Source: Haliotis rufescens (Eukaryota). Taken from it: a stretch of 64,000 bases of DNA. The stretch lies in assembly GCF_023055435.1 (NCBI RefSeq), contig NW_025963813.1:38502001-38566000 (forward strand). Reading direction: 5' to 3'. The position numbers were made by a program, and so were the translations under genes. Shown one piece after another: positions 1 to 64,000 of this stretch (positions are counted from its first letter, which is position 1; each line of letters begins with the position of its first letter). Below the pieces are notes generated by a model, which ran no database searches, had not been told where the DNA came from, and worked only from the letters and a program-made list of their open reading frames with translations.

Positions 1-199
1 CACGTGCACACATAATTATCATAGTTAATTGGCACTACTCGTTCATAATAAATATTACATGGCCTTATATTCCTATGGATAATAAAACTATAATTAATAA
101 TAACATTATTGAATAACACACGCTTGACATTGCTGCACAAAAGCAAGGTAGCAACCTGTTTTGTGACACCATCTCATGTTCTTATTAAGAACAGGAATA

Positions 200-368
200 G
201 GCGGTCGGGTAGCCTAGTGGTTAAAGCGTTCGCTCGTCACGCCAAAGACCTTGGTTCGATTCCCGATATGGGTACAATGTGTGAAGCCCATTTCTGATGT
301 CCCACGCCATGATATTGCTGGAATATTGCTAAAAGCGGCGTAAAACCATACTCACTCACTCACTCACT
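200..368 (+). mobile_element. tRNA-derived SINE, family 1 (GTC anticodon-like loop, (ACTC)n tail)
   Basis: A box tagcctagtgg, B box ggttcgattcc; perfect 12-bp TSD agaacaggaata at 188-199 and 369-380. Confidence 0.9.
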
Positions 369-1072
369 AGAACAGGAATAATCTTTCCAGTGGTACATTG
401 TGTATAAAAGCAATTTGGATCCGTGCATGAACTGATAATAGTTGATATATGTAACTGTAGTTGCAGCTCGTTTCCAGGTGGCTTGATAAACTTGGAATCT
501 CGGCCAGATATAGAATTAAAGGGTTGATGCGACAGGTGCTCCTCGAGGGCCCGAATAGGCTTATAATTATAAGCTCCTCATGGTCAACGATATATATACA
601 TGTGTATTAAATGTCAACAAAGCGTTTTCGTAATCAAAATACATGTAGCGCGGGAAGTCCCTACGGTGACTGGTCAAATTGTTCCATACGTACAACTATC
701 CGGCAATAGCAGTCACCTGTACCAAAGTGCTACGCTTATTGTTCTTATAATTTTGAATATATACAGTGAAAGCTGTAACTAAAATGACACGATATTGGAA
801 TTTCTTCCGGCCATTGCATCACATTCTCTTTTTATACGTACATGTACGTTGTTTCATCTTCTAAATAATAATATTCTTTGACTTAACTGATCTGAACTAG
901 AACGTATATCTAGTACACCACGTTTGGGAAGATTTCCACGGCGATCGATGACTAAGTGAGATCGTTTATCGCCTGACTAACGCCGTTAGAATTTGGCACA
1001 GTTGTCTAATTTTGGTATGTTAACATGTGCTTTTCATGTCTGTTTGAAGGTGTGCTATTAAAAAACAATACG

Positions 1073-1900
1073 TTTTTTATTTTTTTTTATTTTTTAAAAT
1101 CTTTATTCACATTTCAAATAAAATACAATGTGCAACATTTCAACAATTATACATAATTCAAAATCCACTCCCTTTATATCAAACTTTCAAAGCATATTGC
1201 AAATATAGACATTAATAAAATATGATATCATGTTATATTCCTAGGATTGAAAAGTTTGTGCAAGGAAGACCAGAACTAAAAGACAGCTGTATAAATGCAA
1301 TTTAAGAATGCAATTAATTTGGTCATATTGTACTATCTAATAATTTTACCTTAAATATATTTCAACTTAAGCTGAAAACCCTTTTCGTGATTGTTTAAAC
1401 ACAATACATTTGATAAGTAATATAACTACATTGAGAGAGTTGTCTCCCTTCCACTGATGTCGTTAACCAGTTGAGAACAAGCTCCCACGTCTGAGCAACA
1501 TATTCACAATCATAAAATCAAAAACACTAATGTACATACAGTTGAGTACGGGAATGGAATCTTTTACAGTGAGAAAGCTGTCAAATTGGATCCAAGATTG
1601 CACAGCCTTTTTTAAATATTTGAGCCACACATATTATTCTCGAATGGTTCAATAAATAACATAAATAGTAACTGCACACAATATACAGATAACAGATTTC
1701 TGAATGACAAAAGGTTTTCATTGTAAATGTAAAAAAGGTGTTGATAATTTAAATAGTTTTCAATATACTTTTATTTACCCTGCTTGATCTAAATTATCAA
1801 TTATTTCGATCAATACAGTGTGATCTACATTCGTATTAAGTAATATTTGATTTTTTTGTTTCCTTACTAAAAAATATAATATGTATAAAATATATCTTGT
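1073..1900 (-). mobile_element. Probable decayed L1/Tx1-like LINE 3' end (also ~29050-29860)
   Basis: Minus-strand FYDCEYVAQTWELVLNWL resembles the ORF2 C-terminal Cys motif; minus-strand AATAAA plus A-rich tail at 1073-1107. Confidence 0.45.
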
Positions 1901-2692
1901 CTGAGAGAGTGAGTCAGTGAGTACTGTGTTACGCCGCTTTTAGCAATATTCCAGCAATATCATGGCTGGTGACTCTAGTCTGAGAGCAAGATGAATCGAT
2001 TCTTGAGTTTATTTAAAGGGGTTTCTTAACAATTCTGAATTATATTTGTTCCCTCCATATGATGTAGTTAAGCTTGGCCAAAAGTGAAAAAAGGGAAAGA
2101 TATTATTACTGAAAACCACTTGTGAACGATTTTGCTAGTTCTATTTTCATAGTTCACTACTAAAAACCTATTACATGTATATATTCTGCTTTTCCTTTTA
2201 TGACAAATAACTCCATTAGTTCATTGATCTATGATCGTTATCTATTTCAAATACAATTCTTATTTATAAAAAGATATATGAACAAAAAAGTGTTATTTCA
2301 TGGATTGGCCACACAAGTATTTATTGCGCAAAGTAGGCAGCCAAGTGAGAAATATAAGATGAGGCGAGAATCTGTTTCCTGGTCGTCTTTGTGAAACACA
2401 TTTTTTTTAGCACATGAAGAGTATATACATTGAACAATACAATACAATACAATGTAATGCAGTACAATACAATACAAATCGAGATAATTCCCATTTTCGT
2501 TATTTTGTCTTTCACGTATCCTAGATATTGATAATAATTGTACTATTAGAACAACAACAATTATTTCTTTCACCTGTGTAAGTTCCTGGTGAAATTCATG
2601 TTTTTATAAATTAGATATAAATATCAACAACACATCATAACACACGAAGTATGAATAAGCGGTTTGCATGGTGCGTGAGTGCGCCCGAGTTA

Positions 2693-3311
2693 GGGCCAGT
2701 CACCGATTTTGCCTACGTTTGCGTTTGCGAATACGGTCTGCGACTGCGATTTAGAGTATCAAGTGATATTATGCCATGTTAAACTCACTGACAGCGCCAA
2801 TGTGATTGTGTTTTGGGGACTGGTTTGCATTTTCTTCTACGTTGCGATTTATCAATCAGGGGGCTTTTAAATCGCATAATATATCGTAGCAATGAAATCT
2901 AAATCTAAATCTTGATTCTTAAGACACCTGAATACGGTCATGTTTCTTGGATATTCCTTGCAGTTCTAAAACCACATGTAAGAGGCCATACTTTAAAATG
3001 GCATTAAAATTAAAAGTTGTCACGGTGATGCAACAGCTGTCCACATGGAACATTTCTTGCAGTTGGTTGAAAGTAGCCCTCCTCTCTACGACCACACACA
3101 TCCTGATGACAGAGATTTGGATGTTGTTGCCTTTGTCCAACTGTTAGCAACAATGACAGTGGATCTATGTCATTTTCTTCTACCTATTCTTTCAGCACCG
3201 TCAGCATATTGAGGAACCCCATTTCGAATTCAGCCAAAATCGCTGACGTAAACATCAGTATACTACGATCGCAGACACAAACGCAAACGGAGACAGTGCT
3301 CGAAAGTCGGT
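2693..3311. mobile_element. Putative non-autonomous DNA transposon (also ~30695-31270)
   Basis: Imperfect inverted ends: accgatttt..cgtttgcgtttg..tctgcga versus tcgcagacacaaacgcaaacg..aaagtcggt. Confidence 0.4.
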
Positions 3312-4310
3312 TTGTTGAAAAGACTTGCTTTGTATGAAAACCTTTCAATCAATATTAGAATCTATGTTTACTTACTCTTGTGTGATCGTACGATAGAATA
3401 AACATTTTCACTGTTAGTAAAGAATAAATTATGTTCGATATTGGGTTATCAATTTGAGTATTGTTTGGGTTATATAGCCCTATTTACTTTTTGTCCTTTG
3501 AAAATGTTCGATGTCAATTTCCTCGAGTTGTGGTTATCACAAATGAAAGAGCACCGACACTGAAACTGATTGAAGGTCATCTTTGAAACACTTAGCGTAT
3601 GAAATAATCACGACCACTTCCGTCAATTTCTTTTACGTCAAAACACTGAAATTTCATCCGGACTTTTATCGGTAAATTAACCTCGTGGACAAATCCGAAT
3701 GAATGTATACTTTGACATAAACAAATTATAGATCGGATATGTACCTTCAATGATATGAATTACTTGCCAATTAGATGTCAAAGTAGGGCGCTTGATTGAC
3801 TTCAGTTGTCACATTAGGGCATTTCCATATTACGACTAATGTAGAAAAGTAGCAAGCCTAGAATACCATTACTTTCACCGTTGGATAGTTCCGTGAATCT
3901 GCTGACTTTAGATACTGTTGGAAAGAGAATCAACTAGAGATGTACAATGTGTGAAATAAGAAGGGCGTGGCGCTTTTGATACAATGTGTACGATTTTGAA
4001 ACCACGACGTCATCACAATACGGCGCTGAGCGGTATACAAAGCCAGTTGACGGCCCAGCTCACCGAGTGAGTGAGTGTGTGAGTTAAGATTTAACATCAC
4101 ATCGGCAGTATTTCAGACATATCGTGACGAGAAGTACATTATTAATACATAGATTTAGACTAAATAAAAATCTGTCAACAAAGGACAGTACAATAACTAG
4201 AATATCACAGATTCGATTTAAAACTCGTTGCGAATATATAAGAGCCATAAGTATCACTGAACATCACAATATAAAAATGGGCTAAGGATCGTCAGTAACT
4301 AAAGGGAGAT

Positions 4311-4692
4311 CCCAGCTGAATGAGGGTTAAAGTGACGTGTCACAATACGGCACCGAGCGGTATACAAAGCCAGCGGACGGCCCAACTCTATGAGGGTGAA
4401 AGTGATGTGTCACAATACGGCACAAAGCGGTATACAAAGCCAGCGGATGGCCCAGCTCAATGAGGGTGAAAGTGATGTGTCACAATACGGCGCCGAGCGG
4501 TATACATAGCCAGTGGACGGCCCAGCTAAATGAGGATGAAAGTGACGTGTCACAATACGGCACTGAGCGGTATACAAAGCCAGCGGACGGCCCAGCGCAA
4601 TGAGGGTTAAAGTGATGTGTCACAATACGGCACTGAGCGGTATAAAAAGCCAGCGGACGGTTCAGCTAAATGAAGGTTAAAGTGAAGTGTCA
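4311..4692. repeat. 70-bp minisatellite, ~5.5 units (copy A)
   Basis: Unit cccagctaaatgagggtgaaagtgatgtgtcacaatacggcaccgagcggtatacaaagccagcggacgg; a partial unit at 4012-4062 is split off by a retroelement-tail insertion. Confidence 0.92.
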
Positions 4693-4779
4693 CCTATCGT
4701 ATTTTGTACAATTCCATCGGCTCCTGCCATAACTAACACGTGAAGCCATTATTTCGATCCACTCACTGATGCTCTATCG

Positions 4780-6090
4780 ACTCGTGTGACGTCTGTGTTA
4801 TTTTTGACATTTACATGAACTCCGGTGACATATCCAAACATCATTTCCATTCGCTCTTCCATGCTCATGAACAGGTACGTAACCAGTGCACAACTTTTTG
4901 TCACCCACGCATAATGTTCGAAGAAGCAGTGTGGCCCCATTGTTATTCTGTACATTCACAATAGCTCCATCCCTCAGTAACATATCAACCCACTTTTAAG
5001 AACCACTCTTTAATGCAGAGTGGTGTGTCGCTTGTGTTTGTTGCGTAAGTTAACAACAGCTCTGATATTCAGTAACATAATAAATCTCTTTCGATCGACG
5101 CATTGATGCTCTATGGAGAACTGTGGCTCCCTTGTTATTCTGTATATACACATCAGCTCCAACCGTCAGTAACAGGTCAACACACTCTTTCCATCGTGAC
5201 ATTGATGCGCCATGAAGTGGTGTGTTGCCTGTGTTATTCCGTACATTCACACCAGCTCCAGGCTCCAGTAATATATCAACACACTCTTTCGATCCATGCA
5301 TTGATTCACCATGTAGTGGTGTGTCGTCCGCACTGTCTCTTCATTAACATCAACTCAGAGCTTCAATAACACATCAACAAACAATTACGACCCATGCATT
5401 GATACTCCATGTGGTGGCGTGTCGACCGTACTATTCTCTACGTTTACACCAGCTCCAGCCTTCAGTAACAGATCAACACACTCTTTCGTAGACGCATTGA
5501 TCCTTCATGAAGTGGTGTGTTGTCTGGTGTATTATGTACATTCACTTCAGCTCCAACCTTCAGTAACACATCAATCCGTTCTTTCGATCCACGCATTCAT
5601 CCTCCATAAAGCTATATGTCGCCTGTGTTATTTTCTACATTCACAGCAGCTCAAGCCTTCAGTAACAGATCAACACACACTTTCGTTCATAGAATTGGTA
5701 CGCCATGAAGTGGTGTGTTGCCAGTGTTGTTTTGTAATTGGACATCAGCTCTAGCCTTCAGTAAGAGATCAACACATTCTCTCGATCCAGATCTTGATGT
5801 TTTATGGGGTGGTGTGTCGCCAGTGCTATACTGTACTTTTACATCAGCTCCAGTCTTCAGTAACAGATCAACACACTCTTTCGATCCATGCATTGATGCT
5901 GCATGGAGTGGTGTGTCTCCTGTTTCGTTTTGTACTTTAACATCAGCGCCGGCCTTCAGTAACATATCGACACACTTTTGAGATCCACACCCTGATGCTT
6001 CATGAAGTGGAGTATCGCCTGACTCGTTTTGTACTTTTACATCAGTTCCAGCCTCCAGTAACATATCAACACACTTTTGAGATCCACACC
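4780..6090 (-). pseudogene. Untranslated, frameshifted continuation of the ankyrin array downstream of the copy A stop
   Basis: Ankyrin ORF fragments 5687-6094, 5050-5301 and 4798-4983; a 1-bp deletion relative to the repeat consensus creates TGA at 6091-6093. Confidence 0.85.
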
Positions 6091-6920
6091 TCATGTGTTA
6101 TGAAGTGGTGTGTCACCTGTCCTATTCTGTACCTGTATATCAGCCCCAGCCTTTAGTAACAGTTCAACACACTCTTTCGATCCATAGATTGATGCTTCAT
6201 GAAGTGGCGTGTAACCTGAGTTGTTTTGTACTTTTACATCAGCCCCAGCCTTCAGTAACAGTTCAACACACTTTTGAAATCCACACCTGGATGCGTTATG
6301 AAGTGGAGTGTCGCCTGTCTCGTTTTGTACTTTCACATCAGCCCCAGCCTTCAGTAACAGTTCAACACACTTTTGAGATCCACACCTGGATGCGTTATGA
6401 AGTGGAGTGTCGCCTGTCTCGTTTTGTACTTTCACATCAGCCCCAGCCTTCAGTAACAGTTCAACACACTCTTTCAATCTATACATTGATACTCCATAGG
6501 GTGTCTCGCGTCCTATCTTATCCCCAACATTCACGCCATCCTTCTGTAACAGGTCAAAACGCTCTCTCAATCTACGCCCTGATGCGTTATGAAGTGGAGT
6601 GTCGCCTGTCTCGTTTTGTACTTTCAAATCAGCTCCAGCCTTCAGTAATATATCAACACACTTTTGAGATCCAAACATTGATGCGTAATGAAGTGGTGTG
6701 TCGCCTGATCTATTCTGTACCTGTATGTCAGCCCCAGCCTTCAGTAACAGGTCAACACACTCTTTCGATCCATGGATTGATGCTCCATGAAGTGAAGTGT
6801 GGCCTGAGTTGTTTTGTACTTTTACATCAGCCCCAGCCTTCAGTAACAGTTCAACACACTCTTTCGATCCATGGATTGATGCTTCATGAAGTAGTGTGTT
6901 TCCTTTGTTATCCTCTACAT
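4880..6920 (-). repeat. 99-bp ankyrin-coding tandem array, copy A (~20 units, ~8 translated)
   Basis: Recurrent plus-strand unit ttcagtaacagatcaacacacttttgagatccacac...gaagtggagtgtcgcctgtctcgttttgtacttttacatcagccccagcc at 99-nt period. Confidence 0.93.
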
Positions 6921-9900
6921 TTACTCTCGCTGCAGCTGCCGGGGTGTCTCTTGACTTGATACCTGAATTATTGTCAGCTTTCTGCTTTCTGAAACCTTCA
7001 GCCGATTGACCAACTTCTTTTTCGTCTTCTTCGTGAGACGTATAAAGCTGTTCAAGTAAAAATAGAAGAACCTCTTGGCTTCCTCCCTTGCACGCTGAGT
7101 GCAGTGCAGTATTTCCATTTGGAGCCACCATGCCGACATTTGCTCCTTTTCCCGTCAAAACTCTCACGACATCCAGGTTTCCACTTTCACATGCTTCATG
7201 AAGAGGGAGTTGTCCATGCTTCGATATCATATTGACTGTGGCCCCTTTATCAAACAGCATCTTAACAACATCCAGATTCCCACTTTTACATGCAGCACAT
7301 ACTTCATCGCCACTAAGTTCTGCTCCTGCCACAAGTAAAGTCTTAACAATGTTCGCATGTCCAATTGTACATGCTTCATACAAAGGATTAAAATAGAAAT
7401 CGTGACCAGCAACATTTGCTCCTCCCTCCAGCAAAGCTTTCACAATGCCCTCCGTGCCTGTCCGACATGCCAAAACCAGAGATGCGTACGTACATTCACT
7501 ATCAACATCAACTCTATCCAGCACCAGTTTTACAATTTCTTCCTCTCCACTGAGACAAGCCGCAAATAGAGGAGACATATACTTATACTTATACTTATCC
7601 ACATAACCTACTGCTCCTCTATCCAGTAACAGTTTCACTACGCCCTTGTGACCAGACAGACACGCTTGATAAAGTGAAGTTTTTTTCATCTTATCTGTTA
7701 CATCAATATCTACACCCTTGTCAATCACATACTCCACAGCTGACACAAGACCATGTTTACACAGGTAATGCAGCACAGTTCTGTCATAGCTGTCCGATGC
7801 ATTCAGATCAGGAAGAAGGCGAAGTATCTGGCGTACAAAGTTACAATCTCCAGTCTCCGCTGCTATCATCAGCGGGGTCTGTTCAGGTTCTCCGTAGGTC
7901 GCATTGATGTCCAGTTTTACATGTTGTGTCAGATATGTCAGCACATTTCCTGCAGCATGTTTGCACACACCCAATAAGATCTCATCTATTTCTGACTGAT
8001 GCAGTGTAATGTTTCCCTTCTCCAGTATGTATTTCACCATGGTTGGGGATTTGTTGCTTGGCAGCAACTCCAAACAGGATGCTCGTGTTTTTCTATCAGT
8101 GTTCCTCAGAAATGTATTTACAGATATCTGATATTGTACTTTCAGTATGTTCATCAGTTTATCAATGAAATCAGGATCACAACAGATTTGGTGTGAGATT
8201 ACATATGCCAAGTTGCCCAGCTGAATCTCCATGGCAAATCTCTGCACCAAGTTGTCAATGCAGAAAAGTGGGATTTCTGCAACGAAACCTTGGTTTTCAA
8301 CAGTCCCATGCCTAAGTCGCTGGTTGATGAATGAGAGACTACAATTCTCAATGACAAATACTGGATCTTTTTCAGTCAGAAGAAATGCAACACTGTCATA
8401 GATTGATGGATGGTCAAACATGTATGTTCCATCTTCCAGCTTCAGATATGACCCAACAAGCTTATTGGCAGATGATACACAGTCATGCATCTTGTATTTG
8501 TCTTTATACAATTCAGACTGAGACACTTTACCATCTCCTTGGATCATTGCCTTCAGGAGTTGATGCTTTGATTTATTGTATATTAATTTCTGCAAAGTTT
8601 GGTTTAGAAATTCAAGAGGTCTTGTGAAAAACTCCTTTGCTGATACCTTGGCATTCTGTTTAAAGGCTGTGGCAAAAAGTCTACAGACATGTGGAAACCC
8701 ATGTGGACACGCGATGTAGCTTAATTCAAACATGACCTTTTTCTCAATGTCAACACCTTCCTTTCGAAAAACTGATTTCAAAATATTCAGTTTTTCTTCA
8801 CGATCTATGGTTGGTGAGAGTTCCACTAGATGTTTACTGCTTGTAAGATATTCTCTCGCTCTTCCAAGGTCTGGTAAAGAGGATTTAAGTACATAATCAC
8901 GACCTACAAGAATAAATAAAGATTGTTTCTTTTCATTTTGCTCTGGATTGATGGCAGTTGACTTATTCAAAGCACCATTTAGATCCAAGTCAGGCTTTGG
9001 CAAATCAAGAATCGGACGAAGAGAGGGTCTCCATTTGGTCCACTCTGCAACGTCAAATTCCAGATCACCAAATATATCATCCATCATAATCACTGGGTTG
9101 GTACAAGTCCTGGTGACCTCATTGAACTCGTCTGGGGACACAACTTGGTATACTTGTCTCCCTTGGCTGTGCAGATCTCTGAGGGCCATGTAGGCCACTG
9201 TAGACTTCCCCTCTCCTGGTCTTCCCTTTATTGTCACCCATGTTGCTCCTCTGTCAATCTTCTCCATCACCTCCTTATGTGCCTGTGTCGTAACCATACC
9301 TTGGGTCCATGACTGTATCCTTGATTCTGTTCGTTCTGAAAAAAATATAATAAAATTGATTGAACTGTACAAATCCGATCCTTCTTTCACACATACTGAC
9401 CTAGTGTTATTGTTACAAGCAACCTCTCCTTAATGTATAAATACATTTCACATTTGCTCCACATGATAATAAATTATTAAAACTAAGAACTGATCACTGT
9501 GATATATATCAGTAAATGAGCTGAGAAATTGTGTTAACAAATCTGAGAGTTAATATTTTTGGCTATTGAAAAGTAAATTTGTAAAACAACATCGCAAAGA
9601 ATAAGAACTTTTTCTTAACACAAAACTTGTTAACAAATTAAGCATGCCATTAATGGTCATATTGTTTTACATTGACATCCGTTATCTACTTTTACTATCA
9701 TTTTCATGTTAACTTCTACGTTCGATAATGTAATGGCTCAGAATTGTGGAAATAGTACCTGATGAAGATATGGAACACGTTTCAAGAAAATTAAAAGTAT
9801 CATCTACTATATAGTGCATAGATATTATATTGCAGAAGATGCACGTAGCGTAAGTCTCTTGTCCCTGTTTCTGCATATACCTCTTGCATCAATGTATTGA

Positions 9901-12900
9901 CCCTTTCATCATGTTCACGGTCTTATACTTGACGACTATTTTATCCACAAAAATATAACTCTAAATTACTACAATGATACTTGTACATGAACAATCATCT
10001 ATCTTGCTTTATCCACTGGAACTCACTCCTGATCTTCTGTACTGTAGTCAGTGGTTTCTCCTCCTCCTCCTCCTGGGGACAGGGCTGCGATTTACCGATG
10101 TTCTGAGTCCCTCCGATGTTCAGATTCCTGCCGCCCTTCACCGTCACTTCTCCAATCTGCTGTTGGACTTGGAGAACGTAATACTGAATTGCTGTAAAGT
10201 ACATAATTATTTGGTAACTTGACACTCGTGAAAGGGAAATTTCGGGGAACAAGGCCAAAACCATTAAGATATCAGTTCTAATTATATGACTTAATTGTTT
10301 AAAACCTTTTAATCGCCAACATGTTATATTAGTACTTATATATGGAGAAACGAAGCACAAATGAAGCCTTATTATTAGTTATCAGGTTTATACTTATTAT
10401 GTAAAATGTATTCATTGATGAAAAGATAATGCATGCATGAATTATAAACAAGCGTCTGAATGTGTTCATGTATGATGACAACTTGACGGCAAATAGTCTG
10501 CAACATTGAAAAAAATACGTTATTAGCATATAAGTTACTTGATTAATGTACAAACGTGTTTCAATTTACGTTTGATATTACGGTTGTTACGGAAAAAATG
10601 TTTGTTTTTATCATTTGGAACTACCGCCTTGTGGTTGTTCGATCACCCGGCGACAAAATAAGAAAATGGTACTTGTTATTTCCCTGCCTGGCGCTCATCA
10701 TTAAGGCATTGAACAAAGACGATCTGTTGAGTATCTGAGTGGGGTATTCGTGTTAAACCTCTGTGTGATATCTCAATGGGTTCGCACTATAAAACCGGCA
10801 TCAGCCGGACTAGCACAAGCAGCCGCAACCATGCATGAAAGTCGCTAAATATATGCAATTACCTTCAACGCAATGTCATACCCCATTCACTTCAAGCTGT
10901 TGCCATTTGATATTCGGGACTAGGATGTCAATGTTGAAGGGTGGGGGTATATATTTCTGTTAAGTGAACGATATATACTTTTTTTTGGTGAATCCTGAGG
11001 TCAAATAATTTTTAGAGCAATTACGGGAAAATATAATATTTTTACAAGAATATGAATTACCCTGAAATATATATAAGGGGCATTGAAAGCCAGATGAAAT
11101 AATGTTTTCCTGATTTAATGTAAACTGCTCTTGATTACATAAGCGCAGAGGTTTTGTTTGCGTTTTTAAGTGAAGATACATTATCTTCATCAATGTCAGC
11201 ATCTAGTGTGACTAAGTCAAGAAGGCAAATCTTCTTACTTGAAGCAGCACCAGATGATGGTGATGGCTCAGGCACCCAGTTTGTGTCCATCTCCTGTGTA
11301 TGAGATTGTGAAGGCATCAATGCCATGCTGGAATCCTGGCAGGTAGATGAGCCCTGTTTGGCAATATGATGCGTCAGCGTTTTTAATGCTGTGGGAAAAC
11401 AAGGCATAATTATTGTGAAGTATACTTAAAAGAGAGCATTCGTTGGAAGCTCCAAAACTGTCCGAATAATCTGATTTGATGAACTGTCTTGGCGCCCAGA
11501 AGGTTAAAAAGAACAATGTTTAGAGGGGTATTATTAAACGTAATGGTGACACGTCAGTCAAGACAATTATACTGGACTTTACACTGAATACCACCAAACA
11601 TTTAGACATTCTATGCAACTACATGCCAAGTATATATAAAGAAAACCACTTTACAAAAGTGCCGGAGTCTTCTGGAAAATATATCTATATCACGGTTCGC
11701 TTCCTTACCATCATGGATACTGTGAGAGTTCTGACGCTGGCCAGTCTCAAGCACCACTTTTGAAAAAGCTGCTGCCCCCAATGTAACATTCCCGCCTTCC
11801 TCATCATCTTCATCAGTTTCTCCTTCTTCTTCCTCCACAGTGTCCGCTGTTTGAACGTCCTCTGTCGCAACATCAGCAACTGCTGACCAAGTGCTCCTGG
11901 TGACTGTAGAGCATGGAGGACCTTTGTGCCTTTTACCGATTTTTTCTTTCCTCTTTTTATTTGATATTTGTTTTCCTTTACCCCTCTTTCCACATCTAGC
12001 ATCGTGTTGCTTTTTCTTGACAGCAGATGGCCTCTGCTTCTTTCGTGATTTCATGTTACCTTTACATTCGGTGTCCCTTTTAGATTTTGTTTCTGTTTGA
12101 GTGTCTTTTTCAGAATATAATTTCCCTGGTCCCTTTAAAGGGTAAGATGTGTCATCCTTCCTTAATACAACCCTTCTGTCTAATGTTGACATTTCTTCAG
12201 ATTTAGAATTTTGTTGTGAATTCAATCCTTCATCTTTTTCATGCCGTTGTCGCATATTTCTCTCAGTGATGCGTAAGCTCCTTCGTTTATCACTGATATC
12301 TTTGTGTTCTCTCATCTCATATCCTCTCCTTGTTCGCCCCTTTAGTTTGGTCAACCCTTTACTTCTGGTTTGTACTTCCTCATTTCTGCTTTCTGTCTTA
12401 AATGTCCCTTTCATTAACCGGGTCACGATCTTGTCTCTTGTCCCTGTTTTCTTATCCTGCTTGCATTCACTTACTGGTTCGTCTGTCCTTATCTTTAGGT
12501 TGGTGGACTCTTTACTTCTGATCCCAACTCGATGTTTTTTCGCGCCTTTCGCCGTCCTCTTCTTCGCCATGTCAGTCCCTTTATTTCTTGACTCTAACGA
12601 CATTGATCTGTTAGCAGCACTGTCAGTCTCATTTGGCCTTCTTCTGTTTCTCTGGGTCAACCCTTTACTTGTGCCTTCAACTCTCATTCCCTCATTGGCC
12701 CCACCCTCTGTGTCCTCCATCCTTCTTGACTTTACCCTTGGCAGCCCTTTACTTCTGCCTTCAACCCTCATCCTCTCATGGGCCTCACCCTCTGTGTCCT
12801 CCATCATTCTTTTCTTTACCCTGGTCAACCCTTTACTTCTGCCATCAACCCTCATTCTCTCATTGGTCTCACCCTCTGTGTCCTCCATCCTATTCTTTAC

Positions 12901-13308
12901 CCTGGTCAACCCTTTACTTCTGCCCTCAACCCTCATTCTCTCATTGGTCTCACACTCTGTGCCCTCCATCCTTTTCTTTACCCTGGTCAACCCTTTACTT
13001 CTGCCCTCGACCCCCATTCTCTCATTGGTCTCACCCTCTGTGTCCTCCATCCTTCTTTTCTTTACCCTGGTGAACCCTTTACTTCTGCCCTCAACCCTCA
13101 TTCTCTCATGGGCCTCACCCACTGTGTCCTCCATCCTTCTTTTCTTTACCCTGGTCAACCCTTTACTTCTGCCCTCGACCCTCATTCTCTCATGGGCCTC
13201 ACCCTCTGTGTCCTCCATCCTTCTTTTCTTTACCCTGGTCAACCCTTTACGTCTTGTGTCCACCTTTACTCTCTCTCTTTGTCTCCACTCTCTGTCCCAT
13301 GCACCCAT
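6091..13308 (-). CDS. NLR-like protein copy A: basic 28-aa repeats + RHIM-like motif + nSTAND3-type NTPase + ankyrin repeats. Predicted exons 13308-11709, 11388-11143 (donor defective), 10191-10027, 9335-6091; ~1750 aa
   Basis: Walker A IKGRPGEGKST and Walker B PVIMMDDIFG (nSTAND3-like), followed by many GxTPLH-xA-xxG ankyrin repeats; all three introns are phase 1 with AG acceptors; donors G|GTAAGG (11709) and A|GTGAGT (10027); start codon uncertain. Confidence 0.8.
12200..13290 (-). repeat. 84/81-bp coding repeat (RSKGLTRVKKRRMEDTEGEAHERMRVEG), ~7 near-identical units plus several diverged units; copy A only
   Basis: Visible in ORF 11611-13323 and as repeated plus-strand ccctggtcaaccctttacttctgccctc. 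Confidence 0.9.
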
Positions 13309-13644
13309 CTTTCCCTTACACAAGCCAACACTTTACTTCTCGTCTGCATGTGCACTGTTTTCACGCCATCAATTACTGTGTTATTGATCCTTGCTAACTT
13401 TACTTGGGTGAATCGTTTCTCTATGACTACGACCTGCCCTCTCTGTCGCTCATATTTTCCAGTTGGAATATTTTTATTATTGGGCTTGCTGTTTCCTTCA
13501 GTACCACCACAGGAGAAAAGACATTTATATCAATCTGATGCTACAACTGTTCTCATTCTTGAACGGTGAATTCTCGGAAACCTGCACGAATAAGAAAATA
13601 AAAACACAACTACGTTTGTAAACACACCTCTGCAGATACAGTCT

Positions 13645-15200
13645 TTCAGAGTGTAAGGGAGAGAGTGACCAGGGTGTAGTGGAGGCAGTGTTCCGGGTGA
13701 AGATGAGAGAGTGACCAGGGTATAGTTGAGGCATTGTTCAGGGTGTTGGTGAAAGAAGGATTAGGGTGTAGTGGAGGCAGTGTTGAGAGTGTAGGTGAGA
13801 GAGTGACCAGGGTGTAGTTGAGGCATTCTTCAGGGTGTATGTGGATAGAGTGACAAGGGTGTAGTGGAGGCAGTTTTCAGGGTATTGGTGAGAGAGTGAT
13901 TAGGGTGTATTTGAGGCAGTGTTGAGGGTGTAGATAAGAGAGTGACCAGGGTGTAGTTGAGGCAGGGTATAGTGGAGCCAGTGTTCAGGGTGTAGGGGAG
14001 AGAGACTCCTGAGTGTAGTGGAGGCAGTGTTCGGAGAGTAGGTGAGAGAGTGGCCAGGGTGTAGTGGAGACAGTGTGCAGGGTTTTGGGAAGAGAGAGTC
14101 CAGAGTATAGTGGAGCCAGTGTTCAGAGTGGAGATGAGAGAGTGACCAAGGTGTAGTGGAGGCAGTGTTCAGGGTGTAGGTGAGAGAGTGACCAGGGTGT
14201 AGTGGAGGCAATGTTCAGGGTGTAGGTGAGAGAGTGATGAGGGTGTAGTGGAGGCAGTGTTGAGGGTGTAGGAAAGATTTACCAGGGTGTAGTGGAGGCA
14301 GTGTTGAGGGTGTAGGAAAGATTTACCAGGGTGTAGTGGAGGCAGTCTTCAGAGCTTAGGGGAGAGATTTACCAGGGTATAGTGGAGCCAGGTCACAGGG
14401 TGTAGGTGAGAGAGTGACCAGGGTGTAGTGGAGGCAGTGTTCAGGGTGTAGGTGAGAGAGTGACCAGGGTGTAGTGGAGGCAGTGTTGAGGGTGTAGGAA
14501 AGATTTACCAGGGTGTAGTGGAGGCAGTCTTCAGAGCTTAGGGGAGAGATTTACCAGGGTATAGTGGAGCCAGGTCACAGGGTGTAGGTGAGAGAGTGAC
14601 CAGGGTGTAGTGGAGGCAGTGTTCATGGTGTAGGTGAGAGAGTGACCAGGGTGTAGTGGAGGCAGTGTTCAGGGTGTAGGTGAGAGAGTGACCAGGGTGT
14701 AGTGGAGGCAGTGATCAGGGTTTTTGGAAGAGAGATCTCACGGTATAGTAGTGTCAGTTCACAGGGTTTAGGTGAGAGAGTGACCAAGGTGTAGTGGAGC
14801 CAGTGTTGAGGGTGTAGGAAAGATTTACCAGGGTGTAGTGGAGGCAGTGTTCAGGGTGTAGGAAAGATTTACTAGGGTGTAGTGGAGGCAGTCTTCAGAG
14901 CTTAGGGGAGAGATTTACCAGGGTGTAGTGGATGCGATATTCATAGTGTTTGGGAAAGAATGCCCAGGTTGTAGTGGCGGCTGTATTCAGGGTGGGTGTT
15001 GAGGAGAGTGCGTCCAGGATGTCGTGACGGATGTTTTCATGGTGTTGGGGAGAGATTAACCAGGGTGTAGTAGAGGCAGTATTCAGGGTGGTTGTAGGGG
15101 AGAGAGCGTCCATTATGTAGTGACGGATGTTTTCAGGGTGTTAGAGAGAGATGTAGTGTACCAAGGTGTAATGGAGGCAGTGTCGGGGTGTAAGTGGGTA
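13645..15200. repeat. G-rich 46-bp minisatellite (copy A, heterogeneous)
   Basis: Unit gtaggtgagagagtgaccagggtgtagtggaggcagtgttcagggt. Confidence 0.92.
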
Positions 15201-16626
15201 AGAGGTATGTTTACGACGCACCGTGTCAACACATTAAAACTGAACTATAAAACGAACGTGTTCCAAGTCTACAGCTTGGGTCATACTGTTATGACGACAT
15301 GCATGTATATCTGTATCTGCATGTATAGGGTGTATATATCCATATCTATTTTTCAGACATAAATCTATAGGCAGTATCTTTATCAAAATCTCAAGAATTG
15401 CACGAGGGGGAATTAATCACTACAATATGCATAGTAATGAAGGAAGTATTCTCCGTCCTTATCTTGAGTCCTGCCTTCTCCGTCCCTTCACATCGATTTT
15501 CAGCTCTCGTCTACGACCTGACCTAGATCAATTCGTGCCGTGATCCTTCCGGGTTTGTAGTCCGGGACAAGACATAGCTATAGGTTGTTCCATAGGATTA
15601 TATACATTAATATCCCGATTTGAAATGTGGTTACTAATACACATTTGAACCTGCGCATCTCATAAGCAGCGTAATCAACATAAACCTTGTTTCGGTATCG
15701 TCAGGGCTTCATTTTCGTGAAATAAACAACATTCAGCATTGAAAAGCATACTAAAGACAAGTACATCTATACATACGCCGTTCTCTCAAATTAATTAGAA
15801 TTGCTAGCTACTTTAGATTTACTTACAGTCAATGAAGTCACTGATAGATTGCCTCGGAACAGGCCAACTGTACGAGTGTGGACAAACCCAGCTTATCTAT
15901 GACTATAAGAGAACGGGGCTCCTCACAGAGAAGATATGTCTATGCTGTGCATGTGAGTTTTGTAATGCGTAACAATGCAATATGGATTTTGTGTTGATTT
16001 ATATTACAACAGCGCGGTGACTCATAACTACCGCTTGGTGTTAAGCTCTGAAGAGTTACTTGCCTTGACTGGGAAGACAATCTGTAAGGATCGTCGGGGC
16101 AACTTTCTTCGTATAATACACACGTGGTCGACCAAAGCGGTTACGTTGGGGTGGGTTGGGGTTGGGTTGGGGTGGGGTGGGTAGGGTGTTGGAGGGGTGG
16201 AGTTGGGGTCCACACGCCATCATATTCGATCATCTGTTTTGCTGCAAAATGATTAATTCCTCAAGATTCAACTCTATTGGCGAAGCTTTTGATCTTTCTC
16301 TCTCTCTATATATATATATTATCCGGAATTACTTCTATTTTATAATTTGTTTGTTTGTTTGTTGTTTAAAGTCGCACTCAGCATTATTCTAGCTATATGA
16401 CGACGGTCTGTAAACCTTGTAATGTGTTTTGTCTAATTACTTAGCTTCCCTGTTGAACCTGCACTATCAAAATGTTGGTATTAAGGAATGTTGACGTTTC
16501 ACTGTGCAAATGGAAACCACAGCTGTAGATAAGATGATAGTCTCAAATGAAATGCTCAGATAAGTATTCAGCCATGATTGTTATCTGTTTGAGACAGTAA
16601 AGAACTGGTTGTGGACGACTTTGTAC

Positions 16627-19600
16627 ATGGCTTTGCTAGGCCGTCTGCTATTTTTGACCGTGGCTTTATTCCCTGATTCTCGGGGATTAAATGTCAATAT
16701 CTACATCGACACCAGCGTTGTCCTCAACAGAGTTCAGGACAACTTTGTTGGCGTCACCCTCGACTCCGGCATTATTCAAACTGGTTTGGAAAAGAGTGGT
16801 CTCAACTTGTCGTGAGTTTTCTTTTTTTTCTCAAGTTGGCTGAATATGCGTCCTTAGTGGTCCACTTTCGCCTTGCAGAATTGTGTGTTCGATGTTTTTA
16901 TTATCATTGACATGGCACAATGAAGGTCACAAAAACACCTGAGCTCATTCTATCATGGATGGGTGCTTACTCTCTGCATCAAACTGGAGTTTCTCGAAAT
17001 ATTAACCTGAGAAGCTGTAGTACTCGTATCAGCGNNNNNNNNNNNNNNNNNNNNNNNNNNNNNNNNNNNNNNNNNNNNNNNNNNNNNNNNNNNNNNNNNN
17101 NNNNNNNNNNNNNNNNNNNNNNNNNNNNNNNNNNNNNNNNNNNNNNNNNNNNNNNNNNNNNNNNNNNNNNNNNNNNNNNNNNNNNNNNNNNNNNNNNNNN
17201 NNNNNNNNNNNNNNNNNNNNNNNNNNNNNNNNNNNNNNNNNNNNNNNNNNNNNNNNNNNNNNNNNNNNNNNNNNNNNNNNNNNNNNNNNNNNNNNGCCAA
17301 TTGTTTGTGCAATTCAAGGTATGTTAATGACATTTCAACTAAAGTTCGAATGGCTTTCTCACATATCATTTTCACCTCTAATCGAGTCGTTTCTTAATCC
17401 ATGCTATTTTCAATAAGATCACCCAAATTGCTTAATCTGGCTGGGGGCTTCCAACCGAACATCCTTAGAATCGGCGGAACTGCCGAAGATGGCATTTCCT
17501 TTGACCCGAATAACGTCACAGAAAACAACCAGGGGGATCTTTCAGGTATATATTTCTCCTTCTTATTTATCTTTGAGATCAGGTTAACATATTCGAAACA
17601 AAATATTTCAGTTGTTTGTTTATTTGTTTGCACTCAACAGCATTCCAGCTATATGACGTCAGTCTGTAAATAATCGAGTGTGGACCAGGCAATCCAGTGA
17701 GTAAGATCATAAACATCGACCTTTGCAAATGCGATACGATGACATGCAATCAACCAAGTCAGTTAGGCCGAAACCTGATCCATTTGTCACCTCTTACAAG
17801 TAGTGGTTGTTGGGGACTTACATTATTCTTACCTGGGCCCATCAACCCGCAACCAAACTGGAAGAACACCTCTAACGCATCAAGGAAGATTATTTCCAAT
17901 TTTTGTACTGAATTCCAAGCTCCATAAAAATCCGTACAAAGTTATTGCTGGGTCCAGCAAATGTACTATCATCCAGAAAAAAAGCAAGAAATTAATTTCT
18001 TTAAATTCATAGAAAGTATTGGAGATAAATGGATTAAATATCATGATGATTCTCAAAATTGCAAATGGTTCGCTTATTTTGTTTCTAATCTCAGAAAAGA
18101 CCCAATGTCATTTATGTCCAAATGTTGTTTTTTTATTTTTGTTCACCACGGATCCACATGGCAATCTTAATGAAAAACTTCATACTTTGATCCAAACGTG
18201 ATGGCCATTCATATAGTTACATTTCTCTTCAAGGTTTATCGAGAAAACAATGTGTGATATGATGGAGTCTGGACCAGACAATCCAGTGACTGACATCACG
18301 AGGAAAAGATCTACGCTTTTGAGATCCGATGACATGCATCAACCAAGTCAGCGAGCCAGTTGCTCTCTTATGAACATATGTATATGTTTTTCCAGCTTCT
18401 GTTTGGGATGAAATCAACGCTTTCACATCCCTTGTTGGATGGGATCTGATATTTGGCCTAAATGTCCTTGAAAGACGAGATGGGCAGTGGGACCCTACCA
18501 ACGCTGAGCTATTCCTAAATTACACATCCAAGAAAGGATATCAATTATATGGCCTAGAACTTGGCAACGGTAGGTGGGGCATAAGAGTGGTAAGGTTCAC
18601 GAGTAAGTGAGTTGGGTTTAACGCCGTTTTAAACATTATTCCAGTTATATCACGGCGTGTTAGCTTAATATGGGAGGAAACACTGAAGTGATGCAGGTCT
18701 CAGACCTTTACCAGTTCAGTGAAACCCACGAGCACGGGTATGGTGCTGACAAACCCAGAAACATAATCAGGGCGAACCTTGATTCGAACCCACAATCATA
18801 GGTTTCTGGCGTGCCCAAGGGACGCAACTCTGCACAGCGAATCGTGGCGCCTCAGACGACTGGGCCACCCGTGCCCCCCGGTAAGGTTCAGGACGAAGAG
18901 AAGCACAAACCATACTGTAAATCTTACCGGAGAATGTCATGTAAACAACATACATGTGTGGACCCTCTGCATGCCAATAAATGGTTAGGGGATTGATTGT
19001 GATTAACGTGGTTTGAAATCCGTTCATGGTGTCACCTTCCATAAGATGACAGGAATAGTGCTGACGGACGCATGAAACCATCCCCACTCACTGGTTCATT
19101 CAGGACTATGAAATAGGATCTCAAAATCCTGCTCTCTAAATATGTTTCATATTTCTATTTATTTCTTGCAGTCTATTTGAAATTTAACAGTCATATTCAT
19201 GTTTCGTGGCTTTTCTGCGAGTTTGATGTGGGTATTGTGTAAGTTTTTATTCAAATGAGTTTGATATTGGATCTGTGGTATCTTAGACTAGTCACTTTCC
19301 TAGAGCCTCGGATGTTCCCCAAAAACTTTAACCAGTCAGTGTCGGCCCGGCAACTTGGAAAGGATTTTGGAACACTAGAGAAGGTGCTCAGAGATCGGCC
19401 ACACTTCAACAACACTCGAATTCTAGGGCCAGATGTTGCGGGCATTTTATCAAACGCTACCATCTCATATGTGGAAGAGTGAGTTTGTTTTCAAAGATTC
19501 AGTGTAAAATATCTTTGTGTGGATGGACGTTAATTTAACATGGTGCATTTAAACAGCAAGCACACACCACTGCCCCATGCAATGATAATGTCTATTGGAA

Positions 19601-22600
19601 GGAGAGCGGGGGTGGCTGTTTCGGTCCACTGATCGCGGCACACCAAATTGACGGTAAGAAGATAGTACTTGTTGTTACCCTGCCTGGTGATAGGCATTAA
19701 GGGGATCGAACAAGAACTGGCCTGATGGAAGAGTAATATTTCACCCGACCACATCTTATTCGAAATATGCAATACCACATGACCGTTTTGTGTATTGAAA
19801 GATTATAATCATTTTTAAAGGGATAGGAAAACTAAAATCTAACTATGTTGAGTGTATATGTTTTAGTATTTCTATAATTAACAATCATAATCCATATATA
19901 TTTATAATAGCAGTATTGGTTCCTTGAAGGAATATGGATCTTACAAATAACAATGACAATTGTATCTGTCGTCAACTTTCTCATTGAAAAATGGAGTGAG
20001 TGAGTGAGTGTTGTTTTACGCCGCTTTTAGCAATATTCCAGCAATATTACAGCGGGGAACACCAGAAATGGGTTTCACACATTGTACCCATGTCGGGAAT
20101 GGAACCCGGGTTTTCGGCGTGACGAGCGAACGCTTTAACCACTAGGCTACCCGACCGCCCCTTGATATATGGAAACGAATGCTCCTTATACATTGCTTTT
20201 TGGTATTTTTGTAAATATCTCACATCTGTTGTTTTTTTAATTTCGCATTTAAGGTTTTTAGCTGCAGGCGGAGCCAGTGCACTGGATGGCGTAACATTCC
20301 ACCAGTGAGTATGAATAAAGTCGATGTTGTCATCAGCTCATTAAATGTTTGTTTGATGTATCCAAACCCCTTTTGCAGTCAGCCGTAACTGCCTACGAGA
20401 TGCGTGTTGGGATTGGTAAAAGAAAACGTTGTATGTCATGCAAAATATGAAATACATTACGATATTGAAGGACAAAACACTCAGGTTATTTGCCACTAAT
20501 GAATGTATACATACACAAGTCTATGGCACATGTTTCTTGTATATGTACAATTGACTCCTTAAAAGGAAACATACACTTGTACGTGACCCATGTTCCTTGT
20601 ATTTGTCTGTATAAACGACTCTTTAAAAGGAAACATACTCGTGTACGTGACACATGTTCCTTGTATTTGTCTGTATAAACGACTCCTTAAAAGGAAACAT
20701 ACTCGTGTACGTGACACATGTTCCTTGTTTTTGTCTGTATAAACGACTCCTTAAAAGGACACATACTCGTGTACGTGACACATGTTCCTTGTATTTGTCT
20801 GTATAAACGACTCTTTAAAAGGAAACATACTCGTGTACGTGACACATGTTCCTTGTATTTGTCTGTATGAACGACTCCTTAAAAGGAAACATACTCGTGT
20901 ACGTGACACATGTTCCTTGTATTTGTCTGTATAAACGACTCTTTAAAAGGAAACATTCTCGTGTACGTGACACATGTTCCTTGTATTTGTCTGTATAAAC
21001 GACTCCTTAAAAGGAAACATACTCGTGTACGTGACACATGTTCCTTGTATTTGTCTGTATAAACGACTCTTTAAAAGGAAACATTCTCGTGTACGTGACA
21101 CATCTCACTTGAATGTGTCTGTATAAACGACTCCTTCGTATGAAAATACCTACTTTATGCGAATATATTTTTTGAGGTGTATTGTACTGAAAGAAAACAA
21201 GGGTGTCGTCTGTTATTAAATGTCATGGTCATTGTGTAACAACTTACTAAATCATGGGGGCACGGGTGGCCCAGTCGTCTAAGGCACCGCGATTCGCTGT
21301 GCAGAGTTGCGTCCCTTGGGCACGCCAGAAACCTATGATCGTGGTTTCGAATCCCGGTTCGCCCCCATTATGTTTCTAGGTTTGTCTGCACCATACCCGT
21401 GCTCGTGGGTTTCACCGAAGTTGTAAAAGTCTGAGACCTGCATCACTTCGGGCTTTCCTCCCACATTAAGCTGACACGCCGTGATACAACTGGAATACTG
21501 TTAAAAGCGGCGTTTAGCCCAACTCACTCACTCACCCACTACTAAATCATGATTGTAGTTTAAAGTCGATGAATGTAATATATACTCCCCCTTACGGTAG
21601 TACAAACGAGTGATTTATTCACAGTAAGTAAAGTAAACACCCTGCTTCCTTCTGCTTGTTTGAGTTTTATACTTTCAGTGATACAAGCACACTGACTTTT
21701 TATTATCTCAAGGTATTTCGGAAATGGGGACAATGCAACCAAAGAGATGTTTACAGACCCAACCTTCATGGATACACTGAATGCTTCCTTTGCGTCTGCA
21801 CACAAGGCTACAGGAGCGTTGGCGTCCAACAAACCTCTTCTCCTGGGCGAAACAGGTTCCTTTTACCATGGCGGAGTGCTGAACATGACGGACACCTTTC
21901 TGGGGGGATTTTTGTGGGTATTTCAGACAATAGTCACGAACAGCTTCACAGTTGGGTCACCCGTGAAGATCCGGGGTAGAATAGGTCTGCAGCAACCCAT
22001 GCTTGCCGTAAAAGGCGACTAACGGGATCGGGTGGTCAGACTCGCTGACTTGGATGATCAGTGGATTGTCTGGTCCAGACTCGATTATTTACAGACCGCC
22101 GTCATATAGCTGGAATATTGCTGAGTGAGGCGTTTAACAACAACCCAACCAACCATCCAACAAACCAACCAACCAACCAACCAATCAACCAACAACAGTT
22201 TGGTACTGTTTGACCCTGTCCATCATTATCGAAACGTATAGAAGGATATGCATTTTCATTTGCTGTGACATCTAGCCATGCTTCACGTACAGAATATCTG
22301 TACCTTCTTGCTGAAAACGATTCCACTCCATGAGTCTCCAGCGCATATCATGAAGGTGATTGAGATCTATGTGTTAATGTTCACCTATAGATGGATGGAC
22401 AAGCTCGGCATGGCCGCCCAATCAGGCATTCAGAATGTGTTCAGGCAGGACTTGTATGGACTTGGATCAGCCAATCGCCTGTTGGAGTCATTCACATACG
22501 ACCCCCTACCGGTGTGTATACATTACATGTGCTTCAATTACGACGGGCTTTTTCTAGAGGTAGGAACTTTGGGTTATTCACACACACACACAAACACGCA

Positions 22601-22601
22601 C

Positions 22602-22649
<48 letters not shown>

Positions 22650-24933
22650 ATGCTAGTCGGGATTTGTGGGATAGCCTAATGGTTAAAGCGTTCGCTTGTC
22701 ACGCCGTGCTCTGGTTCGACTCCCTACGTGGGGACGTTTGTGTCAATCCCATTGCTGGTGTCCACTGCCGTGACATTTCTGGATTATTGCTTAAAGCTGC
22801 GTAAAAAATCTTACTCACGTACTCACTGGTGTGTTTGACTTCGACATGAATTCACCTGACATGAAATACATTTCAAAGCTGTGTTACTCACAACACACAG
22901 CATCTTATCGCATCTCAGTTGCGTGGCTCCATGCTCTTGATGCTAATCACCGGATTGTCAGGGGTAAACTCGATTAGTCAACAAGCAAAAAATTATCATT
23001 GTATAACACCTAATTTCTGTTTTGGTAGGACTACTGGTTAACCTTTCTCTTCAAGAAGCTTGTGGGCAACGCCGTGTTCAAGCCTAGAGTCGTGGGCCCG
23101 CCCACCGTAAGAGCGTACTGCCACTGCATGAGGTCCATAAAGTAATTATGATGAATCTTTTTGTTATCACAAGTATTCAGCACAGGAATACCGAACATCA
23201 TTTGGGAAGGTTCTTGTTTGAAATCCAAAACATTGCTAGTATTTAAATTAATGAATATCATCTGGTTACATTACCAATGATTGTACTATTGGATGTTAGA
23301 AGCAGTGACAGGGCACAGTGAAGGCAACAACTACAGGAGAAAATAAGTCCACGTGTTCATCTCAGGTTTGTTTGAGTGTCAACGATTGAAAATCAGTAGA
23401 ACATAAAGTCTCGTGGGAGAAGACAAGCAATAATAGAACAATGATAAAATGTTGTTTTACCTTTTAGTCCATATTACTATCCACGTGGGAGAAAGACAAG
23501 CAATAATAGAACAATGATAAAATGTTGTTTTACCTTTCAGTCCATATTACTATTCACGTGGGAGAAAGACAAGCAATAATAGAACAATAATATAATGTTG
23601 TTTTACCTTTCAGTCCATATTACTATCCACGTGGGAGAAATACAAGCAATAACAGAACAATAGTATAATGTTGTTTTACCTTTCAGTCCATATTACTATC
23701 CACGTGGGAGAAAGACAAGCAATAATAGAACAATAATAAAATGTTGTGTTACATTTCAGTCCATATTACTATCCACGTGGGAGAAAGACAAGCAATAATA
23801 GAACAATAATATAATGTTGTGTTACATTTCAGTCCATAAATAATAAAATGTTGTGTTACATTTCAGTCCATATTACTATCCACGTGGGAGTCTGACTGTG
23901 TTTGCCATGAACCTGGACACTGTTGCAGTGAACTTGACTTTCCCAGAATACAAAGGCGGATACATGGACTACTTCCTGTTGTCACCAGAAGGAGGTGATG
24001 TTCAGTCGAGGTATGACATCCTCGCCAAATAATTTGTTTTATATGCTGGCATCCGTATTCGTTTAATGTACAAGAGCAGCTAATTTTCTGAGGGGATGAA
24101 GATAAAGACAAACACATAGTGAAATACAGCTTTGTTCCTGGTTTCGGCAGTTTTCACTTATTTTAACTATTGGTTTGTTCTTAGGTCATGAGGGGCGGTC
24201 GGGTAGCCTAGTGGTTAAAGCGTTCGCTCGTCACGCCGAAGACCCGGGTTCGATTCCCGACATTGGTACAATGTGTGAAGCCCATTTCTGGTGTTCCCCG
24301 CCGTGATATTGCTGGGATATTGCTAAAAGCGGCGTAAAACCATACTCACTCACTCACTCACTCTTTGGTCATGCTAGACGTACACACATACAACTGGAAG
24401 GGGAAAAGGCTCTGATAAATTCATATTAACATTTTAGTATTTTCGTATATCCAGGGTTCGCCATTCCCAGTGGGTGAAAATGATCCTTAACGTACCTCCC
24501 TATTTATCACTGGATTGTCTTGTCCAGACTCGATTATTTACAGACCGCCGTCATATAGCTGGAATATTGCTAAGTGCGGCGTTAAACAACAAACCAACCA
24601 GCCCACCTAAACATAGCCCATTAAGTAATTTCTCAGAAATATACAGACCTTGTGTTACACGTGGAATGGCATTACTAAAGAGAACCCACATCATGTAATG
24701 ACACAAAATCTCTCTATCCCCGAGAACATGTACTGAACGGCTACTGAGACATATCTTTTGTCTCTTGCAGAACTGTGATCCTCAACGGCCACCAGCCTAT
24801 CCATCTGGTTGAAAACGAGATACCCTTTCTGGTTCCTGGTGGTGTCAGCGCAAACACCATCACCCTTCCCTCGCTCACATACGGATTCTTTGTACTTTAC
24901 GCTGACGCCCGTGTTTGTAAACCTGGCAACTAG
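16627..24933 (+). CDS. HPSE-like: Heparanase-like GH79 glycoside hydrolase, secreted, 484 aa. Exons 16627-16811, 17418-17545, 18396-18569, 19304-19478, 20254-20304, 21713-21913, 22391-22511, 23029-23141, 23867-24010, 24771-24933
   Basis: Signal-peptide-like start; motifs VGVTLDS, LRIGGT, LIFGLN, ELGNEP (acid/base Glu, split by an intron), GPDV, LLGETGS (nucleophile Glu), WMDKLG, PLPDYW, YCHC, LPSLTYGFFV; all introns GT-AG and phase-consistent, total 1455 nt; exon 8 donor could alternatively be at 23132. Confidence 0.92.
17035..17295. other. N run (others at 49187-49356 and 54484-54624)
   Basis: Runs of n; all lie within heparanase introns. Confidence 0.99.
18600..18879 (-). mobile_element. 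tRNA-derived SINE, family 2 (tRNA-Leu-like head; matching copy ~50639-50913)
   Basis: 11-bp TSD ggtaaggttca at 18589-18599 and 18880-18890; reverse complement of 21256-21539. Confidence 0.85.
19995..20161 (-). mobile_element. SINE family 1, full length (matching copy at 52056-52222)
   Basis: Reverse complement of 200-368; imperfect TSD ttgaaaaatgga/ttgatatatgga. Confidence 0.88.
20550..21137. repeat. 64-bp intronic minisatellite, ~9 units (~7 units at 52614-53070)
   Basis: Period 64 (20629, 20693, 20757, 20821). Confidence 0.95.
21256..21539 (+). mobile_element. SINE family 2 (matching copy ~53195-53469)
   Basis: Head gtggcccagtcgtctaaggc, B box ttcgaatccc, (ACTC)n tail, TSD tactaaatcatg. 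Confidence 0.85.
21955..22195 (+). mobile_element. SINE-like interspersed repeat with (CAAC)n tail (matching copy ~53875-54115; fragments at 16350, 17610, 18255, 24505, 28500)
   Basis: Shared block ggattgtctggtccagactcgattatttacagaccgccgtcatatagctggaatattgctgagtg occurs on both strands. Confidence 0.75.
22579..22650. repeat. (CA)n microsatellite
   Basis: Direct reading. Confidence 0.97.
22655..22826 (+). mobile_element. SINE family 1, diverged copy (matching copy ~54765-54929)
   Basis: gatagcctaatggttaaagcgttcgc...ggttcgactcc...aaagctgcgtaaaa...actcac. Confidence 0.75.
23412..23890 (+). repeat. 73-bp minisatellite made of the heparanase intron 8/exon 9 junction (also 55492-55937)
   Basis: Unit = 49 nt of intron end (...ttttacctttcag) + the first 24 nt of exon 9 (tccatattactatccacgtgggag). 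Confidence 0.93.
24192..24361 (+). mobile_element. SINE family 1, specific to copy A
   Basis: TSD tcttaggtcatg/tctttggtcatg; empty site at ~56225-56236 in copy B. Confidence 0.9.
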
Positions 24934-25039
24934 ACAAACAATGTGAAGGGTGGCTTAACGTCACAATACATTGTCCTGATTCCATCCGATATTTATATGT
25001 CATTGACTGATGATTCCTGACAGATTGTTCATTATGTTG

Positions 25040-26620
25040 AAATGTTCCAACCGAGGATGCTGCTTATTCCTTTGCAAATTGTTAAGAGGTGGGCTACGGG
25101 GATCAAGGGAGAAGGAGAGAGACTCGAGGATGGTCGAACAACAGGATGGCGTTCCACTACTATCACTATGGAAAGCGTTCATAAAATATACAATATTATT
25201 GTGGATGATCGACTTCTCACAACACGTCATATACCAAATATAGTAGAGACATATGCGGTAAACTACGTTTATAGCGAACACGCTTATAACGAACTGACCG
25301 ATATTACGAACTTATTTTGTGGTCCCGGACAACTACTGTTTATATGTTGACTGTATATATGCTTATAAAACGAACTGCGATTATAACGAGCTGAAATAAG
25401 TGGGTCCCTTTTCGTTCGCAATAGCAGTAGTTTACCATAGATACATATCACGGGAGACGTGAGAACTCTCTGAAGAATGAACTGATAATGACAAAGGTTT
25501 ATCTGCACGAGGCTTCCTGATACGAAACTCTCCAGCGATTTGAAGCCATGGATAAGTCTTGAACCCACTATCAACAGCTTATCTGTTCAGGCAACGACGT
25601 AAGAATATCAAGGTTTAACGTCGTTGAAGTTAATAGAGCATCGTCCGTATTCTCCAGAGTTGGCAGCATCAGACTTCCGCCTCTTCCCAAACCTGAAAAC
25701 AAAATTGTATGGTAAGCATAATGCTAGTCTGTACGGATATCATGACGACCTACATTGATGTCACACGCTTGTTACATTACAATTGACACTCTTCATAATT
25801 TCTGTAACCAGACATACAGTATAAGTGTGGTTGCAAGACAGATTTTATTGTGACACAGATATATTTCACCAGGTGGTCAGCGAGGTGTTAGACCTTGATC
25901 GTACGATCTCAGTTTATCAACTCTAACGAAAATGATAAGACCCTGGGGACATGGTTTGACCCAAATCCGGACAGAGGTTATCTTGTGTAATATTGCTTAC
26001 AAACACGAGTGCCAATGTCGTGTCAAATGACAGGAGTTATATTTACCTCAAGGACAGTCGTTTTACTAAACGTTTTACAATTTACAAAATGATTAATGAA
26101 AGACTGATTCTGACATTCATGCATGAATTTATCTGAAAACATATTGTAAATTTAGTGCATGAGCTCCAAACACACAGGAGTGGCTAATAGATAGATATCA
26201 CGGGAGACTTGAGAACTCTCTGAAGAATGAACTGATAATGACAAAGGTTTATCTGCACGAGGCTTCCTGATCCGAAACTCTCCAGCGATTTGTAGCCATG
26301 GATAAGTCGTGAGCCCACCATCATGGAGTAAACAACAGTCAAAGCTGTTGAAATACCTAGCGTCTTCTCCTCCGAAGTCTGTTCCATCCTCTGGCAAGGT
26401 GATAGCTTCGGTTTACTGGGATGGCAATGGAATCCTTCTAGTGGACTAGCCCCCAGAATGTCAGACCATTAGCAGCTAATCTACTGAGGCAACTGCGTAA
26501 GAATATCAAGGCTTAACGTCGTTGAAATTAATAGAGCATCGTCCGTATTCGCCAGAGTTGGCAGCATCAGACTTCCGCCTCTTCCCAAACCTGAAAACAA
26601 ATTTGTATGGTAAGCATAAT
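25040..26620 (+). mobile_element. Decayed mariner transposase with internal duplications (copy A)
   Basis: QIVKRWATGIK...IVDDRLLTTRHI (HTH region), GKVIASVYWDGNGILLVD, HRPYSPELAASDFRLFPNLK (YSPDLAPSD motif, present twice). Confidence 0.85.
25254..25439. mobile_element. MITE nested in the mariner remnant (also 57119-57299)
   Basis: Imperfect terminal inverted repeats cggtaaactac...tatagcgaac / gttcgcaatagcagtagtttacca. Confidence 0.65.
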
Positions 26621-27254
26621 GCTAACCTGTACGGATATCATGACGACCTACATTGATGTCACACGCTTGTCACATTACAATTGACACTCTTCATTATTTC
26701 AGGAACCATACATGCAGTATAAGTGTGGTTGCAAGACAGATTTTTTTGTGACACAGACATATTTCACCAGGTGGTCAGCGAGGTGTTAGACCTTGATCGT
26801 ACGATCTCAGTTTATCAACTCTAACGAAAATGATAAGACACTGGGGACATGTTTTGACCCAAATCCGGACAGAGGTTATCTTGTGTAATATTGCTAACAA
26901 ACACGGGTGCCAATGTCATGTCAAATGAGAGGAGTTATTTTTACTGAGGTATAAGACTGATTCTAACATACATGCATGAATTTATCTGAGAACATATTGT
27001 AAATTTAGTGCATGAGCTCCAAACACACAGGAGTGGCTAATAGATTGCTGGCAGTTGTACAACATACATGTACGTGTGTCGAACTTGTAATGTCTGGTTT
27101 TTTTTACATGGATTTCTGCTTTGTCGACACAACGTGTGAAGTTGATTATCGAAATAGGTCAACAATTTTTCTGTTATCGTAGGTTGTAAATGGTATTTGC
27201 TGAAAGCGCTGTTTCTCTTTGCAGGAGACTAGGACGGAACAATGGAAGTCCGTG

Positions 27255-28770
27255 ATGACAATGCTCCGCCATCTTGTATACTCAATCTTCTTATTCACTG
27301 TCCTTCATGGTGCAGATGCTGACATCTACATCAACACAAAGCCTGCCGTCAACAAAGTTCATGATAAATATGTGGGTGTGACACTCGACTCCAGTGTTCT
27401 TGGCCCCATTTTTATATCGTTTCGTTGGCCATTAATCGGTTTGTTTAATGTTCGACAACTAGTTTTAAGTCAAACTGTGATATATGGCTAGTTATTATAC
27501 TGTCCTTCGTCGACAGTTTTTTTAATAAATATTTGAGAAACAATATGGCATAAATATTGCCGACGTGACTTATAATTACATTCACTCACTCACTCACTCA
27601 CTCACTCACTCACTCACTCACTCACTCACTCACTCACTCACTCACTCAATCCTGAGCAAGTGTTCCTGAGCATGGTTTTGCTGTAAGTGGACTTACCCTG
27701 GCGTGAGTAATTGTATGTGAAACTATTTTATGAGTGTGTATATTGTTTCATTTCTTTTAAGTTCAAAAGCTGATATAATACGGCACAGTTTCAAATGGTT
27801 GAAGGTAAACTTTAGTAAGTTAGTTGGTTGATAAGTCTGTATGTAGATATGTCTGTAGGTGTGTAGGCAGGTAGGTAGGTAGAGCGGTATGTAGAAAGGT
27901 AGGTAGATGGCCCTGCACATGTACAAATCCAGCATTATAAAATCACCTGCGTTTGATTTACAATTAGATCGCCCATGTTCCAACATCATGTGGAAGGAGT
28001 CTCTCCAAATATCCTCAGAATCGGGGGAACCGCAGGAGATGATATTTCCTTTGCCCCGAATATTGTGCATGGCAACAACCATGGAAATATAACCGGTACT
28101 TGTCCTTTGTGTTTGTTTCACCTTTGTAGTATTCGCACTTCCTGATGACTTTGTTTTTTCAGGCAGCTGAATTATCTAGCAGTGTAGTAATATGTAATTC
28201 TAACTTGAATGTCTTTCAGCTGGCGTTTCGGATGAAATAAGTTGTTTCTCTGTCCGTGTCAGTTGGGATCTCATGTTTGGTCTGAATGTTCTTGAAGGAC
28301 ATGAATGGCACTGGGATCCTGCCAATGCTGAGGTGTTCTTGGACTATACTTCAAAGAAAGGATATCAACTGTATGACCTGGAGCTTGGCAACGGTATGCA
28401 GTAAAAATTGAATTGTAACTTTATGTAATGAATTTTAGCGGTGTGTGGCAATGAATGGATCTACTGAGTTTTGTTAATTTGTTAGTTTGTGTATTTGTAA
28501 GTTTGTTTGTTTTCTAATGCCACACTCAGCAATATTCCAGCTCTATGACGGCGTCTGTAAATAATCGGCAATCCAGTGACCGATATCATGAGCATCGATC
28601 TACGCAACTGGGATAAGATGACAAGCATCAACAAAGTCTGATCTCTAGATTGGTTATGTACATAGAGTTAAATATTATATATCACAAGTTCAACATAACA
28701 GTCACCGGCCAGGACCTTGGTTTGGAATTTGAGAGGCTGCAGAAGGTGCTTAGAGACCGTTCACACGACC
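27255..28770 (+). pseudogene. HPSE-like: Truncated, more divergent third heparanase-like paralog: exon 1 from ~27255, exon 2 27968-28095, exon 3 28220-28393, exon 4 remnant ~28680-28770
   Basis: YVGVTLDSS; PNILRIGGTAGD; WDLMFGLN...LELGN; KFNITVTGQDLG; exon 2 and 3 lengths (128, 174 nt) equal those of the intact gene; no later exons before the copy B junction. Confidence 0.85.
27582..27648. repeat. (ACTC)n microsatellite, probably an expanded SINE tail
   Basis: Direct reading; preceded by the tail-like sequence aaatattgccgacgtgac. Confidence 0.92.
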
Positions 28771-30070
28771 AGATGTCAACCGCATCACAGCCAACGACAC
28801 ACTCGCCTATATATAACAGTTACGTAATTATGATTATTCCTCACTGCCCATGTATGTAATATATCGTGTTAGAGTCACAAAGTATTTTCACGCTTTGTAC
28901 TTGCAAAGTAAATTTGGTTTAATACCCCTTTGAGCAGCATTTCTGTTATATTACAGCGTGCCAGCTTCACGTGAGAGAAAAGCCTAAAGTGACACAGGTT
29001 TCAGACAATTAATACTTTGGTGAAACCAACGAGTATGGTGCCAAGAATTCTTTAATCACATTTCAAATAAAATACAATGTGCAACATTTCAACAATTATA
29101 CATTATTCAAAATCCACTCCCTTTACATCAAACTTTCAAAGCATATTGCAAATATAGACAATCATAAAATATGATATCATACTATCATTCTTTGCTAGGA
29201 TTGAAAAGTCTGTGGAAGGAAGACCAGAACTGAAAGAAAGCTGTATAAATGCAATTTGAGAAGGCAATTAATTTGGTCATCATGTACTATTTAATACTTT
29301 TACGTTAAATATATTTCAACTTTAGCTGAAAAACCTTTCTTGATTGTTAACTTCAACACAATACATTTGATAAGTAATATAACTACATTGAGAGAGTTGT
29401 CTCCCTTCCACAGATGTCGTTAACCAGTTGAGAACAAGCTCCCACGTCTGAGCAACATATTCACAATCATAAAATCAAAAACAATAATGTACATACAGTT
29501 GAGTACGGGAATGGAATATTTTACAGTGAGAAAGCTGTCAAATTGGATCCAAGGTTGCACAGCCTTTTTTAAATATTTTAGCCACACATATTATTCTCGA
29601 ATGGTTCAATAAATAACATAAATTGTAACTGCACACAATATATAGATAACAAATTTCAACAGAATGACAAAAGGTTTTCATTGTAAATGTAATAAGGTGT
29701 TGATGTTTTAAATAGTTTTCATTATGCTTTTATTTACCCTGCATAATTTAAATTATCAATTACTTCGATCAATGCCATGTGATTTACATTTGTATTTAAT
29801 AATATTTGATTTATTTTCTATCTTATTAAAAAATATAAAATGTAAAAAATATATCTTGTCTGAGTGAGTGAGTGAGTGAGTATGGTGTTATGCCGCTTTT
29901 AGCAATATTCCAGCAATATCACGGCTGGGGACTCTAGTCTGAGAGCAAGATGAATCGATTCTTGCATTTATTTAAAGGGGTTTTTTTTAATTCTGAATTA
30001 TATTTGTTCCCTCCATATCATGTAGTTTAGCTTGGCCAAAAGGTGAAAAAGGGAAAGATATTATTACTGA

Positions 30071-30168
30071 ACCGCAATGGGTACAATGTGTGAAAACCAT
30101 TTCTGGTGTCCCCCGCCGTGATATTGCTGGAATATTGCTAAAAGCGGCGCAAAACCATACTCACTCAC
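30071..30168 (+). mobile_element. 5'-truncated SINE family 1, specific to copy B
   Basis: Body and tail only; imperfect TSD tattattactgaa/tatcattacagaa; empty site at ~2101-2113. Confidence 0.8.
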
Positions 30169-32265
30169 TATCATTACAGAAAAACACTTGTTAGCGAATT
30201 TGCTAGTTTTATTTTCATAGTTCACTACTAAAAACCTATTACATGTATATACATGTATTCTGCTTTTCCTTTTATCACAAATAACTCCATTAGGTCATTG
30301 ATCTACGATCATTATCTATTTCAAATACAATTCTAAAGTCTCATTTATAAAAAGAAATATGAACGAAAAAGTGTTATTGGCCATACAAGTAAATTTTGCA
30401 CAAACGTCTAAGTAGGCAGCCAAGTGAGAAATATAAGATGAGGCGAGAATCTGTTTCCTGGTGGTCTTTGTGAAACACATTTTGTTGGTTTTTTTTAGCA
30501 CATGAAGAGTATATACATTGAACAATACAATACAATACAATTCAAAACAATGGAATGCAGTACAATACAATACAAATCGAGGTTATTCCTGGTGGAATTC
30601 ATGTTTTCATAAATTGGATATAAATATCAACAACACATCATAACACACGAAGTATGAATAAGCGGCTTGCATGGTGCGTGAGTGCACTTGAGTTAGGGCA
30701 AGTCACCAATTTTGTCGACGTTTGCGTTTGCGAATACGGTCTGCGACTGCGATTTTAAGTATCAAGTGCTATTATGTCATGTTAAACTCACTTACAGCGC
30801 CAATCTGGGCCAATCAGTGTTTTGGGGACTGGTTTGCGATTTCTTCTCCGTTGCGATATATCAATCAGGGGGCTTTTAAATCGCATCGCACCATCTAAAT
30901 ATAAATCTTGATTCTTAAGACACGTGACTACGGTCATGTGACTTGGATATTCCTTGCAGCTCTAAAACCACATGTAAAAGGCCATACTTTAAAATGGCAT
31001 TAAAATGAAAAGTCGTGAGGGTATTGCAGCAGCTGTCGACATGGAATCTTTCTTGCAGATTCATCATGATGATAGAGATTTGGATGTTGTTGCCTTTGTC
31101 AAACTGTTAGCAACAATGACAGTGGAGCTATCTTATTTTCTTCTACCTATTCTTTTAGCACCGTCAGTATATTCGGCGACTACATTTTGAATTTAGCCAA
31201 AATACGTAAACATGAGTTTTCCACGATCGCAGACACAAACGCAAACGGAGACAGTGATCGAAAGTAGGTTTGTTGAAAACATTTGCTGCGTATGAAAACC
31301 TTTTAATCAACGATATAATTTATGTTTACTTACTCCTGTGTGATCGTACAATAGAATAAACATTTTCATTGTTAGTAAAGAATAAATAATGTTCGATATT
31401 TGGTTATCGATTTGAGTCTTGTTTGGGTTATAAAGCCCAATTTACTTTTCGTCCCTTGAAAATGTTGGATGCCAATTTCCTCGAGTTGTGGTTATCACAA
31501 ATGAAAGAGCACCGACACTGAAACTGATTGAAGGTAATCTTTGAAACACTTAGCGTATGAAATAATCACGACCACTTCCGTCAATTTCTTTTACGTCAAA
31601 ACACTAAAATTCATCGGGACTTTTTATCGGTAAACTAACCTCGTGGACAAACCCCAGTGTATACATTATGACATAATGTCAAATGCCTATTATCGATATG
31701 ATATGTATTTTCAATGATATGAATTATTTGACAATTAGACGTCAAACTAGGGCGCTTGATTGACTCCAGTTGTCAGATTAAGGCATTTCCATATTACGAC
31801 TAATGTAGAAAAGTAGCAAGCCTAGAATACCATTACTTTCACCGTTGGATAGTTCCGTGAAATTGCTGACTTTAGATACTGTTGGAAAGAGAATCAACTA
31901 GAGATGTACAATGTGTGAAATAAGAAGGGCGTGACGCTTTTGATACAATGAGTACGTTTTTGAAGCCACGACGTCATCACAATACGGCGCTGAGCGGTAT
32001 ACAAAGCCAGTTGACGGCCCAGCTCACCGAGTGAGTGAGTGTGTGAGTTAAGATTTAACGTCACATCGGCAGTATTTCAGCCATATCGTGACGATAAGTA
32101 CATTAATAATACATAGATTTAGACTAAATAAAAAGCTGTCAACGAAAGACAATACAATAACTAGAATATCACATATTCGATTTAAAACTCGTTGCGAATA
32201 TGTAAGTATCACTGAACACCACAATATAAAAATGGGCTAAGGATCGTCAGTAACTAAAGTGAGAT

Positions 32266-33208
32266 CCCAGCTGAATGAGGGTTAAAGTGACGTGTCACAA
32301 TAGGGCACCGAGCGGTATACAAAGCCAGCGGACGGCCCAGCTGAATGAGGGTTAAAGTGATGTGTCACAATACGGCACCGAGCGGTATACAAAGCCAGCG
32401 GACGGCCCAGCTGAATGAGGGTGAAAGTGATGTGTCACAATACGGTACCGAGCGGCATACAAAGCCAGCGGACGGCCCAGCTCAATGAGGGTTAAAGTGA
32501 TGTGTCACAATACGGCACTGAGCGGTTTACAAAGCCAGCTGACGGCCCAGCTAAATGAGGGTGAAAGTGATGTGTCACAATAGGGCACCGAGCGGTATAC
32601 AAAGCCAGCGGACGGCCCAGCTAAATGAGGGTGAAAGTGACGTGTCACAATAGGGCACCGAGCGGTAAACAAAGCCAGCGGACGGCCCAGCTCAATGAGG
32701 GTTAAAGTGATGTGTCACAATACGGCACCGAGCGGTATACAAAGCCAGCGGACGGCCCAGCTAAATGAGGGTGAAAGTGATGTGTCACAATACGGCACCG
32801 AGCGGTATACAAAGCCAGCGGACGGCCCAGCTCAATAAGGGTTAAAGTGACGTGTAACAATACGGCACTGAGAGGTATACAAAGCCAGCGGACGGCCCAA
32901 CTCTATGAGGGTGAAAGTGATGTGTCACAACACGGCACAAAGCGGTATACAAAGCCAGCGGACGGCCCAGCTAAATGAGGGTGAAAGTGACGTGTCACAA
33001 TACGGCACCGAGCGGTATACAAAGCCAGCGGACGGCCTAGCTCAATGAGGGTTAAAGTGACTTGTCACAATACGGCACTGAGCGGTATACAAAGCCAGCG
33101 GACGGCCCAGCTAAATGAGGGTGGAAGTGATGTGTCACAATACGGCACCGAGCGGTATACAAAGCCAGCGGACGGCCAAGCTAAATGAGGGTTAAAATGA
33201 TGTGTCAC
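32266..33208. repeat. 70-bp minisatellite, ~13.5 units (copy B)
   Basis: Period 70 (cccag ending at 32270, 32340, 32410...). Confidence 0.95.
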
Positions 33209-33299
33209 CTGCCGTATTTTGTACATTTCCATCGGCTCCTGCCATAACTGACACATGAAGCCATTCTATCGATCCACTCGCTGATACTCTATCGACTCC

Positions 33300-36200
33300 T
33301 GTGACGTCTGTGTTATTATTTCCATTTATATGAACTCCGGTAACATATCAAAACATCATTTCCATTCGCTTTTCGATGCTCATGAAGAGGTACGTAACCA
33401 GTGCACAACCTTTTGACACCCACGCATAATGTTCCAAGAAGCAGTGTGGCCCCATTGTTATTCTGTACATTCACAATAGCTCCAGCCCTCAGTAACATAT
33501 CAACACACTTTTGAGAACCACTCTTTAATGCAGAGTGGTGTGTCGCTTGTGTTGCGTAAGTTAACAACAGCTCTGATATTCAATAACATAATAAATCTCT
33601 TTCGATCTACGCATTACTGCTCCATGGAGAAGTGTGGCTCCCTTGTCATTCTGTACATACACATCAGCTCCAACCGTCAGTAACAGGTCAACACACTCTT
33701 TCCATCGTGACATTGATGCGCCATGAAGTGGTGTGTTGCCTGTGTTATTCCGTACATTCACACCAGCTCCAGGATCCAGTAATATATGAACACACTCTTT
33801 CGATCCATGCATTGATTCACCATGTACTGGTGTGTCGCCCGCACTGTCTCTTCGTGTACATGAGCTTAAAGCTTCAATAACACATCAACAAACAATTACC
33901 ACCCATGCATTGATATTCCATGTAGTGATGTGTCTTCCGTACTATTCTCTACATTTACATAAGTTCCAGCCATCAGTAAAACATCAACATACTATTTCGA
34001 CCCATGCATTATAACTCCATGTAGTGGTGTGTCGTCCGTACTGTCTTTATGTTTACATCAGCTCCAACCTTCAATTATAACAGATTAACACACTCTTTCG
34101 TAGACGCATTGATCCTCCATAAGTGGTGTGTCGCCTGTGTTATTCTCTACATTCACTGCAGCACCAGCCTTCAGTAACAGTTCAACACACTCTTTCGATC
34201 CATGGATTGATGCTGCATGAAGTGGTGTGTCGCCTGAGTTGTTTTGTACTTTTATATCAGCGCCAGCCTTCAGTAACATATCAACACACTTTTGAGATCC
34301 ACGCCTTGATGCTCTATGAAGTGAAGTGTCGCCTGTTTTATTCTCAACATTCACATCAGCTGCAACCTTCAGTAAAATATCAACCCACGTTTGAGATCTA
34401 CACCCTGATGCCTGTCTCGTTTTGTGCTATGAGTTATGAAGTGGTGTGTCGCCCGATCTATTCGGTACCTGTATATCAGCCCAAGCCTTCAGTAACAGGT
34501 CAACACAGTCTTTCGATCCATGGATTGATGCTGCATGGAGTGCCGTGTAGCCTGAACAACACACTTTTGAGATCCACACCTGGATGCTTCATGAAGTGGA
34601 GTGTCGCCTGTCTCGTTTCGTACTTTAACATCAGCTCCAGCCTTCAGTAACATATCAACACACTTTTGAGATCCAAACATTGATGCGATATGAAGTGGTG
34701 TGTCGCCTGCTCTATTCTGTACCTGTATGTCAGCCACAGCCTCCAGCAACAGGTTAACACAGTCTTTAGATCCATACATTGATGCTGCATTGAGTGCTGT
34801 GTAGCCTGAGTTGTTTTGTACTTTTACATCAGCCCCAGCCTTCAGTAACAGGTAAACACACTTTTTCGATCCATGGATTGATGCTGCATGGAGTGCTGTG
34901 TAGCCTGAGTTGTTTTGTACTTTTACATCAGCCCCAGCCTTCAGTAACAGATCAACACACTTTTGAAATCCACACCTGGATGCTTCATGAAGTGGAGTGT
35001 CGCCTGTCTCGTTTTGTACTTTTACATCAGCCCCAGCCTTCAGTAACAGATCAACACATTGTCAGATCCACATCTCGATGCTTCATGAAGTGGAGTGTCG
35101 CCTGTCTCGTTTTGTACTTGTACATCAGCCCCAGCCTTCAGTAACAGATCAACACACTTTTGAGATCAACACCTGGATGCTTCAGGAAGTGGAGTGTCGC
35201 CCGTCTCCTTTTGTACTTTTACATCAGCTCCAGCCTTCAGTAACAGATCAACAAACTTTTGAGATCGATACCTCAATACTTTATGAAGTGGTGTGTCGCC
35301 TGTTCTATTCTGTACCTGTATATCAGCCCCTGCCTTCAGTAACAGGTCAACACACTCTTTCGATCCATACATTAATGTTCTACAGAGTGGCGCGAGTCCT
35401 ATCTGATCCCCGACATTCAGGCCAGCCTTCTGTAACAGGTAAATACGCTCTTCCAATCCGAGCCCTAATACGTTATGAAGTGGAGTGTCGCCTGCCTCGT
35501 TTTGTACTTTAACATCAGCTCCAGCCTTCAGTAACATATCAACACACTTTTCAGATCTGCACATTGATGCGTTATGAAGTGGTGTTTCGCCTGTCTTGTT
35601 TTGTACTTTTACATCAGCTCCAGCCTTCAGTAACAGGTCAACACACTTATGAGATCCACATCTGGATGCTTCATGAAGTGGAGAGTAGCCTGTCTTGTTT
35701 TGTACTTTTACATCAGCCCCAGCCTTCAGTAACATATCAACACATTTTTGAGATCCACATCTGGATGCATCATGAAGTGGAGTGTCGCCTCTCTCGTTTT
35801 GTACTTTCACATCAGCCCCAGCCTCCAGTAACAGATCAACACACTTTTGAGATCCGCACATTGATGCTGCATGGAGTGCTGTGTAGCCTGATTTGTTTTG
35901 TACTTTTACATCAGCCCCAGCCTTTAGTAACAGATCAACACACTTTTGAGATCCGCACATTGATGCTGCATGGAGTGCTGTGTAGCCTGATTTGTTTTGT
36001 ACTTTTACATCAGCCCCAGCCTTCAGTAACAGATCGACACACTTTTGAGATCCACACCTGGATGCTTCATGAAGTGGAGTGTAGCTTGTCTCGTTTTGTA
36101 CTTTTACATCAGCCCCAGCATTCAGTAACAGGTCAACACACTTTTCAGATCCACACCTGGATGCTTTATGAAGTGGAGTGTCGCCTGTCTCGTTTTGTAC

Positions 36201-36422
36201 TTTTACATCAGCCCCAGCCTTCAGTAACAGATCAACACACCTTTCAGATCCACACCTGGATGCTTCATGAAGTGAAGTGTCGCCTGTCTCGTTTTGTACT
36301 TTTACATCAGCCCCAACCTTCAGTAACAGGTCAACACACTTTTGAGATCCAAATATTGATGCTGCATGGAGTGCTGTGCAGCCTGATTTGGTTTGTACTT
36401 TTACATCAGCCCCAGCCTCCAG
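33300..36422 (-). pseudogene. Untranslated continuation of the ankyrin array downstream of the copy B stop (about 30 further repeats)
   Basis: TTA>TAA at 36423-36425; the same frame appears to stay open to GGA>TGA at 35166-35168; then frameshifted fragments 34489-34779, 34085-34354, 33561-33812, 33316-33567. Confidence 0.88.
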
Positions 36423-38080
36423 TTACAGATCAACACACTTTTCAGATCCACACCTGGATGCTTCATGAAGTGGAGTGTCGCTTGTCTCGTTTTGTACTTT
36501 TACATCAGCCCCAGCCTTCAGTAACAGGTCAACACACTTTTCAGATCCGCACATTGATGTTGCATGGAGTGCTGAGCAGCCTGATTTGTTTTGTACTTTT
36601 ACATCAGCCCAAGCCTTCAGTATCAGATCAACACACTTTTCAGATCCACACCTGGATGCTTCAAGAAGTGGAGTGTCGCCTGTCTCGTTTTGTACTTTTA
36701 CATCAGCCCCAGCCTTCAGTAACAGATCAACACACTTTTCAGATCCACACCTGGATGCTTCATGAAGTGGAGTGTCGCCTGTCTCGTTTTGTACTTTTAC
36801 ATCAGCTCCAGCCTGCAGTAACAGATCAACACACCTTTGACATCCATACCTCAATACTTTATGAAGTGGTGTGTCGCCTGTTCTATTCTGTACCTGTATA
36901 TCAGCCCCAGCCTTCAGTAACAGGTCAACACACTCTTTCGATCCATACATTGATACTCTATGGAGTGTCACGAGTCCTCTCTGATCCCCGACATTCAAGC
37001 CAGCCTTCCGAAACAGGTAAAAACGCTCTTCAGATCCGAGCCCTGATACGTTATGAAGTGGAGTATCGCCTGTCTCGTTTTGTACTTTAACATCAGCTCC
37101 AGCCTTCAGTAACATATCAACACAATTTTGAGATCTGCACATTGATGCGACATGAAGTGGTGTGTCGCCTGTTCTATTCTGTACCTGTATATCAGCCCCA
37201 GCCTTCAGTAACAGGTCAACACAGTCTTTAGATCCATACATTGATGCTGCATGGAGTGCTGTGTAGCCTGAGTTGTTTTGTACTCTAACATCAGCCCCAG
37301 CCTTCAGTAACAGGTAAACACTCTTTTGAGATCCGCACATTGATGCTGCATGGAGTGCTGTGCAGCCTGAGTCGTTTTGTACTTTTACATCAGCCCCAGC
37401 CTTCAGTAACAGATCAACACACTTTTGAGATCCAAACATTGATGCGTTATGAAGTGGTGTGTCGCCTGTCTCGTTTTGTACTTTTACATCAGCTCCAGCC
37501 TTCAGTAACAGGTCAACACACTTTTCAGATCCATACCTGGATGCGTTATGAAGTGGTGTGTCGCCTGTCTCGTTTTTTACTTTTACATCAGCTCCAGCCT
37601 TCAGTAACAGGTCAACACACTTCTGAGATCCATACCTCAATGCGGTATGAAGTGGAGTGTCGCCTGTCTCGTTTTGTACTTTTACATCAGCTCCAGCCTT
37701 CAATAACATATCAACACACTTTTGAGATCCAAACATTGATGCGATATGAAGTGGTGTGAAGCCTCGTCTATTCTGTGCCTGTACATCAGCCCCAGCCTTC
37801 AGTAACAGGTCAACACACTCGTTCGATGCATGGATTGATGCTCTATGGAGTGCTGTGTAGCTTGAGTTGTTTTGTACTTTTACATCAGCCCCAGCCTTCA
37901 GTAACAGATCAACACACTTTTCAGATCCACACCTTGATGCATCATGAAGTGGAGTGTCGGCTGTCTCGTTTTGTACTTTCACATCAGCTCCAGCCTTCAG
38001 TAACATATCAACACACTCTTTCGATCCATGGATTGATGCTACATGGAGTGCTGTGTTTCCTGTGTTATCCTCTATATTTA
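33450..38080 (-). repeat. 99-bp ankyrin-coding tandem array, copy B (~46-47 units, ~16 translated)
   Basis: Same 99-nt unit; 16 full repeats plus one partial counted in the 1370-aa ORF. Confidence 0.93.
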
Positions 38081-41000
38081 CTCTAGCTGCAGCTGCCGGG
38101 TTGTCTCTTGACTTGATATTTGAATTATTGTCAGCTTTCTGCTTTCTGAAACCTTCAGCCGATTCACCAACTTCTCTTTCGTCTTCTTCGTGAGACGTAT
38201 AAAGCTTTTCAAGTAAAAATAGAACAACCTCTTGGCTTCCTCCCTTACACGCTGAGTGCAGTGTAGTATTTCCATTTGGAGCCACCATGCTGACATTTGC
38301 TCCTTTCCCCGTCACAACTCTCACGACATCCATCTTTCCACTTTCGCATGCTGCATGAAGAGGGAGTTGTCCATCCTTCGATATCATATTGACTGAGGCT
38401 CCTTTATCAAACAGCATCTCAACAACATCCAGATTCCCACTTTTACATGCAGCACACACTTCATCGCCACTAAGTTCTGCTCCTGCCACAAGTAAAGTCT
38501 TAACAATGTTTGCATGTCCATGTGTACATGCTTGATACAGAGGCTTAAAATGGATATCCCGACCAGCAATATTTGCTCCTCCCTCCAACAAAGCTTTTAC
38601 TATTCCCTCAATGCCGCAAGCACATGCCCAACCCAGAGACCTATCCTTCAATTCACAATTAACATCAGTTCTATCCAGCACCAGTTTTACAACTTCTTCC
38701 TTGCCATTGAGACAAGCCGCAAGTAGAGGAGACTTATGATAGTTATCCACATAACCTACTGCTCCTCTATCGAGTAACAGTTTCACTAGGCCCTTGTGAC
38801 CAGACAAACACGCTAGAAAAAGTGAAGATTGACCCATCTGATCTGGTACATCAATATCTACACCCTTGTCAATGACATACTCCACAGCTGACACAAGACC
38901 ATGTTCACACAGGTAATGCAGCACAGTTCTGTCATAGCTGTCAGATGCATTCAGATCAGGAAGAAGGCGAAGTATCTGGTGTACAAAGTTACAATCTCCA
39001 GTCTCAGTTGCTATCATCAGCGGGGTCTGCTCACGGTGTCTGTATGTAGCATTGATGTCCAGTTTTAAATGTTTTGTCAGATATGTCAGCACATCACCTG
39101 CAGCATGTTTGTACACACCAAATAAGATCTCATCTATCTCCGTCTGATGCAGTGTAATGTTTCCCTTCTCCAGTATGTATTTCACCATGGTTGAACATTT
39201 GTTGCTTGGCAGCAACTCCAAACAGGATTCTAGTGTTTCTTCATCAGTCTTCCTCAGAAATGTATTTACAGATATTTGATATTGTTCTTTCAGTATGTTC
39301 ATCAGTTTATCAATGAAGTCTGGATCACAACAGATTTGATGTGAGATTACATATGCCAGGTTGCCCCGCTGAATCGCCAAGGCAAATCTCTGCACCAAGT
39401 TGTCAATGCAGAAAGGTGGGATTTCTGCAACCAAACCTTGGGTTTCAACAGTCCCATGTCTAAGTCGCTGGTTGATGAATGAGAGACTAGAATTCTCAAT
39501 GACAAATACTGGATCTTTTTCAGTCAGAAGAAATGCAACACTGTCATAGATTGATGGATGGTCAAACATGTATGTACCATCTTCCAGCTTCAGATATGAC
39601 CCAACAAGCTCATTGGCAGATGATACACAGTCATGCATCTTGTATTTGTCTTTATACAATTCAGACTGAGACACTTTCCCATCTCCTTGGATCATTGCCT
39701 TCAGGAGTTGACACTTTGATTTATTGTTTATTAATTTCTGCAACGTTTGGTTTAGAAATTCAAGAGGACTCACGAAAAACTCCTTTGCTGATACCTTGTC
39801 ATTCTGTTTAAAGGCTGTGGCAAATAGCCTACAGACATGTGGAAACCCATGTGGACACGCGATGTGACTTAATTTAAAAATGACTTTTTTCTCAATGTCA
39901 ACACCTTCCATTTGAAAAATTGATTTCAAAATATTCAGTTTTTCTATATGATCTGTGGTTGGTGAGAGTTCGACTAGATGTTTACTGCTTGTAACATATT
40001 CCCTCGCTCTTCCAAGGTCTGGTAAAGAGGATTTTAGTACATAATCACGTCCCACAAGAATAAATAAAGATTGTTTCTTTCGATTTTGCTCTGGATTGAT
40101 GTCAGTTGAACCATTTAAAGTTAGCTCCAAGTCAGGATTTTGCAAATCAAGAATGGGACGAAGAGAGGGTCTCCACTTGGTCCACTCTGCAACGTCAAAT
40201 TCCAGATCACCAAATATATCATCCATCATAATCACTGGGTTGGTACAAGTCCTGGTTACCTCATTGAACTCTTCTGGAGACACAACTTGGTATACTTGTC
40301 TCCCTTGGCTGTGCAGATCTCTGAGGGCCATGTAGGCCACTGTAGACTTCCCCTCTCCTGGTCTTCCCTTTATTGTCACCCATGTTGCTCCTCTGTCAAT
40401 CTTCTCCATCACCTCCTTATGTGCCTGTGTCTTAACCATACCTTGGGTCCATGACTGTATCCTTGATTCTGTTCGTTCTGAAAAAATATAATACAATCGA
40501 TTGAACTGTACAAATCCGATCCACCTTTCACACATACTGACCTAGTGGTATTTTTACAAACAACCTCTCCTTATTGTGTAAATACATTTCACATTTGCTC
40601 CACTTGATAATAAATTATTAATACTAAGAACTGATCACTGTGATATATATCAGTAAATGAGCTGAGAAACTGTGTTAACAAATCTGAGAGTTATTATTTT
40701 TTGCTACTCAAAAGTAAATTTGTAAAACAACAAAAAAGAAAGAAACAAGAACATTTTCTTCAGACAAAACTTGTTAACAAATTAAGCATGCCATTAATGG
40801 TCATATTGTTTTACATTGACATCCGTTATCTACTTTTCCTATCATTTTCATGTTAACTTCTACGTTCGAGAAATTAATGGCTCAGTGAGTTAGTGAGTTG
40901 GGTTCAACGCCACTTTTAACAGTATTCCAGTTACATCACGGCGTGTCAGCTTAATGTGGTTAGGAAAGCTCGAAGTGATGCAGGTCTCAGACGTTTAGCA

Positions 41001-43601
41001 CATCGGTGAAACCCACGAGCACGGGTATGGTGCTGACAAACCTAGAAACATAATCGGGACGAACCGGGATTCGAACCCACAATCAAAGGTTTCTGGCGTG
41101 CCTAAGGGACGTAACTCTGCACAGAAAATCGCGGCGCCTCAGACGACTGTAATGGCTCAGAATTGTCGAAATAGTACGTGATGAAGAAATGGAACACGTT
41201 TCAAGAAAATTAAAAATAACATTTACTATATAGTGCACATATATTATAGTGCAGAAGATACACGTAGCGTAAGTCTCTTGTCCCTGTTTCTGCATATACC
41301 TCTTGCATCTCTGTATTGACCCTTTCATCATGCTCACGGTCTAATATTTGACGACTATTTTATCCAAAAAAATATAACTCTAAATTACTACAATGATGCT
41401 TGTACATGAAGAATCATCTATCTTGCTTTATCCACTGGAACTCACTCCTGATCTTCTGTACTGTAGTCAGCGGTTTCTCCTCCTCCTCCTCCTCCTGGGG
41501 ACAGGGCTGCGATTTACCGATGTTTTGAGTCCCTCCGATGGTCAGATTCCTGCCGCCCTTCACCGTCATTTCTCCAATGTGCTGTTGGACTTGGAGAACG
41601 TTATACTGAATTGCTGTAAAGTACATAATTATTTAGTAACCTGACACTTGTGAAACGGCAATTTCAAGGAACAAGGCCACAACCATTCAGATATCAGAAG
41701 TTCTAATTATATAACTTGAGTGTTTAAAACAATTTAATTGCCAACATGTTATATTACTCATATATGGAGGGAGAAACGAAACACAAATGAAGCCTTATTG
41801 TAATTAATTATTTATCAGGTTTATGATTATAATGTAAAACGTATTCATTGATGAAAACGAATTATGAACAAGCGTCTGAATGTGTTCATGTATGATGACA
41901 AGTTGACGGCTTGCCATATGTTGATCTGTCAAATTGTGGTATGTAAATAGCTCAACTTACTTTGTTTACAACATAGACAAAATTACGTACTTAGCATATC
42001 AGTTACTTGATTGTTGTACAAGCATGTTACAATTTACCTTCAATATTACGGTTGTTACGGGAAAATGTTTTTTCTATCATTTGAAAATACTGCCTCCGTG
42101 GTTGTTCGATCCCGGCGCCAACGTAAGAATATGTTACTTGTTGTTTCCCTGCCTGGTGCGTTATCATTAAGACATAAAACATCGATTTTGTGAGTATCTG
42201 AGTGGGTTATCCATGTTAAACTGCTGGGTGATATCTCAATGGGTTCGCAATATAAATCCGGCATCAGCCGGACTAGTACAAACAGCCTCAAACATGCATC
42301 AAAGTCCCTATATATATATGCAATTACTTTGAACGCAACATCATACCCCATTCATTTCATGATGATGTTAGGCCATGTAATATTCAGGAGTAGGATATGT
42401 GTGTTGGGGCGTGGGGGTACATATTTCTGTTAACTGAACGATATATACTTTTTTAAAAGTAAATCCTTAGGTCAAATAATTTTGCAGCATTTTCGGGAAA
42501 AGATTATATTTTTTCGAGAATATGAATTACCCTAAAATATACACAAGGGGCATTGAATGCTAGATGAATAAATGTTTTCCTCATTTTATGTTAACCTAAA
42601 TGTTCTTGATTACATACGCTCAGAGGTTTTGTTTGCGTCTTTAAGTGAAGATACTTTATCTTCATCAATGTCAGCATCTAGTGTGACTAAGTCAAGAAGG
42701 CAAATCTTCTTACTTGAAGCAGCACCAGATGATGGTGCTGTCTCAGGCACCCAGTTTGTGTCCATCTCCTGTGTATTTGATTGTGAAGGCATCAATGCCA
42801 TGCTGGAATCCTGGCAGGTAGATGAGCCTTGTGTGGCAATATGATGCGTCAGCGTTTTTAATGCTGTGGGAAAACAAGGCATACTTATTGTGAAGTATTC
42901 TTAAAAGAGAACCGCCTCCGTGGTCTAGTGGTAGAGCGCCCGCCCGGAGAGCGGAAGGTCCGGGGTTCGATGCCCGGCGGTATTCATGTTAAATTGCGGC
43001 AGTGAGCATCAGTCTAGACTAGTACAAGCAGCCACACAAACACACACACGTACATGCACGTCGCTGTATAAGTGCAATAATCTTGGACCCGACATTAAAC
43101 CCCATTTCACCTCACCTCGCCTGTTAGAAGTGAGCATTCGTTGAAAGCTTCGAAACTGTCATGAGGATCTGATTTGATGAACTGTCTTGGCGCCCACATG
43201 GTTAATAAGAACAATGTTTAGAGGGGTATTATTAAACGTGACACGTCAGTCAAGACAATAATACTTGACTTTGGACTGAATACCACAAAGCATTCTATGT
43301 AGCTACATGCCAAGTACATAAGAAGAAAACCGCTTTACAAAAGTGCCGGAATCTTCTGGAAAATATATCTACATCACGGTTCCCATTCCTTACCATCATG
43401 GATACTGTGAGAGTTCTGACGCTGGCCAGTCTCAAGCACGACTTTTGAAAAAGTTGCTGCCCCCAATGTAACATTTCCGCCTTCCTCATCATTTTCATCT
43501 GTTTCTCCTTCTTCTTCCTCCAGATTGTCCGCTATTTGAACGTCTTCTGTCACAACACCATCAACATCGTGTTGTTTTCCCTTGACTACTGTGTTATTCA
43601 T
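36423..43601 (-). CDS. NLR-like protein copy B: acidic N-terminus + RHIM-like motif + nSTAND3-type NTPase + ankyrin repeats. Predicted exons 43601-43394, 42863-42618, 41613-41446, 40477-36423; ~1558 aa
   Basis: Same motifs as copy A; all splice sites are canonical GT-AG, phase 1; exon lengths 208+246+168+4055 = 4677 nt, a whole number of codons. Confidence 0.82.
40886..41149 (-). mobile_element. SINE family 2, specific to copy B, in the NLR-like gene intron
   Basis: Perfect TSD taatggctcag at 40875-40885 and 41150-41160; single empty site at 9731-9741 in copy A. Confidence 0.9.
42911..43123 (+). mobile_element. tRNA-derived SINE, family 3 ((CACCT)n tail), specific to copy B
   Basis: A box tggtctagtgg, B box ggttcgatgcc; imperfect TSD ttaaaagaga/ttagaagtga; empty site at ~11426-11436. 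Confidence 0.8.
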
Positions 43602-43969
43602 CCTTACTCACTGCACTTTGTAATCGTTTTCCTTTGACCGGAATATTTCTATTTCTGGTGCTTGTTGTTTCCTTCAGTACCACCAGAGTGAATAAATACA
43701 TTCATATCAAGACCTATCTCATTATTGAACCGTGAATTCTCGGACACCTGCACGAATAATAAAAAAAACACAATTTAGTTTGTAAAGAGACCTCTGCAGA
43801 AACAGTCTGAAGAAGTGTGATGGGTCTTGGTTCCATTCCCCTTTGGTAAAAAAGAATTCAACTGCTGTACACATATCCAAACATATTTAACATTTAAGAC
43901 ATGAATATATACGGTTTTCAAAGTAGCAACATCAACCTTTTTAGTAAATGCAATCAGACCACCAGAGAT

Positions 43970-46900
43970 AGTCCAGGGTGTAGTGGGGGCTGTTTCCAAT
44001 GTGTCGGGGAGAGTGAAGAGGGTGCATTGGAGGTAATGTGTATTGGAGAGAACATCCAGTGTGAAGAGAGCGTCCAAGGTGTAGTGGGGGCTGTTTTCAG
44101 TGTGTATTGGAGAGAGCGTCCAATGTGTAGTTGGGGCTCTTTTCAGTGTTGGGGTGTATTGGAGGCAGTGTTCAGTGTGTATTGGAGAGAACTCCAGTGT
44201 GAAGAGAGCGTCCAAGGTATAGTGGGGGCTGTTTTCAGTGTGTATTGGAGAGAGCGTCCATGGTGTAGTGGAGGCAGTGTTCAGGGTGCATTGGAGAGAA
44301 CTCCAGTGTGAAGAGAGCGTCCAATGTATAGTGGGGGCTGTTTTCAGGGTGTAGGTGAGAGAATGACCAGGGTGTAGTGGAGCCAGTGTTCAGGGTGTAG
44401 GTGAGAGAGTGACCAGGGTGTAGTGGAGGCTGTGTTCAGGGTGTAGGTGAGAGAGTGACCAGGCTGTAGTTGAGGCAGTATTCAGGGTGTAGGTGAGAGA
44501 ATGACCAGGGTGTAGTGGAGGCAGTGTTCAGGGTATAGGTGAGGGAGTGACCAGGGTGTAGTGGAGGCAGTGTTCAGGGTGTAGGTGAGAGAGTGACCAG
44601 GGTGTAGTGGAGGCAGTGTTCAGGGTGTAGGTGAGAGAGTGACCAGGGTGTAGTGGAGGCAGTGTTCGGAATGTAGGTGAGAGAGTGACCAGGGTGTAGT
44701 GAAGGCAGTATTCAGGGTTTAGGTGAGAGAATGACCAGGGTGTAGTGGAGGCAGTGTTCAGGGTGTAGGTGAGAGAGTGACCAGGGTGTAGTGGAGGCAG
44801 TGTTCGGAATGTAGGTGAGAGAGTGACCAGGGTGTAGTGGAGGCAGTGTTCAGGGTGTAGGTGAGAGAATGACCAGGGTGTAGTGGAGGCAGTGTTCAGG
44901 GTGTAGGTGAGAGAGTGACCAGGGTGTAGTGGAGGCAGTTTTAAGGGTGTAGGTGAGAGAATGACCAGGGTGTAGTGGAGGCAGTGTTCGGAATGTAGGT
45001 GAGAGAGTGACCAGGGTGTAGTGGAGGCAGTGTTCAGGGTGTAGGTGAGAGAGTGACCAGGGTGTAGTGGAGGCAGTGTTCGGAATGTAGGTGAGAGAGT
45101 GACCAGGGTGTAGTGGAGGCAGTATTCAGGGTTTAGGTGAGAGAATGACCAGGGTGTAGTGGAGGCAGTGTTCAGGGTGTAGGTGAGAGAGTGACCAGGG
45201 TGTAATGGAGGCAGTGTTCGGAATGTAGGTGAGAGAGTGACCAGGGTGTAGTGGAGGCAGTGTTCAGGGTGTAGGTGAGAGAGTGACCAGGGTGTAGTGG
45301 AGGCAGTGTTCAGGGTGTAGGTGAGAGAGTGACCAGGGTGTAGTGGAGGCAGTGTTCGGAATGTAGGTGAGAGAGTGACCAGGGTGTAGTGGAGGCAGTG
45401 TTCAGGGTGTAGGTGAGAGAATGACCAGGGTGTAGTGGAGGCAGTGTTCGGAATGTAGGTGAGAGAGTGACCAGGGTGTAGTGGAGGCAGTGTTCAGGGT
45501 GTAGGTGAGAGAGTGACCAGGGTGTAGTGGAGGCAGTGTTCAGGGTGTAGGTGAGAGAGTGACCAGGGTGTAGTGGAGGCAGTGTTCAGGGTGTAGGTGA
45601 GAGAGTGACCAGGGTGTAGTGGAGGCAGTGTTCAGGGTGTAGGTGAGAGAGTGACCAGGGTGTAGTGGAGGCAGTGTTCGGAATGTAGGTGAGAGAGTGA
45701 CCAGGGTGTAGTGGAGGCTGTGTTCAGGGTGTAGGTGAGAGAATGACCAGGGTGTAGTGGAGGCAGTGTTCAGGGTGTAGATGAGAGAGTGACCAGGGTG
45801 TAGTGGAGGCAGTGTTCAGGGTGTAGGTGAGAGAGTGACCAGGGTGTAGTTGAGGCAGTGTTCAGGGTGTAGGTGAGAGAGTGACCAGGGTGTAGTGGAG
45901 GCAGTGTTCAGGATGTAGTGGAGGCAGTGTTCAGGGTGTAGTGGAGGCAGTGTTCAGGGTGTAGGTGGGAGAGTGACCAGGGTGTAGTGGAGGCAGTGTT
46001 CAGGGTGTAGTGGAGGCAGTGCCTTTACTCTGGGAACACAACCGTTATACATAAATACCCAGGTTTGAAAAGTGATTGTAATTACACATTTGAACCTGCG
46101 TATCTCATAAGCAATATAATCAACTTAAACCTAGTTTCGGTTTCGCCAGGGCTCCATTTTCGTGTAATAAACATCATTCAGCATGGTATAGCATATTATA
46201 CACAAGCACATCTATACATATACCGCGTTCTCAAATTAATTAGAATTGCTAGCTACTTTAGATTTACATACTGTCAATGAAGTCACTGATACATTGCCTC
46301 GGAACAGGCCAACTGTAGGGGTGTGTGCAAACCCATCTTATCTGTGACTATAAGGGAACAGGGCTCCTCGCAGGGAAGATATGTCTATGCTGTGTATGTG
46401 AGTTTTATAATGCGCTACAATGCAATGTGGATTTCGTGTTGATTCATATAACAACAGCTCGGTAACATATAACTACCGCTTGGAGTAATGATCTGAAAGG
46501 TTACTTGCCTTGACTGCGAAGACAGTCTGTAAGGATTAAATTTCTTCGAATAATTATCATATACACAGGTGGGGATGGGGGATTTGGGGTGGGGGGTGGA
46601 TGCGGGAGGGGGGGGGGGGGGGGGGGAGGGTAGTCCTCCGAGTCATTTTCGGAGGCAGTATTCAGGATGTTGGGGAGTGAAGGGTGTAGTGAAGGTTGTG
46701 TTCAGGGTGTAGACTGGTGCGTCCAGGGTGTAGTGGAGGCAGTGTTCAGGGTGCAGGGAAGAGAGAGTCCAGGGTATAGTGGAGGCAGTACTCAGTGTGC
46801 AGGGTAGAGAGAGTCCAGGGTGTAGTGGAGGCAGTTTTAAGTGTGCAGGGGAGAGAGAGTCTATGGAAAAGTGGCGGCAGTATGCAGGGTGTAAGGGAGA

Positions 46901-47360
46901 GATTAACCAGGGTATAGTCGAGGCAGTATTCAGGGTGTAGAGGAGAGTGCGTTCACGATGTTGTGACGGTTGTTTTCAGGGTGTTGGGGAAAACCTTACT
47001 CCGGTTTATCGGATGCAGTATTCAGAGTGTATAGGAGAAATCGTCCAGGGTGTATTGGCCGCTGTTTTCAGGGTGTAGATGAGAGAGTTCAGGATATAGT
47101 GGAGGCAGTATTCAGTGTGGGTGTAGGGGAGGGAGCGTCCAGGATGTAGTGACGGATGTGTCCAGGGTGTTGGGGAGAGTGCGTCCAGGATGTAGTGACG
47201 GATGTGTTCAGGGTGTTGGGGAGAGTGCGTCCAGGATGTAGTGACGGATGTGTTCAGGGTGTTGGGGAGAGTGCGTCCAGGATGTAGTGACGGATGTGTT
47301 CAGGGTGTTGGGGAGAGATTTACCAGGGTGTTGTGAAGGCAGTGTCGGGGTGTAAGAGGG
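43970..47360. repeat. G-rich 46-bp minisatellite (copy B; highly homogeneous at 44345-46020, interrupted at ~46021-46650)
   Basis: Period 46 (44581, 44627...); variant units with cggaat and gaat. Confidence 0.93.
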
Positions 47361-48776
47361 TAAGAGGTATGTTTATGACCCCCATGTCAACATATTGACA
47401 CTGAAATTTAAAATGAACGAGTTGAAAGTCTACAGCTTGAGTAATAGTGTTATGACATGCATGTATATCTGCATCTGCATGTATAGGGTGTATATGACCA
47501 TATCTATTTTTCTGGCATACATCTATAGGAGATATCTTTATCAAAATCTCAAGAATGCACGAGGGGTAATCACCACAATATGCATAGTCATGAAGGAAGT
47601 ATTCTCCGCCGTTATCTTGAGTCATGCCTTGTCCGTCCGTTCACATCGATTCTCGGCTCTCGTCGACGACCTGACCTAGATAAATGTCCTCCATGTTTTA
47701 ATTTGGGTATTAATCCTCCCGGGTTTGTAGTCCGGACATGACATAGCTATAGGTTGTTCCATATTATTGTAGACATAAATATCCCGATTTGAAAAGTGAT
47801 AATTTATACATATTTGAACCTGCACGTCTCATAAGCAATGTATTCAACTTGAACCTAGTTTCGGTATCGTCAGGGCTTCATTTTCGTGAAATAAACACTA
47901 TTCAGCATTATATAGCATACTATAGACAAGTACCTCTATACATTTGCCGTTCTCTAAAATTAATTAGAATTGCTAACTACTTTAGACTTACTTACAGTTA
48001 ACGAAGTCACTGATACATTGCCTCGGAACAGACCAACTGTAGGAGTGTGGACAAACCCAACTTATCTATGACTATAAGAGAACGGGGCTCCACGCAGGGA
48101 AGATATGTCTATGCTGTGCATGTGAGTTTTGTAATGCGTTACAATGCAATGTGGATTTCGTGTTGATTTATATTACCATAGCTCGATAACGCATAACTAC
48201 CGCTTGGTGTTATGCTCTGAAGAATTACTTGCCTTGACTTGGAAGACAATCTGTAAGGATCGTCGGGGCAACTTTCTTCATATAATTCTCCTATACACAC
48301 GTGGTCGACCAAAGCGGTGCAGTTGGGGTGGATGGTGGTTGGGTCGGGTGGGGTTGGGATGGGGGGAGGGAGTCCACACGCCATCATATTCGATCTTCTG
48401 TTGCTGCAAAATGATTATTTCCTCAAGATTAAACTCTATTGGCGAAGCTTTTGATATATATATCTATATTATCCGGACTTACTTCTATGTTATAATTTGT
48501 TGGTTGGTTTGTTGTTTAAAGTCGCAATCAGCATTATTCCAGCTATAAGACGACGGTCTGTGAACCTTGTAATGTGTTTTGTCTAATTACTTAGCTCCAA
48601 TGTTGAACCTGCACTATCAAAATGTTGGTATTAAGGAATGTTGAAGTTCCACTGTGCAAATGGAAACCAAGGCTGCAGATAAGATGATAGTCTCAAATAA
48701 AATGCTCAGGTAAGTATTCAGCAATGATTGTTATCTGTTTGAGACAGTAAAGAACTGGTTGTGGACGACTTTGTAC

Positions 48777-51700
48777 ATGGCTTTGCTAGGCCATCTGCTA
48801 TTTTTGAGCGTGGCTTTATTCCCTGATTCTCGGGGATTAAATGTCAATATCTACATCGACACCAACGTTGTCCTCAACAGAGTTCAGGACAACTTTGTTG
48901 GCGTCACCCTCGACTCCGGCATTATTCAAACTGGTTTGGAAAAGAGTGGTCTCAACTTGTCGTGAGTTTTCTTTTTTTCTCAAGTTAGCTGAATATGCGT
49001 CCTTAGTGGTCCACTTTCGCCTTGCAGAATTGTGTGTTCAATGTTTTTATTATCATTGATATGGCACAATGAAGGTCACAAAAACACCTGAGCTCATTCT
49101 ATCATGGGTAGGTGCTTACTCCCTGCATCAAACTGGAGTTTCTCGAAATATTAACCTGAGAAGCTGTTCTACTCGTATCAGCGATANNNNNNNNNNNNNN
49201 NNNNNNNNNNNNNNNNNNNNNNNNNNNNNNNNNNNNNNNNNNNNNNNNNNNNNNNNNNNNNNNNNNNNNNNNNNNNNNNNNNNNNNNNNNNNNNNNNNNN
49301 NNNNNNNNNNNNNNNNNNNNNNNNNNNNNNNNNNNNNNNNNNNNNNNNNNNNNNNNGCCAACTGTTTGTGCAATTCAAGGTATGTTAATGACATTTCAAC
49401 TAAAGTTCGAATGGCTTTCTCACATATCATTTTCACCTCTAATCGAGTCGTTTCTTAATCCATGCTATTTTCAATTAGATCACCCAAATTGCTTAATCTG
49501 GCTGGGGGCTTCCAACTGAACATCCTTAGAATCGGCGGAACTGCCGAAGATGACATTTCCTTTGACCCGAATAGCGTCACAGAAAACAACCAGGGGGATC
49601 TTTCAAGTATATATTTATTTATCTTTGAGATCAGGTTAAAATATTCGAAACTGGACAAAATATTTCAGTTGTTTGTTTATTTGTATGCACTCAACAGTAT
49701 TCCAGTTATATGACGTCAGTCTCTAAATAATCGAGTGTGGACCTGGCAGTCCAGTGAGTAACATCATGAACATCGACCTTTGCAACTGCGATACGATGAC
49801 ATGCAATCAACCAAGTCAGTTAGCCTGAAACCTGATCCATGTGTCACCTCTTACAAGTAGTGGTTGTTGGGGACTTATATTATTCTTACCTGGGCCCATC
49901 AACCCGCAACCAAACTGGAAGAACACCTCTAACACATCAAGGAAGATTATTTCCTGTTAAGTATTGAATTCCGAGCTCAATAACAATTTGTTCAAAGTTA
50001 TTGCTGGGTCCAGAAAATGTATTTTTATCCTGAATACAAGCAAGGAAGGCATTTCTTTATATTCATAGAAGGTATTGGAGATAAATGGATTTAATATCAT
50101 GATGATTCTCAAAATTGCAAATGGTTCGCTTATTTCTTTTCTTCATTAATGTTTTGGGTTTTTTTTTATTTTTGTTCACCGCGGATCCACATGACAACCT
50201 TAATAAAAAACTTTATTCTTTGTTTCAAACGTGATGGCCATTCACATAGTTACATCTCTCTACAAAGTTCACCGAGAAAACGATATGTGATATTATCGAG
50301 TCTGGACCAGACAATCTAGTGACTGACATCACGAGGAAAGTGGCATTTAACGATCTACGCTTTTTAAATCCGATGACATGCATCAACCAAGTCAGCGAGC
50401 CAATTGCTCTCTTATGAACATATGTTTTTCCAGCTTCTGTTTGGGATGAAATCAACGCTTTCACATCCCTTGTTGGATGGGATCTGATATTTGGCCTGAA
50501 TGTCCTTGAAAGACGAGATGGGCAGTGGGACCCTACCAACGCTGAGCTATTCCTAAATTACACATCCAAGAAAGGATATCAATTATATGGCCTAGAACTT
50601 GGCAACGGTAGGTGGGGCATAAGAGTGGGAAGGTTCACGAGTGAGGTTGGTTTAACGCCGTTTTAAACATTATTCCAGTTATATCACAGCGTGTTAGCTT
50701 AATATGGGAGGAAACCCCGAACTGATGCAGGTCTCAGACGTTTACCCGTTCAGTGAAACCCACGAGCACGGGTATGGTGCTGACAAACCCAGAAACATAA
50801 TCAGGGCGAACTTGGATTCGAACCCACAATCATAGGTTTCTGGCGTGCCCAAGGGACGCAGCTCTGCACAGCGAATCGTGGCGCCTCAGACGACTGGGCC
50901 ACCCATGCCCCCAGGTAAGGTTCAGGACGAAGAGAAGCACAAACGATACTGTAGATGTTACCGGAGAATGTCATGTAAACAGCATACATGTGTGGACCCT
51001 CTGCATGCCAAAAAAATGGTTAGGGGTTTGATTGTGATTAACGTGGTTTGATACCCGTTCATGGTGTCACCTTCCATGATATGACAGGAATAGTGCTGAC
51101 GGACGTATGAAACCATCCCCACTCACTAGTTCATTCAGGACTATGAAATAGGATCTCAAAATCCTGCTCTCTAAATATGTTTCATATTTCTTTTTATTCC
51201 TGGCAGTCTATTTAAAATTTAACAGTGATATTCATGTTTCGTGGCTTTTCTGCGAGTTTGATGTGGGTAATGTGTAAGTTTTTATTCAAATGAGTTTGAT
51301 ATTGGATCTGTGGTATCTTATATTGGTCACTTTCCTAGAGCCTCGGATGTTCCCCAAAAAGTTTAACCAGTCAGTGACGGCCCAGCAACTTGGAAAGGAT
51401 TTTGGAACACTAGACAAGGTGCTCAGAGATCGGCCACACTTCAACAACACTCGAATTCTAGGACCAGATGTTGCGGACATTTTATCAAACGATACCATCT
51501 CATATGTGGAAGAGTGAGTTTGTTTTCAAAGATTCAGTGTAAAATATCTTTATGTGGATGGACCTTAATTTAACATGGTGCATTTAAACAGCAAGCATAC
51601 ACTACTGCCCCATGCAACGATAACGTCTATTCGAAGGAGAGCGGGGGTGGCTGTTTCGGTCCACTGGTCGCAGCACGCCAAATTGACGGGAAGAAGATAT

Positions 51701-54700
51701 TACTTGTTGTTACCCTGCCTGGTGATAGGCATTAAGGGGATCGAAAAAGAACTGGCCTGCTGGAAAAGTAATATTTCACCCGACCACATCTTATTCGAAA
51801 TATGCAACACCACATGACCGTTTTGTGTATTGAAAATTTGTCTATCCTGTTTGGTGAAAAAGATTATAATCATTTTTGAAGGAATAGGAAAACTAAAATC
51901 TAACTATGTTGAGTGTATATTTTTTAGTATTTCTATAATTAACAATCATAATCCATATCTATTTATAATAGCAGTATTGGTTCCTTGAAGGAATATGGAT
52001 CTTACAAATAACAATGACAATTGTATCTGTCGTCAACTTTCTCATTGAAAAATGGTGTGAGTTAGTGAGTGTTGTTTTACGCCAATTTTAGCAATATTCA
52101 AGCAATATCACGGCGGGGAACACCAGAAATGGGCTTCACACATTGTACCCGTGTCGGGAATCTAACCCGGGTCTTCGGCGTGACGAGCGAACGCTTTAAC
52201 CACTAGGCTACCCGACTGCCCCTTGAAATATGGAAATGAACGCTCCTTATACATATGCTTCTTGGTATTTCTGTAAATATCTCACATCCGTTGTTTTTTT
52301 AATTTCGCATTTAAGGTTTTTAGCTGCAGGCGGAGCCAGTGCGCTGGATGGGGTAACGTTCCACCAGTGAGTATGAATACCATTAAAGTTGATGTTGTAA
52401 TCAGCTCATCAAATGATCGTTTGATGTATCTAAATCCCCTTTGCAGTCAACTGCTTACCAGATTCGTGTTGGGATTGGGAAAAGAAAACGTAATATGTCA
52501 TGCAAAATATGAAATACATTACGATATTGAAGGACAAAACACTCAGGTTATTCGCCACTAATGAATGCATACATACACAAGTCTATAGCACATGTTTCTT
52601 GTACATGTACAATTGACTCCTTAAAAGGAAACATACTCGTGTATGTGACACATGTTCCTTGTATTTGTCTGTATAAACGACTCCTTCAAAGGAAACCTAC
52701 TCGTGTACGTGACACATGTTCCTTGTATATGTCTGTATAAACGACTCCTTAAAAGGAAACCTACTCGTGGAAGTGGCACATGTTCCTTGTATTTGTCTGT
52801 ATAAACGACTCTTTAAAAGGAAACATACTCGTGTACGTGACACATGTTCCTTGTATTTGTCTGTATAAACGACTCCTTCAAAGGAAACATACTCGTGGAA
52901 GTGACACATGTTCCTTGTATTTGTCTGTATAAACGACTCCTTAAAAGGAAACATACTCGTGGAAGTGGCACATGTTCCTTGTATTTGTCTGTATAAACGA
53001 CTCTTTAAAAGGAAACGTACTCGGGGAAGTGACACATCTCACTTGAATGTGTCTGTATAAACGACTCCTTCGTATGAAAATACCTACTTTATGCGAATAT
53101 ATTTTTAAACAATGAGGTGTATTGTACTGAAAGAAAACAAGGGTGTCGTCTGTTATTAAATGTCACGGTCATTGTGTAAAAACTTACTAAATCATGGGGG
53201 CACGGGTGGTCCAGTCGTCTAAGGCGCCGCGATTCGCTGTGCAGAGTTGCGTCCCTTGGGCACGCCAGAAACCTATGATCCCGGTTCGCCCCCATTATGT
53301 TTCTAGGTTTGTCTGCACCATACCCGTGCTCGTGAGTTTCACCGAAGTTGTAAAAGTCTGAGACCTGCATCACTTGGGGCTTTCCTCCCACATTAAGCTG
53401 ACACGCCGTGAAACAACTGGAATACTGTTAAAAGCGGCGTTTAGCCCAACTCACTCACTCACCCACTACTAAATCATGATTTTAGTTTAAAGTCAATGAA
53501 TGTAATATATACTCCCCCTTACGGTAGTACAAACGAGTGATTTATTCACAGTAAGTAAAGTAAACACCTTCTTCCTTCTGCTTGTTTGAGTTTCATACTT
53601 TCAGTGATACAAGCACACTGACATTTTATTATCTCAAGGTATTTTGGAAATGGGGACAATGCAACCAAAGAGATGTTTACAGACCCAACCTTCATGGATA
53701 CACTGAATGCTTCATTTGCGTCTGCACACAAGGCTACAGGAGCGTTGGCGTCCAACAAACCTCTTCTCCTGGGCGAAACAGGTTCCTTTTATCATGGCGG
53801 AACATGACGGACACCTTTCTGGGGGGATTTTTGTGGGTATTTCAGACAATAGTCACGAACAGCTTCACAGTTGGGTGACCCGTGAAGATCCGGGGTAGAA
53901 TAGGTCTTCAGCAACCCATGCTTGCCGTAAAAGGCGACTAACGGGATCGGGTGGTCAGACTCGCTGACTTGGTTGATCACTGGATTGTCTGGCCCAGACT
54001 CGATTATTTACAGACCGCCGTCATATAGCTGGAACATTGCTGAGTGAGGCGTTAAACAACAACCCAACCAACCAACCAACAAACCAAGCAACCAACCAAC
54101 CAATCAACCAACAACAGTTTGGTACTGTTTGACCCTGTCCATCATTATCCAAATGTATAGAAGGATATGCATTTTCATTTGCTGTGATATCTAGCCATGC
54201 TTCACGTACAGAATATCTGTACCTTCTTGCTGAAGACGATTCCACTCCATGAGTCTCAAGCGCATATCATAAAGGTGATTGAGATCTATGTGTTAATGTT
54301 CACCTATAGAGGGATGGACAAGCTCGGCATGGCCGCCCAATGAGGCATTCAGAATGTGTTCAGGCAGGACTTGTATGGACTTGGGTCAGCCAATCGCCTG
54401 TTGGAGTCATTCACATACGACCCCCTACCGCTGTGTATACATTACATGTGCTTCAATTACGACGGGCTTTTTTTCTAGAGATANNNNNNNNNNNNNNNNN
54501 NNNNNNNNNNNNNNNNNNNNNNNNNNNNNNNNNNNNNNNNNNNNNNNNNNNNNNNNNNNNNNNNNNNNNNNNNNNNNNNNNNNNNNNNNNNNNNNNNNNN
54601 NNNNNNNNNNNNNNNNNNNNNNNNGTCCCTAGATGTTTCATAGATAATGCAATATACCTGTTCTCAAATATAGGCACCGACGGTGTAGTTGTCTAAAAGC

Positions 54701-56796
54701 AGTGCAGTTCGCTGTGCCAGAGTTGTGCGAGCATCCCAGATACCCGTGCTCATGCTAGTCGGGATTGGTGGGATAGCCTAATGGTTAAAGCGTTCTCTCG
54801 TCACGCCGAAGGCTCTGGTTCGACTCCCTACGTGGGGACGTTTGTGTCCATCCCATTTCGGTGTCCAACGCGTAAAATTTCTGGAATGTTGCTTAAAGCT
54901 GCGTAAAAATCTTACTCACGTACTCACTCGTGTGTTTCACTAAGACATGCATTCACCTGACATAAAATACAGTTCAAAGCTGTGTAAATCACAACACACT
55001 CACTTGACAGCATCTTATCGCATCTCAGTTTCGTGGTTCGATGCTCTTGATGCTGATCTCTGGATTGTCAGGTGCAAACTCGATTTATCAACAAGCAAAA
55101 AATGATCATTGTATAACACCTAATTTCCTTTTTGGTAGGACTACTGGTTAACCTTTCTCTTCAAGAAGCTTGTGGGCAACGCCGTGTTCAAGCCTCGAGT
55201 CGTGGGCCCGCCCACCGTAAGAGCGTACTGCCACTGCATGAGGTCCATAAAGTAATTATGATGAATCTTTTTGTTATCACAAGTGTTCTGCACAGGAATA
55301 ACGAACATCATTTGGGAAGGTTCTTGTTTGAAATCCAAAACATTGCTAGTATTTAAATTAATGAATATCATCTGGTTACATTACCAATGATTGTACTATT
55401 GGATGTTAGAAGCAGTGACAGGGCACACTCCACGTGTTCATCTCAGGTTTGTTTGAGTGTCAACGATTGAAAATCAGTAGAACAATAGTCTCGTGGGAGA
55501 AAGACAAGCAATAATAGAACAATAAGAAAATGGTGTTTTACCTTTCAGTTCATATTACTATCCACGTGGGAGAAAGACAAGCAATAATAGAACAATAATA
55601 AAATGGTGTTTTACCTTTCAGTCCATATTACTATCCACGTGGGAGAAAGACAAGCAATAAATGAACAATAATAAAATGGTGTTTTACCTTTCAGTCCATA
55701 TTACTATCCACGTGGGAGAAAGACAAGCAATAATAGAACAATAATAAAATGGTGTTTTACCTTTCAGTCCATATTACTATCCACGTGGGAGAAAGACAAG
55801 CAATAATAGAACAATAATAAAATGGTGTTTTACCTTTCAGTCCATATTACTATCCACGTGGGAGAAAGACAAGCAATAATAGAACAATAATAAAATGTTG
55901 TGTTACATTTCAGTCCATATTACTATCCACGTGGGAGTCTGACTGTGTTTGCAATGAACCTGGACATTGTTGCAGTGAACTTGACTTTCCCAGAATACAA
56001 AGGCGGATATATGGACTACTTCCTGTTGTCACCGGAAGGAGGTTGTGTTCAGTCGAGGTATGACATCCTAACAAATAATTTGTTTTATCTGTTGGCATCC
56101 GTGTTCGTTTAATGCACAAGAGCAGCTAATTTTCTGAGGGGATGAAGATAAAGACAAACACATAGTAAAAAACAGCTTTGTTCCTAGTTTCGGCAGTTTT
56201 CGCTTATTTTAACTATTGGTTTGTTCTTTGGTCATGCTAGACGTACACACATACAACTGGAAGGGGAAAAGGCTCCGATAAATTCATACTAATATTTTAG
56301 TATTTTCGTACATCTAGGGTTCGCCATTCCCAGTGGGTGAAAAAGATCCTTAACGTACCTCCCTATTTATCACTGGATTGTCTTGTCCAGACTCGATTAT
56401 TTACAGACCGCCGTCATATAGCTGGAATATTGCTGAGTGAGGCGTTAAACAACAAACCAACCAGCACACCTAAACATAGCCCATTAAGTAATTTCTTAGA
56501 AATATACAGACCTTGTGTTACACGTGGAATGGCATTACTAAAGAGAACCCACATCATGTAATGACACAAAATCTCTCTATCCCCGAGAACATGTACTGAA
56601 AGGCTACTGAGACATATCTTTTGTCTCTTGCAGAACTGTGATCCTCAACGGCCACCAGCCTATCCATCTGGTTGAAAACGAGATACCCTTTCTGGTTCCT
56701 GGTGGTGTCAGCGCAAACACCATCACCCTCCCCTCGCTCACATACGGATTCTTTGTACTTTACGCTGACGCCCGTGTTTGTAAACCTGGCAACTAG
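48777..56796 (+). pseudogene. HPSE-like: Heparanase-like pseudogene, copy B. Exons 48777-48961, 49479-49606, 50434-50607, 51339-51513, 52316-52366, 53639-53832, 54310-54430, 55139-55251, 55914-56057, 56634-56796
   Basis: Homologous to copy A, with a 7-bp deletion in exon 6 (~53800), W>G in WMDKLG, TCA>TGA at 54341-54343, and exon 7 donor GT>CT at 54431. Confidence 0.9.
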
Positions 56797-56899
56797 ACAA
56801 TCAATGTGAAGGGTTGCTTAACGTCACAATACATTGTCTTGTTTCCATCCGATATTTATATGTCATTGACGAATGACTTCCGGCAGATTGTTCATTGTG

Positions 56900-58560
56900 T
56901 TGAAATGTTCCGACCAAGGATGTTGCTTATTCCTTTGCAAATTGTTAAGAGGTGGTCTACGGAGATCAAGGGAGAAGGAGAGAGCCTCAAGGATGGTCGA
57001 AAAGCAGGATGACTTTCCACTACCATCACTATGGAAAGTGTTCATAAAATATATATGATATTATTGTGGATGATCGACTTCTCACAACACGTCATATACC
57101 AAATATAGTAGAGACATATGCAGTAAACTACGTTTATAGCGAACACGCTTATAACGAACTGACCGATATTACGAACTTATTTTGTGGTCCAGGCCAACTA
57201 CTGTTTATATGTTGTATATATGCTTATAAAACGAACTGCGATTATAACGAGCTGAAATAAGTGGTCCCTTTTTGTTCGCAATAACAGTAGTTTACCATAG
57301 ATAAATATCACGGGAGACGTGAGAACTCTCTGAAGAATGAACTGATCATGACAAAGGTTTATCTGCACGAGGCTTCCTGATACAAAACTCTCCAGCGATT
57401 TGCAGCCATGGATAAGTCTTGAACCCACTTTCAGCAGCTTATCTGTTCAGGCAACTGCGTAAGAATATCAAGGTTTAACGTCGTTAGAGCATCGTCCATA
57501 TTCTCCAGAGTTGGCAGCATCAGACTTCCGCCTCTCCCCAAACCTGAAAAATATTGTATGGTAAGCATAATGCTAGCCTGTACGGATATCATGACGTCCT
57601 ACATTGATGTCACACGCTTGTCACATTACAATTGACACTCTTTATAATTCCAGTAACCAGACATATAGTATAATTGTGGTTGCAAGACTGATTTTATTGT
57701 GAGACACACATATTTCACCAGGTGTCAGATAGTCTCAGTTTATCAACTCTAACGAAAATGATAAGACACTGGGGACATGTTTTGACCCAAATCCGGACAG
57801 ATGTTATCTTGTGTAATATTTCTTACAAACACGAGTGCCAATGTCGTGTCAAATGACAGGAGTTATATTTACCTCAAGGACAGTCGTTTTACTAAACGTT
57901 TTACAAAACGATTAATGAAAGACTGATTCTAACATACATGCATGAATTTATCTGAGAACACATTGTCAGTTTAGTGCATGAGCTCCAAACACACATGAGT
58001 GACAAATAGATTGATATCACGGGAGACTTGAGAACTCTCTGAAGAATGAACTGATAATGACAAAGGCCTATCTGCACGAGGCTTCCTGATCCGAAACTCT
58101 CCAGCGATTTGCAGCCATGGATAAGTCTTGAACCAACTATCAGAGAGTAAACAACAGTCAAAGCTGTTGAATTACCTAACGTCTTCTCCTCCGAAGTCTG
58201 TTCCATCCTCTGGCAAGGTGATAGCTTCGGTTTACTGGGATTGCAATGGAATTCTTCTAGTGGACTAGCCTCCAGAATGTCAGACCATTAGCAGTTAATC
58301 TGCTCAGGCAACTGCATAAGAATATCAAGGCTTAACGTCGTTGAAGTTAATAGAGCATCGTCCGTATTCTCCAGAGTTGGCAGCATCAGACTTCCGCCTC
58401 TTCCCAAAAATGTATAGTAAGCATTATGCACAGGATGATGACGTCATTTGTGCGATGGAGTATTCACACCGCCTGCAGGAAACCCTCCACCAGTGGGTCC
58501 CTGGCACTCACGCTTGTGTGTCCCTCAAAGGGGATGATGTTGAAAAATCATTTGCAACGT
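56900..58560 (+). mobile_element. Decayed mariner transposase (copy B), including the C-terminus
   Basis: Same motifs as copy A plus DDDVICAM and CVSLKGDDVEK, resembling the mariner C-terminus. Confidence 0.85.
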
Positions 58561-59208
58561 ACGAGTACTTCGTCAAAGCAGCCTATCATACAATGACGAT
58601 AGACTATGGACTAAGGACTCAGCCGCCTATCGTAGTATGATCACGATCGCCGTCTTACATACAGAAGTGTCGATGGTATGTGTTACCATAAGTGGAAATC
58701 ACAACTTCCAGTTGACAAAAGACAGACCTACATGTTTCTCTGCTACGCTGGAATGGTGCATTGACATAAAACAATCAAATCCTCAGTCGCCTTGCAGAAG
58801 AAGCAAGGGTTTCTAGAGACCAATTCGAACCCGGAATCACAACGAGATACATTCAGTGTGGATTGCAAACAATATAACATAAGATATGTACCATGCCGAA
58901 CATACCAGGGAATTGCATGCAAGACATCACACGTATATTATATCAGACCTCCTTAAAATATCTACGTGAATTGCATACAATACAATAACACACCTATCAT
59001 ATTGATGTAACCCTTGCCACCACACCTGAAGAAGAAACAATATATCTTTTGTTAATATCAGAGATATTCAATACCTTTTATAAACGACCATGACAATCAT
59101 TTCACATGTGTGTGTCCCTTTATTTGGTCGAAGGTGGAAATAAAGTATAAAAGGCATAAATATTTTGAAAACCTGTTGAATTGTGATTCCAGCAATGATT
59201 ACTTTCAT

Positions 59209-59322
59209 GAGTGAGTGAGTGGGTATGGTTTTACGCCGCTTTTAGCTATATTCGAGCAATATCACACCAGAAATGGGCTTCATGCATTGTACCCATGTCG
59301 GGAATCGAACCCGGGTTTTCGA
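59209..59322 (-). mobile_element. SINE family 1, partial
   Basis: gagtgagtgagt...tttacgccgcttttagc...cattgtacccatgtcgggaatcgaacccgg. Confidence 0.8.
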
Positions 59323-59530
59323 CAGGGATTTGGTTGTACATTTGCTGGAATCAGCAATACATATATCTTTGTTCAGATTTTCCCCTCTTGTTTGGATGAT
59401 TAATGTGTATTTTAACGTCGCGATATTTATATATTCCTGACATATAAATTGGTACATGTAACACCTCAGCCTCGGAAGGATATACTTATGAGAATATCAC
59501 TTTCTTTCTTTCTCATTCCCTTTTGTATAG

Positions 59531-59624
59531 AACTGCGGGCTGACAAAAATGTCACACCATGGATCGCCTTTGGGGTGACCACCGCTATCCTGCTTTCTGT
59601 CATCATAATCCTTGTCATATATTT
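59531..59624 (+). CDS. Transmembrane-encoding exon (LRADKNVTPWIAFGVTTAILLSVIIILVIY)
   Basis: Polypyrimidine tract + tag acceptor, gtgagt donor, ~22 hydrophobic residues, phase 1-2. Confidence 0.6.
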
Positions 59625-60323
59625 GTGAGTATTATACCCTGCTTAGATAATATTATTCTCAATATATAATTATAAAATTAAATTCCATGTATCGAGTGAA
59701 ACATGATATTGCACGAGACACATGGCCTTTCCTATTTATAACATATCTCTTGTGTAATTGTCAACCGAAAAATTACATTTTTTAATTACAAATATAAAAC
59801 GTGAAAATCTCAATCCCCCTTGTAATTGCAAAATATTAAAAATATAAACAATCTCGATTTACGAGTTAAATGAGATATTTACAGTTTATATAGAAACATT
59901 TTCATGAAAAAAACGAACGGTAAGAGCAGACTCCATAACTTACTTATTGTCATTATTTTGCCTTGTCGAAATAAAACTAGCGTAAACAGAATGTAAAATA
60001 GCTTGTTTTCTGGCATAAGACACAAACGATCTGGGGGAGATCACACTTGTAGGCAAATATGTAATGTTAACTGCAGTCGAATATCATGTGTTATGACCTT
60101 TTCCCAACTTCATAAAACCCACTTTATCAAGCTGAAGCATACATGTATGATAAACCTTCTATTCTAAATTGCTTCTTACGATGTGAAATATCGTATGGTT
60201 TATGTAATAAATAAATAACTAGAACACTAGAACGCATTTCAGAATCTCGTTTGAGCAAATATGATTCTTTCATGTCGGCCATGTCCCTTTTGTCCTTCAC
60301 TTCTGTTGTATCTGAACTTTCAG

Positions 60324-60581
60324 CCAGCAAAGACATTGAGATCACGAGGAGAAAGCCATGCACTGAATTTGACGGTTCGAGGTAAAGACGGCACAGGGCA
60401 TAGAGAAGACACTCCCTACGATGAAGTAGCATGTGGATATACAAGTGATAACCCGAATGCATTGGCGAATAATTATTATGAGAATGTAGATATCAGAAAA
60501 CAAGAGACGTATGAATCGTTGACTACTCAAATAAATAATCACGACAAGCATTTGTACGACACTGTGCAGGCACACTTGTGA
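60324..60581 (+). CDS. Terminal exon encoding a cytoplasmic tail with YxxPhi motifs (YDEV, YENV, YESL, YDTV)
   Basis: ctttcag acceptor, open frame to TGA at 60579-60581, four spaced Tyr motifs; phase does not join the TM exon directly. Confidence 0.55.
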   Translation, partial: PAKTLRSRGESHALNLTVRGKDGTGHREDTPYDEVACGYTSDNPNALANNYYENVDIRKQETYESLTTQINNHDKHLYDTVQAHL

Positions 60582-61229
60582 AGAGAAATACAAACATACA
60601 AACACGTGCTTCAATAACAATGCATATATACTGCGTATTTGATTAAAGGCACTAATTACTGGAACTGGAACCATATTCTCTACGTCATTTAACATGTTTG
60701 ACTAACATGTTTGTCTGTACACCAGTCCACCCCTTTTTAATCACATGTAGTGTGTTGCTTTCAAAGGTAATGAAATGTATAGCAGATGTAACTGCGATTA
60801 TTCATTTAAGTTGATACGTGTTGCTAATATTGTAGAGATATGACATTCTGTAATTGTTTTAAGCAAACTATTTCTTTGGGGCTTAACAGAATATACAATT
60901 ATAATGTAAAGAAGAGGTGAAACATTTCACACATGTTTAACTCGTTAATTCTTGTCGTCATTAATGGAGTAACTAATTTGCATTTCAGCAAAGCATAAAG
61001 ACTGGTGACGCTGTAGATGTCTGAAGTCTTTGCCACTGATTTCTTTGATTCGAATGTTAACATATATTATTACCAGTCAATGGAAAGGTTTTCACCAAAA
61101 TATTAAACCAGAGACTCCAAAATTGGTCTCATGAAAATAGTGTGATTTACATAAATCAAGCTTGATTCAGGAAAGGTTATTCGACATGTTTCTCTTGATG
61201 GGATGATACCTCTTTAAATCAACAGGTGG

Positions 61230-62400
61230 GAGAATTATGTTTTCTCCATAGACTTCTCAAAAGCCTTTGACTGCGTAAATCACACTTTACATTGCCATCG
61301 ACTTATTAGCTGTTGAATACATGAAAATATTATAACTGATGTAAGAAATATGTATTCAAAACTACAGACTTGTGTACGGACAGATCAAGGTTTCACAGAC
61401 TTTTGTCAGTGCTGGGTTGGTACTCGCCAAGGATGTATGGTAAGCCCACTGTTATTTCGCAGGCAAACTGTGTTAGCAACTTCTGTGAAAAAATGGGTAT
61501 GAACCTAGATATACAAAATCTAAGATTTTTGTATTCCGAAATGGCGGATATCTGTGTATGTATGAAAAATGGTATTACAGGGCCTCTCAGATCGAAACCG
61601 TCCCCTTATTGATCTTGGTCTTTATTTTACACATAACCTAGTTTAGACGAGATCGAAACAGATGTTGGCAAAGCAGGTGGAGTAAGTATATATATGCACT
61701 CAATGTGTTGTGACTTACCAATTACGACTGCACTCAAGATTTGCGATAGCATGGTTCTGCCCATCCTTACATACGGCTCCGAACTTTTGGGATACAAAGT
61801 TGTGGATCAAATTGAGAAAGTTCAGACTTAGTATGTGAGTGCTTGTAATGATGCTGTTCTTGGAGAAAGTAGTCGACCTTTATTATTTCTCACCTATGTG
61901 ACATAGTGTGTAAAATATCGGGCTTACCTAGTCATTATGAATAATGGCCGATTACCGAAGCAAACGTATCTGATGCTGTATTGATACAATATAACATATC
62001 TTATTCCAGTTTGGCTTTGGCTACGCCTGGATGATGCCATATGTTGGAAATGTATATCTTTTTATATATCAGTTTAAACAACGTGTATCCGATTATAACA
62101 TGCCAATGCAAACCTTGGCATTCATCAATATCAATAACATATAAATCCATTGGAAAATGAATACCGCTTTGCACTGGTATGTCCCGCTTTTAATGATTTG
62201 AGAAATCGGTACATTGATCCTAAATACTTTGTATCCGTCACTGGAATCCTTTGTTCGCCTGATGCCTTCTGATCATAAACCTACTATTGTACAGTTATTG
62301 AATGCAATGAAATTGTATAAATCACTTTATCAGTAATTGTATTCCTGTAATGTTTGGTTCTATGGGCCTGTGGCCTCTTACTTGAATTAAAACTTTAAGT
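61230..62400 (+). mobile_element. Degenerate non-LTR retrotransposon (LINE) ORF2 remnant
   Basis: Fragments IDFSKAFDCVNH (RT motif), ILTYGSELLGY and ENEYRFALVCPAFNDLRNRYI (C-terminal Cys region), with stops and frameshifts. Confidence 0.75.
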
Positions 62401-63796
62401 TGTTACTTACTTATATATATTATTCTGTATATATAGTGAATAAAAAGACCCCAAGGGATCATAAATCTTGTTTGGGTATTTTTATGAAATATAAAAAAGA
62501 AAATGCCCGAAATATTCATGATCCCTTACCTTTTTTGTTCAGTATATTGAATGTGATCCTTGTTGTTATTTAATATATCTGTAAGTTTACTCCGACCGGA
62601 AGTGAAACATACCGCCTAGCAATATATCCCGTTGACCGGATCCCTTAGCCTGCCTTTGAGCGCATCAGAACATCTTTAAAAAAAAACAAAAACATGCAAA
62701 GCTACTCACCTGTGGACATCATTATCCTGAAAATAAATGGTTACAATAGTGGTTGTAAATATCGCTTACACAAGCAGTTCCTCAGAAGGCAGCGAAAGGG
62801 TTGCTCCTCCCTGACAATCAATCAGTTTATTCGGTAATAAGGCATCAGGCCCACGTACAGATATATACAATTTAGTTTCACATCAAGTATTGACACAATT
62901 CCAATATTCTGTCTTTAAGGAATCAAGTGCTGCATGAAATAATATTTACAGGTTAGAAGAACGAAGACAGATAGCATCTTTAACATAATGGGCTAAGTTC
63001 TCAAGACAGTTTACATCGGAAGAGTTTAACATTCTAACTATTATGTCTTTCCGATTATTACCAGTAATAAAGTCTAAATATGGGAAATATTTTGTGCAAA
63101 TATCTTCATAAATAGGGCAAACAAGAATGAAATGAATTTCATTTTCAACTGCCCTTTACTTGCAGAATCGACAAAACCGGTGCCATCCCTCCTTCCTGTG
63201 TTATGCATAATTCCCAGTTCTCCAATACGTAAAAGGTAAAAATATACATTTAATAGATACCTCCCTATGGTAAATATCATGATCAACGTTGTGGGGTACT
63301 ATGACATTCTATCCACCAAGTCAGAAAACCTGAACAGCCGATTCAATGTAGTTGCCTCTCAAATTGAATCAAACAAAAGACTGTGCGGGGTCGCTTCTAA
63401 TCTTCACATTATGATCAACTTGGATAGATGTGTAGAAAACGGTTATATCCCATTAGTTAGACGTCCCATTAGTTAGACGTCCCAATTGTTAGACATTTCT
63501 ATTTAGGCAAAGAGGGAATATACCTACAGGTGTAATGGATCAGTCCTAATTAGATTAAAGTACTGAGTAGGGATAGGGGACTCACAGTTTAGGGAGTATA
63601 AATGTTATAATTTCGTTTAATTAACCTAAATTACCTTACTCTCAGCACAGGTTCAATAGGCATGAGATTAACTGTGTAAACTATGGAGTAGCTTAATTGT
63701 CTTACTGTATGATCAGTTGAAGGAGTTGAGTTTAGATTACGTACTCATCAAACAAATAAAAATGATCTTGGGGTACGTATCATTATCAGTATCGAT

Positions 63797-64000
63797 ATGG
63801 ATGGTTTAAGGAAAGTAGAGTACATCATCTCTCGGCGTGGAAGTGAGCAGTTGATGTTAGATGGATATATTTACAACAGAAACCGCGAGAGGCAAACCTG
63901 CTCACATTCGAGATGTGTCGTCAAGACGTGCAATGGGAAATGTACGACTGTCGGTGACTTTCTTTGCAATCAGTCGGAACATAACCATCCGCCTGAAGAT
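63797..64000 (+). mobile_element. FLYWCH-type zinc-finger ORF start, probable MULE/Mutator transposase (runs off the window)
   Basis: MDGLRKVEYIISRRGSEQLMLDGYIYNRNRERQTCSHSRCVVKTCNGKCTTVGDFLCNQSEHNHPPED fits the FLYWCH pattern, with the usual Trp replaced by Ser; short tandem subrepeats (cccattagttagacgt) at 63450-63495 may be the element end. Confidence 0.7.

Follow-up and report, generated by a model that had tools for sequence, protein, structure and literature searches.

A strongly conserved motif of 33 residues, encoded by a small exon, lies directly ahead of the NTPase in a family of nSTAND3–ankyrin proteins of the abalone Haliotis rufescens, and two copies of it (in genes A and B) are found in the stretch of DNA analysed here (the window, 64,000 nucleotides in all). 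STAND proteins carry their output module on the N-terminal side of the NTPase. The module acts by induced proximity, and such modules include CARD, PYD, TIR and death domains as well as fungal or bacterial amyloid motifs. In the abalone proteins, the 33-residue motif is the only strongly conserved element in this position. Its place, this sole strong conservation, its predicted disorder and its likeness to the rungs of a β-solenoid together make homotypic β-stacking the best supported explanation, i.e., the motif would be a proximity-activated homotypic β-assembly motif, analogous to the amyloid motifs of fungal and bacterial NLRs. The probability that we attach to this reading is roughly 0.37.

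The features of both genes are collected in Table 1. In gene A, the motif exon is preceded by the acceptor ...tttacAG and followed by a GTGAGT donor, and its length corresponds to 2 nt, 54 codons and 1 further nt, so that both flanking introns are in phase 1. The exon contributes the 33-residue motif, an acidic linker and the start of a conserved pre-NTPase helix. At the junction, its last base is combined with the "aa" at 9335-9334 (after tttttcAG) into a Lys codon, and the frame then runs on through an exon of 1080 codons with the Walker A motif GRPGEGKST. Gene B has the same layout, with the end of its motif exon at 41446 joining 40477 in frame. The introns of the two genes are also alike, which points to a recent duplication, and agreement between A and B alone is therefore weak evidence.

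Table 1. Features of genes A and B in the window, with what each encodes and the basis of the assignment.
Feature	Position	Strand	Content	Basis
Gene A motif exon	10191..10027	minus	165 nt, phase 1-1	sequence, splice sites, translation; within RefSeq model P0001
Gene A motif core	10091..10189	minus	33 codons	first row of alignment A1; conservation island
Gene A large exon	9335..6091	minus	nSTAND3 NTPase, helical/winged-helix part, ankyrin repeats, terminal stop codon	Pfam
Gene A upstream exon region	11707..11943 (approximate borders)	minus	acidic run and a second, diverged conserved N-terminal island (known from paralogs)	tblastn with the P0001 N-terminus
Gene A second upstream exon	11267..11389 (approximate, partial)	minus	poorly conserved S/T/Q-rich linker	tblastn with the P0001 N-terminus
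Gene B motif exon	41613..41446	minus	168 nt, phase 1-1	AG/GT borders; RefSeq model P0003
Gene B motif core	41513..41611	minus	33 codons	motif alignment, converted to window coordinates
Gene B large exon	40477..36423	minus	nSTAND3 NTPase and a longer ankyrin array	Pfam
Gene B first coding exon (RefSeq model P0003)	43392..43601	minus	Met, acidic run, diverged N-terminal island	

The spliced context was taken from RefSeq proteins returned by the protein search, and the exact join of motif exon to NTPase exon is contained in the RefSeq models P0001 (LOC124116506) and P0003, the former being 100% identical to gene A in the NTPase region. Among the paralogous copies inspected, the CAG acceptor and the phase are kept in 30 of 30, and in nearly all of them the reading across the donor is "...IR-S", i.e., A|GT. 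Splicing of the motif exon to the NTPase exon is confirmed to the extent that gene models and conserved splice sites can do so. An earlier, sequence-only reading of the window had proposed phase 1-1 exons of 165 nt (A) and 168 nt (B) that splice in frame onto the NTPase exons, and coordinates, borders and RefSeq joins all agree with this; the peptides that it quoted for the two genes are exact. Both exon and gene are already annotated in RefSeq, where the protein is named "uncharacterized".

In the large exons of both genes, the nSTAND3 family PF20720 was matched well above its gathering cut-off of 27.2 bits (65.2 bits in gene A and 62 bits in gene B; E = 7e-18), together with many ankyrin repeats, and the NTPase and ankyrin assignment proposed from the letters alone is thereby borne out by the Pfam nSTAND3 and Ank families. 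AlphaFold2 was applied to a family member of 714 residues using a 38-sequence alignment, with the ankyrin repeats outside the model. The model folds the NTPase and the helical module from the helix that directly follows the acidic linker onwards, and a Foldseek search with this module returned Apaf-1, NLRP3, NOD2, the plant resistosome NLRs ZAR1 and NRC, Avs5 and MalT (E from 1e-6 to 1e-4), and also SAMD9. The domain is, by its Pfam score above the gathering cut-off and its STAND-like fold, a STAND NTPase of the nSTAND3 type. With the motif exon directly upstream of an nSTAND3 NTPase that carries an ankyrin array, the description of the product as an LRR-less, NLR-like protein also stands.

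A six-frame search of the H. rufescens genome with the whole exon found at least 39 stop-free copies of the motif, and the same genome set was recovered by the motif-only profile A1, which is built from 24 distinct variants over 33 columns. The family consensus is xQYNxxQVRQQFGDVTVxGARNLNIGGTQNIGx; mean column identity in A1 is 79%, and seven residues are invariant (Q2, Q10, T16, N22, G26, G27 and Q29). When genome coordinates were compared, a motif exon was located 0.4-3 kb upstream of 23 of the 24 family-1 NTPase exons. The motif is carried by H. rufescens, H. rubra, H. cracherodii and H. asinina, and most of 48 Haliotis homologs, which are only ~50% identical in the NTPase region, bear it ~45 residues before the P-loop/Walker A; upstream of the motif, the sequences of these homologs diverge. 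In an alignment of 35 proteins, the motif has a conservation of 8-9 of 10, as high as that of the P-loop, and the 100 residues before it score 2-5 of 10.

Between gene clusters, synonymous sites are near saturation (pS 0.5-0.87) and pN is 0.12-0.25. High pS combined with low pN indicates that it is the peptide, rather than the DNA, that is constrained, and that the constraint does not stem from recent gene conversion; the motif is under purifying selection. Conservation had been set beforehand as a refuting test of the sequence-only reading, and the motif proved to be kept across the paralogs and the four Haliotis species. It was not detected in the nSTAND3 proteins of other organisms among 1.84 billion representative proteins and is, as far as sequence comparison reaches, a Haliotis-specific element restricted to the nSTAND3–ankyrin family. 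That the exon is functionless, as a neutral spacer or an artefact of annotation, is scarcely credible: 39 copies are intact and keep their splice sites and phase, pN is far below pS, and the motif is present in four species.

The motif variants consist of G (15%), Q (15%), N (13%), V (11%) and T (8.5%), with hardly any P (0.5%) and few charged residues, and alignment A1 can be read as a pattern of four short, β-prone stretches of alternating hydrophobic and polar residues that are parted by conserved Gly/Asn turns. In the AlphaFold2 model, the motif and the whole N-terminal region have a pLDDT of ~25 and the motif makes no contacts to the fold, which predicts that it is unstructured in the monomer. 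An hmmscan of the exon peptides and the 24 variants at E<=10 returned only sub-threshold Gp5_C and LRR_11, and look-alikes found with a language model were fragments of filamentous-haemagglutinin repeats in 23 of 30 Atlas matches, a weak likeness (0.91, 143 shared features). The motif may accordingly be compared with the units of β-helices, namely the C-terminal repeat of T4 gp5 (PF06715) and filamentous haemagglutinin (PF13332), of which it weakly resembles single solenoid rungs, with all matches below threshold (E 0.03-0.09; Atlas 0.91). In contrast to these repeats, it provides at most one to two rungs per chain and no helix alone, and the likeness is not one of homology; the motif weakly resembles one or two β-solenoid rungs, a piece too short to fold by itself. 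A profile search of all PDB chains gave no meaningful match to the motif, the only matches, to alphavirus E1 (E = 3.4), being rejected as chance. Structure prediction of four motif copies together gave a score of 0.01, which weighs neither way.

The motif had originally been called RHIM-like, in part because of an alignment with the RHIM of RIPK3. The residue positions given for that alignment are arithmetically right, but the likeness does not go beyond chance: of the 17 positions only 2 are identical, and the BLOSUM62 score of 10 was reached by 1261 of 5000 composition-preserving shuffles (25%). No match to the RHIM, HET-s or sigma/PP families was found by hmmscan at E<=10 with the exon peptides and the 24 variants. 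When the genome was searched in six frames with PF12721, 11 places were matched, none of them at the 39 motif exons, and 4-5 exceeded the cut-off of 20 bits. These abalone matches carry canonical [IV]Q[IV]G cores (NVQIGNYN, GVQIGPNN, GVQIGNQN), so PF12721 does recognise RHIM cores in this genome. RHIM, PP and BASS3 have the signature G-phi-Q-phi-G in common (Dyrka et al. 2020), and neither this nor phi-Q-phi-G, nor likewise the [IV]-Q-[IV]-G tetrad, is present in any of the 24 distinct variants. Membership of the RHIM family is rejected on account of the Pfam nulls, the missing core and the chance-level RIPK3 alignment, and the label RHIM-like, with no Pfam RHIM match to any copy, had to be given up.

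A divergent but true RHIM member, signalling through the RHIM proteins of the abalone, could be imagined for a short motif rich in G, Q and N that sits within an immune-type protein and shows the partial patterns Q-phi-G (15/24) and G-x-Q-x-phi-G (18/24). With canonical cores picked up elsewhere in the genome yet at none of the 39 motif exons, this is very improbable, and the null result of hmmscan, the absence of the core from all variants and the failed RIPK3 alignment speak against it in the same way. What the motif has in common with RHIMs (PF12721; RIPK1, RIPK3, ZBP1, TRIF; Drosophila cRHIM) is that it constitutes a short and non-globular segment of the homotypic-interaction type, enriched in G, Q and N, within a protein of putative innate immune function; it differs from them in lacking the [IV]Q[IV]G / G-phi-Q-phi-G core and any Pfam match.

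Where NLR amyloid signalling is proven, its hallmark is a pair of matching motifs. In H. rufescens, no motif-bearing partner outside the nSTAND3–ankyrin family was found by six-frame genome search, either with the whole exon or with the motif-only profile, and none was found among the 1.84 billion representative proteins, so the effector with a matching motif that amyloid templating had been expected to involve did not emerge from either source. These searches detect motifs of ~18 bits or more in the genome and ~35 bits or more in the library, and a partner motif at 30-40% identity would escape the 1.3 Gb six-frame search. All genome and database matches belong to the nSTAND3–ankyrin family, including truncated or fused gene models, with the exception of two giant repeat proteins from ENA metagenomes (P0049 and P0055) that contain the first half of the motif only, as many repeated units. 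They are read as a convergence of the β-strand pattern. In fungi, genomes have been described that have dozens of motifs on the NLR side but few on the effector side (PMC9815663).

The main rival explanation, somewhat less probable in our estimate than β-assembly, is that of a docking peptide, in which the motif would offer a single conserved, folded downstream adaptor or enzyme an extended linear site to bind, for example by β-strand addition, and would not stack with itself. Such a peptide needs no second motif, of which none was found elsewhere; the near identity of the motif in all of the at least 39 paralogs is as expected for one hub partner, and the disorder predicted for the monomer would suit it as well. 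A run of 33 contiguous conserved residues that is G/N/Q/V-rich and proline-free is, however, unusual for docking motifs, the weak look-alikes are solenoid rungs, and the partner is a postulated one. If the motif is a docking site nevertheless, it could serve as a handle for fishing the shared downstream partner of ~40 receptors.

The close tether to the NTPase by a short linker would also fit a role in cis, in which the motif binds the conserved first ankyrin repeats or the NTPase/winged-helix module and keeps the receptor off, or swaps to a neighbouring protomer on activation. Extended peptides are commonly bound by ankyrin grooves, which counts in favour of this idea. We consider it unlikely, as AlphaFold2, run with the family alignment on a model that comprises the NTPase module and not the ankyrin repeats, did not dock the motif on this module, and the length of the ankyrin array differs greatly among the paralogs.

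In the preferred reading, that of homotypic β-assembly, a short acidic linker and one helix tether the motif to the nSTAND3 NTPase, and the ankyrin array would sense a ligand. The NTPase would then oligomerise and gather several copies of the motif, which could stack into an ordered cross-β or β-solenoid-like assembly, and this assembly would act as the output or as a clustering platform. The β-stacking, its dependence on proximity and the immune role of the protein are all proposed here. Among the observations in favour of the reading is a second motif family on a related NTPase (see below); against it stand the missing matching motif pair, the internal position of the motif and the fact that no known amyloid-motif family was matched at E<=10, nor any solved structure.

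The amyloid motifs of NLRs in fungi and multicellular bacteria (HET-s/HRAM, sigma, PP, PUASM, BASS1-10) are, like the abalone motif, short (~20-35 aa) and conserved, and rich in G, N, Q and hydrophobic residues. In both cases, the motif is unstructured in the monomer (by prediction in the abalone), is flanked by disorder and immediately precedes, on the N-terminal side, a STAND NTPase with a repeat sensor. Many paralogs per genome share one motif in fungal NLRs (PMC9815663), and the abalone likewise has one motif common to many paralogs, and different motif families on related NTPases, as is the case in fungal and bacterial NLRs (PMC9815663; bioRxiv 10.1101/2020.01.06.895854). The abalone system differs in that no matching effector was found, the motif is mostly internal instead of at the extreme N-terminus, the NTPase is of the nSTAND3 type and not NACHT or NB-ARC, and the host is an animal; moreover, its sequence matches no described motif family, and amyloid formation by it is putative.

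The combination of an amyloid motif, a STAND NTPase and repeats in an animal is not wholly new, as it was predicted for amphioxus in 2014 (PMC4262963), where Branchiostoma RHIM-NACHT-repeat proteins such as BF82280 were described (Kajava et al. 2014). Both there and in the abalone, an animal STAND protein with C-terminal repeats bears a predicted amyloid-type motif in the place usually taken by a death-fold domain. The Branchiostoma proteins have RHIMs that are detectable by profile, together with NACHT, whereas in the abalone proteins the motif belongs to a new sequence family and is joined to nSTAND3 and ankyrin repeats, and both cases are predictions. A literature search found no paper that describes this nSTAND3–ankyrin family or the motif.

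To our knowledge, outside RHIM proteins, amyloid-type signalling attached to NLRs has been demonstrated only in fungi and multicellular bacteria. A tentative possibility is that the motif represents a new, non-RHIM family of animal amyloid-type motifs, i.e., a 33-residue β-arch on at least 39 receptors, with a second family on the sister subfamily, that nucleates cross-β structure on oligomerisation; a partner would then still have to be found, or clustering would be purely homotypic. If this were true, NLR amyloid signalling of the fungal and bacterial style would be at work in a mollusc. A lineage-expanded animal STAND family with a short G/N/Q-rich motif offers a cheap test of amyloid signalling logic in molluscs and, if β-assembly by the motif is real, an entry to the output pathway of LRR-less, death-domain-less STAND proteins in marine invertebrates.

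The motif has an internal position in most family-1 gene models, with 100-500 residues ahead of it; mid-sequence amyloid motifs are known in some fungal NLRs (PMC9815663). These residues form an acidic run, a second conserved island and a linker that varies, is rich in P/S/T/Q and is at times repetitive, and no Pfam domains were found in the N-terminal regions of the family. The second island, in which a short helix comes after a G/A/V/Q-rich stretch, was found in more than 20 paralogs; P0005 and P0022 have no linker, and there the two islands adjoin. It was considered as a related copy of the motif, for which the profile comparison was not significant (P = 0.046, probability 1.2%). This arrangement, with the second island so widespread and in direct contact with the motif in two proteins, raises the thought that motif and island form an unrecognised folded N-terminal domain. 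Such a domain is quite unlikely: AlphaFold2 gives a pLDDT of ~25-30 for both islands save for one weak helix, they are parted in other members by variable, repeat-rich linkers of up to 300 residues (0-300), and the same non-significant profile comparison argues against it.

In the sister subfamily, whose NTPase is 41% identical, an equivalent small exon that has a phase-1 donor encodes another, different G/N-rich motif. One of its copies starts right after gccaccATGG, a strong Kozak sequence, which would place the motif at the extreme N-terminus. Two further motif exons of the sister type were observed on another contig (L084 and L085).

The 33-residue motif is not the only conserved element at the N-terminus of these proteins. 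A second island recurs in over 20 paralogs and is diverged in both genes of the window; here an acidic run is followed by a G/A/V/Q-rich stretch (consensus SQLGAGAVAVKFQTVQQESYQLV) and then by a short helix, LAQHIVGCC. In a comparison of the profiles of the two islands, no significant relation to the 33-residue motif was found. In a sister subfamily of nSTAND3-ankyrin proteins, a small exon encodes another G/N-rich motif, distinct from the 33-residue one (…TGMSGGQAIYSNIVGIGNIY…); the exon has the phase-1 donor seen in the 33-residue motif exons. One copy of this sister motif is opened directly by a gccaccATGG start, and two further exons that resemble the sister type lie on contig C556.

Coordinates of the features in the window and elsewhere in the H. 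rufescens genome (G000; C, contig; L, genomic stretch)
Feature	Location	Strand	Remark
Second N-terminal island, window genes	43392-43601 and 11707-11943 (latter borders approximate)	-	diverged here, conserved in paralogs
Sister-type motif exons	L072:4943-5032 and L072:1498-1584	-	
Sister-type motif exons	L084 and L085, around 1501-1581	+	
Motif exon array, L022	G000:C90:24596151-24597038	-	
Canonical RHIM core loci, L061-L065	G000:C35:4328554, C35:19245429, C35:4289066, C35:6864065, C68:1080021		
Insert in gene B intron, tRNA-like end (…gggttcgaatcccgg…)	window, about 40900-41150	-	
ORF, 570 codons, K/R/E-rich imperfect repeats (…RMRVEGRSKGLTRVKKRRMEDTEGE…)	window, 11611-13323	-	

In the H. 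rufescens paralog P0002, whose NTPase is 90% identical, the motif is degenerate (FQYKVQQFGDVTNVIFSATQNTG) and a different G/N-rich unit (GDHVHHQNMAAIVEGGMGNNTTN) stands twice in front of it, an arrangement which suggests that the N-terminal elements undergo turnover. Upstream of one complete motif exon, the stretch L022 holds a tandem array in which the acceptor region of the motif exon and its first 15–18 codons recur several times, alternating with a microsatellite that reads THSL.

Canonical RHIM cores (NVQIGNYN, GVQIGPNN, GVQIGNQN and NVQIGADG) are found at other loci of the abalone genome, where they score above or near the Pfam cut-off.

The intron of gene B exceeds that of gene A by about 280 nt, owing to an insert with a tRNA-like end that resembles a tRNA-derived SINE. 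In P0001, the RefSeq model of gene A, the first ~480 residues come from the K/R/E-rich repeat ORF. Since this ORF has neither a Pfam match nor a counterpart at the N-terminus of P0003, the model of copy B, it appears to be a doubtful 5′ extension.

Repeats containing ITQQLGNITVQGSA, which is similar to the first half of the abalone 33-residue motif, occur in P0049 and P0055 (17 and 5 matched stretches, respectively), giant proteins with many tandem repeats encoded on ENA metagenome contigs of 87–151 kb, and these are probably fibre-like beta-repeat proteins from a microbe or virus.

What the first reader, a model, noticed from the sequence alone, without database searches (positions are those of the whole stretch)
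23412..23890. A minisatellite built from a 3' splice site: tandem decoy acceptors in front of heparanase exon 9
Seen: the 73-bp unit is the intron end plus the first 24 nt of the exon. This gives AG acceptors at 23467, 23540, 23613, 23686, 23759 and 23832 before the productive one at 23866 (B: five decoys at 55548-55840, productive at 55913). An 8-nt microhomology (cgtgggag) in both intron and exon explains its origin by slippage. As 73 is not a multiple of 3 and the units contain stops, upstream acceptors give frameshifts or premature stops. The array is in both copies, so it predates the duplication, yet copy A still has an intact ORF. Inference: a copy-number-dependent splicing/NMD rheostat, or an unexplained preference for the most distal acceptor.
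Basis: partly seen in the sequence, partly recalled or inferred. Interest (0 to 1): 0.72.

Follow-up and report, generated by a model that had tools for sequence, protein, structure and literature searches.

The report
Splice-acceptor "mirage" in heparanase-like gene
A 73-base piece spanning the end of an intron and the start of the next exon has been copied head to tail in front of exon 9 of a heparanase-like gene, but the assembled transcripts seen use only the last, real copy, so it is most likely harmless clutter of a kind already described in lancelets and humans.

Summary
The array is real and every coordinate is right: a 73-bp unit (49 nt intron end plus 24 nt of exon 9) gives six decoy acceptors in copy A and five in copy B. 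It occurs at four loci of a large GH79 heparanase-like cluster. A, D and E have intact ORFs (6, 5, 4 decoys); B is a pseudogene. In 6 of 6 RNA-like runs laid, the only exon 8 junction goes to the last acceptor (23141→23867); a DNA run lacks it. Contigs drop rare forms, so minor leakage is not excluded. Decoys are not weakened and show no special conservation. An unrelated 47-bp acceptor array lies in a paralog about 75 kb away. This is a known kind: amphioxus "mirages", human CBS 844ins68, and the donor-side F7 VNTR. This scan has noted eight similar cases on other genomes. Most likely a tolerated slippage or unequal-crossover product, resolved by pairing across the exon with NMD removing leaks (both inferred). 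The rheostat is not supported.

The parts
16627..24933 (+). GH79 heparanase-like gene, copy A: 10 exons (16627-16811, 17418-17545, 18396-18569, 19304-19478, 20254-20304, 21713-21913, 22391-22511, 23029-23141, 23867-24010, 24771-24933), intact 484-aa ORF
   Evidence: Model with GT-AG at all nine introns and no internal stop; PF03662 E=6.6e-11 on exon 3; heparanase structures E=2.7e-9 (exon 3) and 8.8e-6 (exon 6)
23029..23141 (+). Exon 8; donor at 23142 (phase 2)
23412..23890 (+). Junction-spanning minisatellite ('mirage'): 73-bp units of 49 nt intron end plus 24 nt exon 9 start, bounded by an 8-nt direct repeat
23466..23832 (+). Six decoy AG acceptors (G at 23467, 23540, 23613, 23686, 23759, 23832); each would give a premature stop
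   Evidence: no contig joins exon 8 to any of them
23805..23872 (+). Second, 34-bp duplication of the acceptor (28 nt intron plus 6 nt exon), only in copy A
23867..24010 (+). Exon 9 (144 nt) from the used acceptor at 23866
   Evidence: joint 23141→23867, GT..AG, in 6 of 6 RNA-like runs
48777..56796 (+). Copy B, pseudogene: 7-bp deletion in exon 6, TGA in exon 7, exon 7 donor GT changed to CT
   Evidence: exon-by-exon alignment
55492..55937 (+). The same array in copy B: five decoys (55548-55840) and the last acceptor at 55913

Best explanation
This is a tandem repeat that spans the intron 8/exon 9 acceptor (a 'mirage'); assembled transcripts use only the last acceptor, and the array is likely a tolerated by-product of slippage or unequal crossing-over with no regulatory job. 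Shown: the anatomy, 4-6 decoys per paralog, and splicing to the last AG. Inferred origin: one 73-bp duplication between the 8-nt direct repeats, then ordinary minisatellite turnover. Inferred choice of site: both flanking introns are longer than 250 nt, so exon 9 is probably recognised across the exon. The last AG gives a 144-nt exon in its normal sequence context; the decoys give 178-543 nt and are followed by A-rich intron sequence after 24 nt. Each unit carries its own branch-point-like TAAT about 26 nt upstream, so the last unit is self-sufficient. Inferred clean-up: any leak in copy A has a premature stop and would be removed by NMD.
For: 6 of 6 RNA-like runs laid (6 studies, 4 organism labels) show one unbroken contig exon 8→23867→exon 10; DNA run X17 lacks the joint. 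No contig lies on any decoy in X1, X2, X4, X7, X8. X1 matches copy A at all exon 8 sites; X2 has 4 exon 8 differences, and the 3 displayed are copy E's. Three paralogs keep intact ORFs with 6, 5 and 4 decoys, and the pseudogene keeps 5 intact. Variable columns are spread evenly: 12 of 49 intron, 5 of 24 exon, 4 of 14 acceptor core. Eight older-paralog loci have the same intron with one acceptor. An unrelated 47-bp acceptor array with 7 decoys sits in another paralog; arrays of period 25 or more cover 5% of 180 kb of the cluster. Published precedents.
Against: All RNA evidence is from Logan contigs, which drop rare forms; NMD would hide leaks; array size in those individuals is unknown. Decoys look at least as strong as the used site (10 of 12 pyrimidines in 17 of 20 decoys, 8 of 12 in 4 of 4 used sites), so site strength does not explain the choice. 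For 3' sites the human survey reports only that upstream preference is reduced, not reversed, under exon definition. Intron 8 sequence appears in 2 of 6 RNA-like runs (depth 3.8 vs 29.7 spliced in X2; 4.57 vs 65.4 in X5). X5 has array contigs; a rough budget fits unspliced molecules with 5-7 units but allows roughly 11-14% decoy-spliced RNA with 3 units each, or about 30% with 1 unit each.
Confidence: 0.8

Rival explanations
1. Copy-number rheostat: each extra unit diverts some pre-mRNA to a decoy or delays intron 8 removal, NMD destroys it, and unit number tunes enzyme dosage among paralogs.
For: 20 of 20 decoy AGs intact and mostly pyrimidine-richer than the used site; 6 of 6 decoys in A give premature stops; unit number differs among intact paralogs; intron 8 contigs in 2 of 6 RNA-like runs. 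In human CBS intron 13 and 6-16, two donor-side pseudo-sites are used (PMC1557585 introduction).
Against: No decoy junction in 6 of 6 runs. Intact AGs are expected by chance (rough P=0.59) and are as intact in the pseudogene. X5's only unique-flank contig runs from the intron into the array, so it is unspliced there.
Confidence: 0.1
2. Active silencing of the decoys: the duplication created a local element (for example the G-run plus A-rich join at each unit boundary) that represses every upstream acceptor, as G runs do in CBS 844ins68. The array is still neutral, but the reason for distal choice differs.
For: In CBS, G runs between the duplicated sites promote the distal one (PMC1802585 passage). 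Each unit here has a GGG followed by intron sequence only at decoys. The decoys are not weaker.
Against: Only one GGG per unit, also present in the real exon. A's last decoy (23832) lacks it and is still unused. The unrelated 47-bp array has a different sequence and the same layout. No binding data.
Confidence: 0.07
3. Assembly artefact: the array or the paralogs are mis-assembled or are uncollapsed haplotypes.
For: The cluster is made of large near-identical blocks; B and D arrays differ at one site.
Against: Units carry distinct diagnostic variants; gene bodies differ by 3.5-6%; DNA run X17 and RNA-like run X5 both hold array contigs joined to the unique flank. X17 may or may not be independent of the assembled sample.
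Confidence: 0.03

Closest known systems
Amphioxus 'mirages' (Adh3, globins BflGb6/BflGb9, troponin C, PGBD5); PMC3087553 and PMC3902484, passages read
   Same: Minisatellite-like tandem copies of an intron/exon boundary; BflGb6 copies the 3' end of an intron plus the exon start (6 and 3 units in two haplotypes); many units keep the splice signal; splicing reported normal; boundary units escape homogenisation.
   Different: Different animal and gene family; 73-bp unit (10-72 bp Adh3, 150-160 bp BflGb6); here the array is spread over four paralogs and carries a nested 34-bp duplication.
Human CBS 844ins68; PMC2630376 and PMC1802585, passages read (Romano et al. 2002 not read, seen only as cited)
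   Same: [quoted passage not shown]
   Different: One extra site, not 4-6; G runs were shown to drive the choice there, untested here.
Human F7 IVS7 37-bp VNTR, also LMNB2, PDGF, CBS IVS13, 6-16; PMC1557585, abstract and introduction read
   Same: Minisatellite whose edge unit spans an exon border; identical pseudo-sites stay silent (F7, LMNB2, PDGF); the site nearest the exon body is used.
   Different: Donor side, not acceptor side; in CBS IVS13 and 6-16 two pseudo-sites are also used.
Variable internal tandem repeats in human segmental duplications; PMC2812944, passages read
   Same: Repeat-number differences at exon-intron boundaries among young paralogs.
   Different: There many cases give alternative transcripts or new introns; none seen here.

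Membership tests
Mirage (junction-spanning minisatellite) | Tandem units that span an intron/exon boundary of the host gene | tested here: met
   49 nt intron plus 24 nt exon per unit
Mirage (junction-spanning minisatellite) | Units keep the splice signal | tested here: met
   20 of 20 decoy AGs intact in four loci
Mirage (junction-spanning minisatellite) | Regular splicing to the authentic site is not disturbed | tested here: met
   Only joint 23141→23867 in 6 of 6 RNA-like runs; holds for the main transcript only, contigs drop rare forms
Mirage (junction-spanning minisatellite) | Unit number is unstable | tested here: inconclusive
   4, 5, 5, 6 decoys among paralogs; allelic or somatic variation cannot be read from contigs
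Mirage (junction-spanning minisatellite) | Inner units homogenised, boundary unit distinct | tested here: met
   The last unit has the same variant acceptor (G at -12, A at -7) in 4 of 4 loci; only 2 of 20 decoys share both changes
Regulated unproductive splicing (AS-NMD rheostat) | Alternative site puts a stop well upstream of the last junction | tested here: met
   6 of 6 in A, 4 of 4 in E, 4 of 5 in D; D's nearest decoy stops 42 nt past the last junction. The 50-55 nt NMD rule is recalled and mammalian
Regulated unproductive splicing (AS-NMD rheostat) | The alternative site is measurably used | tested here: not met
   0 of 6 runs show a decoy junction; low-level use cannot be seen in contigs
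Regulated unproductive splicing (AS-NMD rheostat) | Selective constraint on the regulatory sequence | tested here: inconclusive
   No excess conservation of the acceptor core, 4 of 14 vs 17 of 73 variable columns; units are young and not independent
Regulated unproductive splicing (AS-NMD rheostat) | Output depends on unit number or condition | not testable with these tools
   No raw mRNA reads or genotypes were offered
GH79 heparanase-like | GH79 domain with both catalytic glutamate motifs | tested here: met
   PF03662; ELGN and GET motifs align with heparanase chains; their catalytic role is recalled
GH79 heparanase-like | Heparan sulfate as substrate | not testable with these tools
   Exon 9 is closer to a hyaluronoglucuronidase (7eyo, E=1e-4) than to heparanase (E=0.25)

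The most novel reading that the evidence does not exclude
The array is a working dosage dial in a roughly 40-gene glycosidase cluster: each added unit slows intron 8 removal or leaks to a decoy, so paralogs with 4, 5 and 6 decoys are expressed at graded levels. In copy D the nearest decoy would also give an NMD-escaping 468-aa isoform with a new C-terminus, an outlet that A (34-bp duplication) and E (in-frame stop) have separately closed.
Probability: 0.1. Interest if true: 0.55.

Novelty: new member of a known kind. Interest (0 to 1): 0.2.

Why it matters
As it stands it matters little: it is one more mirage. Its use is as a natural series: three intact paralogs with 4, 5 and 6 near-identical acceptors, plus an independent 47-bp case nearby, could test why the spliceosome passes equal or stronger upstream 3' sites. 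The papers read dissect this for donor-side arrays (F7) and cite it for one two-site acceptor case (CBS). If output scaled with unit number, it would be a fast-mutating dial on gene dosage in an expanding enzyme family.

Tried and rejected
I laid 6 of the 14 'RNA?' holders and 1 of 6 unlabelled DNA-sized runs. 2) The first lay was swamped by SINEs in intron 9, with 154 joints not displayed; depth over the decoys was still zero in X1, X2, X4, and the second lay avoided the SINEs. 3) No cover on the unique parts of intron 9 in the RNA-like runs: a hole in contigs proves nothing, so it is not used as evidence. 4) RNA structure as the reason for distal choice: predicted unpaired fraction at the used acceptor (0.49, 0.59, 0.54 in A, D, E) is not clearly set apart from the decoys (0.38-0.59); rejected. 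5) Weaker decoys: rejected. 6) Dispersed element as source of the unit: the pattern has 17 matches, all in the four loci. 7) A single-unit ancestor: copy C (C35 39.33 Mb) diverges just before the array and has no exon 9 or 10 in the 20 kb fetched; older paralogs are too diverged. 8) Pfam on three short peptides found nothing, one being in the wrong frame; redone. 9) A paper search on heparanase expansion in molluscs gave only listings, none read. No splice-site scoring model was available; strength is a plain pyrimidine count.

Full report
Observation. TRF gives period 73 at 23412-23838 and 55492-55937 and a period-34 duplication at 23805-23872. All 13 acceptor positions listed match. Each unit is 49 nt of intron 8 ending in YAG plus the first 24 nt of exon 9, and the array starts and ends on the same 8 nt.

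Host gene. Copy A has ten exons, nine GT-AG introns and an intact 484-aa ORF. Exon 3 matches GH79 (PF03662, E=6.6e-11); exons 3 and 6 match heparanase structures; exon 9 best matches a hyaluronoglucuronidase. So it is GH79 heparanase-like, substrate unknown. An exon 9 search of the own genome gives 41 matches, 39 of them between 38.17 and 40.42 Mb of contig C35. Earlier AI notes call this genome an abalone; I did not check that.

Copies. The unit occurs at four loci only: A, B, D (39.83 Mb) and E (40.41 Mb), with 6, 5, 5 and 4 decoys. D and E have intact ORFs. B has a 7-bp deletion in exon 6, a stop in exon 7 and a lost exon 7 donor. A fifth close copy, C, has a frameshift in exon 4 and no exon 9-10 in the stretch fetched. 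Gene bodies are 93.7-96.6% identical; B and D share a 29-bp intron 8 deletion and near-identical arrays although their bodies do not group, which points to conversion or unequal crossing-over.

What decoy use would give. In A all 6 decoys give stops 171-431 nt before the last junction, with exons of 178-543 nt against 144. In E, 4 of 4 do. In D, 4 of 5 do; the nearest gives a frameshift that stops 42 nt into the last exon (468 aa).

What RNA shows. No holder was on record as RNA, but the six 'RNA?' runs laid are spliced: each has one contig running exon 8, exon 9 from 23867, exon 10 (six studies, four organism labels). The joint is GT..AG, skips 725 nt, and is absent from DNA run X17. In X1, X2, X4, X7 and X8 nothing lies on the decoys. 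X1 has no difference from copy A in exon 8; X2 has four, the three displayed being E's. X5 has array contigs at depth 3.6-13 against 65.4 spliced, one of them joined to unique intron upstream of the first AG. A rough k-mer budget fits unspliced molecules of 5-7 units, but could allow 11-14% decoy-spliced RNA at three units each, or about 30% at one unit each. X2 has a unique intron 8 contig at 3.8 against 29.7. Limits: contigs drop rare forms, NMD would deplete them, and array size in these animals is unknown.

Selection. All 20 decoy AGs are intact, but 17 of 73 columns vary, evenly over the unit, so this is expected. Decoys are pyrimidine-richer than the used site in 18 of 20 cases. There is no sign of selection to weaken or to keep them.

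Base rate. Eight older-paralog loci have the same intron with one acceptor. In 180 kb of the cluster, arrays of period 25 or more cover 5%; of 80 exon-like hits, two overlapped an array, one a weak spurious hit (E=0.018, dropped) and one real. That one is a 47-bp unit (36 nt intron plus 11 nt of exon 3) in 8 copies; all 7 decoys lead to an immediate stop and only the last keeps the frame. A random 73-bp duplication in gene A would include an acceptor about 8% of the time. Such events recur here.

Mechanism. Inferred: a duplication between the 8-nt repeats, then minisatellite turnover with the last unit left out of homogenisation. Intron 8 is at least 326 nt and intron 9 is 760 nt, above the roughly 250-nt limit for intron definition given in PMC9225289 (abstract, section 9 and passages read). 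Pairing across the exon favours the AG nearest the exon 9 donor. That survey is human and finds upstream 3' preference reduced, not reversed, so exon context probably contributes too. Each unit has a TAAT about 26 nt before the AG and an AG-free zone of 21-32 nt. Predicted folding does not single out the last site.

Known kinds. Amphioxus mirages are the same thing, with normal splicing reported (PMC3087553, PMC3902484, passages). CBS 844ins68 duplicates a 3' site over 68 bp and the distal one is favoured (PMC2630376, PMC1802585, passages). F7 and others are the donor-side mirror (PMC1557585, abstract and introduction). PMC2812944 and PMC10078293 (passages) show that repeats near junctions can affect splicing, which keeps the rheostat possible. 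The term 'mirage' and its link to these papers came from this scan's earlier notes, which list eight similar cases on other genomes; I checked the two papers myself. Supplements were not read; they are unlikely to change the classification. I make no claim that this locus is unpublished: none of my five answered paper searches or targeted it by gene name and species.

Verdict. Real, correctly described, a new member of a known kind, most likely neutral (0.8). Rheostat about 0.1. Interest 0.2.

Noticed in passing
L056:6482-6858 (G000:C35:38451482-38451858, + strand): Independent acceptor mirage in a distant GH79 paralog: 47-bp unit, 8 copies, 7 decoys before exon 3, each followed by an immediate stop; the last unit again has a variant acceptor. 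Splicing not checked.
   Followed up: partly
G000:C35:38.17-40.42 Mb: About 39 GH79 heparanase-like exon 9 matches in about 2.2 Mb, apparently three repeated blocks; a large expansion of a family that is small in vertebrates (recalled). Possibly more interesting than the array; no description found in one paper search.
   Followed up: partly
window 4900-9330 (- strand) and about 33400-40900: Long exon encoding a P-loop (GRPGEGKST) domain followed by ankyrin repeats; its tail is a 99-bp tandem array (20 units in the first copy, about 54 in the second). In the first copy the frame hits a stop partway through the array.
   Followed up: no
L009 (copy D, C35 39.83 Mb): Nearest decoy would give a 468-aa protein with a new C-terminus and a stop in the last exon; A and E have closed this route in different ways.
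   Followed up: partly
window 20553-21136 and 52615-53070; L037/L038: Other intronic minisatellites in the family: a 64-bp array in intron 5 (9 and 7 units) and a 48-bp array in intron 8 of a distant paralog that stops about 140 nt short of the acceptor.
   Followed up: no
L007 (copy C, C35 39.33 Mb): Copy with an exon 4 frameshift, an insertion just before where the array would start, and no exons 9-10 in the stretch fetched.
   Followed up: partly
run X5 on window 23362-23829: A run with a different organism label from the DNA holders also carries the array, so it may be older than one species, if the labels are true species.
   Followed up: no

What the first reader, a model, noticed from the sequence alone, without database searches (positions are those of the whole stretch)
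33300..36425. Silent reservoir of ankyrin cassettes behind the stop codon
Seen: in both copies translation stops mid-array through different single lesions (A: 1-bp deletion giving TGA at 6091; B: TTA>TAA at 36423). About 12 (A) and 30 (B) further repeats follow, and in B the first ~1.25 kb appears still open and in frame. The most distal repeats are decayed and shared between A and B, while the proximal ones are homogenised. Inference: a stop in what looks like the last exon should escape NMD, so a movable stop could set sensor length, with the downstream units acting as donors for conversion or unequal crossover. Alternatives are plain pseudogenisation or consensus errors in a hard repeat.
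Basis: partly seen in the sequence, partly recalled or inferred. Interest (0 to 1): 0.75.

Follow-up and report, generated by a model that had tools for sequence, protein, structure and literature searches.

The report
Stranded ankyrin repeats behind premature stops
Two neighbouring red-abalone immune-type receptor genes end inside their ankyrin-repeat arrays and drag a trail of dead repeats behind the stop, which looks like ordinary erosion of a recombining repeat array and not like a working store of spare cassettes.

Summary
Both genes lie on the minus strand and encode an nSTAND3 NTPase plus 99-bp ankyrin units. Both stop inside the array: copy A at TGA 6091-6093, copy B at TAA 36423-36425. 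Twelve (A) and about 31-33 (B) units follow. In B the next 418 codons are open.

The reservoir reading is not supported.
- A's one-base deletion is not private. Paralogues D and E on the same contig carry it too, with coding arrays of 8.4, 58.8 and 33.2 units in front of it. So array length changes upstream of a fixed stop.
- All 33 post-stop units of A, D and E match post-stop units of other paralogues (90-100%). They match their own coding units at only 65-90%, so no exchange is visible.
- B's TAA is a young private substitution. Sister copy C (99% identical) has an intact codon there and its own private stop four units earlier. B and C share an older TGA (35166-35168) and a frameshift.
- B and C differ equally before and after the stop (0.97% and 0.94%), with dN/dS about 1.
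- The open 1.25 kb is expected by chance (P about 0.7).

Public reads did not cover the stop, and expression stays untested. The closest precedent is zinc fingers after the stop in KRAB-ZNF genes.

The parts
36423..40535 (-). Copy B, large last coding exon: nSTAND3 NTPase, divergent ankyrin repeats, then 16.7 homogenised 99-bp ankyrin units
   Evidence: ORF list. Pfam nSTAND3 61.9 bits against a cutoff of 27.2, plus Ank families. RefSeq protein P0002 ends at the same stop.
36423..36425 (-). Private TAA stop of copy B in unit B17 (unit consensus and sister copy C have TTA)
   Evidence: Sequence. The B versus C difference at 36424. C17 reads CVDLLLEAGADV.
35169..36422 (-). Recently orphaned units B17(end)-B30(start): 418 codons still open, in frame with the ORF
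   Evidence: The chance of staying open after 7-8 substitutions is 0.67-0.71.
35166..35168 (-). Older TGA (GGA in the consensus) in unit B30, shared with copy C (C30 and C49): the stop of the B/C ancestor
35023..35120 (-). Unit B31, 98 bp, with a one-base deletion shared with C31 and C50
34627..35022 (-). Units B32-B35: intact units, now out of frame with the ORF
   Evidence: They are 93-98% identical to coding units of B, A and D.
34472..34626 (-). Units B36 and B37 fused by a deletion of about 44 bp (shared with C55/C56)
34352..34471 (-). Unit B38, 120 bp: counterpart of the family's terminal 'QV.NR.GDTPLHN' unit, here with a 21-bp insertion carrying TAG (shared with C57)
   Evidence: Alignment.
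33228..34351 (-). Old tail B39-B50: decayed units that align position by position with the tails of paralogues A, C, D, E and F
   Evidence: The 99% B-C identity tract ends near 34100.
32266..33208 (.). 70-bp minisatellite (13.5 copies) that begins inside the last ankyrin pseudo-unit
6091..9390 (-). Copy A, large last coding exon: nSTAND3 NTPase plus 8.4 homogenised units. The TGA at 6091-6093 comes from a one-base deletion shared with paralogues D and E
   Evidence: RefSeq protein P0001 ends ...TPLHNT at this stop.
4713..6037 (-). Tail of copy A, units A10-A21: fossil units orthologous to D61-D73 and E36-E49
4311..4693 (.). 70-bp minisatellite (5.5 copies) behind the tail of copy A

Best explanation
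These are two members of a large red-abalone family of NLR-like receptors: an nSTAND3 NTPase followed by an ankyrin-repeat array, all in one big last coding exon.

How the array behaves. It evolves as a tandem repeat. Unequal crossover and conversion keep the core units alike and change their number. The units at the 3' edge drop out of that exchange.

How the tail forms. Stop-gain lesions (nonsense, one-base deletions) that cut off the end of the array are tolerated. Whatever lies behind a new stop becomes untranslated and decays at the neutral rate. Over time this leaves a trail, with the oldest and most decayed units lying farthest from the ORF.

Copy A still uses an old stop that it shares with paralogues D and E.

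Copy B carries a young private TTA>TAA substitution. It orphaned 13 units that had been coding in the B/C ancestor, whose ORF ended at TGA 35166-35168.

The stretch 33300-36425 is therefore a stack of three layers: freshly orphaned units, units orphaned earlier, and an ancient fossil tail. It is not a maintained reservoir.

What is shown and what is inferred. Shown: the anatomy, the sharing pattern of the lesions, and the neutral-like divergence. Inferred: that truncations are tolerated by selection, and that B still makes a shortened receptor.
For: 1. Family. Pfam finds nSTAND3 plus Ank in both ORFs. The genome holds more than 100 matches. Named RefSeq proteins of Haliotis rufescens match at 100% (copy A), 81% (copy B's model) and 77% (copy F's model) identity to the copy-A query, and each ends at the stop I read in its gene.

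2. A's stop is old. A9, D60 and E35 carry the same one-base deletion that gives TGA. In front of it lie 8.4, 58.8 and 33.2 units.

3. The tails are fossils.
- The six tails align unit by unit.
- Their Jukes-Cantor distances (A-D 0.062, A-E 0.049, D-E 0.054) are close to synonymous divergence in the N-terminal half (0.086, 0.063, 0.055).
- 33 of 33 post-stop units of A, D and E have their best match in a post-stop unit of another paralogue (90-100%). Their best match to a coding unit of their own gene is 65-90%.
- 0 of 100 coding units of A, D and E have their best match in these old tails.

4. B's stop is young and private.
- B and C differ at 32 of 3254 positions over units 1-33, with no indels. 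One of the 32 is the stop itself.
- C has its own stop in unit 13.
- Both share the TGA in unit 30 and the frameshift in unit 31.

5. There is no constraint signal on the array since the B/C split.
- Divergence is 0.97% before the stop and 0.94% after it.
- By Nei-Gojobori counts, 3.5 synonymous and 11.5 nonsynonymous changes before the stop give a ratio of about 1.0. After it there are 1.0 synonymous and 8.0 nonsynonymous changes.
- 4.7-4.8% of possible substitutions create a stop. That predicts roughly 0.6-0.8 new stops per lineage, and one is seen in each lineage.

6. Lesion age rises with distance from the ORF. The order is: private (B17, C13), shared by B and C (units 30, 31, 36/37, 38), shared by A-E (one-base deletion in A15/B41), shared by all six (A19, A20).

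7. The pattern recurs in the family. 3 of 8 more distant paralogues also have ankyrin-like units after the stop. In one of them (L043) the stop-bearing unit is duplicated together with its block.

8. Precedent in print. Central repeats of an array are homogenised more than repeats at its ends (passage in PMC5615363). Zinc-finger units occur after an in-frame stop in KRAB-ZNF genes (passages in PMC2865497).
Against: - The TAA in B rests on one assembly only. The four public runs laid on it were short contigs with no usable cover at 36423-36425: the bin 36230-36429 has depth 0 in three runs and 18.5 in one, and no variant row appears.
- Nothing here shows whether B or A is transcribed, or how far the 3' UTR runs.
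- Some orphan units of B/C are the nearest relatives of coding units in other paralogues. This holds for 6 of 100 coding units, for example B35-D53 at 98% and B32-A7 at 97%. I attribute that to recent orphaning, but ongoing exchange would look the same.
- The paralogues are mosaics. The B-C identity drops from 99% to 95% to 89% inside and behind the tail. D and E share 100%-identical units, and tail units at 99%. So 'shared by descent' and 'spread by ectopic conversion' cannot be told apart for the shared lesions.
- A dN/dS near 1 in the array fits diversifying selection as well as no selection, and the counts are small.
- The N-terminal half of B/C shows an excess of synonymous changes (9 of 20, P = 0.019). 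Its contrast with the array is not significant (Fisher P = 0.11).
Confidence: 0.75

Rival explanations
1. Functional reservoir. The post-stop units are kept as donors, and conversion or unequal crossover moves them in and out of the ORF, so that the stop position tunes sensor length.
For: - Post-stop units remain recombinationally active. C13-C33 was duplicated to C34-C52 at 1870 of 1874 aligned bases identical.
- 12.7 units behind B's stop are still intact and in frame.
- Orphan units B32, B35, C20 and C54 are 95-98% identical to coding units of A, D and E.
- The fungal literature reports repeats of NLR pseudogenes kept nearly intact, apparently by exchange (passage in PMC13449251).
Against: - Where a stop is old enough to test (A, D, E), no exchange is seen. 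33 of 33 tail units are positional orthologues, and 0 of 100 coding units are nearest to a unit of these old tails.
- The tails diverge at about the synonymous rate and accumulate stops and frameshifts.
- The intact state of B's first post-stop units needs no maintenance (P about 0.7).
- Length differences among A, D and E arise upstream of a fixed stop.
Confidence: 0.08
2. Consensus error. The TAA at 36423-36425 is a base-call error in a hard repeat, and the real ORF of B runs on to TGA 35166-35168.
For: - The lesion is a single substitution seen in one assembly.
- Public contigs do not cover it.
- Sister copy C has TTA there.
Against: - It is a substitution, not a homopolymer-length change.
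- The published red abalone reference was built from HiFi reads: 616 scaffolds, 1.3 Gb (abstract of PMC9709998). G000 has 615 contigs and 1.334 Gb. That they are the same assembly is my inference.
- B differs from C at 31 other positions in the same 3.25 kb, so reads of the two copies are distinguishable.
- All other lesions (A's deletion, the TGA in unit 30, the frameshift in unit 31, C's stop) are each seen in two or more independent copies.
- Even if this rival were true, 20 units would still follow the next stop.
Confidence: 0.06
3. Whole-gene pseudogenes. B and C are dead genes that are no longer expressed as protein, and the stops in the array are just the first visible lesions.
For: - The array evolves with dN/dS about 1 on both sides of the stop.
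- One new nonsense mutation per lineage is the neutral expectation.
- No RNA evidence was obtained.
Against: - The 819-codon N-terminal half is open in both copies. It shows 9 synonymous against 11 nonsynonymous changes (dN/dS 0.34; P = 0.019 for the synonymous excess).
- RefSeq annotates B as protein-coding.
Confidence: 0.2
4. Stop bypass. In-register splicing inside the array, or readthrough, skips the stop-bearing unit, so that some post-stop units are translated.
For: The RefSeq model of B omits 291 nt (units B11-B13) in register, as if spliced inside the array. The 418 codons behind the stop are in frame.
Against: - None of the 54 placements of that 291-nt gap has GT..AG. Only two have GC..AG.
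- The model may reflect transcripts of a shorter allele or of a paralogue.
- No read evidence exists.
Confidence: 0.03

Closest known systems
KRAB zinc-finger genes with fingers behind the stop (for example human ZNF252)
   Same: A tandem array of domain units in one large last exon is cut by an in-frame stop. Complete and degenerate units continue behind it in the 3' UTR. [quoted passage not shown]
   Different: Here the units are 33-residue ankyrin repeats of an NLR-like NTPase in a mollusc. The units are far more alike at DNA level (93-100%). The same fossil tail is shared by six paralogues.
Fungal NLRs with highly internally conserved repeats (Podospora NWD/HET-E type)
   Same: A STAND NTPase is followed by near-identical WD40, ANK or TPR units that are gained, lost and shuffled. 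Unequal crossover and exchange between paralogues are proposed, and pseudogenised members keep nearly intact repeats (introduction passages of PMC13449251). Here the coding arrays range from 8.4 to 58.8 units, and 100%-identical units are shared by D and E.
   Different: This is an animal gene with an nSTAND3 NTPase rather than NACHT or NB-ARC, and there is no RIP. Positive selection at surface positions was not tested here. Exchange between paralogues is only suggested, because whole tracts including the tails are also 99% alike.
Edge effect in tandem arrays (satellite DNA theory)
   Same: Central repeats are homogenised and repeats at the array ends diverge (passage in PMC5615363, which cites McAllister and Werren 1999). 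The first unit and the tail units are positional orthologues across paralogues, while the core has turned over.
   Different: This is a coding array, so the 3' edge is also marked by stop codons, and selection on the protein is superimposed.
Silent-cassette donor systems (lamprey VLR, chicken pseudo-V genes, Borrelia vls, Neisseria pilS) - recalled from general knowledge, no call
   Same: Untranslated units homologous to an expressed array lie next to it.
   Different: Transfer from silent units to the expressed copy, which defines those systems, was looked for and not seen. The units decay instead of being maintained.

Membership tests
nSTAND3 NTPase - ankyrin NLR-like receptors | nSTAND3 NTPase domain above the Pfam gathering score | tested here: met
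   PF20720 scores 61.9 bits (B) and 65.1 bits (A) against a cutoff of 27.2. The P-loop GRPGEGKST can be read in both ORFs.
nSTAND3 NTPase - ankyrin NLR-like receptors | C-terminal array of repeat units as presumed sensor | tested here: met
   Ank, Ank_2 and Ank_4 hit with E-values of 1e-80 to 1e-165. There are 8.4 to 58.8 homogenised units in six paralogues.
nSTAND3 NTPase - ankyrin NLR-like receptors | Role in immunity or cell death | not testable with these tools
   No functional or expression data were obtained. The role is inferred from the architecture only.
Repeat-array gene truncated by an in-frame stop, with fossil units in the 3' UTR (KRAB-ZNF type) | Stop inside the array, with units continuing in register behind it | tested here: met
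Repeat-array gene truncated by an in-frame stop, with fossil units in the 3' UTR (KRAB-ZNF type) | Post-stop units evolve without constraint | tested here: met
   Tail distances of 0.049-0.062 are close to N-terminal dS of 0.055-0.086 for A, D and E. Stops and frameshifts accumulate distally.
Repeat-array gene truncated by an in-frame stop, with fossil units in the 3' UTR (KRAB-ZNF type) | Post-stop units are part of the transcript (3' UTR) | tested here: inconclusive
   Two runs that are only guessed to be RNA hold short contigs on the tail and on the N-terminal part. They carry variants of other copies and could be DNA.
Silent-cassette donor (reservoir) system | Sequence transfer from silent units into the expressed array | tested here: not met
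   0 of 100 coding units of A, D and E are nearest to a unit of the old tails of those genes. 33 of 33 tail units are positional orthologues. For the young orphan units of B the test has no power.
Silent-cassette donor (reservoir) system | Silent units maintained intact by selection or exchange | tested here: not met
   Decay is progressive. Divergence between B and C is equal before and after the stop.
Fungal-type NLRs with highly internally conserved repeats | Near-identical units, with the unit number varying between copies | tested here: met
   Units are 93-100% alike within a gene. Coding arrays are 8.4, 16.7, 12.8, 58.8, 33.2 and 17.1 units long.
Fungal-type NLRs with highly internally conserved repeats | Exchange of units between paralogues | tested here: inconclusive
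   D and E share 100%-identical units although dS is 0.055. However, parts of their tails are also 99% alike, so large conversion tracts or regional mosaicism explain it equally well.
Fungal-type NLRs with highly internally conserved repeats | Positive selection at surface positions of the units | not tested
   This is outside the present finding. Another note of the scan (s1-816329) deals with it.

The most novel reading that the evidence does not exclude
A conveyor with recapture. The array grows in its core by unequal crossover and is eroded at its 3' end by tolerated stop-gains. Freshly orphaned units that are still intact, such as the 12.7 in-frame units behind B's TAA, form a standing reserve. 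A single unequal crossover or conversion that removes the stop-bearing unit can pull them back into the ORF. Individuals would then differ in receptor length and content by switching such blocks on and off.
Probability: 0.1. Interest if true: 0.65.

Novelty: new member of a known kind. Interest (0 to 1): 0.3.

Why it matters
The result gives a clean, datable example of how repeat-based immune-type receptors in an invertebrate gain and lose sensor units. Six paralogues share one fossil tail, and their coding arrays differ sevenfold in length.

It shows that repeats behind a stop need no function. They follow from array dynamics plus tolerated truncation.

For annotation, it warns that ORF length in this family of more than 100 genes is set by recent single-base lesions. 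It also warns that gene models inside the arrays can be unreliable, as shown by the 291-nt gap in the RefSeq model of B.

If the recapture idea were true, the family would have a germline switch for receptor length. That can be tested with population long reads.

Tried and rejected
1. Reads. One run search and one laying of four runs on 33230-39200. All four runs were short Logan contigs. The 200-bp bin containing the stop had depth 0 in three runs and 18.5 in the fourth, with no variant row. So the TAA was neither confirmed nor refuted, and nothing can be said about expression. The two 'RNA?' runs are guesses.

2. Haplotig. I considered that C is an uncollapsed haplotype of B. I rejected this because identity falls to 95% in the distal tail and to 89% behind it.

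3. Three hits in one unit. The counterpart of the terminal unit carries a different lesion in A/D/E, in F and in B/C, and I asked whether that needs a special explanation. I rejected this as weak. In B/C the unit already lay in non-coding sequence where about half of the units carry lesions. F lacks four tail units, so the positional homology is uncertain.

4. Identical units shared by D and E as proof of exchange limited to coding units. I dropped this because tail units D62-D66 are also 99% identical to E.

5. Orthologues in other abalone species. Among the 53 listed hits of the protein search with copy A, only three proteins were above 50% identity, all from H. rufescens. The best hits from other Haliotis species were 44-48% identical. 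Candidates were limited to 0.55-1.75 times the query length, so D and E themselves could not appear.

6. Literature. 'nSTAND3' occurs in two records in the library, the journal and preprint versions of one fungal paper. No paper on post-stop ankyrin units was found with the terms. For PMC13449251, PMC2865497, PMC8195603 and PMC5615363 I read passages only. For PMC9709998 I read the abstract and outline. Supplements were not opened. Additional file 2 of PMC2865497 holds the ZNF252 sequences and may bear on that comparison.

7. The earlier-findings word search gave nothing.


Full report
WHAT IS THERE

The window holds two tandem copies of one gene on the minus strand, A (about 4.3-13.3 kb) and B (about 32-47 kb). 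Tandem Repeats Finder reports 99-bp arrays at 4941-6924 and 33410-38063. Their reverse complement encodes 33-residue ankyrin units.

The long ORFs are 6091..9390 (A, 1099 codons) and 36423..40535 (B, 1370 codons). Pfam finds an nSTAND3 NTPase near the start of both (65.1 and 61.9 bits against a cutoff of 27.2) and ankyrin families over the rest.

A protein search with A returns named RefSeq proteins of Haliotis rufescens. P0001 is 100% identical to A. By their sequences, P0002 is the model of B and P0003 the model of paralogue F. Each has extra N-terminal exons and ends exactly at the stop I read in the DNA. The genome handle G000 has 615 contigs and 1.334 Gb. This fits the published HiFi/Omni-C reference of the red abalone with 616 scaffolds and 1.3 Gb (abstract of PMC9709998). 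That they are the same assembly is my inference.

CHECK OF THE OBSERVATION

A nucleotide profile built from ten units finds 50 units in B (38078 down to 33228) and 21 in A (6921 down to 4713), all on the minus strand.

In B, unit 17 reads CVDL*LEAGADV, with TAA where the consensus has TTA. The frame then stays open for 418 codons, down to TGA 35166-35168 in unit 30. Further downstream come:
- a 98-bp unit 31 (one base short);
- four intact units (32-35), now out of frame;
- units 36 and 37 fused by a deletion;
- a 120-bp unit 38;
- an increasingly broken tail.

In A, unit 9 is 98 bp long and yields TGA at 6091-6093. Twelve units follow.

The distal units of A and B pair one to one (A15-A21 with B41-B50, 84-100%) and share stops and frameshifts. 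The inner units of B are 93-98% alike. So all the facts in the finding hold.

THE SAME GENE ELSEWHERE IN THE GENOME

A six-frame search of G000 with the 819-residue N-terminal half of B gives more than 100 matches. Besides A and B there are four close paralogues on the same contig:

| Copy | Position on the contig | Protein identity to B's N-terminal half |
|---|---|---|
| C | 39.80 Mb | 99% |
| D | 39.71 Mb | 86% |
| E | 40.38 Mb | 86% |
| F | 39.30 Mb | 84% |

I fetched their arrays and cut them into units with the same profile (unit numbers below are those). Counted from the first homogenised unit to the first stop, the coding arrays are:

| Copy | A | B | C | D | E | F |
|---|---|---|---|---|---|---|
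| Coding array (units) | 8.4 | 16.7 | 12.8 | 58.8 | 33.2 | 17.1 |

A'S STOP IS OLD AND FIXED

The stop-bearing units A9, D60 and E35 are all 98 bp long and carry the same missing base: GCAT-GAGG, where intact units have GCATC[C/A]AGG. This gives the same TGA. In front of this shared stop the array has 8.4, 58.8 and 33.2 units. In these three genes, length therefore changes by gain and loss of units upstream, not by moving the stop.

Behind the stop, the tails of all six paralogues align unit by unit. For A, D and E the tail distances (0.062, 0.049, 0.054) are close to the synonymous divergence of the N-terminal half (0.086, 0.063, 0.055). That is what untranslated, unconstrained DNA should show.

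All 33 post-stop units of A, D and E have their best match in a post-stop unit of another paralogue (90-100%). Their best match to a coding unit of their own gene is only 65-90%. None of the 100 coding units of A, D and E has its nearest relative in those old tails. Where a stop is old enough for exchange to be visible, none is seen.

B'S STOP IS YOUNG AND PRIVATE

B and C are colinear over units 1-33 and differ at 32 of 3254 positions, without indels.
- One difference is the stop itself: at 36424, C has the consensus TTA.
- C has its own private stop in unit 13 (QA*ADV), where B is intact.
- By parsimony their common ancestor was open through both sites and ended at the TGA of unit 30. B and C share that TGA, the frameshift of unit 31, the 36/37 fusion and the 21-bp insertion of unit 38.

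C is not a second haplotype of B. Identity to B is 99.3% upstream, 99.2% in the N-terminal half and 98.8% at 34100-34830. It falls to 95.2% at 33230-34100 and to 89.3% behind the array. A recent copy or conversion tract therefore ends inside the tail.

Since that event, the divergence and substitution counts are as follows:

| Region | Differences | Divergence | Synonymous : nonsynonymous | dN/dS |
|---|---|---|---|---|
| N-terminal half | 20 of 2457 | 0.81% | 9 : 11 | 0.34 |
| Array before the stop | 16 of 1653 | 0.97% | 3.5 : 11.5 | about 1.0 |
| Array after the stop, units 17-33 | 15 of 1599 | 0.94% | – | – |
| Open stretch behind the stop, 36422..35169 | – | – | 1.0 : 8.0 | – |

The synonymous excess in the N-terminal half has P = 0.019. 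The contrast between the N-terminal half and the array is not significant (Fisher P = 0.11).

In these codons 4.7-4.8% of all possible substitutions create a stop. Two things follow:
- Roughly 0.6-0.8 new stops are expected per lineage, and one is seen in each lineage.
- The 418 open codons behind B's TAA have a 0.67-0.71 chance of staying open by luck.

The 'still open 1.25 kb' therefore needs no maintenance.

HOW POST-STOP UNITS ARISE

I see three routes.
1. Point lesions strand everything downstream (B17, C13, unit 30, A9).
2. Blocks that contain a stop are duplicated. In C, units 13-33 recur as 34-52 with 1870 of 1874 aligned bases identical, including the stop of unit 13, the TGA and the frameshift. 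In the distant paralogue L043 the stop-bearing unit recurs about 1.58 kb downstream with the same local sequence.
3. Old blocks are carried along. B10-15 and B26-31 are a 92% colinear pair.

Lesion age rises with distance from the ORF:
- private to one copy: B17, C13;
- shared by B and C: units 30, 31, 36/37, 38;
- shared by A-E: the missing base of A15/B41;
- shared by all six: the short units A19 and A20.

Among eight paralogues that are only about 50% identical, three have ankyrin-like units behind the stop (8, 26 and 9 units). Five have none detected and end in a partial unit (...NVQNNTGDTPVFH* and similar). Ending shortly after the GDTP motif is thus the usual C-terminus of the family. 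A, D and E end the same way.

MECHANISM

The best reading is terminal erosion of a recombining array.
- Core units are kept alike and change in number by unequal crossover and conversion.
- Units at the edges drop out of the exchange. This is the known edge effect of tandem arrays (passage in PMC5615363).
- Stop-gains near the 3' end cost little and are tolerated.
- What lies behind them decays at the neutral rate.

Shown here: the anatomy, the sharing pattern of the lesions and the divergence figures. Inferred: that truncations are tolerated by selection, and that B still makes a shortened receptor. The latter rests on the open N-terminal half with its synonymous excess and on RefSeq calling B protein-coding.

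The same outcome is on record for KRAB zinc-finger genes. ZNF252 has eleven complete and degenerate fingers after its stop, and truncation by an in-frame stop is described as a known route (passages in PMC2865497).

Fungal NLRs with highly conserved internal repeats are the closest functional analogue of the coding array. For them, exchange that keeps pseudogene repeats intact has been proposed (passages in PMC13449251).

WHAT REMAINS OPEN

- The TAA of B rests on one assembly. The single laying of reads allowed used four runs kept as short contigs. The bin 36230-36429 had depth 0 in three runs and 18.5 in one, and no variant was listed.
- Two runs that are only guessed to be RNA hold short pieces of both the N-terminal part and the tail. 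These pieces carry variants that match none of the six copies and may be DNA. I draw no conclusion on expression, 3' UTR length or NMD from them.
- From general knowledge (recalled, no call): many invertebrates trigger NMD by long 3' UTRs without exon junctions, so 'last exon, hence safe' is not assured.
- Six of the 100 coding units of A, D and E have their nearest relative among the young orphan units of B/C (95-98%). Recent orphaning explains this, but continuing exchange is not excluded. This is the room left for the recapture reading.

VERDICT

Its reservoir interpretation is not supported, and plain erosion fits better. This is a new instance of a known kind of structure in a mollusc receptor family that is little described. 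Interest is moderate to low. Its value lies in the dated series of stops across six paralogues and in the warning it gives for gene models in this family.

Noticed in passing
window 36762-37105: The RefSeq protein of copy B (P0002) lacks 97 residues (291 nt, units B11-B13) that are open in the genome. None of the 54 placements of this gap has GT..AG ends, and two have GC..AG. It may be a modelling artefact, a shorter allele seen in RNA, or a real in-array splice.
   Followed up: partly
window 33230-34830 versus L031 (G000:C35:39792722-39794326): The 99% identity between B and its sister copy C ends inside the dead tail near 34100. Identity is 98.8% at 34100-34830, 95.2% at 33230-34100 and 89.3% behind the array. 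This looks like the boundary of a recent ectopic conversion or duplication.
   Followed up: partly
window 32266-33208 and 4311-4693; also L031: A 70-bp minisatellite starts inside the last ankyrin pseudo-unit (at its GDT motif). It has 13.5 copies behind B and 5.5 behind A, and it spans a longer stretch behind C.
   Followed up: no
L033-L035 (G000:C35:39700235-39708500) and L036-L037: Paralogue D has an uninterrupted frame of 2776 codons with about 59 ankyrin units arranged in higher-order blocks. D and E share several 99-bp units at 100% identity, although synonymous divergence of their N-terminal halves is 0.055.
   Followed up: partly
window 34122 to 36307: One contig of DNA run X5 joins 34122 to 36307, skipping 2184 bases, with 31 other letters in between. 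It could be a shorter array in another animal or a piece of a paralogue.
   Followed up: no
window 11611-13323 (minus strand): The upstream exon of copy A contains an 84-bp coding tandem repeat (28-residue units rich in R, K and E). It is translated in RefSeq protein P0001. The model of B (P0002) has no such N-terminal repeat.
   Followed up: no
window 13645-15196 and 44037-47354: Long G-rich 23/46-bp tandem arrays with strong GC skew lie upstream of both gene copies. The one near B is much longer and more uniform (92% matches).
   Followed up: no
L043 (G000:C90:32107100-32117099): A distant paralogue has at least 25 ankyrin-like units behind its stop. The stop-bearing unit itself is repeated about 1.58 kb downstream, so a block including the stop was duplicated.
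   Followed up: partly

What the first reader, a model, noticed from the sequence alone, without database searches (positions are those of the whole stretch)
36423..38080. Natural DARPin-like library: near-identical ankyrin repeats that vary at the binding-surface positions
Seen: the framework (KCVDLLLKAGADVKVQN..G.TPLH.AS..GS) is almost invariant even in DNA. Variation concentrates in the hairpin (ET/NS/RT/KS/RR/DS; D/Y/C/F/H/N), the residue after LH (E,N,A,V,D,R,I,T,K; also G,Y in copy A) and the pair after AS (RC, MF, IH, MY, RY, MC; also IY in copy A). Established: apart from the post-LH residue, these are the positions randomised in designed ankyrins (DxxGxTPLHLAAxxG), and fungal NLRs carry repeats with high internal conservation that are shuffled by unequal exchange. 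Inference: a rapidly re-programmable recognition domain. Repeat order and number differ between copy A (~8 translated) and copy B (~16), while the NTPase regions are closely similar.
Basis: partly seen in the sequence, partly recalled or inferred. Interest (0 to 1): 0.85.

Follow-up and report, generated by a model that had tools for sequence, protein, structure and literature searches.

The report
Abalone STAND-NTPase gene with ankyrin array
This is the ankyrin-repeat tail of a red abalone gene that resembles an innate immune receptor: the repeats multiply and shuffle over evolutionary time and differ mostly on their predicted binding face, but this copy is cut short by a stop codon and nothing shows a re-programmable "library".

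Summary
The repeats are real. Window 36423-38069 (minus strand) is the translated part of a 99-nt tandem array of canonical ankyrin repeats. It ends a Haliotis rufescens gene (RefSeq model P0001) that begins with an nSTAND3 P-loop NTPase.

Amino-acid variation does peak at repeat positions 10, 2, 5, 14, 13 and 3, and also at 17, 18 and 7.

Three parts of the reading fail:
- The framework is not invariant in DNA. Units are on average 80% identical, with framework pS about 0.22.
- The variable residues are inherited as linked blocks in 4-5 unit subtypes, not mixed like a library.
- Excess of nonsynonymous change is not significant (omega 1.36, p=0.29). Only codon 10 is suggestive.

A third copy 1.26 Mb away is 99% identical to B in the gene body. 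It has about 61 units against 42 in B and 18 in A, so arrays change by unequal exchange. It carries Leu where B has its TAA stop, and it has a different stop of its own. The units after B's stop are therefore remnants of a longer reading frame.

Recent B-versus-C changes are evenly spread and mostly nonsynonymous.

Verdict: a new animal member of the known class of STAND/NLR-like genes with highly internally conserved repeats (described in fungi, and reported across life in 2026). The scan noted the same kind elsewhere in this genome (s1-818340).

The parts
36426..38069 (-). Translated part of the copy-B ankyrin array. It holds 16.7 units of 33 aa, including one irregular 93-nt unit (37079-36987, GLGSEERF type) followed by a divergent unit.
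   Evidence: TRF period 99; open frame and units; Pfam Ank/Ank_2; PDB ankyrin and DARPin matches; AF2 model gives helix 1 at positions 7-14 and helix 2 at 17-25
36423..36425 (-). TAA stop inside a unit (KCVDL*LEAG). The paralogue C has TTA (Leu) at the same codon.
35169..36422 (-). 418 further codons, about 13 well-preserved units, in the same frame after the TAA. They are the remnant of a longer ancestral reading frame.
   Evidence: co-linear and 99% identical with copy C, where this stretch is not preceded by the TAA
35166..35168 (-). Second in-frame stop (TGA, at a Gly codon, EASRC*SQK), shared by copies B and C.
35014..35111 (-). 98-nt unit with a 1-nt deletion at codon 18 (frameshift), shared with C. 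It is a different lesion from the copy-A frameshift.
33400..35013 (-). Decaying 3' tail of the array. It starts with a few good units, followed by units with stops, indels and about 60-75% identity to the consensus.
39921..40436 (-). nSTAND3 P-loop NTPase domain, with Walker A GRPGEGKST at 40341-40367 and Walker B VIMMDD at 40209-40235.
   Evidence: Pfam PF20720, E 7.3e-17, 61.9 bits against cut-off 27.2; motif coordinates
38165..39047 (-). About 9 divergent (non-homogenised) ankyrin repeats and an acidic linker, lying between the NTPase/helical region and the tandem array.
   Evidence: Ank_KRIT1 and ANK_LRRK2 type matches at aa 538-778
36423..40477 (-). Last, large coding exon of copy B. The splice acceptor (TTTTTTCAG) lies at 40478-40486.
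   Evidence: RefSeq protein P0001; transcript-like contigs of two runs end at 40477 and continue into exon-3-like letters
41447..41617 (-). Upstream coding exon 3 of copy B (Q/G/N-rich motif exon, IQYNVLQVQQHIG...GGTQNIG). Exons 1 and 2 lie at 43392-43601 and 42688-42864.
   Evidence: tblastn of P0001; no Pfam family
4941..6924 (-). Copy-A array (paralogue P0003). 8.3 units are translated, then a 1-nt deletion at codon 12 of the unit at 6029-6126, then a decaying tail.
6091..9390 (-). Copy-A large open frame (nSTAND3 NTPase + ANK). It is 87% identical in protein to B outside the array.

Best explanation
The region is the repeat (presumed ligand-sensing) domain of a STAND, NLR-like gene of red abalone.

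Gene architecture:
- three short 5' exons without a known domain;
- an nSTAND3 P-loop NTPase, the presumed nucleotide-dependent switch and oligomerisation module;
- about 9 divergent ankyrin repeats;
- a tandem array of internally conserved 33-residue ankyrin repeats.

The gene belongs to a large Haliotis-specific expansion.

How the array evolves in the germline:
- Single units and multi-unit blocks are duplicated and deleted by unequal exchange.
- Sequence is exchanged between loci.
- The framework stays under purifying selection. Positions in the hairpin (2, 3, 5) and on one face of helix 1 (10, 13, 14) change freely or under diversifying selection, so most units show a different surface.
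- Arrays are pruned by nonsense and frameshift mutations, and the part left behind the stop decays.

Copy B is currently cut to 16.7 units by a recent TTA-to-TAA change.

Shown here: the anatomy, the site heterogeneity, repeat-number change between near-identical copies, independent truncations, and a spliced mRNA of this gene or of a relative at least 97% identical.

Inferred only: a sensing or immune role, ligand binding on the concave face, and NTPase-driven oligomerisation.
For: Domains and identity:
- Domains. Walker A and B motifs.
- The RefSeq protein is 100% identical, and 47 relatives share the nSTAND3 + ANK architecture in four Haliotis species and in oysters.
- The abalone genome gave 351 first-look nSTAND3 candidates, of which the 21 scored all passed the family cut-off.
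- Arrays of the same 99-nt unit occur at five or more other loci.

Site heterogeneity:
- Pairwise pN/pS is 1.2-1.3 at positions 2, 3, 5, 10, 13 and 14 against 0.38-0.42 for the framework.
- Within-subtype variants are N42:S6 at those positions against N64:S36 elsewhere, Fisher p=0.003.
- Parsimony counts on 60 unique units give omega 1.36 against 0.55, with codon 10 at 18N:0S.
- The same positions vary in 31 other family members.
- 44% of units have their nearest unit in the same protein, against 2.9% expected at random.

Unequal exchange:
- A, B and C have 18, 42 and 61 anchored units.
- C has an extra block of roughly 17-19 units, yet is 99% identical to B over 30 co-linear units.

Exchange between loci:
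- The B and C gene bodies are 97-99% identical, but their flanks only 88-92%.

Constraint on the NTPase:
- B versus C omega is 0.35 outside the array.

Transcription:
- Contigs of two transcript-like runs stop at the acceptor (40477) and continue in exon-3-like sequence.
Against: - No functional data exist, and no ligand is known.
- No Pfam domain was found in the N-terminal exons, so the output arm is unknown.
- All three copies end in independent lesions: TAA in B, TGA in C, and a 1-nt deletion in A.
- B-versus-C array differences are N22.5:S3.5 and evenly spread. This fits relaxed constraint, so B may be on its way to becoming a pseudogene.
- The transcript contigs differ from B by 1.4-2.6%, so B's own expression is not shown.
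- Positive selection is not significant.
- The tree used for the counts ignores recombination.
Confidence: 0.7

Rival explanations
1. Copy B, and likewise A and C, is a dying member of a birth-and-death family. On this reading the pattern at the variable positions is a fossil of past function, and the present locus does nothing.
For: - Each copy has its own premature stop or frameshift inside the array.
- B-versus-C array changes are mostly nonsynonymous (22.5:3.5). They are spread evenly and include G-to-stop, G-to-R and L-to-F in the framework.
- A-versus-B omega is 0.64 outside the array.
- RefSeq had to remove three units to build its model.
Against: - The 802-codon non-array part of the large exon (NTPase, helical region, divergent ANK) is open in A, B and C.
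- B versus C omega there is 0.35.
- 16.7 units lies within the range of annotated family members, which have 4-19 detected units.
- Spliced transcripts at least 97% identical exist.
Confidence: 0.22
2. One reading: a natural combinatorial (DARPin-like) library under strong diversifying selection. The silent units behind the stop would serve as donor cassettes for rapid, possibly somatic, re-programming, as in lamprey VLR genes.
For: - 13 distinct six-residue signatures occur among 15 translated units.
- Five of the six DARPin library positions are among the seven most variable.
- Codon 10 shows 18N:0S.
- Well-preserved units lie behind the stop.
Against: - The variable positions are linked rather than independent.
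- Omega is not above 1.
- The newest changes are not at the variable positions.
- The post-stop units are contiguous and in frame with the gene. They are separated from it by one point mutation that the 99%-identical copy C lacks.
- Contigs from the four runs laid show no rearranged joints in the array, although short contigs make this weak evidence.
Confidence: 0.04
3. The gene is an ordinary ankyrin scaffold, namely the protein phosphatase 6 regulatory ankyrin subunit, as RefSeq names it.
For: The RefSeq product name and the strong ANK similarity to ankyrins.
Against: - The protein has an N-terminal nSTAND3 NTPase. The PP6 subunits ANKRD28/44/52 lack one (my knowledge).
- Dozens of paralogues are about 50% identical, and the family is restricted to this lineage. 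That is unlike a conserved single-copy housekeeping gene.
Confidence: 0.02

Closest known systems
Fungal NLR-like STAND proteins with highly internally conserved (HIC) ANK, TPR or WD repeats, for example Podospora Pa_3_8560 and the HET-E/NWD family (Dyrka et al. 2014, PMC4986451; Ament-Velasquez & Saupe 2026, PMC13449251)
   Same: - A STAND NTPase is followed by a tandem array of similar superstructure-forming repeats.
- Repeat number and order change by unequal exchange, including exchange between paralogues.
- Variation is concentrated in the hairpin and the inner helix of ANK.
- Psim of 0.79-0.81 passes the 2026 HIC threshold of 0.70.
- The 2026 paper already lists nSTAND3 among the ATPases found with HIC repeats and says such proteins occur in animals.
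   Different: - The host is an animal (gastropod), and the NTPase is nSTAND3 rather than NACHT or NB-ARC.
- Internal conservation is lower than the 85% used in 2014.
- The units fall into several old subtypes, so homogenisation is only partial.
- Positive selection is not demonstrated.
- No recognised cell-death N-terminal domain is present.
- Allelic repeat-number polymorphism was not tested.
Designed ankyrin repeat proteins (DARPin libraries)
   Same: - The 33-residue ANK module is the same.
- Positions 2, 3, 5, 13 and 14 vary on a nearly constant framework.
- DARPins are among the PDB matches.
   Different: - Position 33 is constant here.
- Position 10, a framework Leu in DARPins (my knowledge), is the most variable here.
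- Positions 7, 17 and 18 also vary.
- The states are linked in subtypes rather than independently randomised.
Animal NLRs (NACHT-LRR) and the lineage-specific expansions of STAND/death-fold/TRADD-N proteins in marine invertebrates (Kaur et al. 2021, PMC8195603)
   Same: - The tripartite logic is shared: N-terminal part, STAND NTPase, C-terminal repeats.
- Both show large lineage-specific expansion in a slow-moving marine invertebrate.
- Ankyrin arrays are proposed there as direct sensors.
   Different: No NACHT, LRR, death-fold or TRADD-N domain was detected here. That paper does not describe Haliotis nSTAND3-ANK genes.
Canonical ankyrins (ANK1/ANK2, 24 repeats; PDB 4RLV, 7TW3)
   Same: They are the best sequence matches to the repeat units (E 1.5e-148). 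They also form a long solenoid that binds targets on the inner groove.
   Different: Their 24 repeats are old, position-specific and conserved between species. They are not a shuffling tandem array and have no NTPase.

Membership tests
Ankyrin repeat (Pfam PF00023 / PF12796) | 33-residue helix-turn-helix-hairpin repeat matching the Pfam models above their cut-offs | tested here: met
   Ank E 4.5e-156 (498 bits, cut-off 21.1) and Ank_2 E 1.6e-165. The AF2 model shows two helices per unit at positions 7-14 and 17-25.
nSTAND3 STAND NTPase (Pfam PF20720) | Match above the curated cut-off, with Walker A and Walker B motifs | tested here: met
   61.9 bits against cut-off 27.2, aa 34-205. GRPGEGKST and VIMMDD are present.
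HIC-repeat NLR-like proteins (Ament-Velasquez & Saupe 2026 criterion) | STAND ATPase plus a repeat region with Psim >= 0.70 | tested here: met
   Psim is 0.79-0.81 for B and 0.74 for A, computed by hand on anchored units rather than with T-REKS.
HIC-repeat NLR-like proteins (Dyrka et al. 2014 criterion) | At least 85% identity between repeats over at least 100 aa | tested here: not met
   Mean pairwise aa identity is 0.69-0.71 and Psim about 0.80. Only runs of the 'E' subtype reach 92-98% nucleotide identity.
HIC-repeat NLR-like proteins | Repeat-number polymorphism between alleles or strains | not testable with these tools
   Only paralogues could be compared (18, 42 and 61 units in A, B and C). 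Short-read contigs do not resolve the array.
HIC-repeat NLR-like proteins | Positive diversifying selection at sites on the binding surface | tested here: inconclusive
   Omega is 1.36 at six positions (p=0.29). Codon 10 shows 18N:0S, p=0.018 before correction for 33 codons. HyPhy or PARRIS was not available.
NLR in the strict sense (NACHT or NB-ARC + LRR) | NACHT or NB-ARC nucleotide-binding domain, with LRR sensor | tested here: not met
   Pfam finds nSTAND3 (and, weakly, nSTAND5). It finds no NACHT, NB-ARC or LRR.
DARPin-like combinatorial library | Independent variation at positions 2, 3, 5, 13, 14 and 33 on a fixed framework | tested here: not met
   Five of the six positions vary and position 33 does not. 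The positions are strongly correlated, with most pairs at p<0.01. Positions 7, 10, 17 and 18 vary as well.
Somatically assembled repeat receptors (VLR-like) | Incomplete germline gene plus separate donor cassettes copied in somatically | tested here: not met
   The germline gene is a complete open frame. The 'cassettes' are the in-frame continuation of the same array behind a point mutation that copy C lacks. Somatic DNA was not examined.
PP6 regulatory ankyrin repeat subunit (the RefSeq name) | All-ANK protein without an NTPase, conserved as a single-copy orthologue | tested here: not met
   An nSTAND3 NTPase is present. Dozens of lineage-specific paralogues are about 50% identical. The architecture of ANKRD28/44/52 is from my own knowledge.

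The most novel reading that the evidence does not exclude
The Haliotis nSTAND3-ankyrin family may be an animal counterpart of the fungal HIC-NLR system. That would mean several hundred intracellular sensors whose ankyrin arrays are polymorphic in repeat number and order between individuals, are kept diverse by selection at positions 10, 13, 14 and the hairpin, and exchange units between loci more than a megabase apart. Signalling might run through the conserved Q/G/N-rich N-terminal motif exon, for example by prion-like or amyloid templating as in fungal NLRs. Post-stop units could occasionally be recruited back by unequal exchange.
Probability: 0.25. Interest if true: 0.75.

Novelty: new member of a known kind. 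Interest (0 to 1): 0.45.

Why it matters
Rapidly diversifying repeat arrays on STAND NTPases are well studied in fungi, where they underlie non-self recognition. In animals they have so far been reported only as a database-wide statistic.

This locus gives a concrete, dissectable animal example. Three near-identical copies record unit gain and loss, exchange between loci, and independent truncation. The family is large in an aquaculture species that suffers bacterial and viral epizootics.

It also shows that arrays of this kind should not be read as libraries from one sequence alone. Linked subtypes and recent relaxed evolution can mimic the pattern.

Tried and rejected
- Reads. Only assembled contigs were available. 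They fragment inside the array, so I could not test whether the TAA stop or the repeat number is polymorphic, and B's own expression could not be separated from that of close paralogues. No joint supporting RefSeq's three-unit 'intron' was seen, but that is weak evidence.
- Structure. The single-sequence AF2 model was confident only for the first 230 or so residues (mean pLDDT 60). I used it only for helix boundaries.
- Selection tests. HyPhy and PAML were not available. I used pairwise Nei-Gojobori counts and a home-made parsimony (SLAC-like) count on a FastTree tree, ignoring recombination.
- Haplotig hypothesis for copy C. I rejected it because the flanks are only 88-92% identical while the gene body is 97-99% identical.
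- Shared frameshift in A and B. I rejected it because the deletions are at different codons.
- Pfam scan of the N-terminal exons. It gave nothing above threshold; Gp5_C at E 0.08 I treat as chance.
- DARPin literature look-up. The paper read did not print the library positions, so those positions are quoted from my own knowledge. One paper search failed on a formatting limit.

Full report
WHAT IS THERE

The window is red abalone (Haliotis rufescens) DNA, at G000:C35:38502001-38566000. On the minus strand an open frame runs from 40535 to a TAA at 36423-36425 (1370 codons).

RefSeq annotates this gene as P0001 (1429 aa, 100% identical). The model adds three short 5' exons at 43392-43601, 42688-42864 and 41447-41617. 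It ends at the same TAA.

Pfam finds an nSTAND3 STAND NTPase at aa 34-205 (61.9 bits, cut-off 27.2) and ankyrin repeats over the rest. Walker A (GRPGEGKST) and Walker B (VIMMDD) are intact. About nine divergent ANK repeats and an acidic linker follow.

From 38069 downwards comes a tandem array with a 99-nt period. TRF reports 34557-38063, 35.6 copies, 81% matches. The units are canonical ANK repeats: the best PDB matches are Ankyrin-1/2 at E 1.5e-148, and many DARPins also match. A single-sequence AF2 model places helix 1 at unit positions 7-14 and helix 2 at 17-25.

THE OBSERVATION

I cut the arrays into units in the DARPin register, with position 1 at the N of N-E-T-G-D-T-P-L-H. There are 38 clean units: 15 in the B open frame, 15 behind the stop, and 8 in copy A.

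Amino-acid entropy peaks at these positions:
- position 10: 2.9 bits
- position 2: 2.0
- position 5: 1.9
- positions 14 and 17: 1.7 each
- position 13: 1.6
- position 3: 1.5
- then positions 18 and 7

Five of the six positions randomised in DARPin libraries fall in that top seven (hypergeometric p=5e-4). Position 33 is constant. The DARPin positions 2, 3, 5, 13, 14 and 33 are quoted from my own knowledge of Binz et al. 2003.

This overlap is weak evidence. Those library positions were chosen because they are the variable surface positions of natural ANK repeats.

The claim that the framework is almost invariant in DNA does not hold. Units are on average 80% identical (range 57-98%), framework pS is about 0.22, and nucleotide Psim is 0.88.

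SELECTION

- Pairwise pN/pS is 1.2-1.3 at the six positions and 0.38-0.42 in the other 27.
- Distinct variants within unit subtypes are N42:S6 at the six positions against N64:S36 elsewhere (Fisher p=0.003).
- A parsimony count on a tree of 60 unique units from A, B and C gives 62.5 N and 9.5 S at the six positions. That is omega 1.36, not above 1 (p=0.29). The framework gives omega 0.55.
- Only codon 10 stands out (18 N, 0 S, p=0.018), and it does not survive correction for 33 codons.

So site heterogeneity is strong and real. Those positions are at least free to change. Positive selection is suggested but not shown.

NOT A LIBRARY

The units fall into four or five subtypes:
- E: NETGDTPLHEASRCGSEK
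- K: NKSGYTALHAASMCGSQK
- N: NNSGYTALHAASIHGSKE, ending ADIQVQ
- R: NRTGDTPLHxASMFGSQKCVDM
- a conserved irregular pair of the GLGSEERF type

The variable positions are strongly correlated with each other and with positions 7 and 17. Most pairs have permutation p<0.01. Much of the 'variation at binding positions' is therefore old difference between subtypes that were later amplified. The E units are 92-98% identical to each other.

Even so, 13 distinct six-residue signatures occur in the 15 translated clean units.

HOW THE ARRAY CHANGES

The window holds a tandem segmental duplication, so there are two genes. Copy A (P0003; open frame 9390-6091, array 6924-4941) is 87% identical to B in protein outside the array. 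For that comparison pS is 0.10 and omega 0.64.

A search of the abalone genome found a third copy, C, 1.26 Mb away at C35:39793000-39801911. Its relation to B is as follows:
- B and C are 99.2% identical outside the array (pS 0.0165, omega 0.35).
- They are 99.05% identical over 30 co-linear units.
- Their flanks are only 88-92% identical. This points to exchange between loci or a recent copy of about 11.5 kb, not a haplotig.

Anchored unit counts are 18 in A, 42 in B and 61 in C. C carries an extra copy of a block of roughly 17-19 units, with two single-unit losses. Unequal exchange therefore acts on a short time scale.

The pattern holds family-wide in 39 relatives from four Haliotis species:
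- 44% of units have their nearest unit in the same protein, against 2.9% expected.
- The same positions differ between similar units, in the order 10 > 13, 14 > 18, 17, 3, 2.

THE STOP AND THE UNITS BEHIND IT

- At B's TAA, copy C has TTA (Leu).
- C has its own TGA four units earlier (LLLQA*ADV).
- Both share a later TGA (35166-35168) and a 1-nt deletion at codon 18 of the next unit (35014-35111).
- Copy A ends through a different 1-nt deletion, at codon 12.

The 13 good units behind B's stop are thus what is left of a frame of about 29 units. I see no need for a 'silent cassette reservoir' (note s1-816387). Further 3', the units decay progressively down to about 33400.

The newest changes between B and C in the array are 22.5 N to 3.5 S. 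Only 4 of the N changes are at the six variable positions, which is the share expected if changes are evenly spread. They include damaging framework changes. That points to relaxed constraint on the array now, while the NTPase part is still constrained.

EXPRESSION

Only assembled contigs were available. In two transcript-like runs, contigs stop exactly at the acceptor (40477; TTTTTTCAG upstream). They continue with letters that match the end of exon 3 with 2-4 mismatches.

A spliced mRNA of this gene, or of an allele or paralogue at least 97% identical, therefore exists. B itself cannot be singled out, and the array is not resolved.

WHAT IT IS

My best reading (confidence 0.7) is a member of a large abalone expansion of STAND, NLR-like genes: 351 first-look nSTAND3 candidates in the genome, of which the 21 scored all passed the family cut-off. 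The ankyrin array is the presumed sensor. It evolves by unit and block duplication and loss and by exchange between loci. It shows a constrained framework and a free or diversifying concave-face surface, and it undergoes recurrent truncation and decay.

The sensing or immune role, binding on the concave face and NTPase-driven assembly are inferences from what is known of STAND/NLR proteins and ANK domains.

The main rival (0.22) is that B is already a pseudogene.

COMPARISON WITH THE KNOWN

The closest known kind is the fungal NLR-like proteins with highly internally conserved repeats. Dyrka et al. 2014 (PMC4986451) describe ANK arrays with repeat-number polymorphism and positively selected sites in the hairpin and inner helix.

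Ament-Velasquez & Saupe 2026 (PMC13449251) extend the survey across life. They use Psim >= 0.70, include nSTAND3 among the ATPases, and state that such proteins occur in animals.

B has Psim 0.79-0.81, so it passes that threshold, but it does not pass the 85% threshold of 2014. I found no paper describing the Haliotis family.

The RefSeq name, PP6 regulatory ankyrin subunit, reflects ANK similarity only.

This is therefore a new animal member of a known kind. The scan's notes list a similar nSTAND3-ankyrin array elsewhere in this genome (s1-818340).

Noticed in passing
G000:C35:39793000-39801911 (loci L001-L003) versus window 33300-46010: A third gene copy lies 1.26 Mb away. Its gene body is 97-99% identical to copy B, but its flanks are only 88-92% identical. 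This suggests a long (about 11.5 kb) gene conversion between loci or a recent copy. Its array is about 1.9 kb longer through a block duplication.
   Followed up: partly
window 36887-37178 region, against RefSeq protein P0001: The RefSeq model removes three units (the irregular GLGSEERF unit and its two neighbours) as if they were an intron inside the array. No joint supporting this was seen in the contigs laid. It may be a modelling or read-mapping artefact, or it may reflect an allele lacking these units.
   Followed up: partly
window 41447-41617 (-), and 10028-10195 (-) in copy A: A conserved upstream exon encodes a Q/G/N-rich motif (IQYNVLQVQQHIGEMTVKGGRNLTIGGTQNIG). It matches no Pfam family; the only hit is a sub-threshold Gp5_C beta-helix repeat at E 0.08. 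Another first-reader note (s1-816305) calls it RHIM-like. The strict I/V-Q-I/V-G tetrad is not present.
   Followed up: partly
window 32266-33208 and 4311-4693: A 70-nt minisatellite lies directly 3' of each array, with 13.5 copies in B and 5.5 in A at 88-92% matches. The copy number differs between the paralogues.
   Followed up: no
window 44037-47354 and 13645-15196; L002-L003 39805349-39815999: A 23/46-nt satellite (CAGGGTGTAGTGGAG type) lies upstream of each gene copy. Beside copy C it is expanded to more than 10 kb.
   Followed up: no
window 11611-13323 (-): An 84-nt coding tandem repeat gives a Lys/Arg/Glu-rich repeated peptide (RVKKRRMEDTEGE type). RefSeq fuses it to the N-terminus of copy A (P0003). 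Copy B's model has no such part, so the fusion may be an annotation artefact.
   Followed up: no
window 20553-21136 / 52615-53070 and 23412-23838 / 55492-55937: Further minisatellites of 64 nt and 73 nt are duplicated with the segment. The whole unit of roughly 28-32 kb (A 900-26900, B 29000-58400) is 84-95% identical between the two copies.
   Followed up: no
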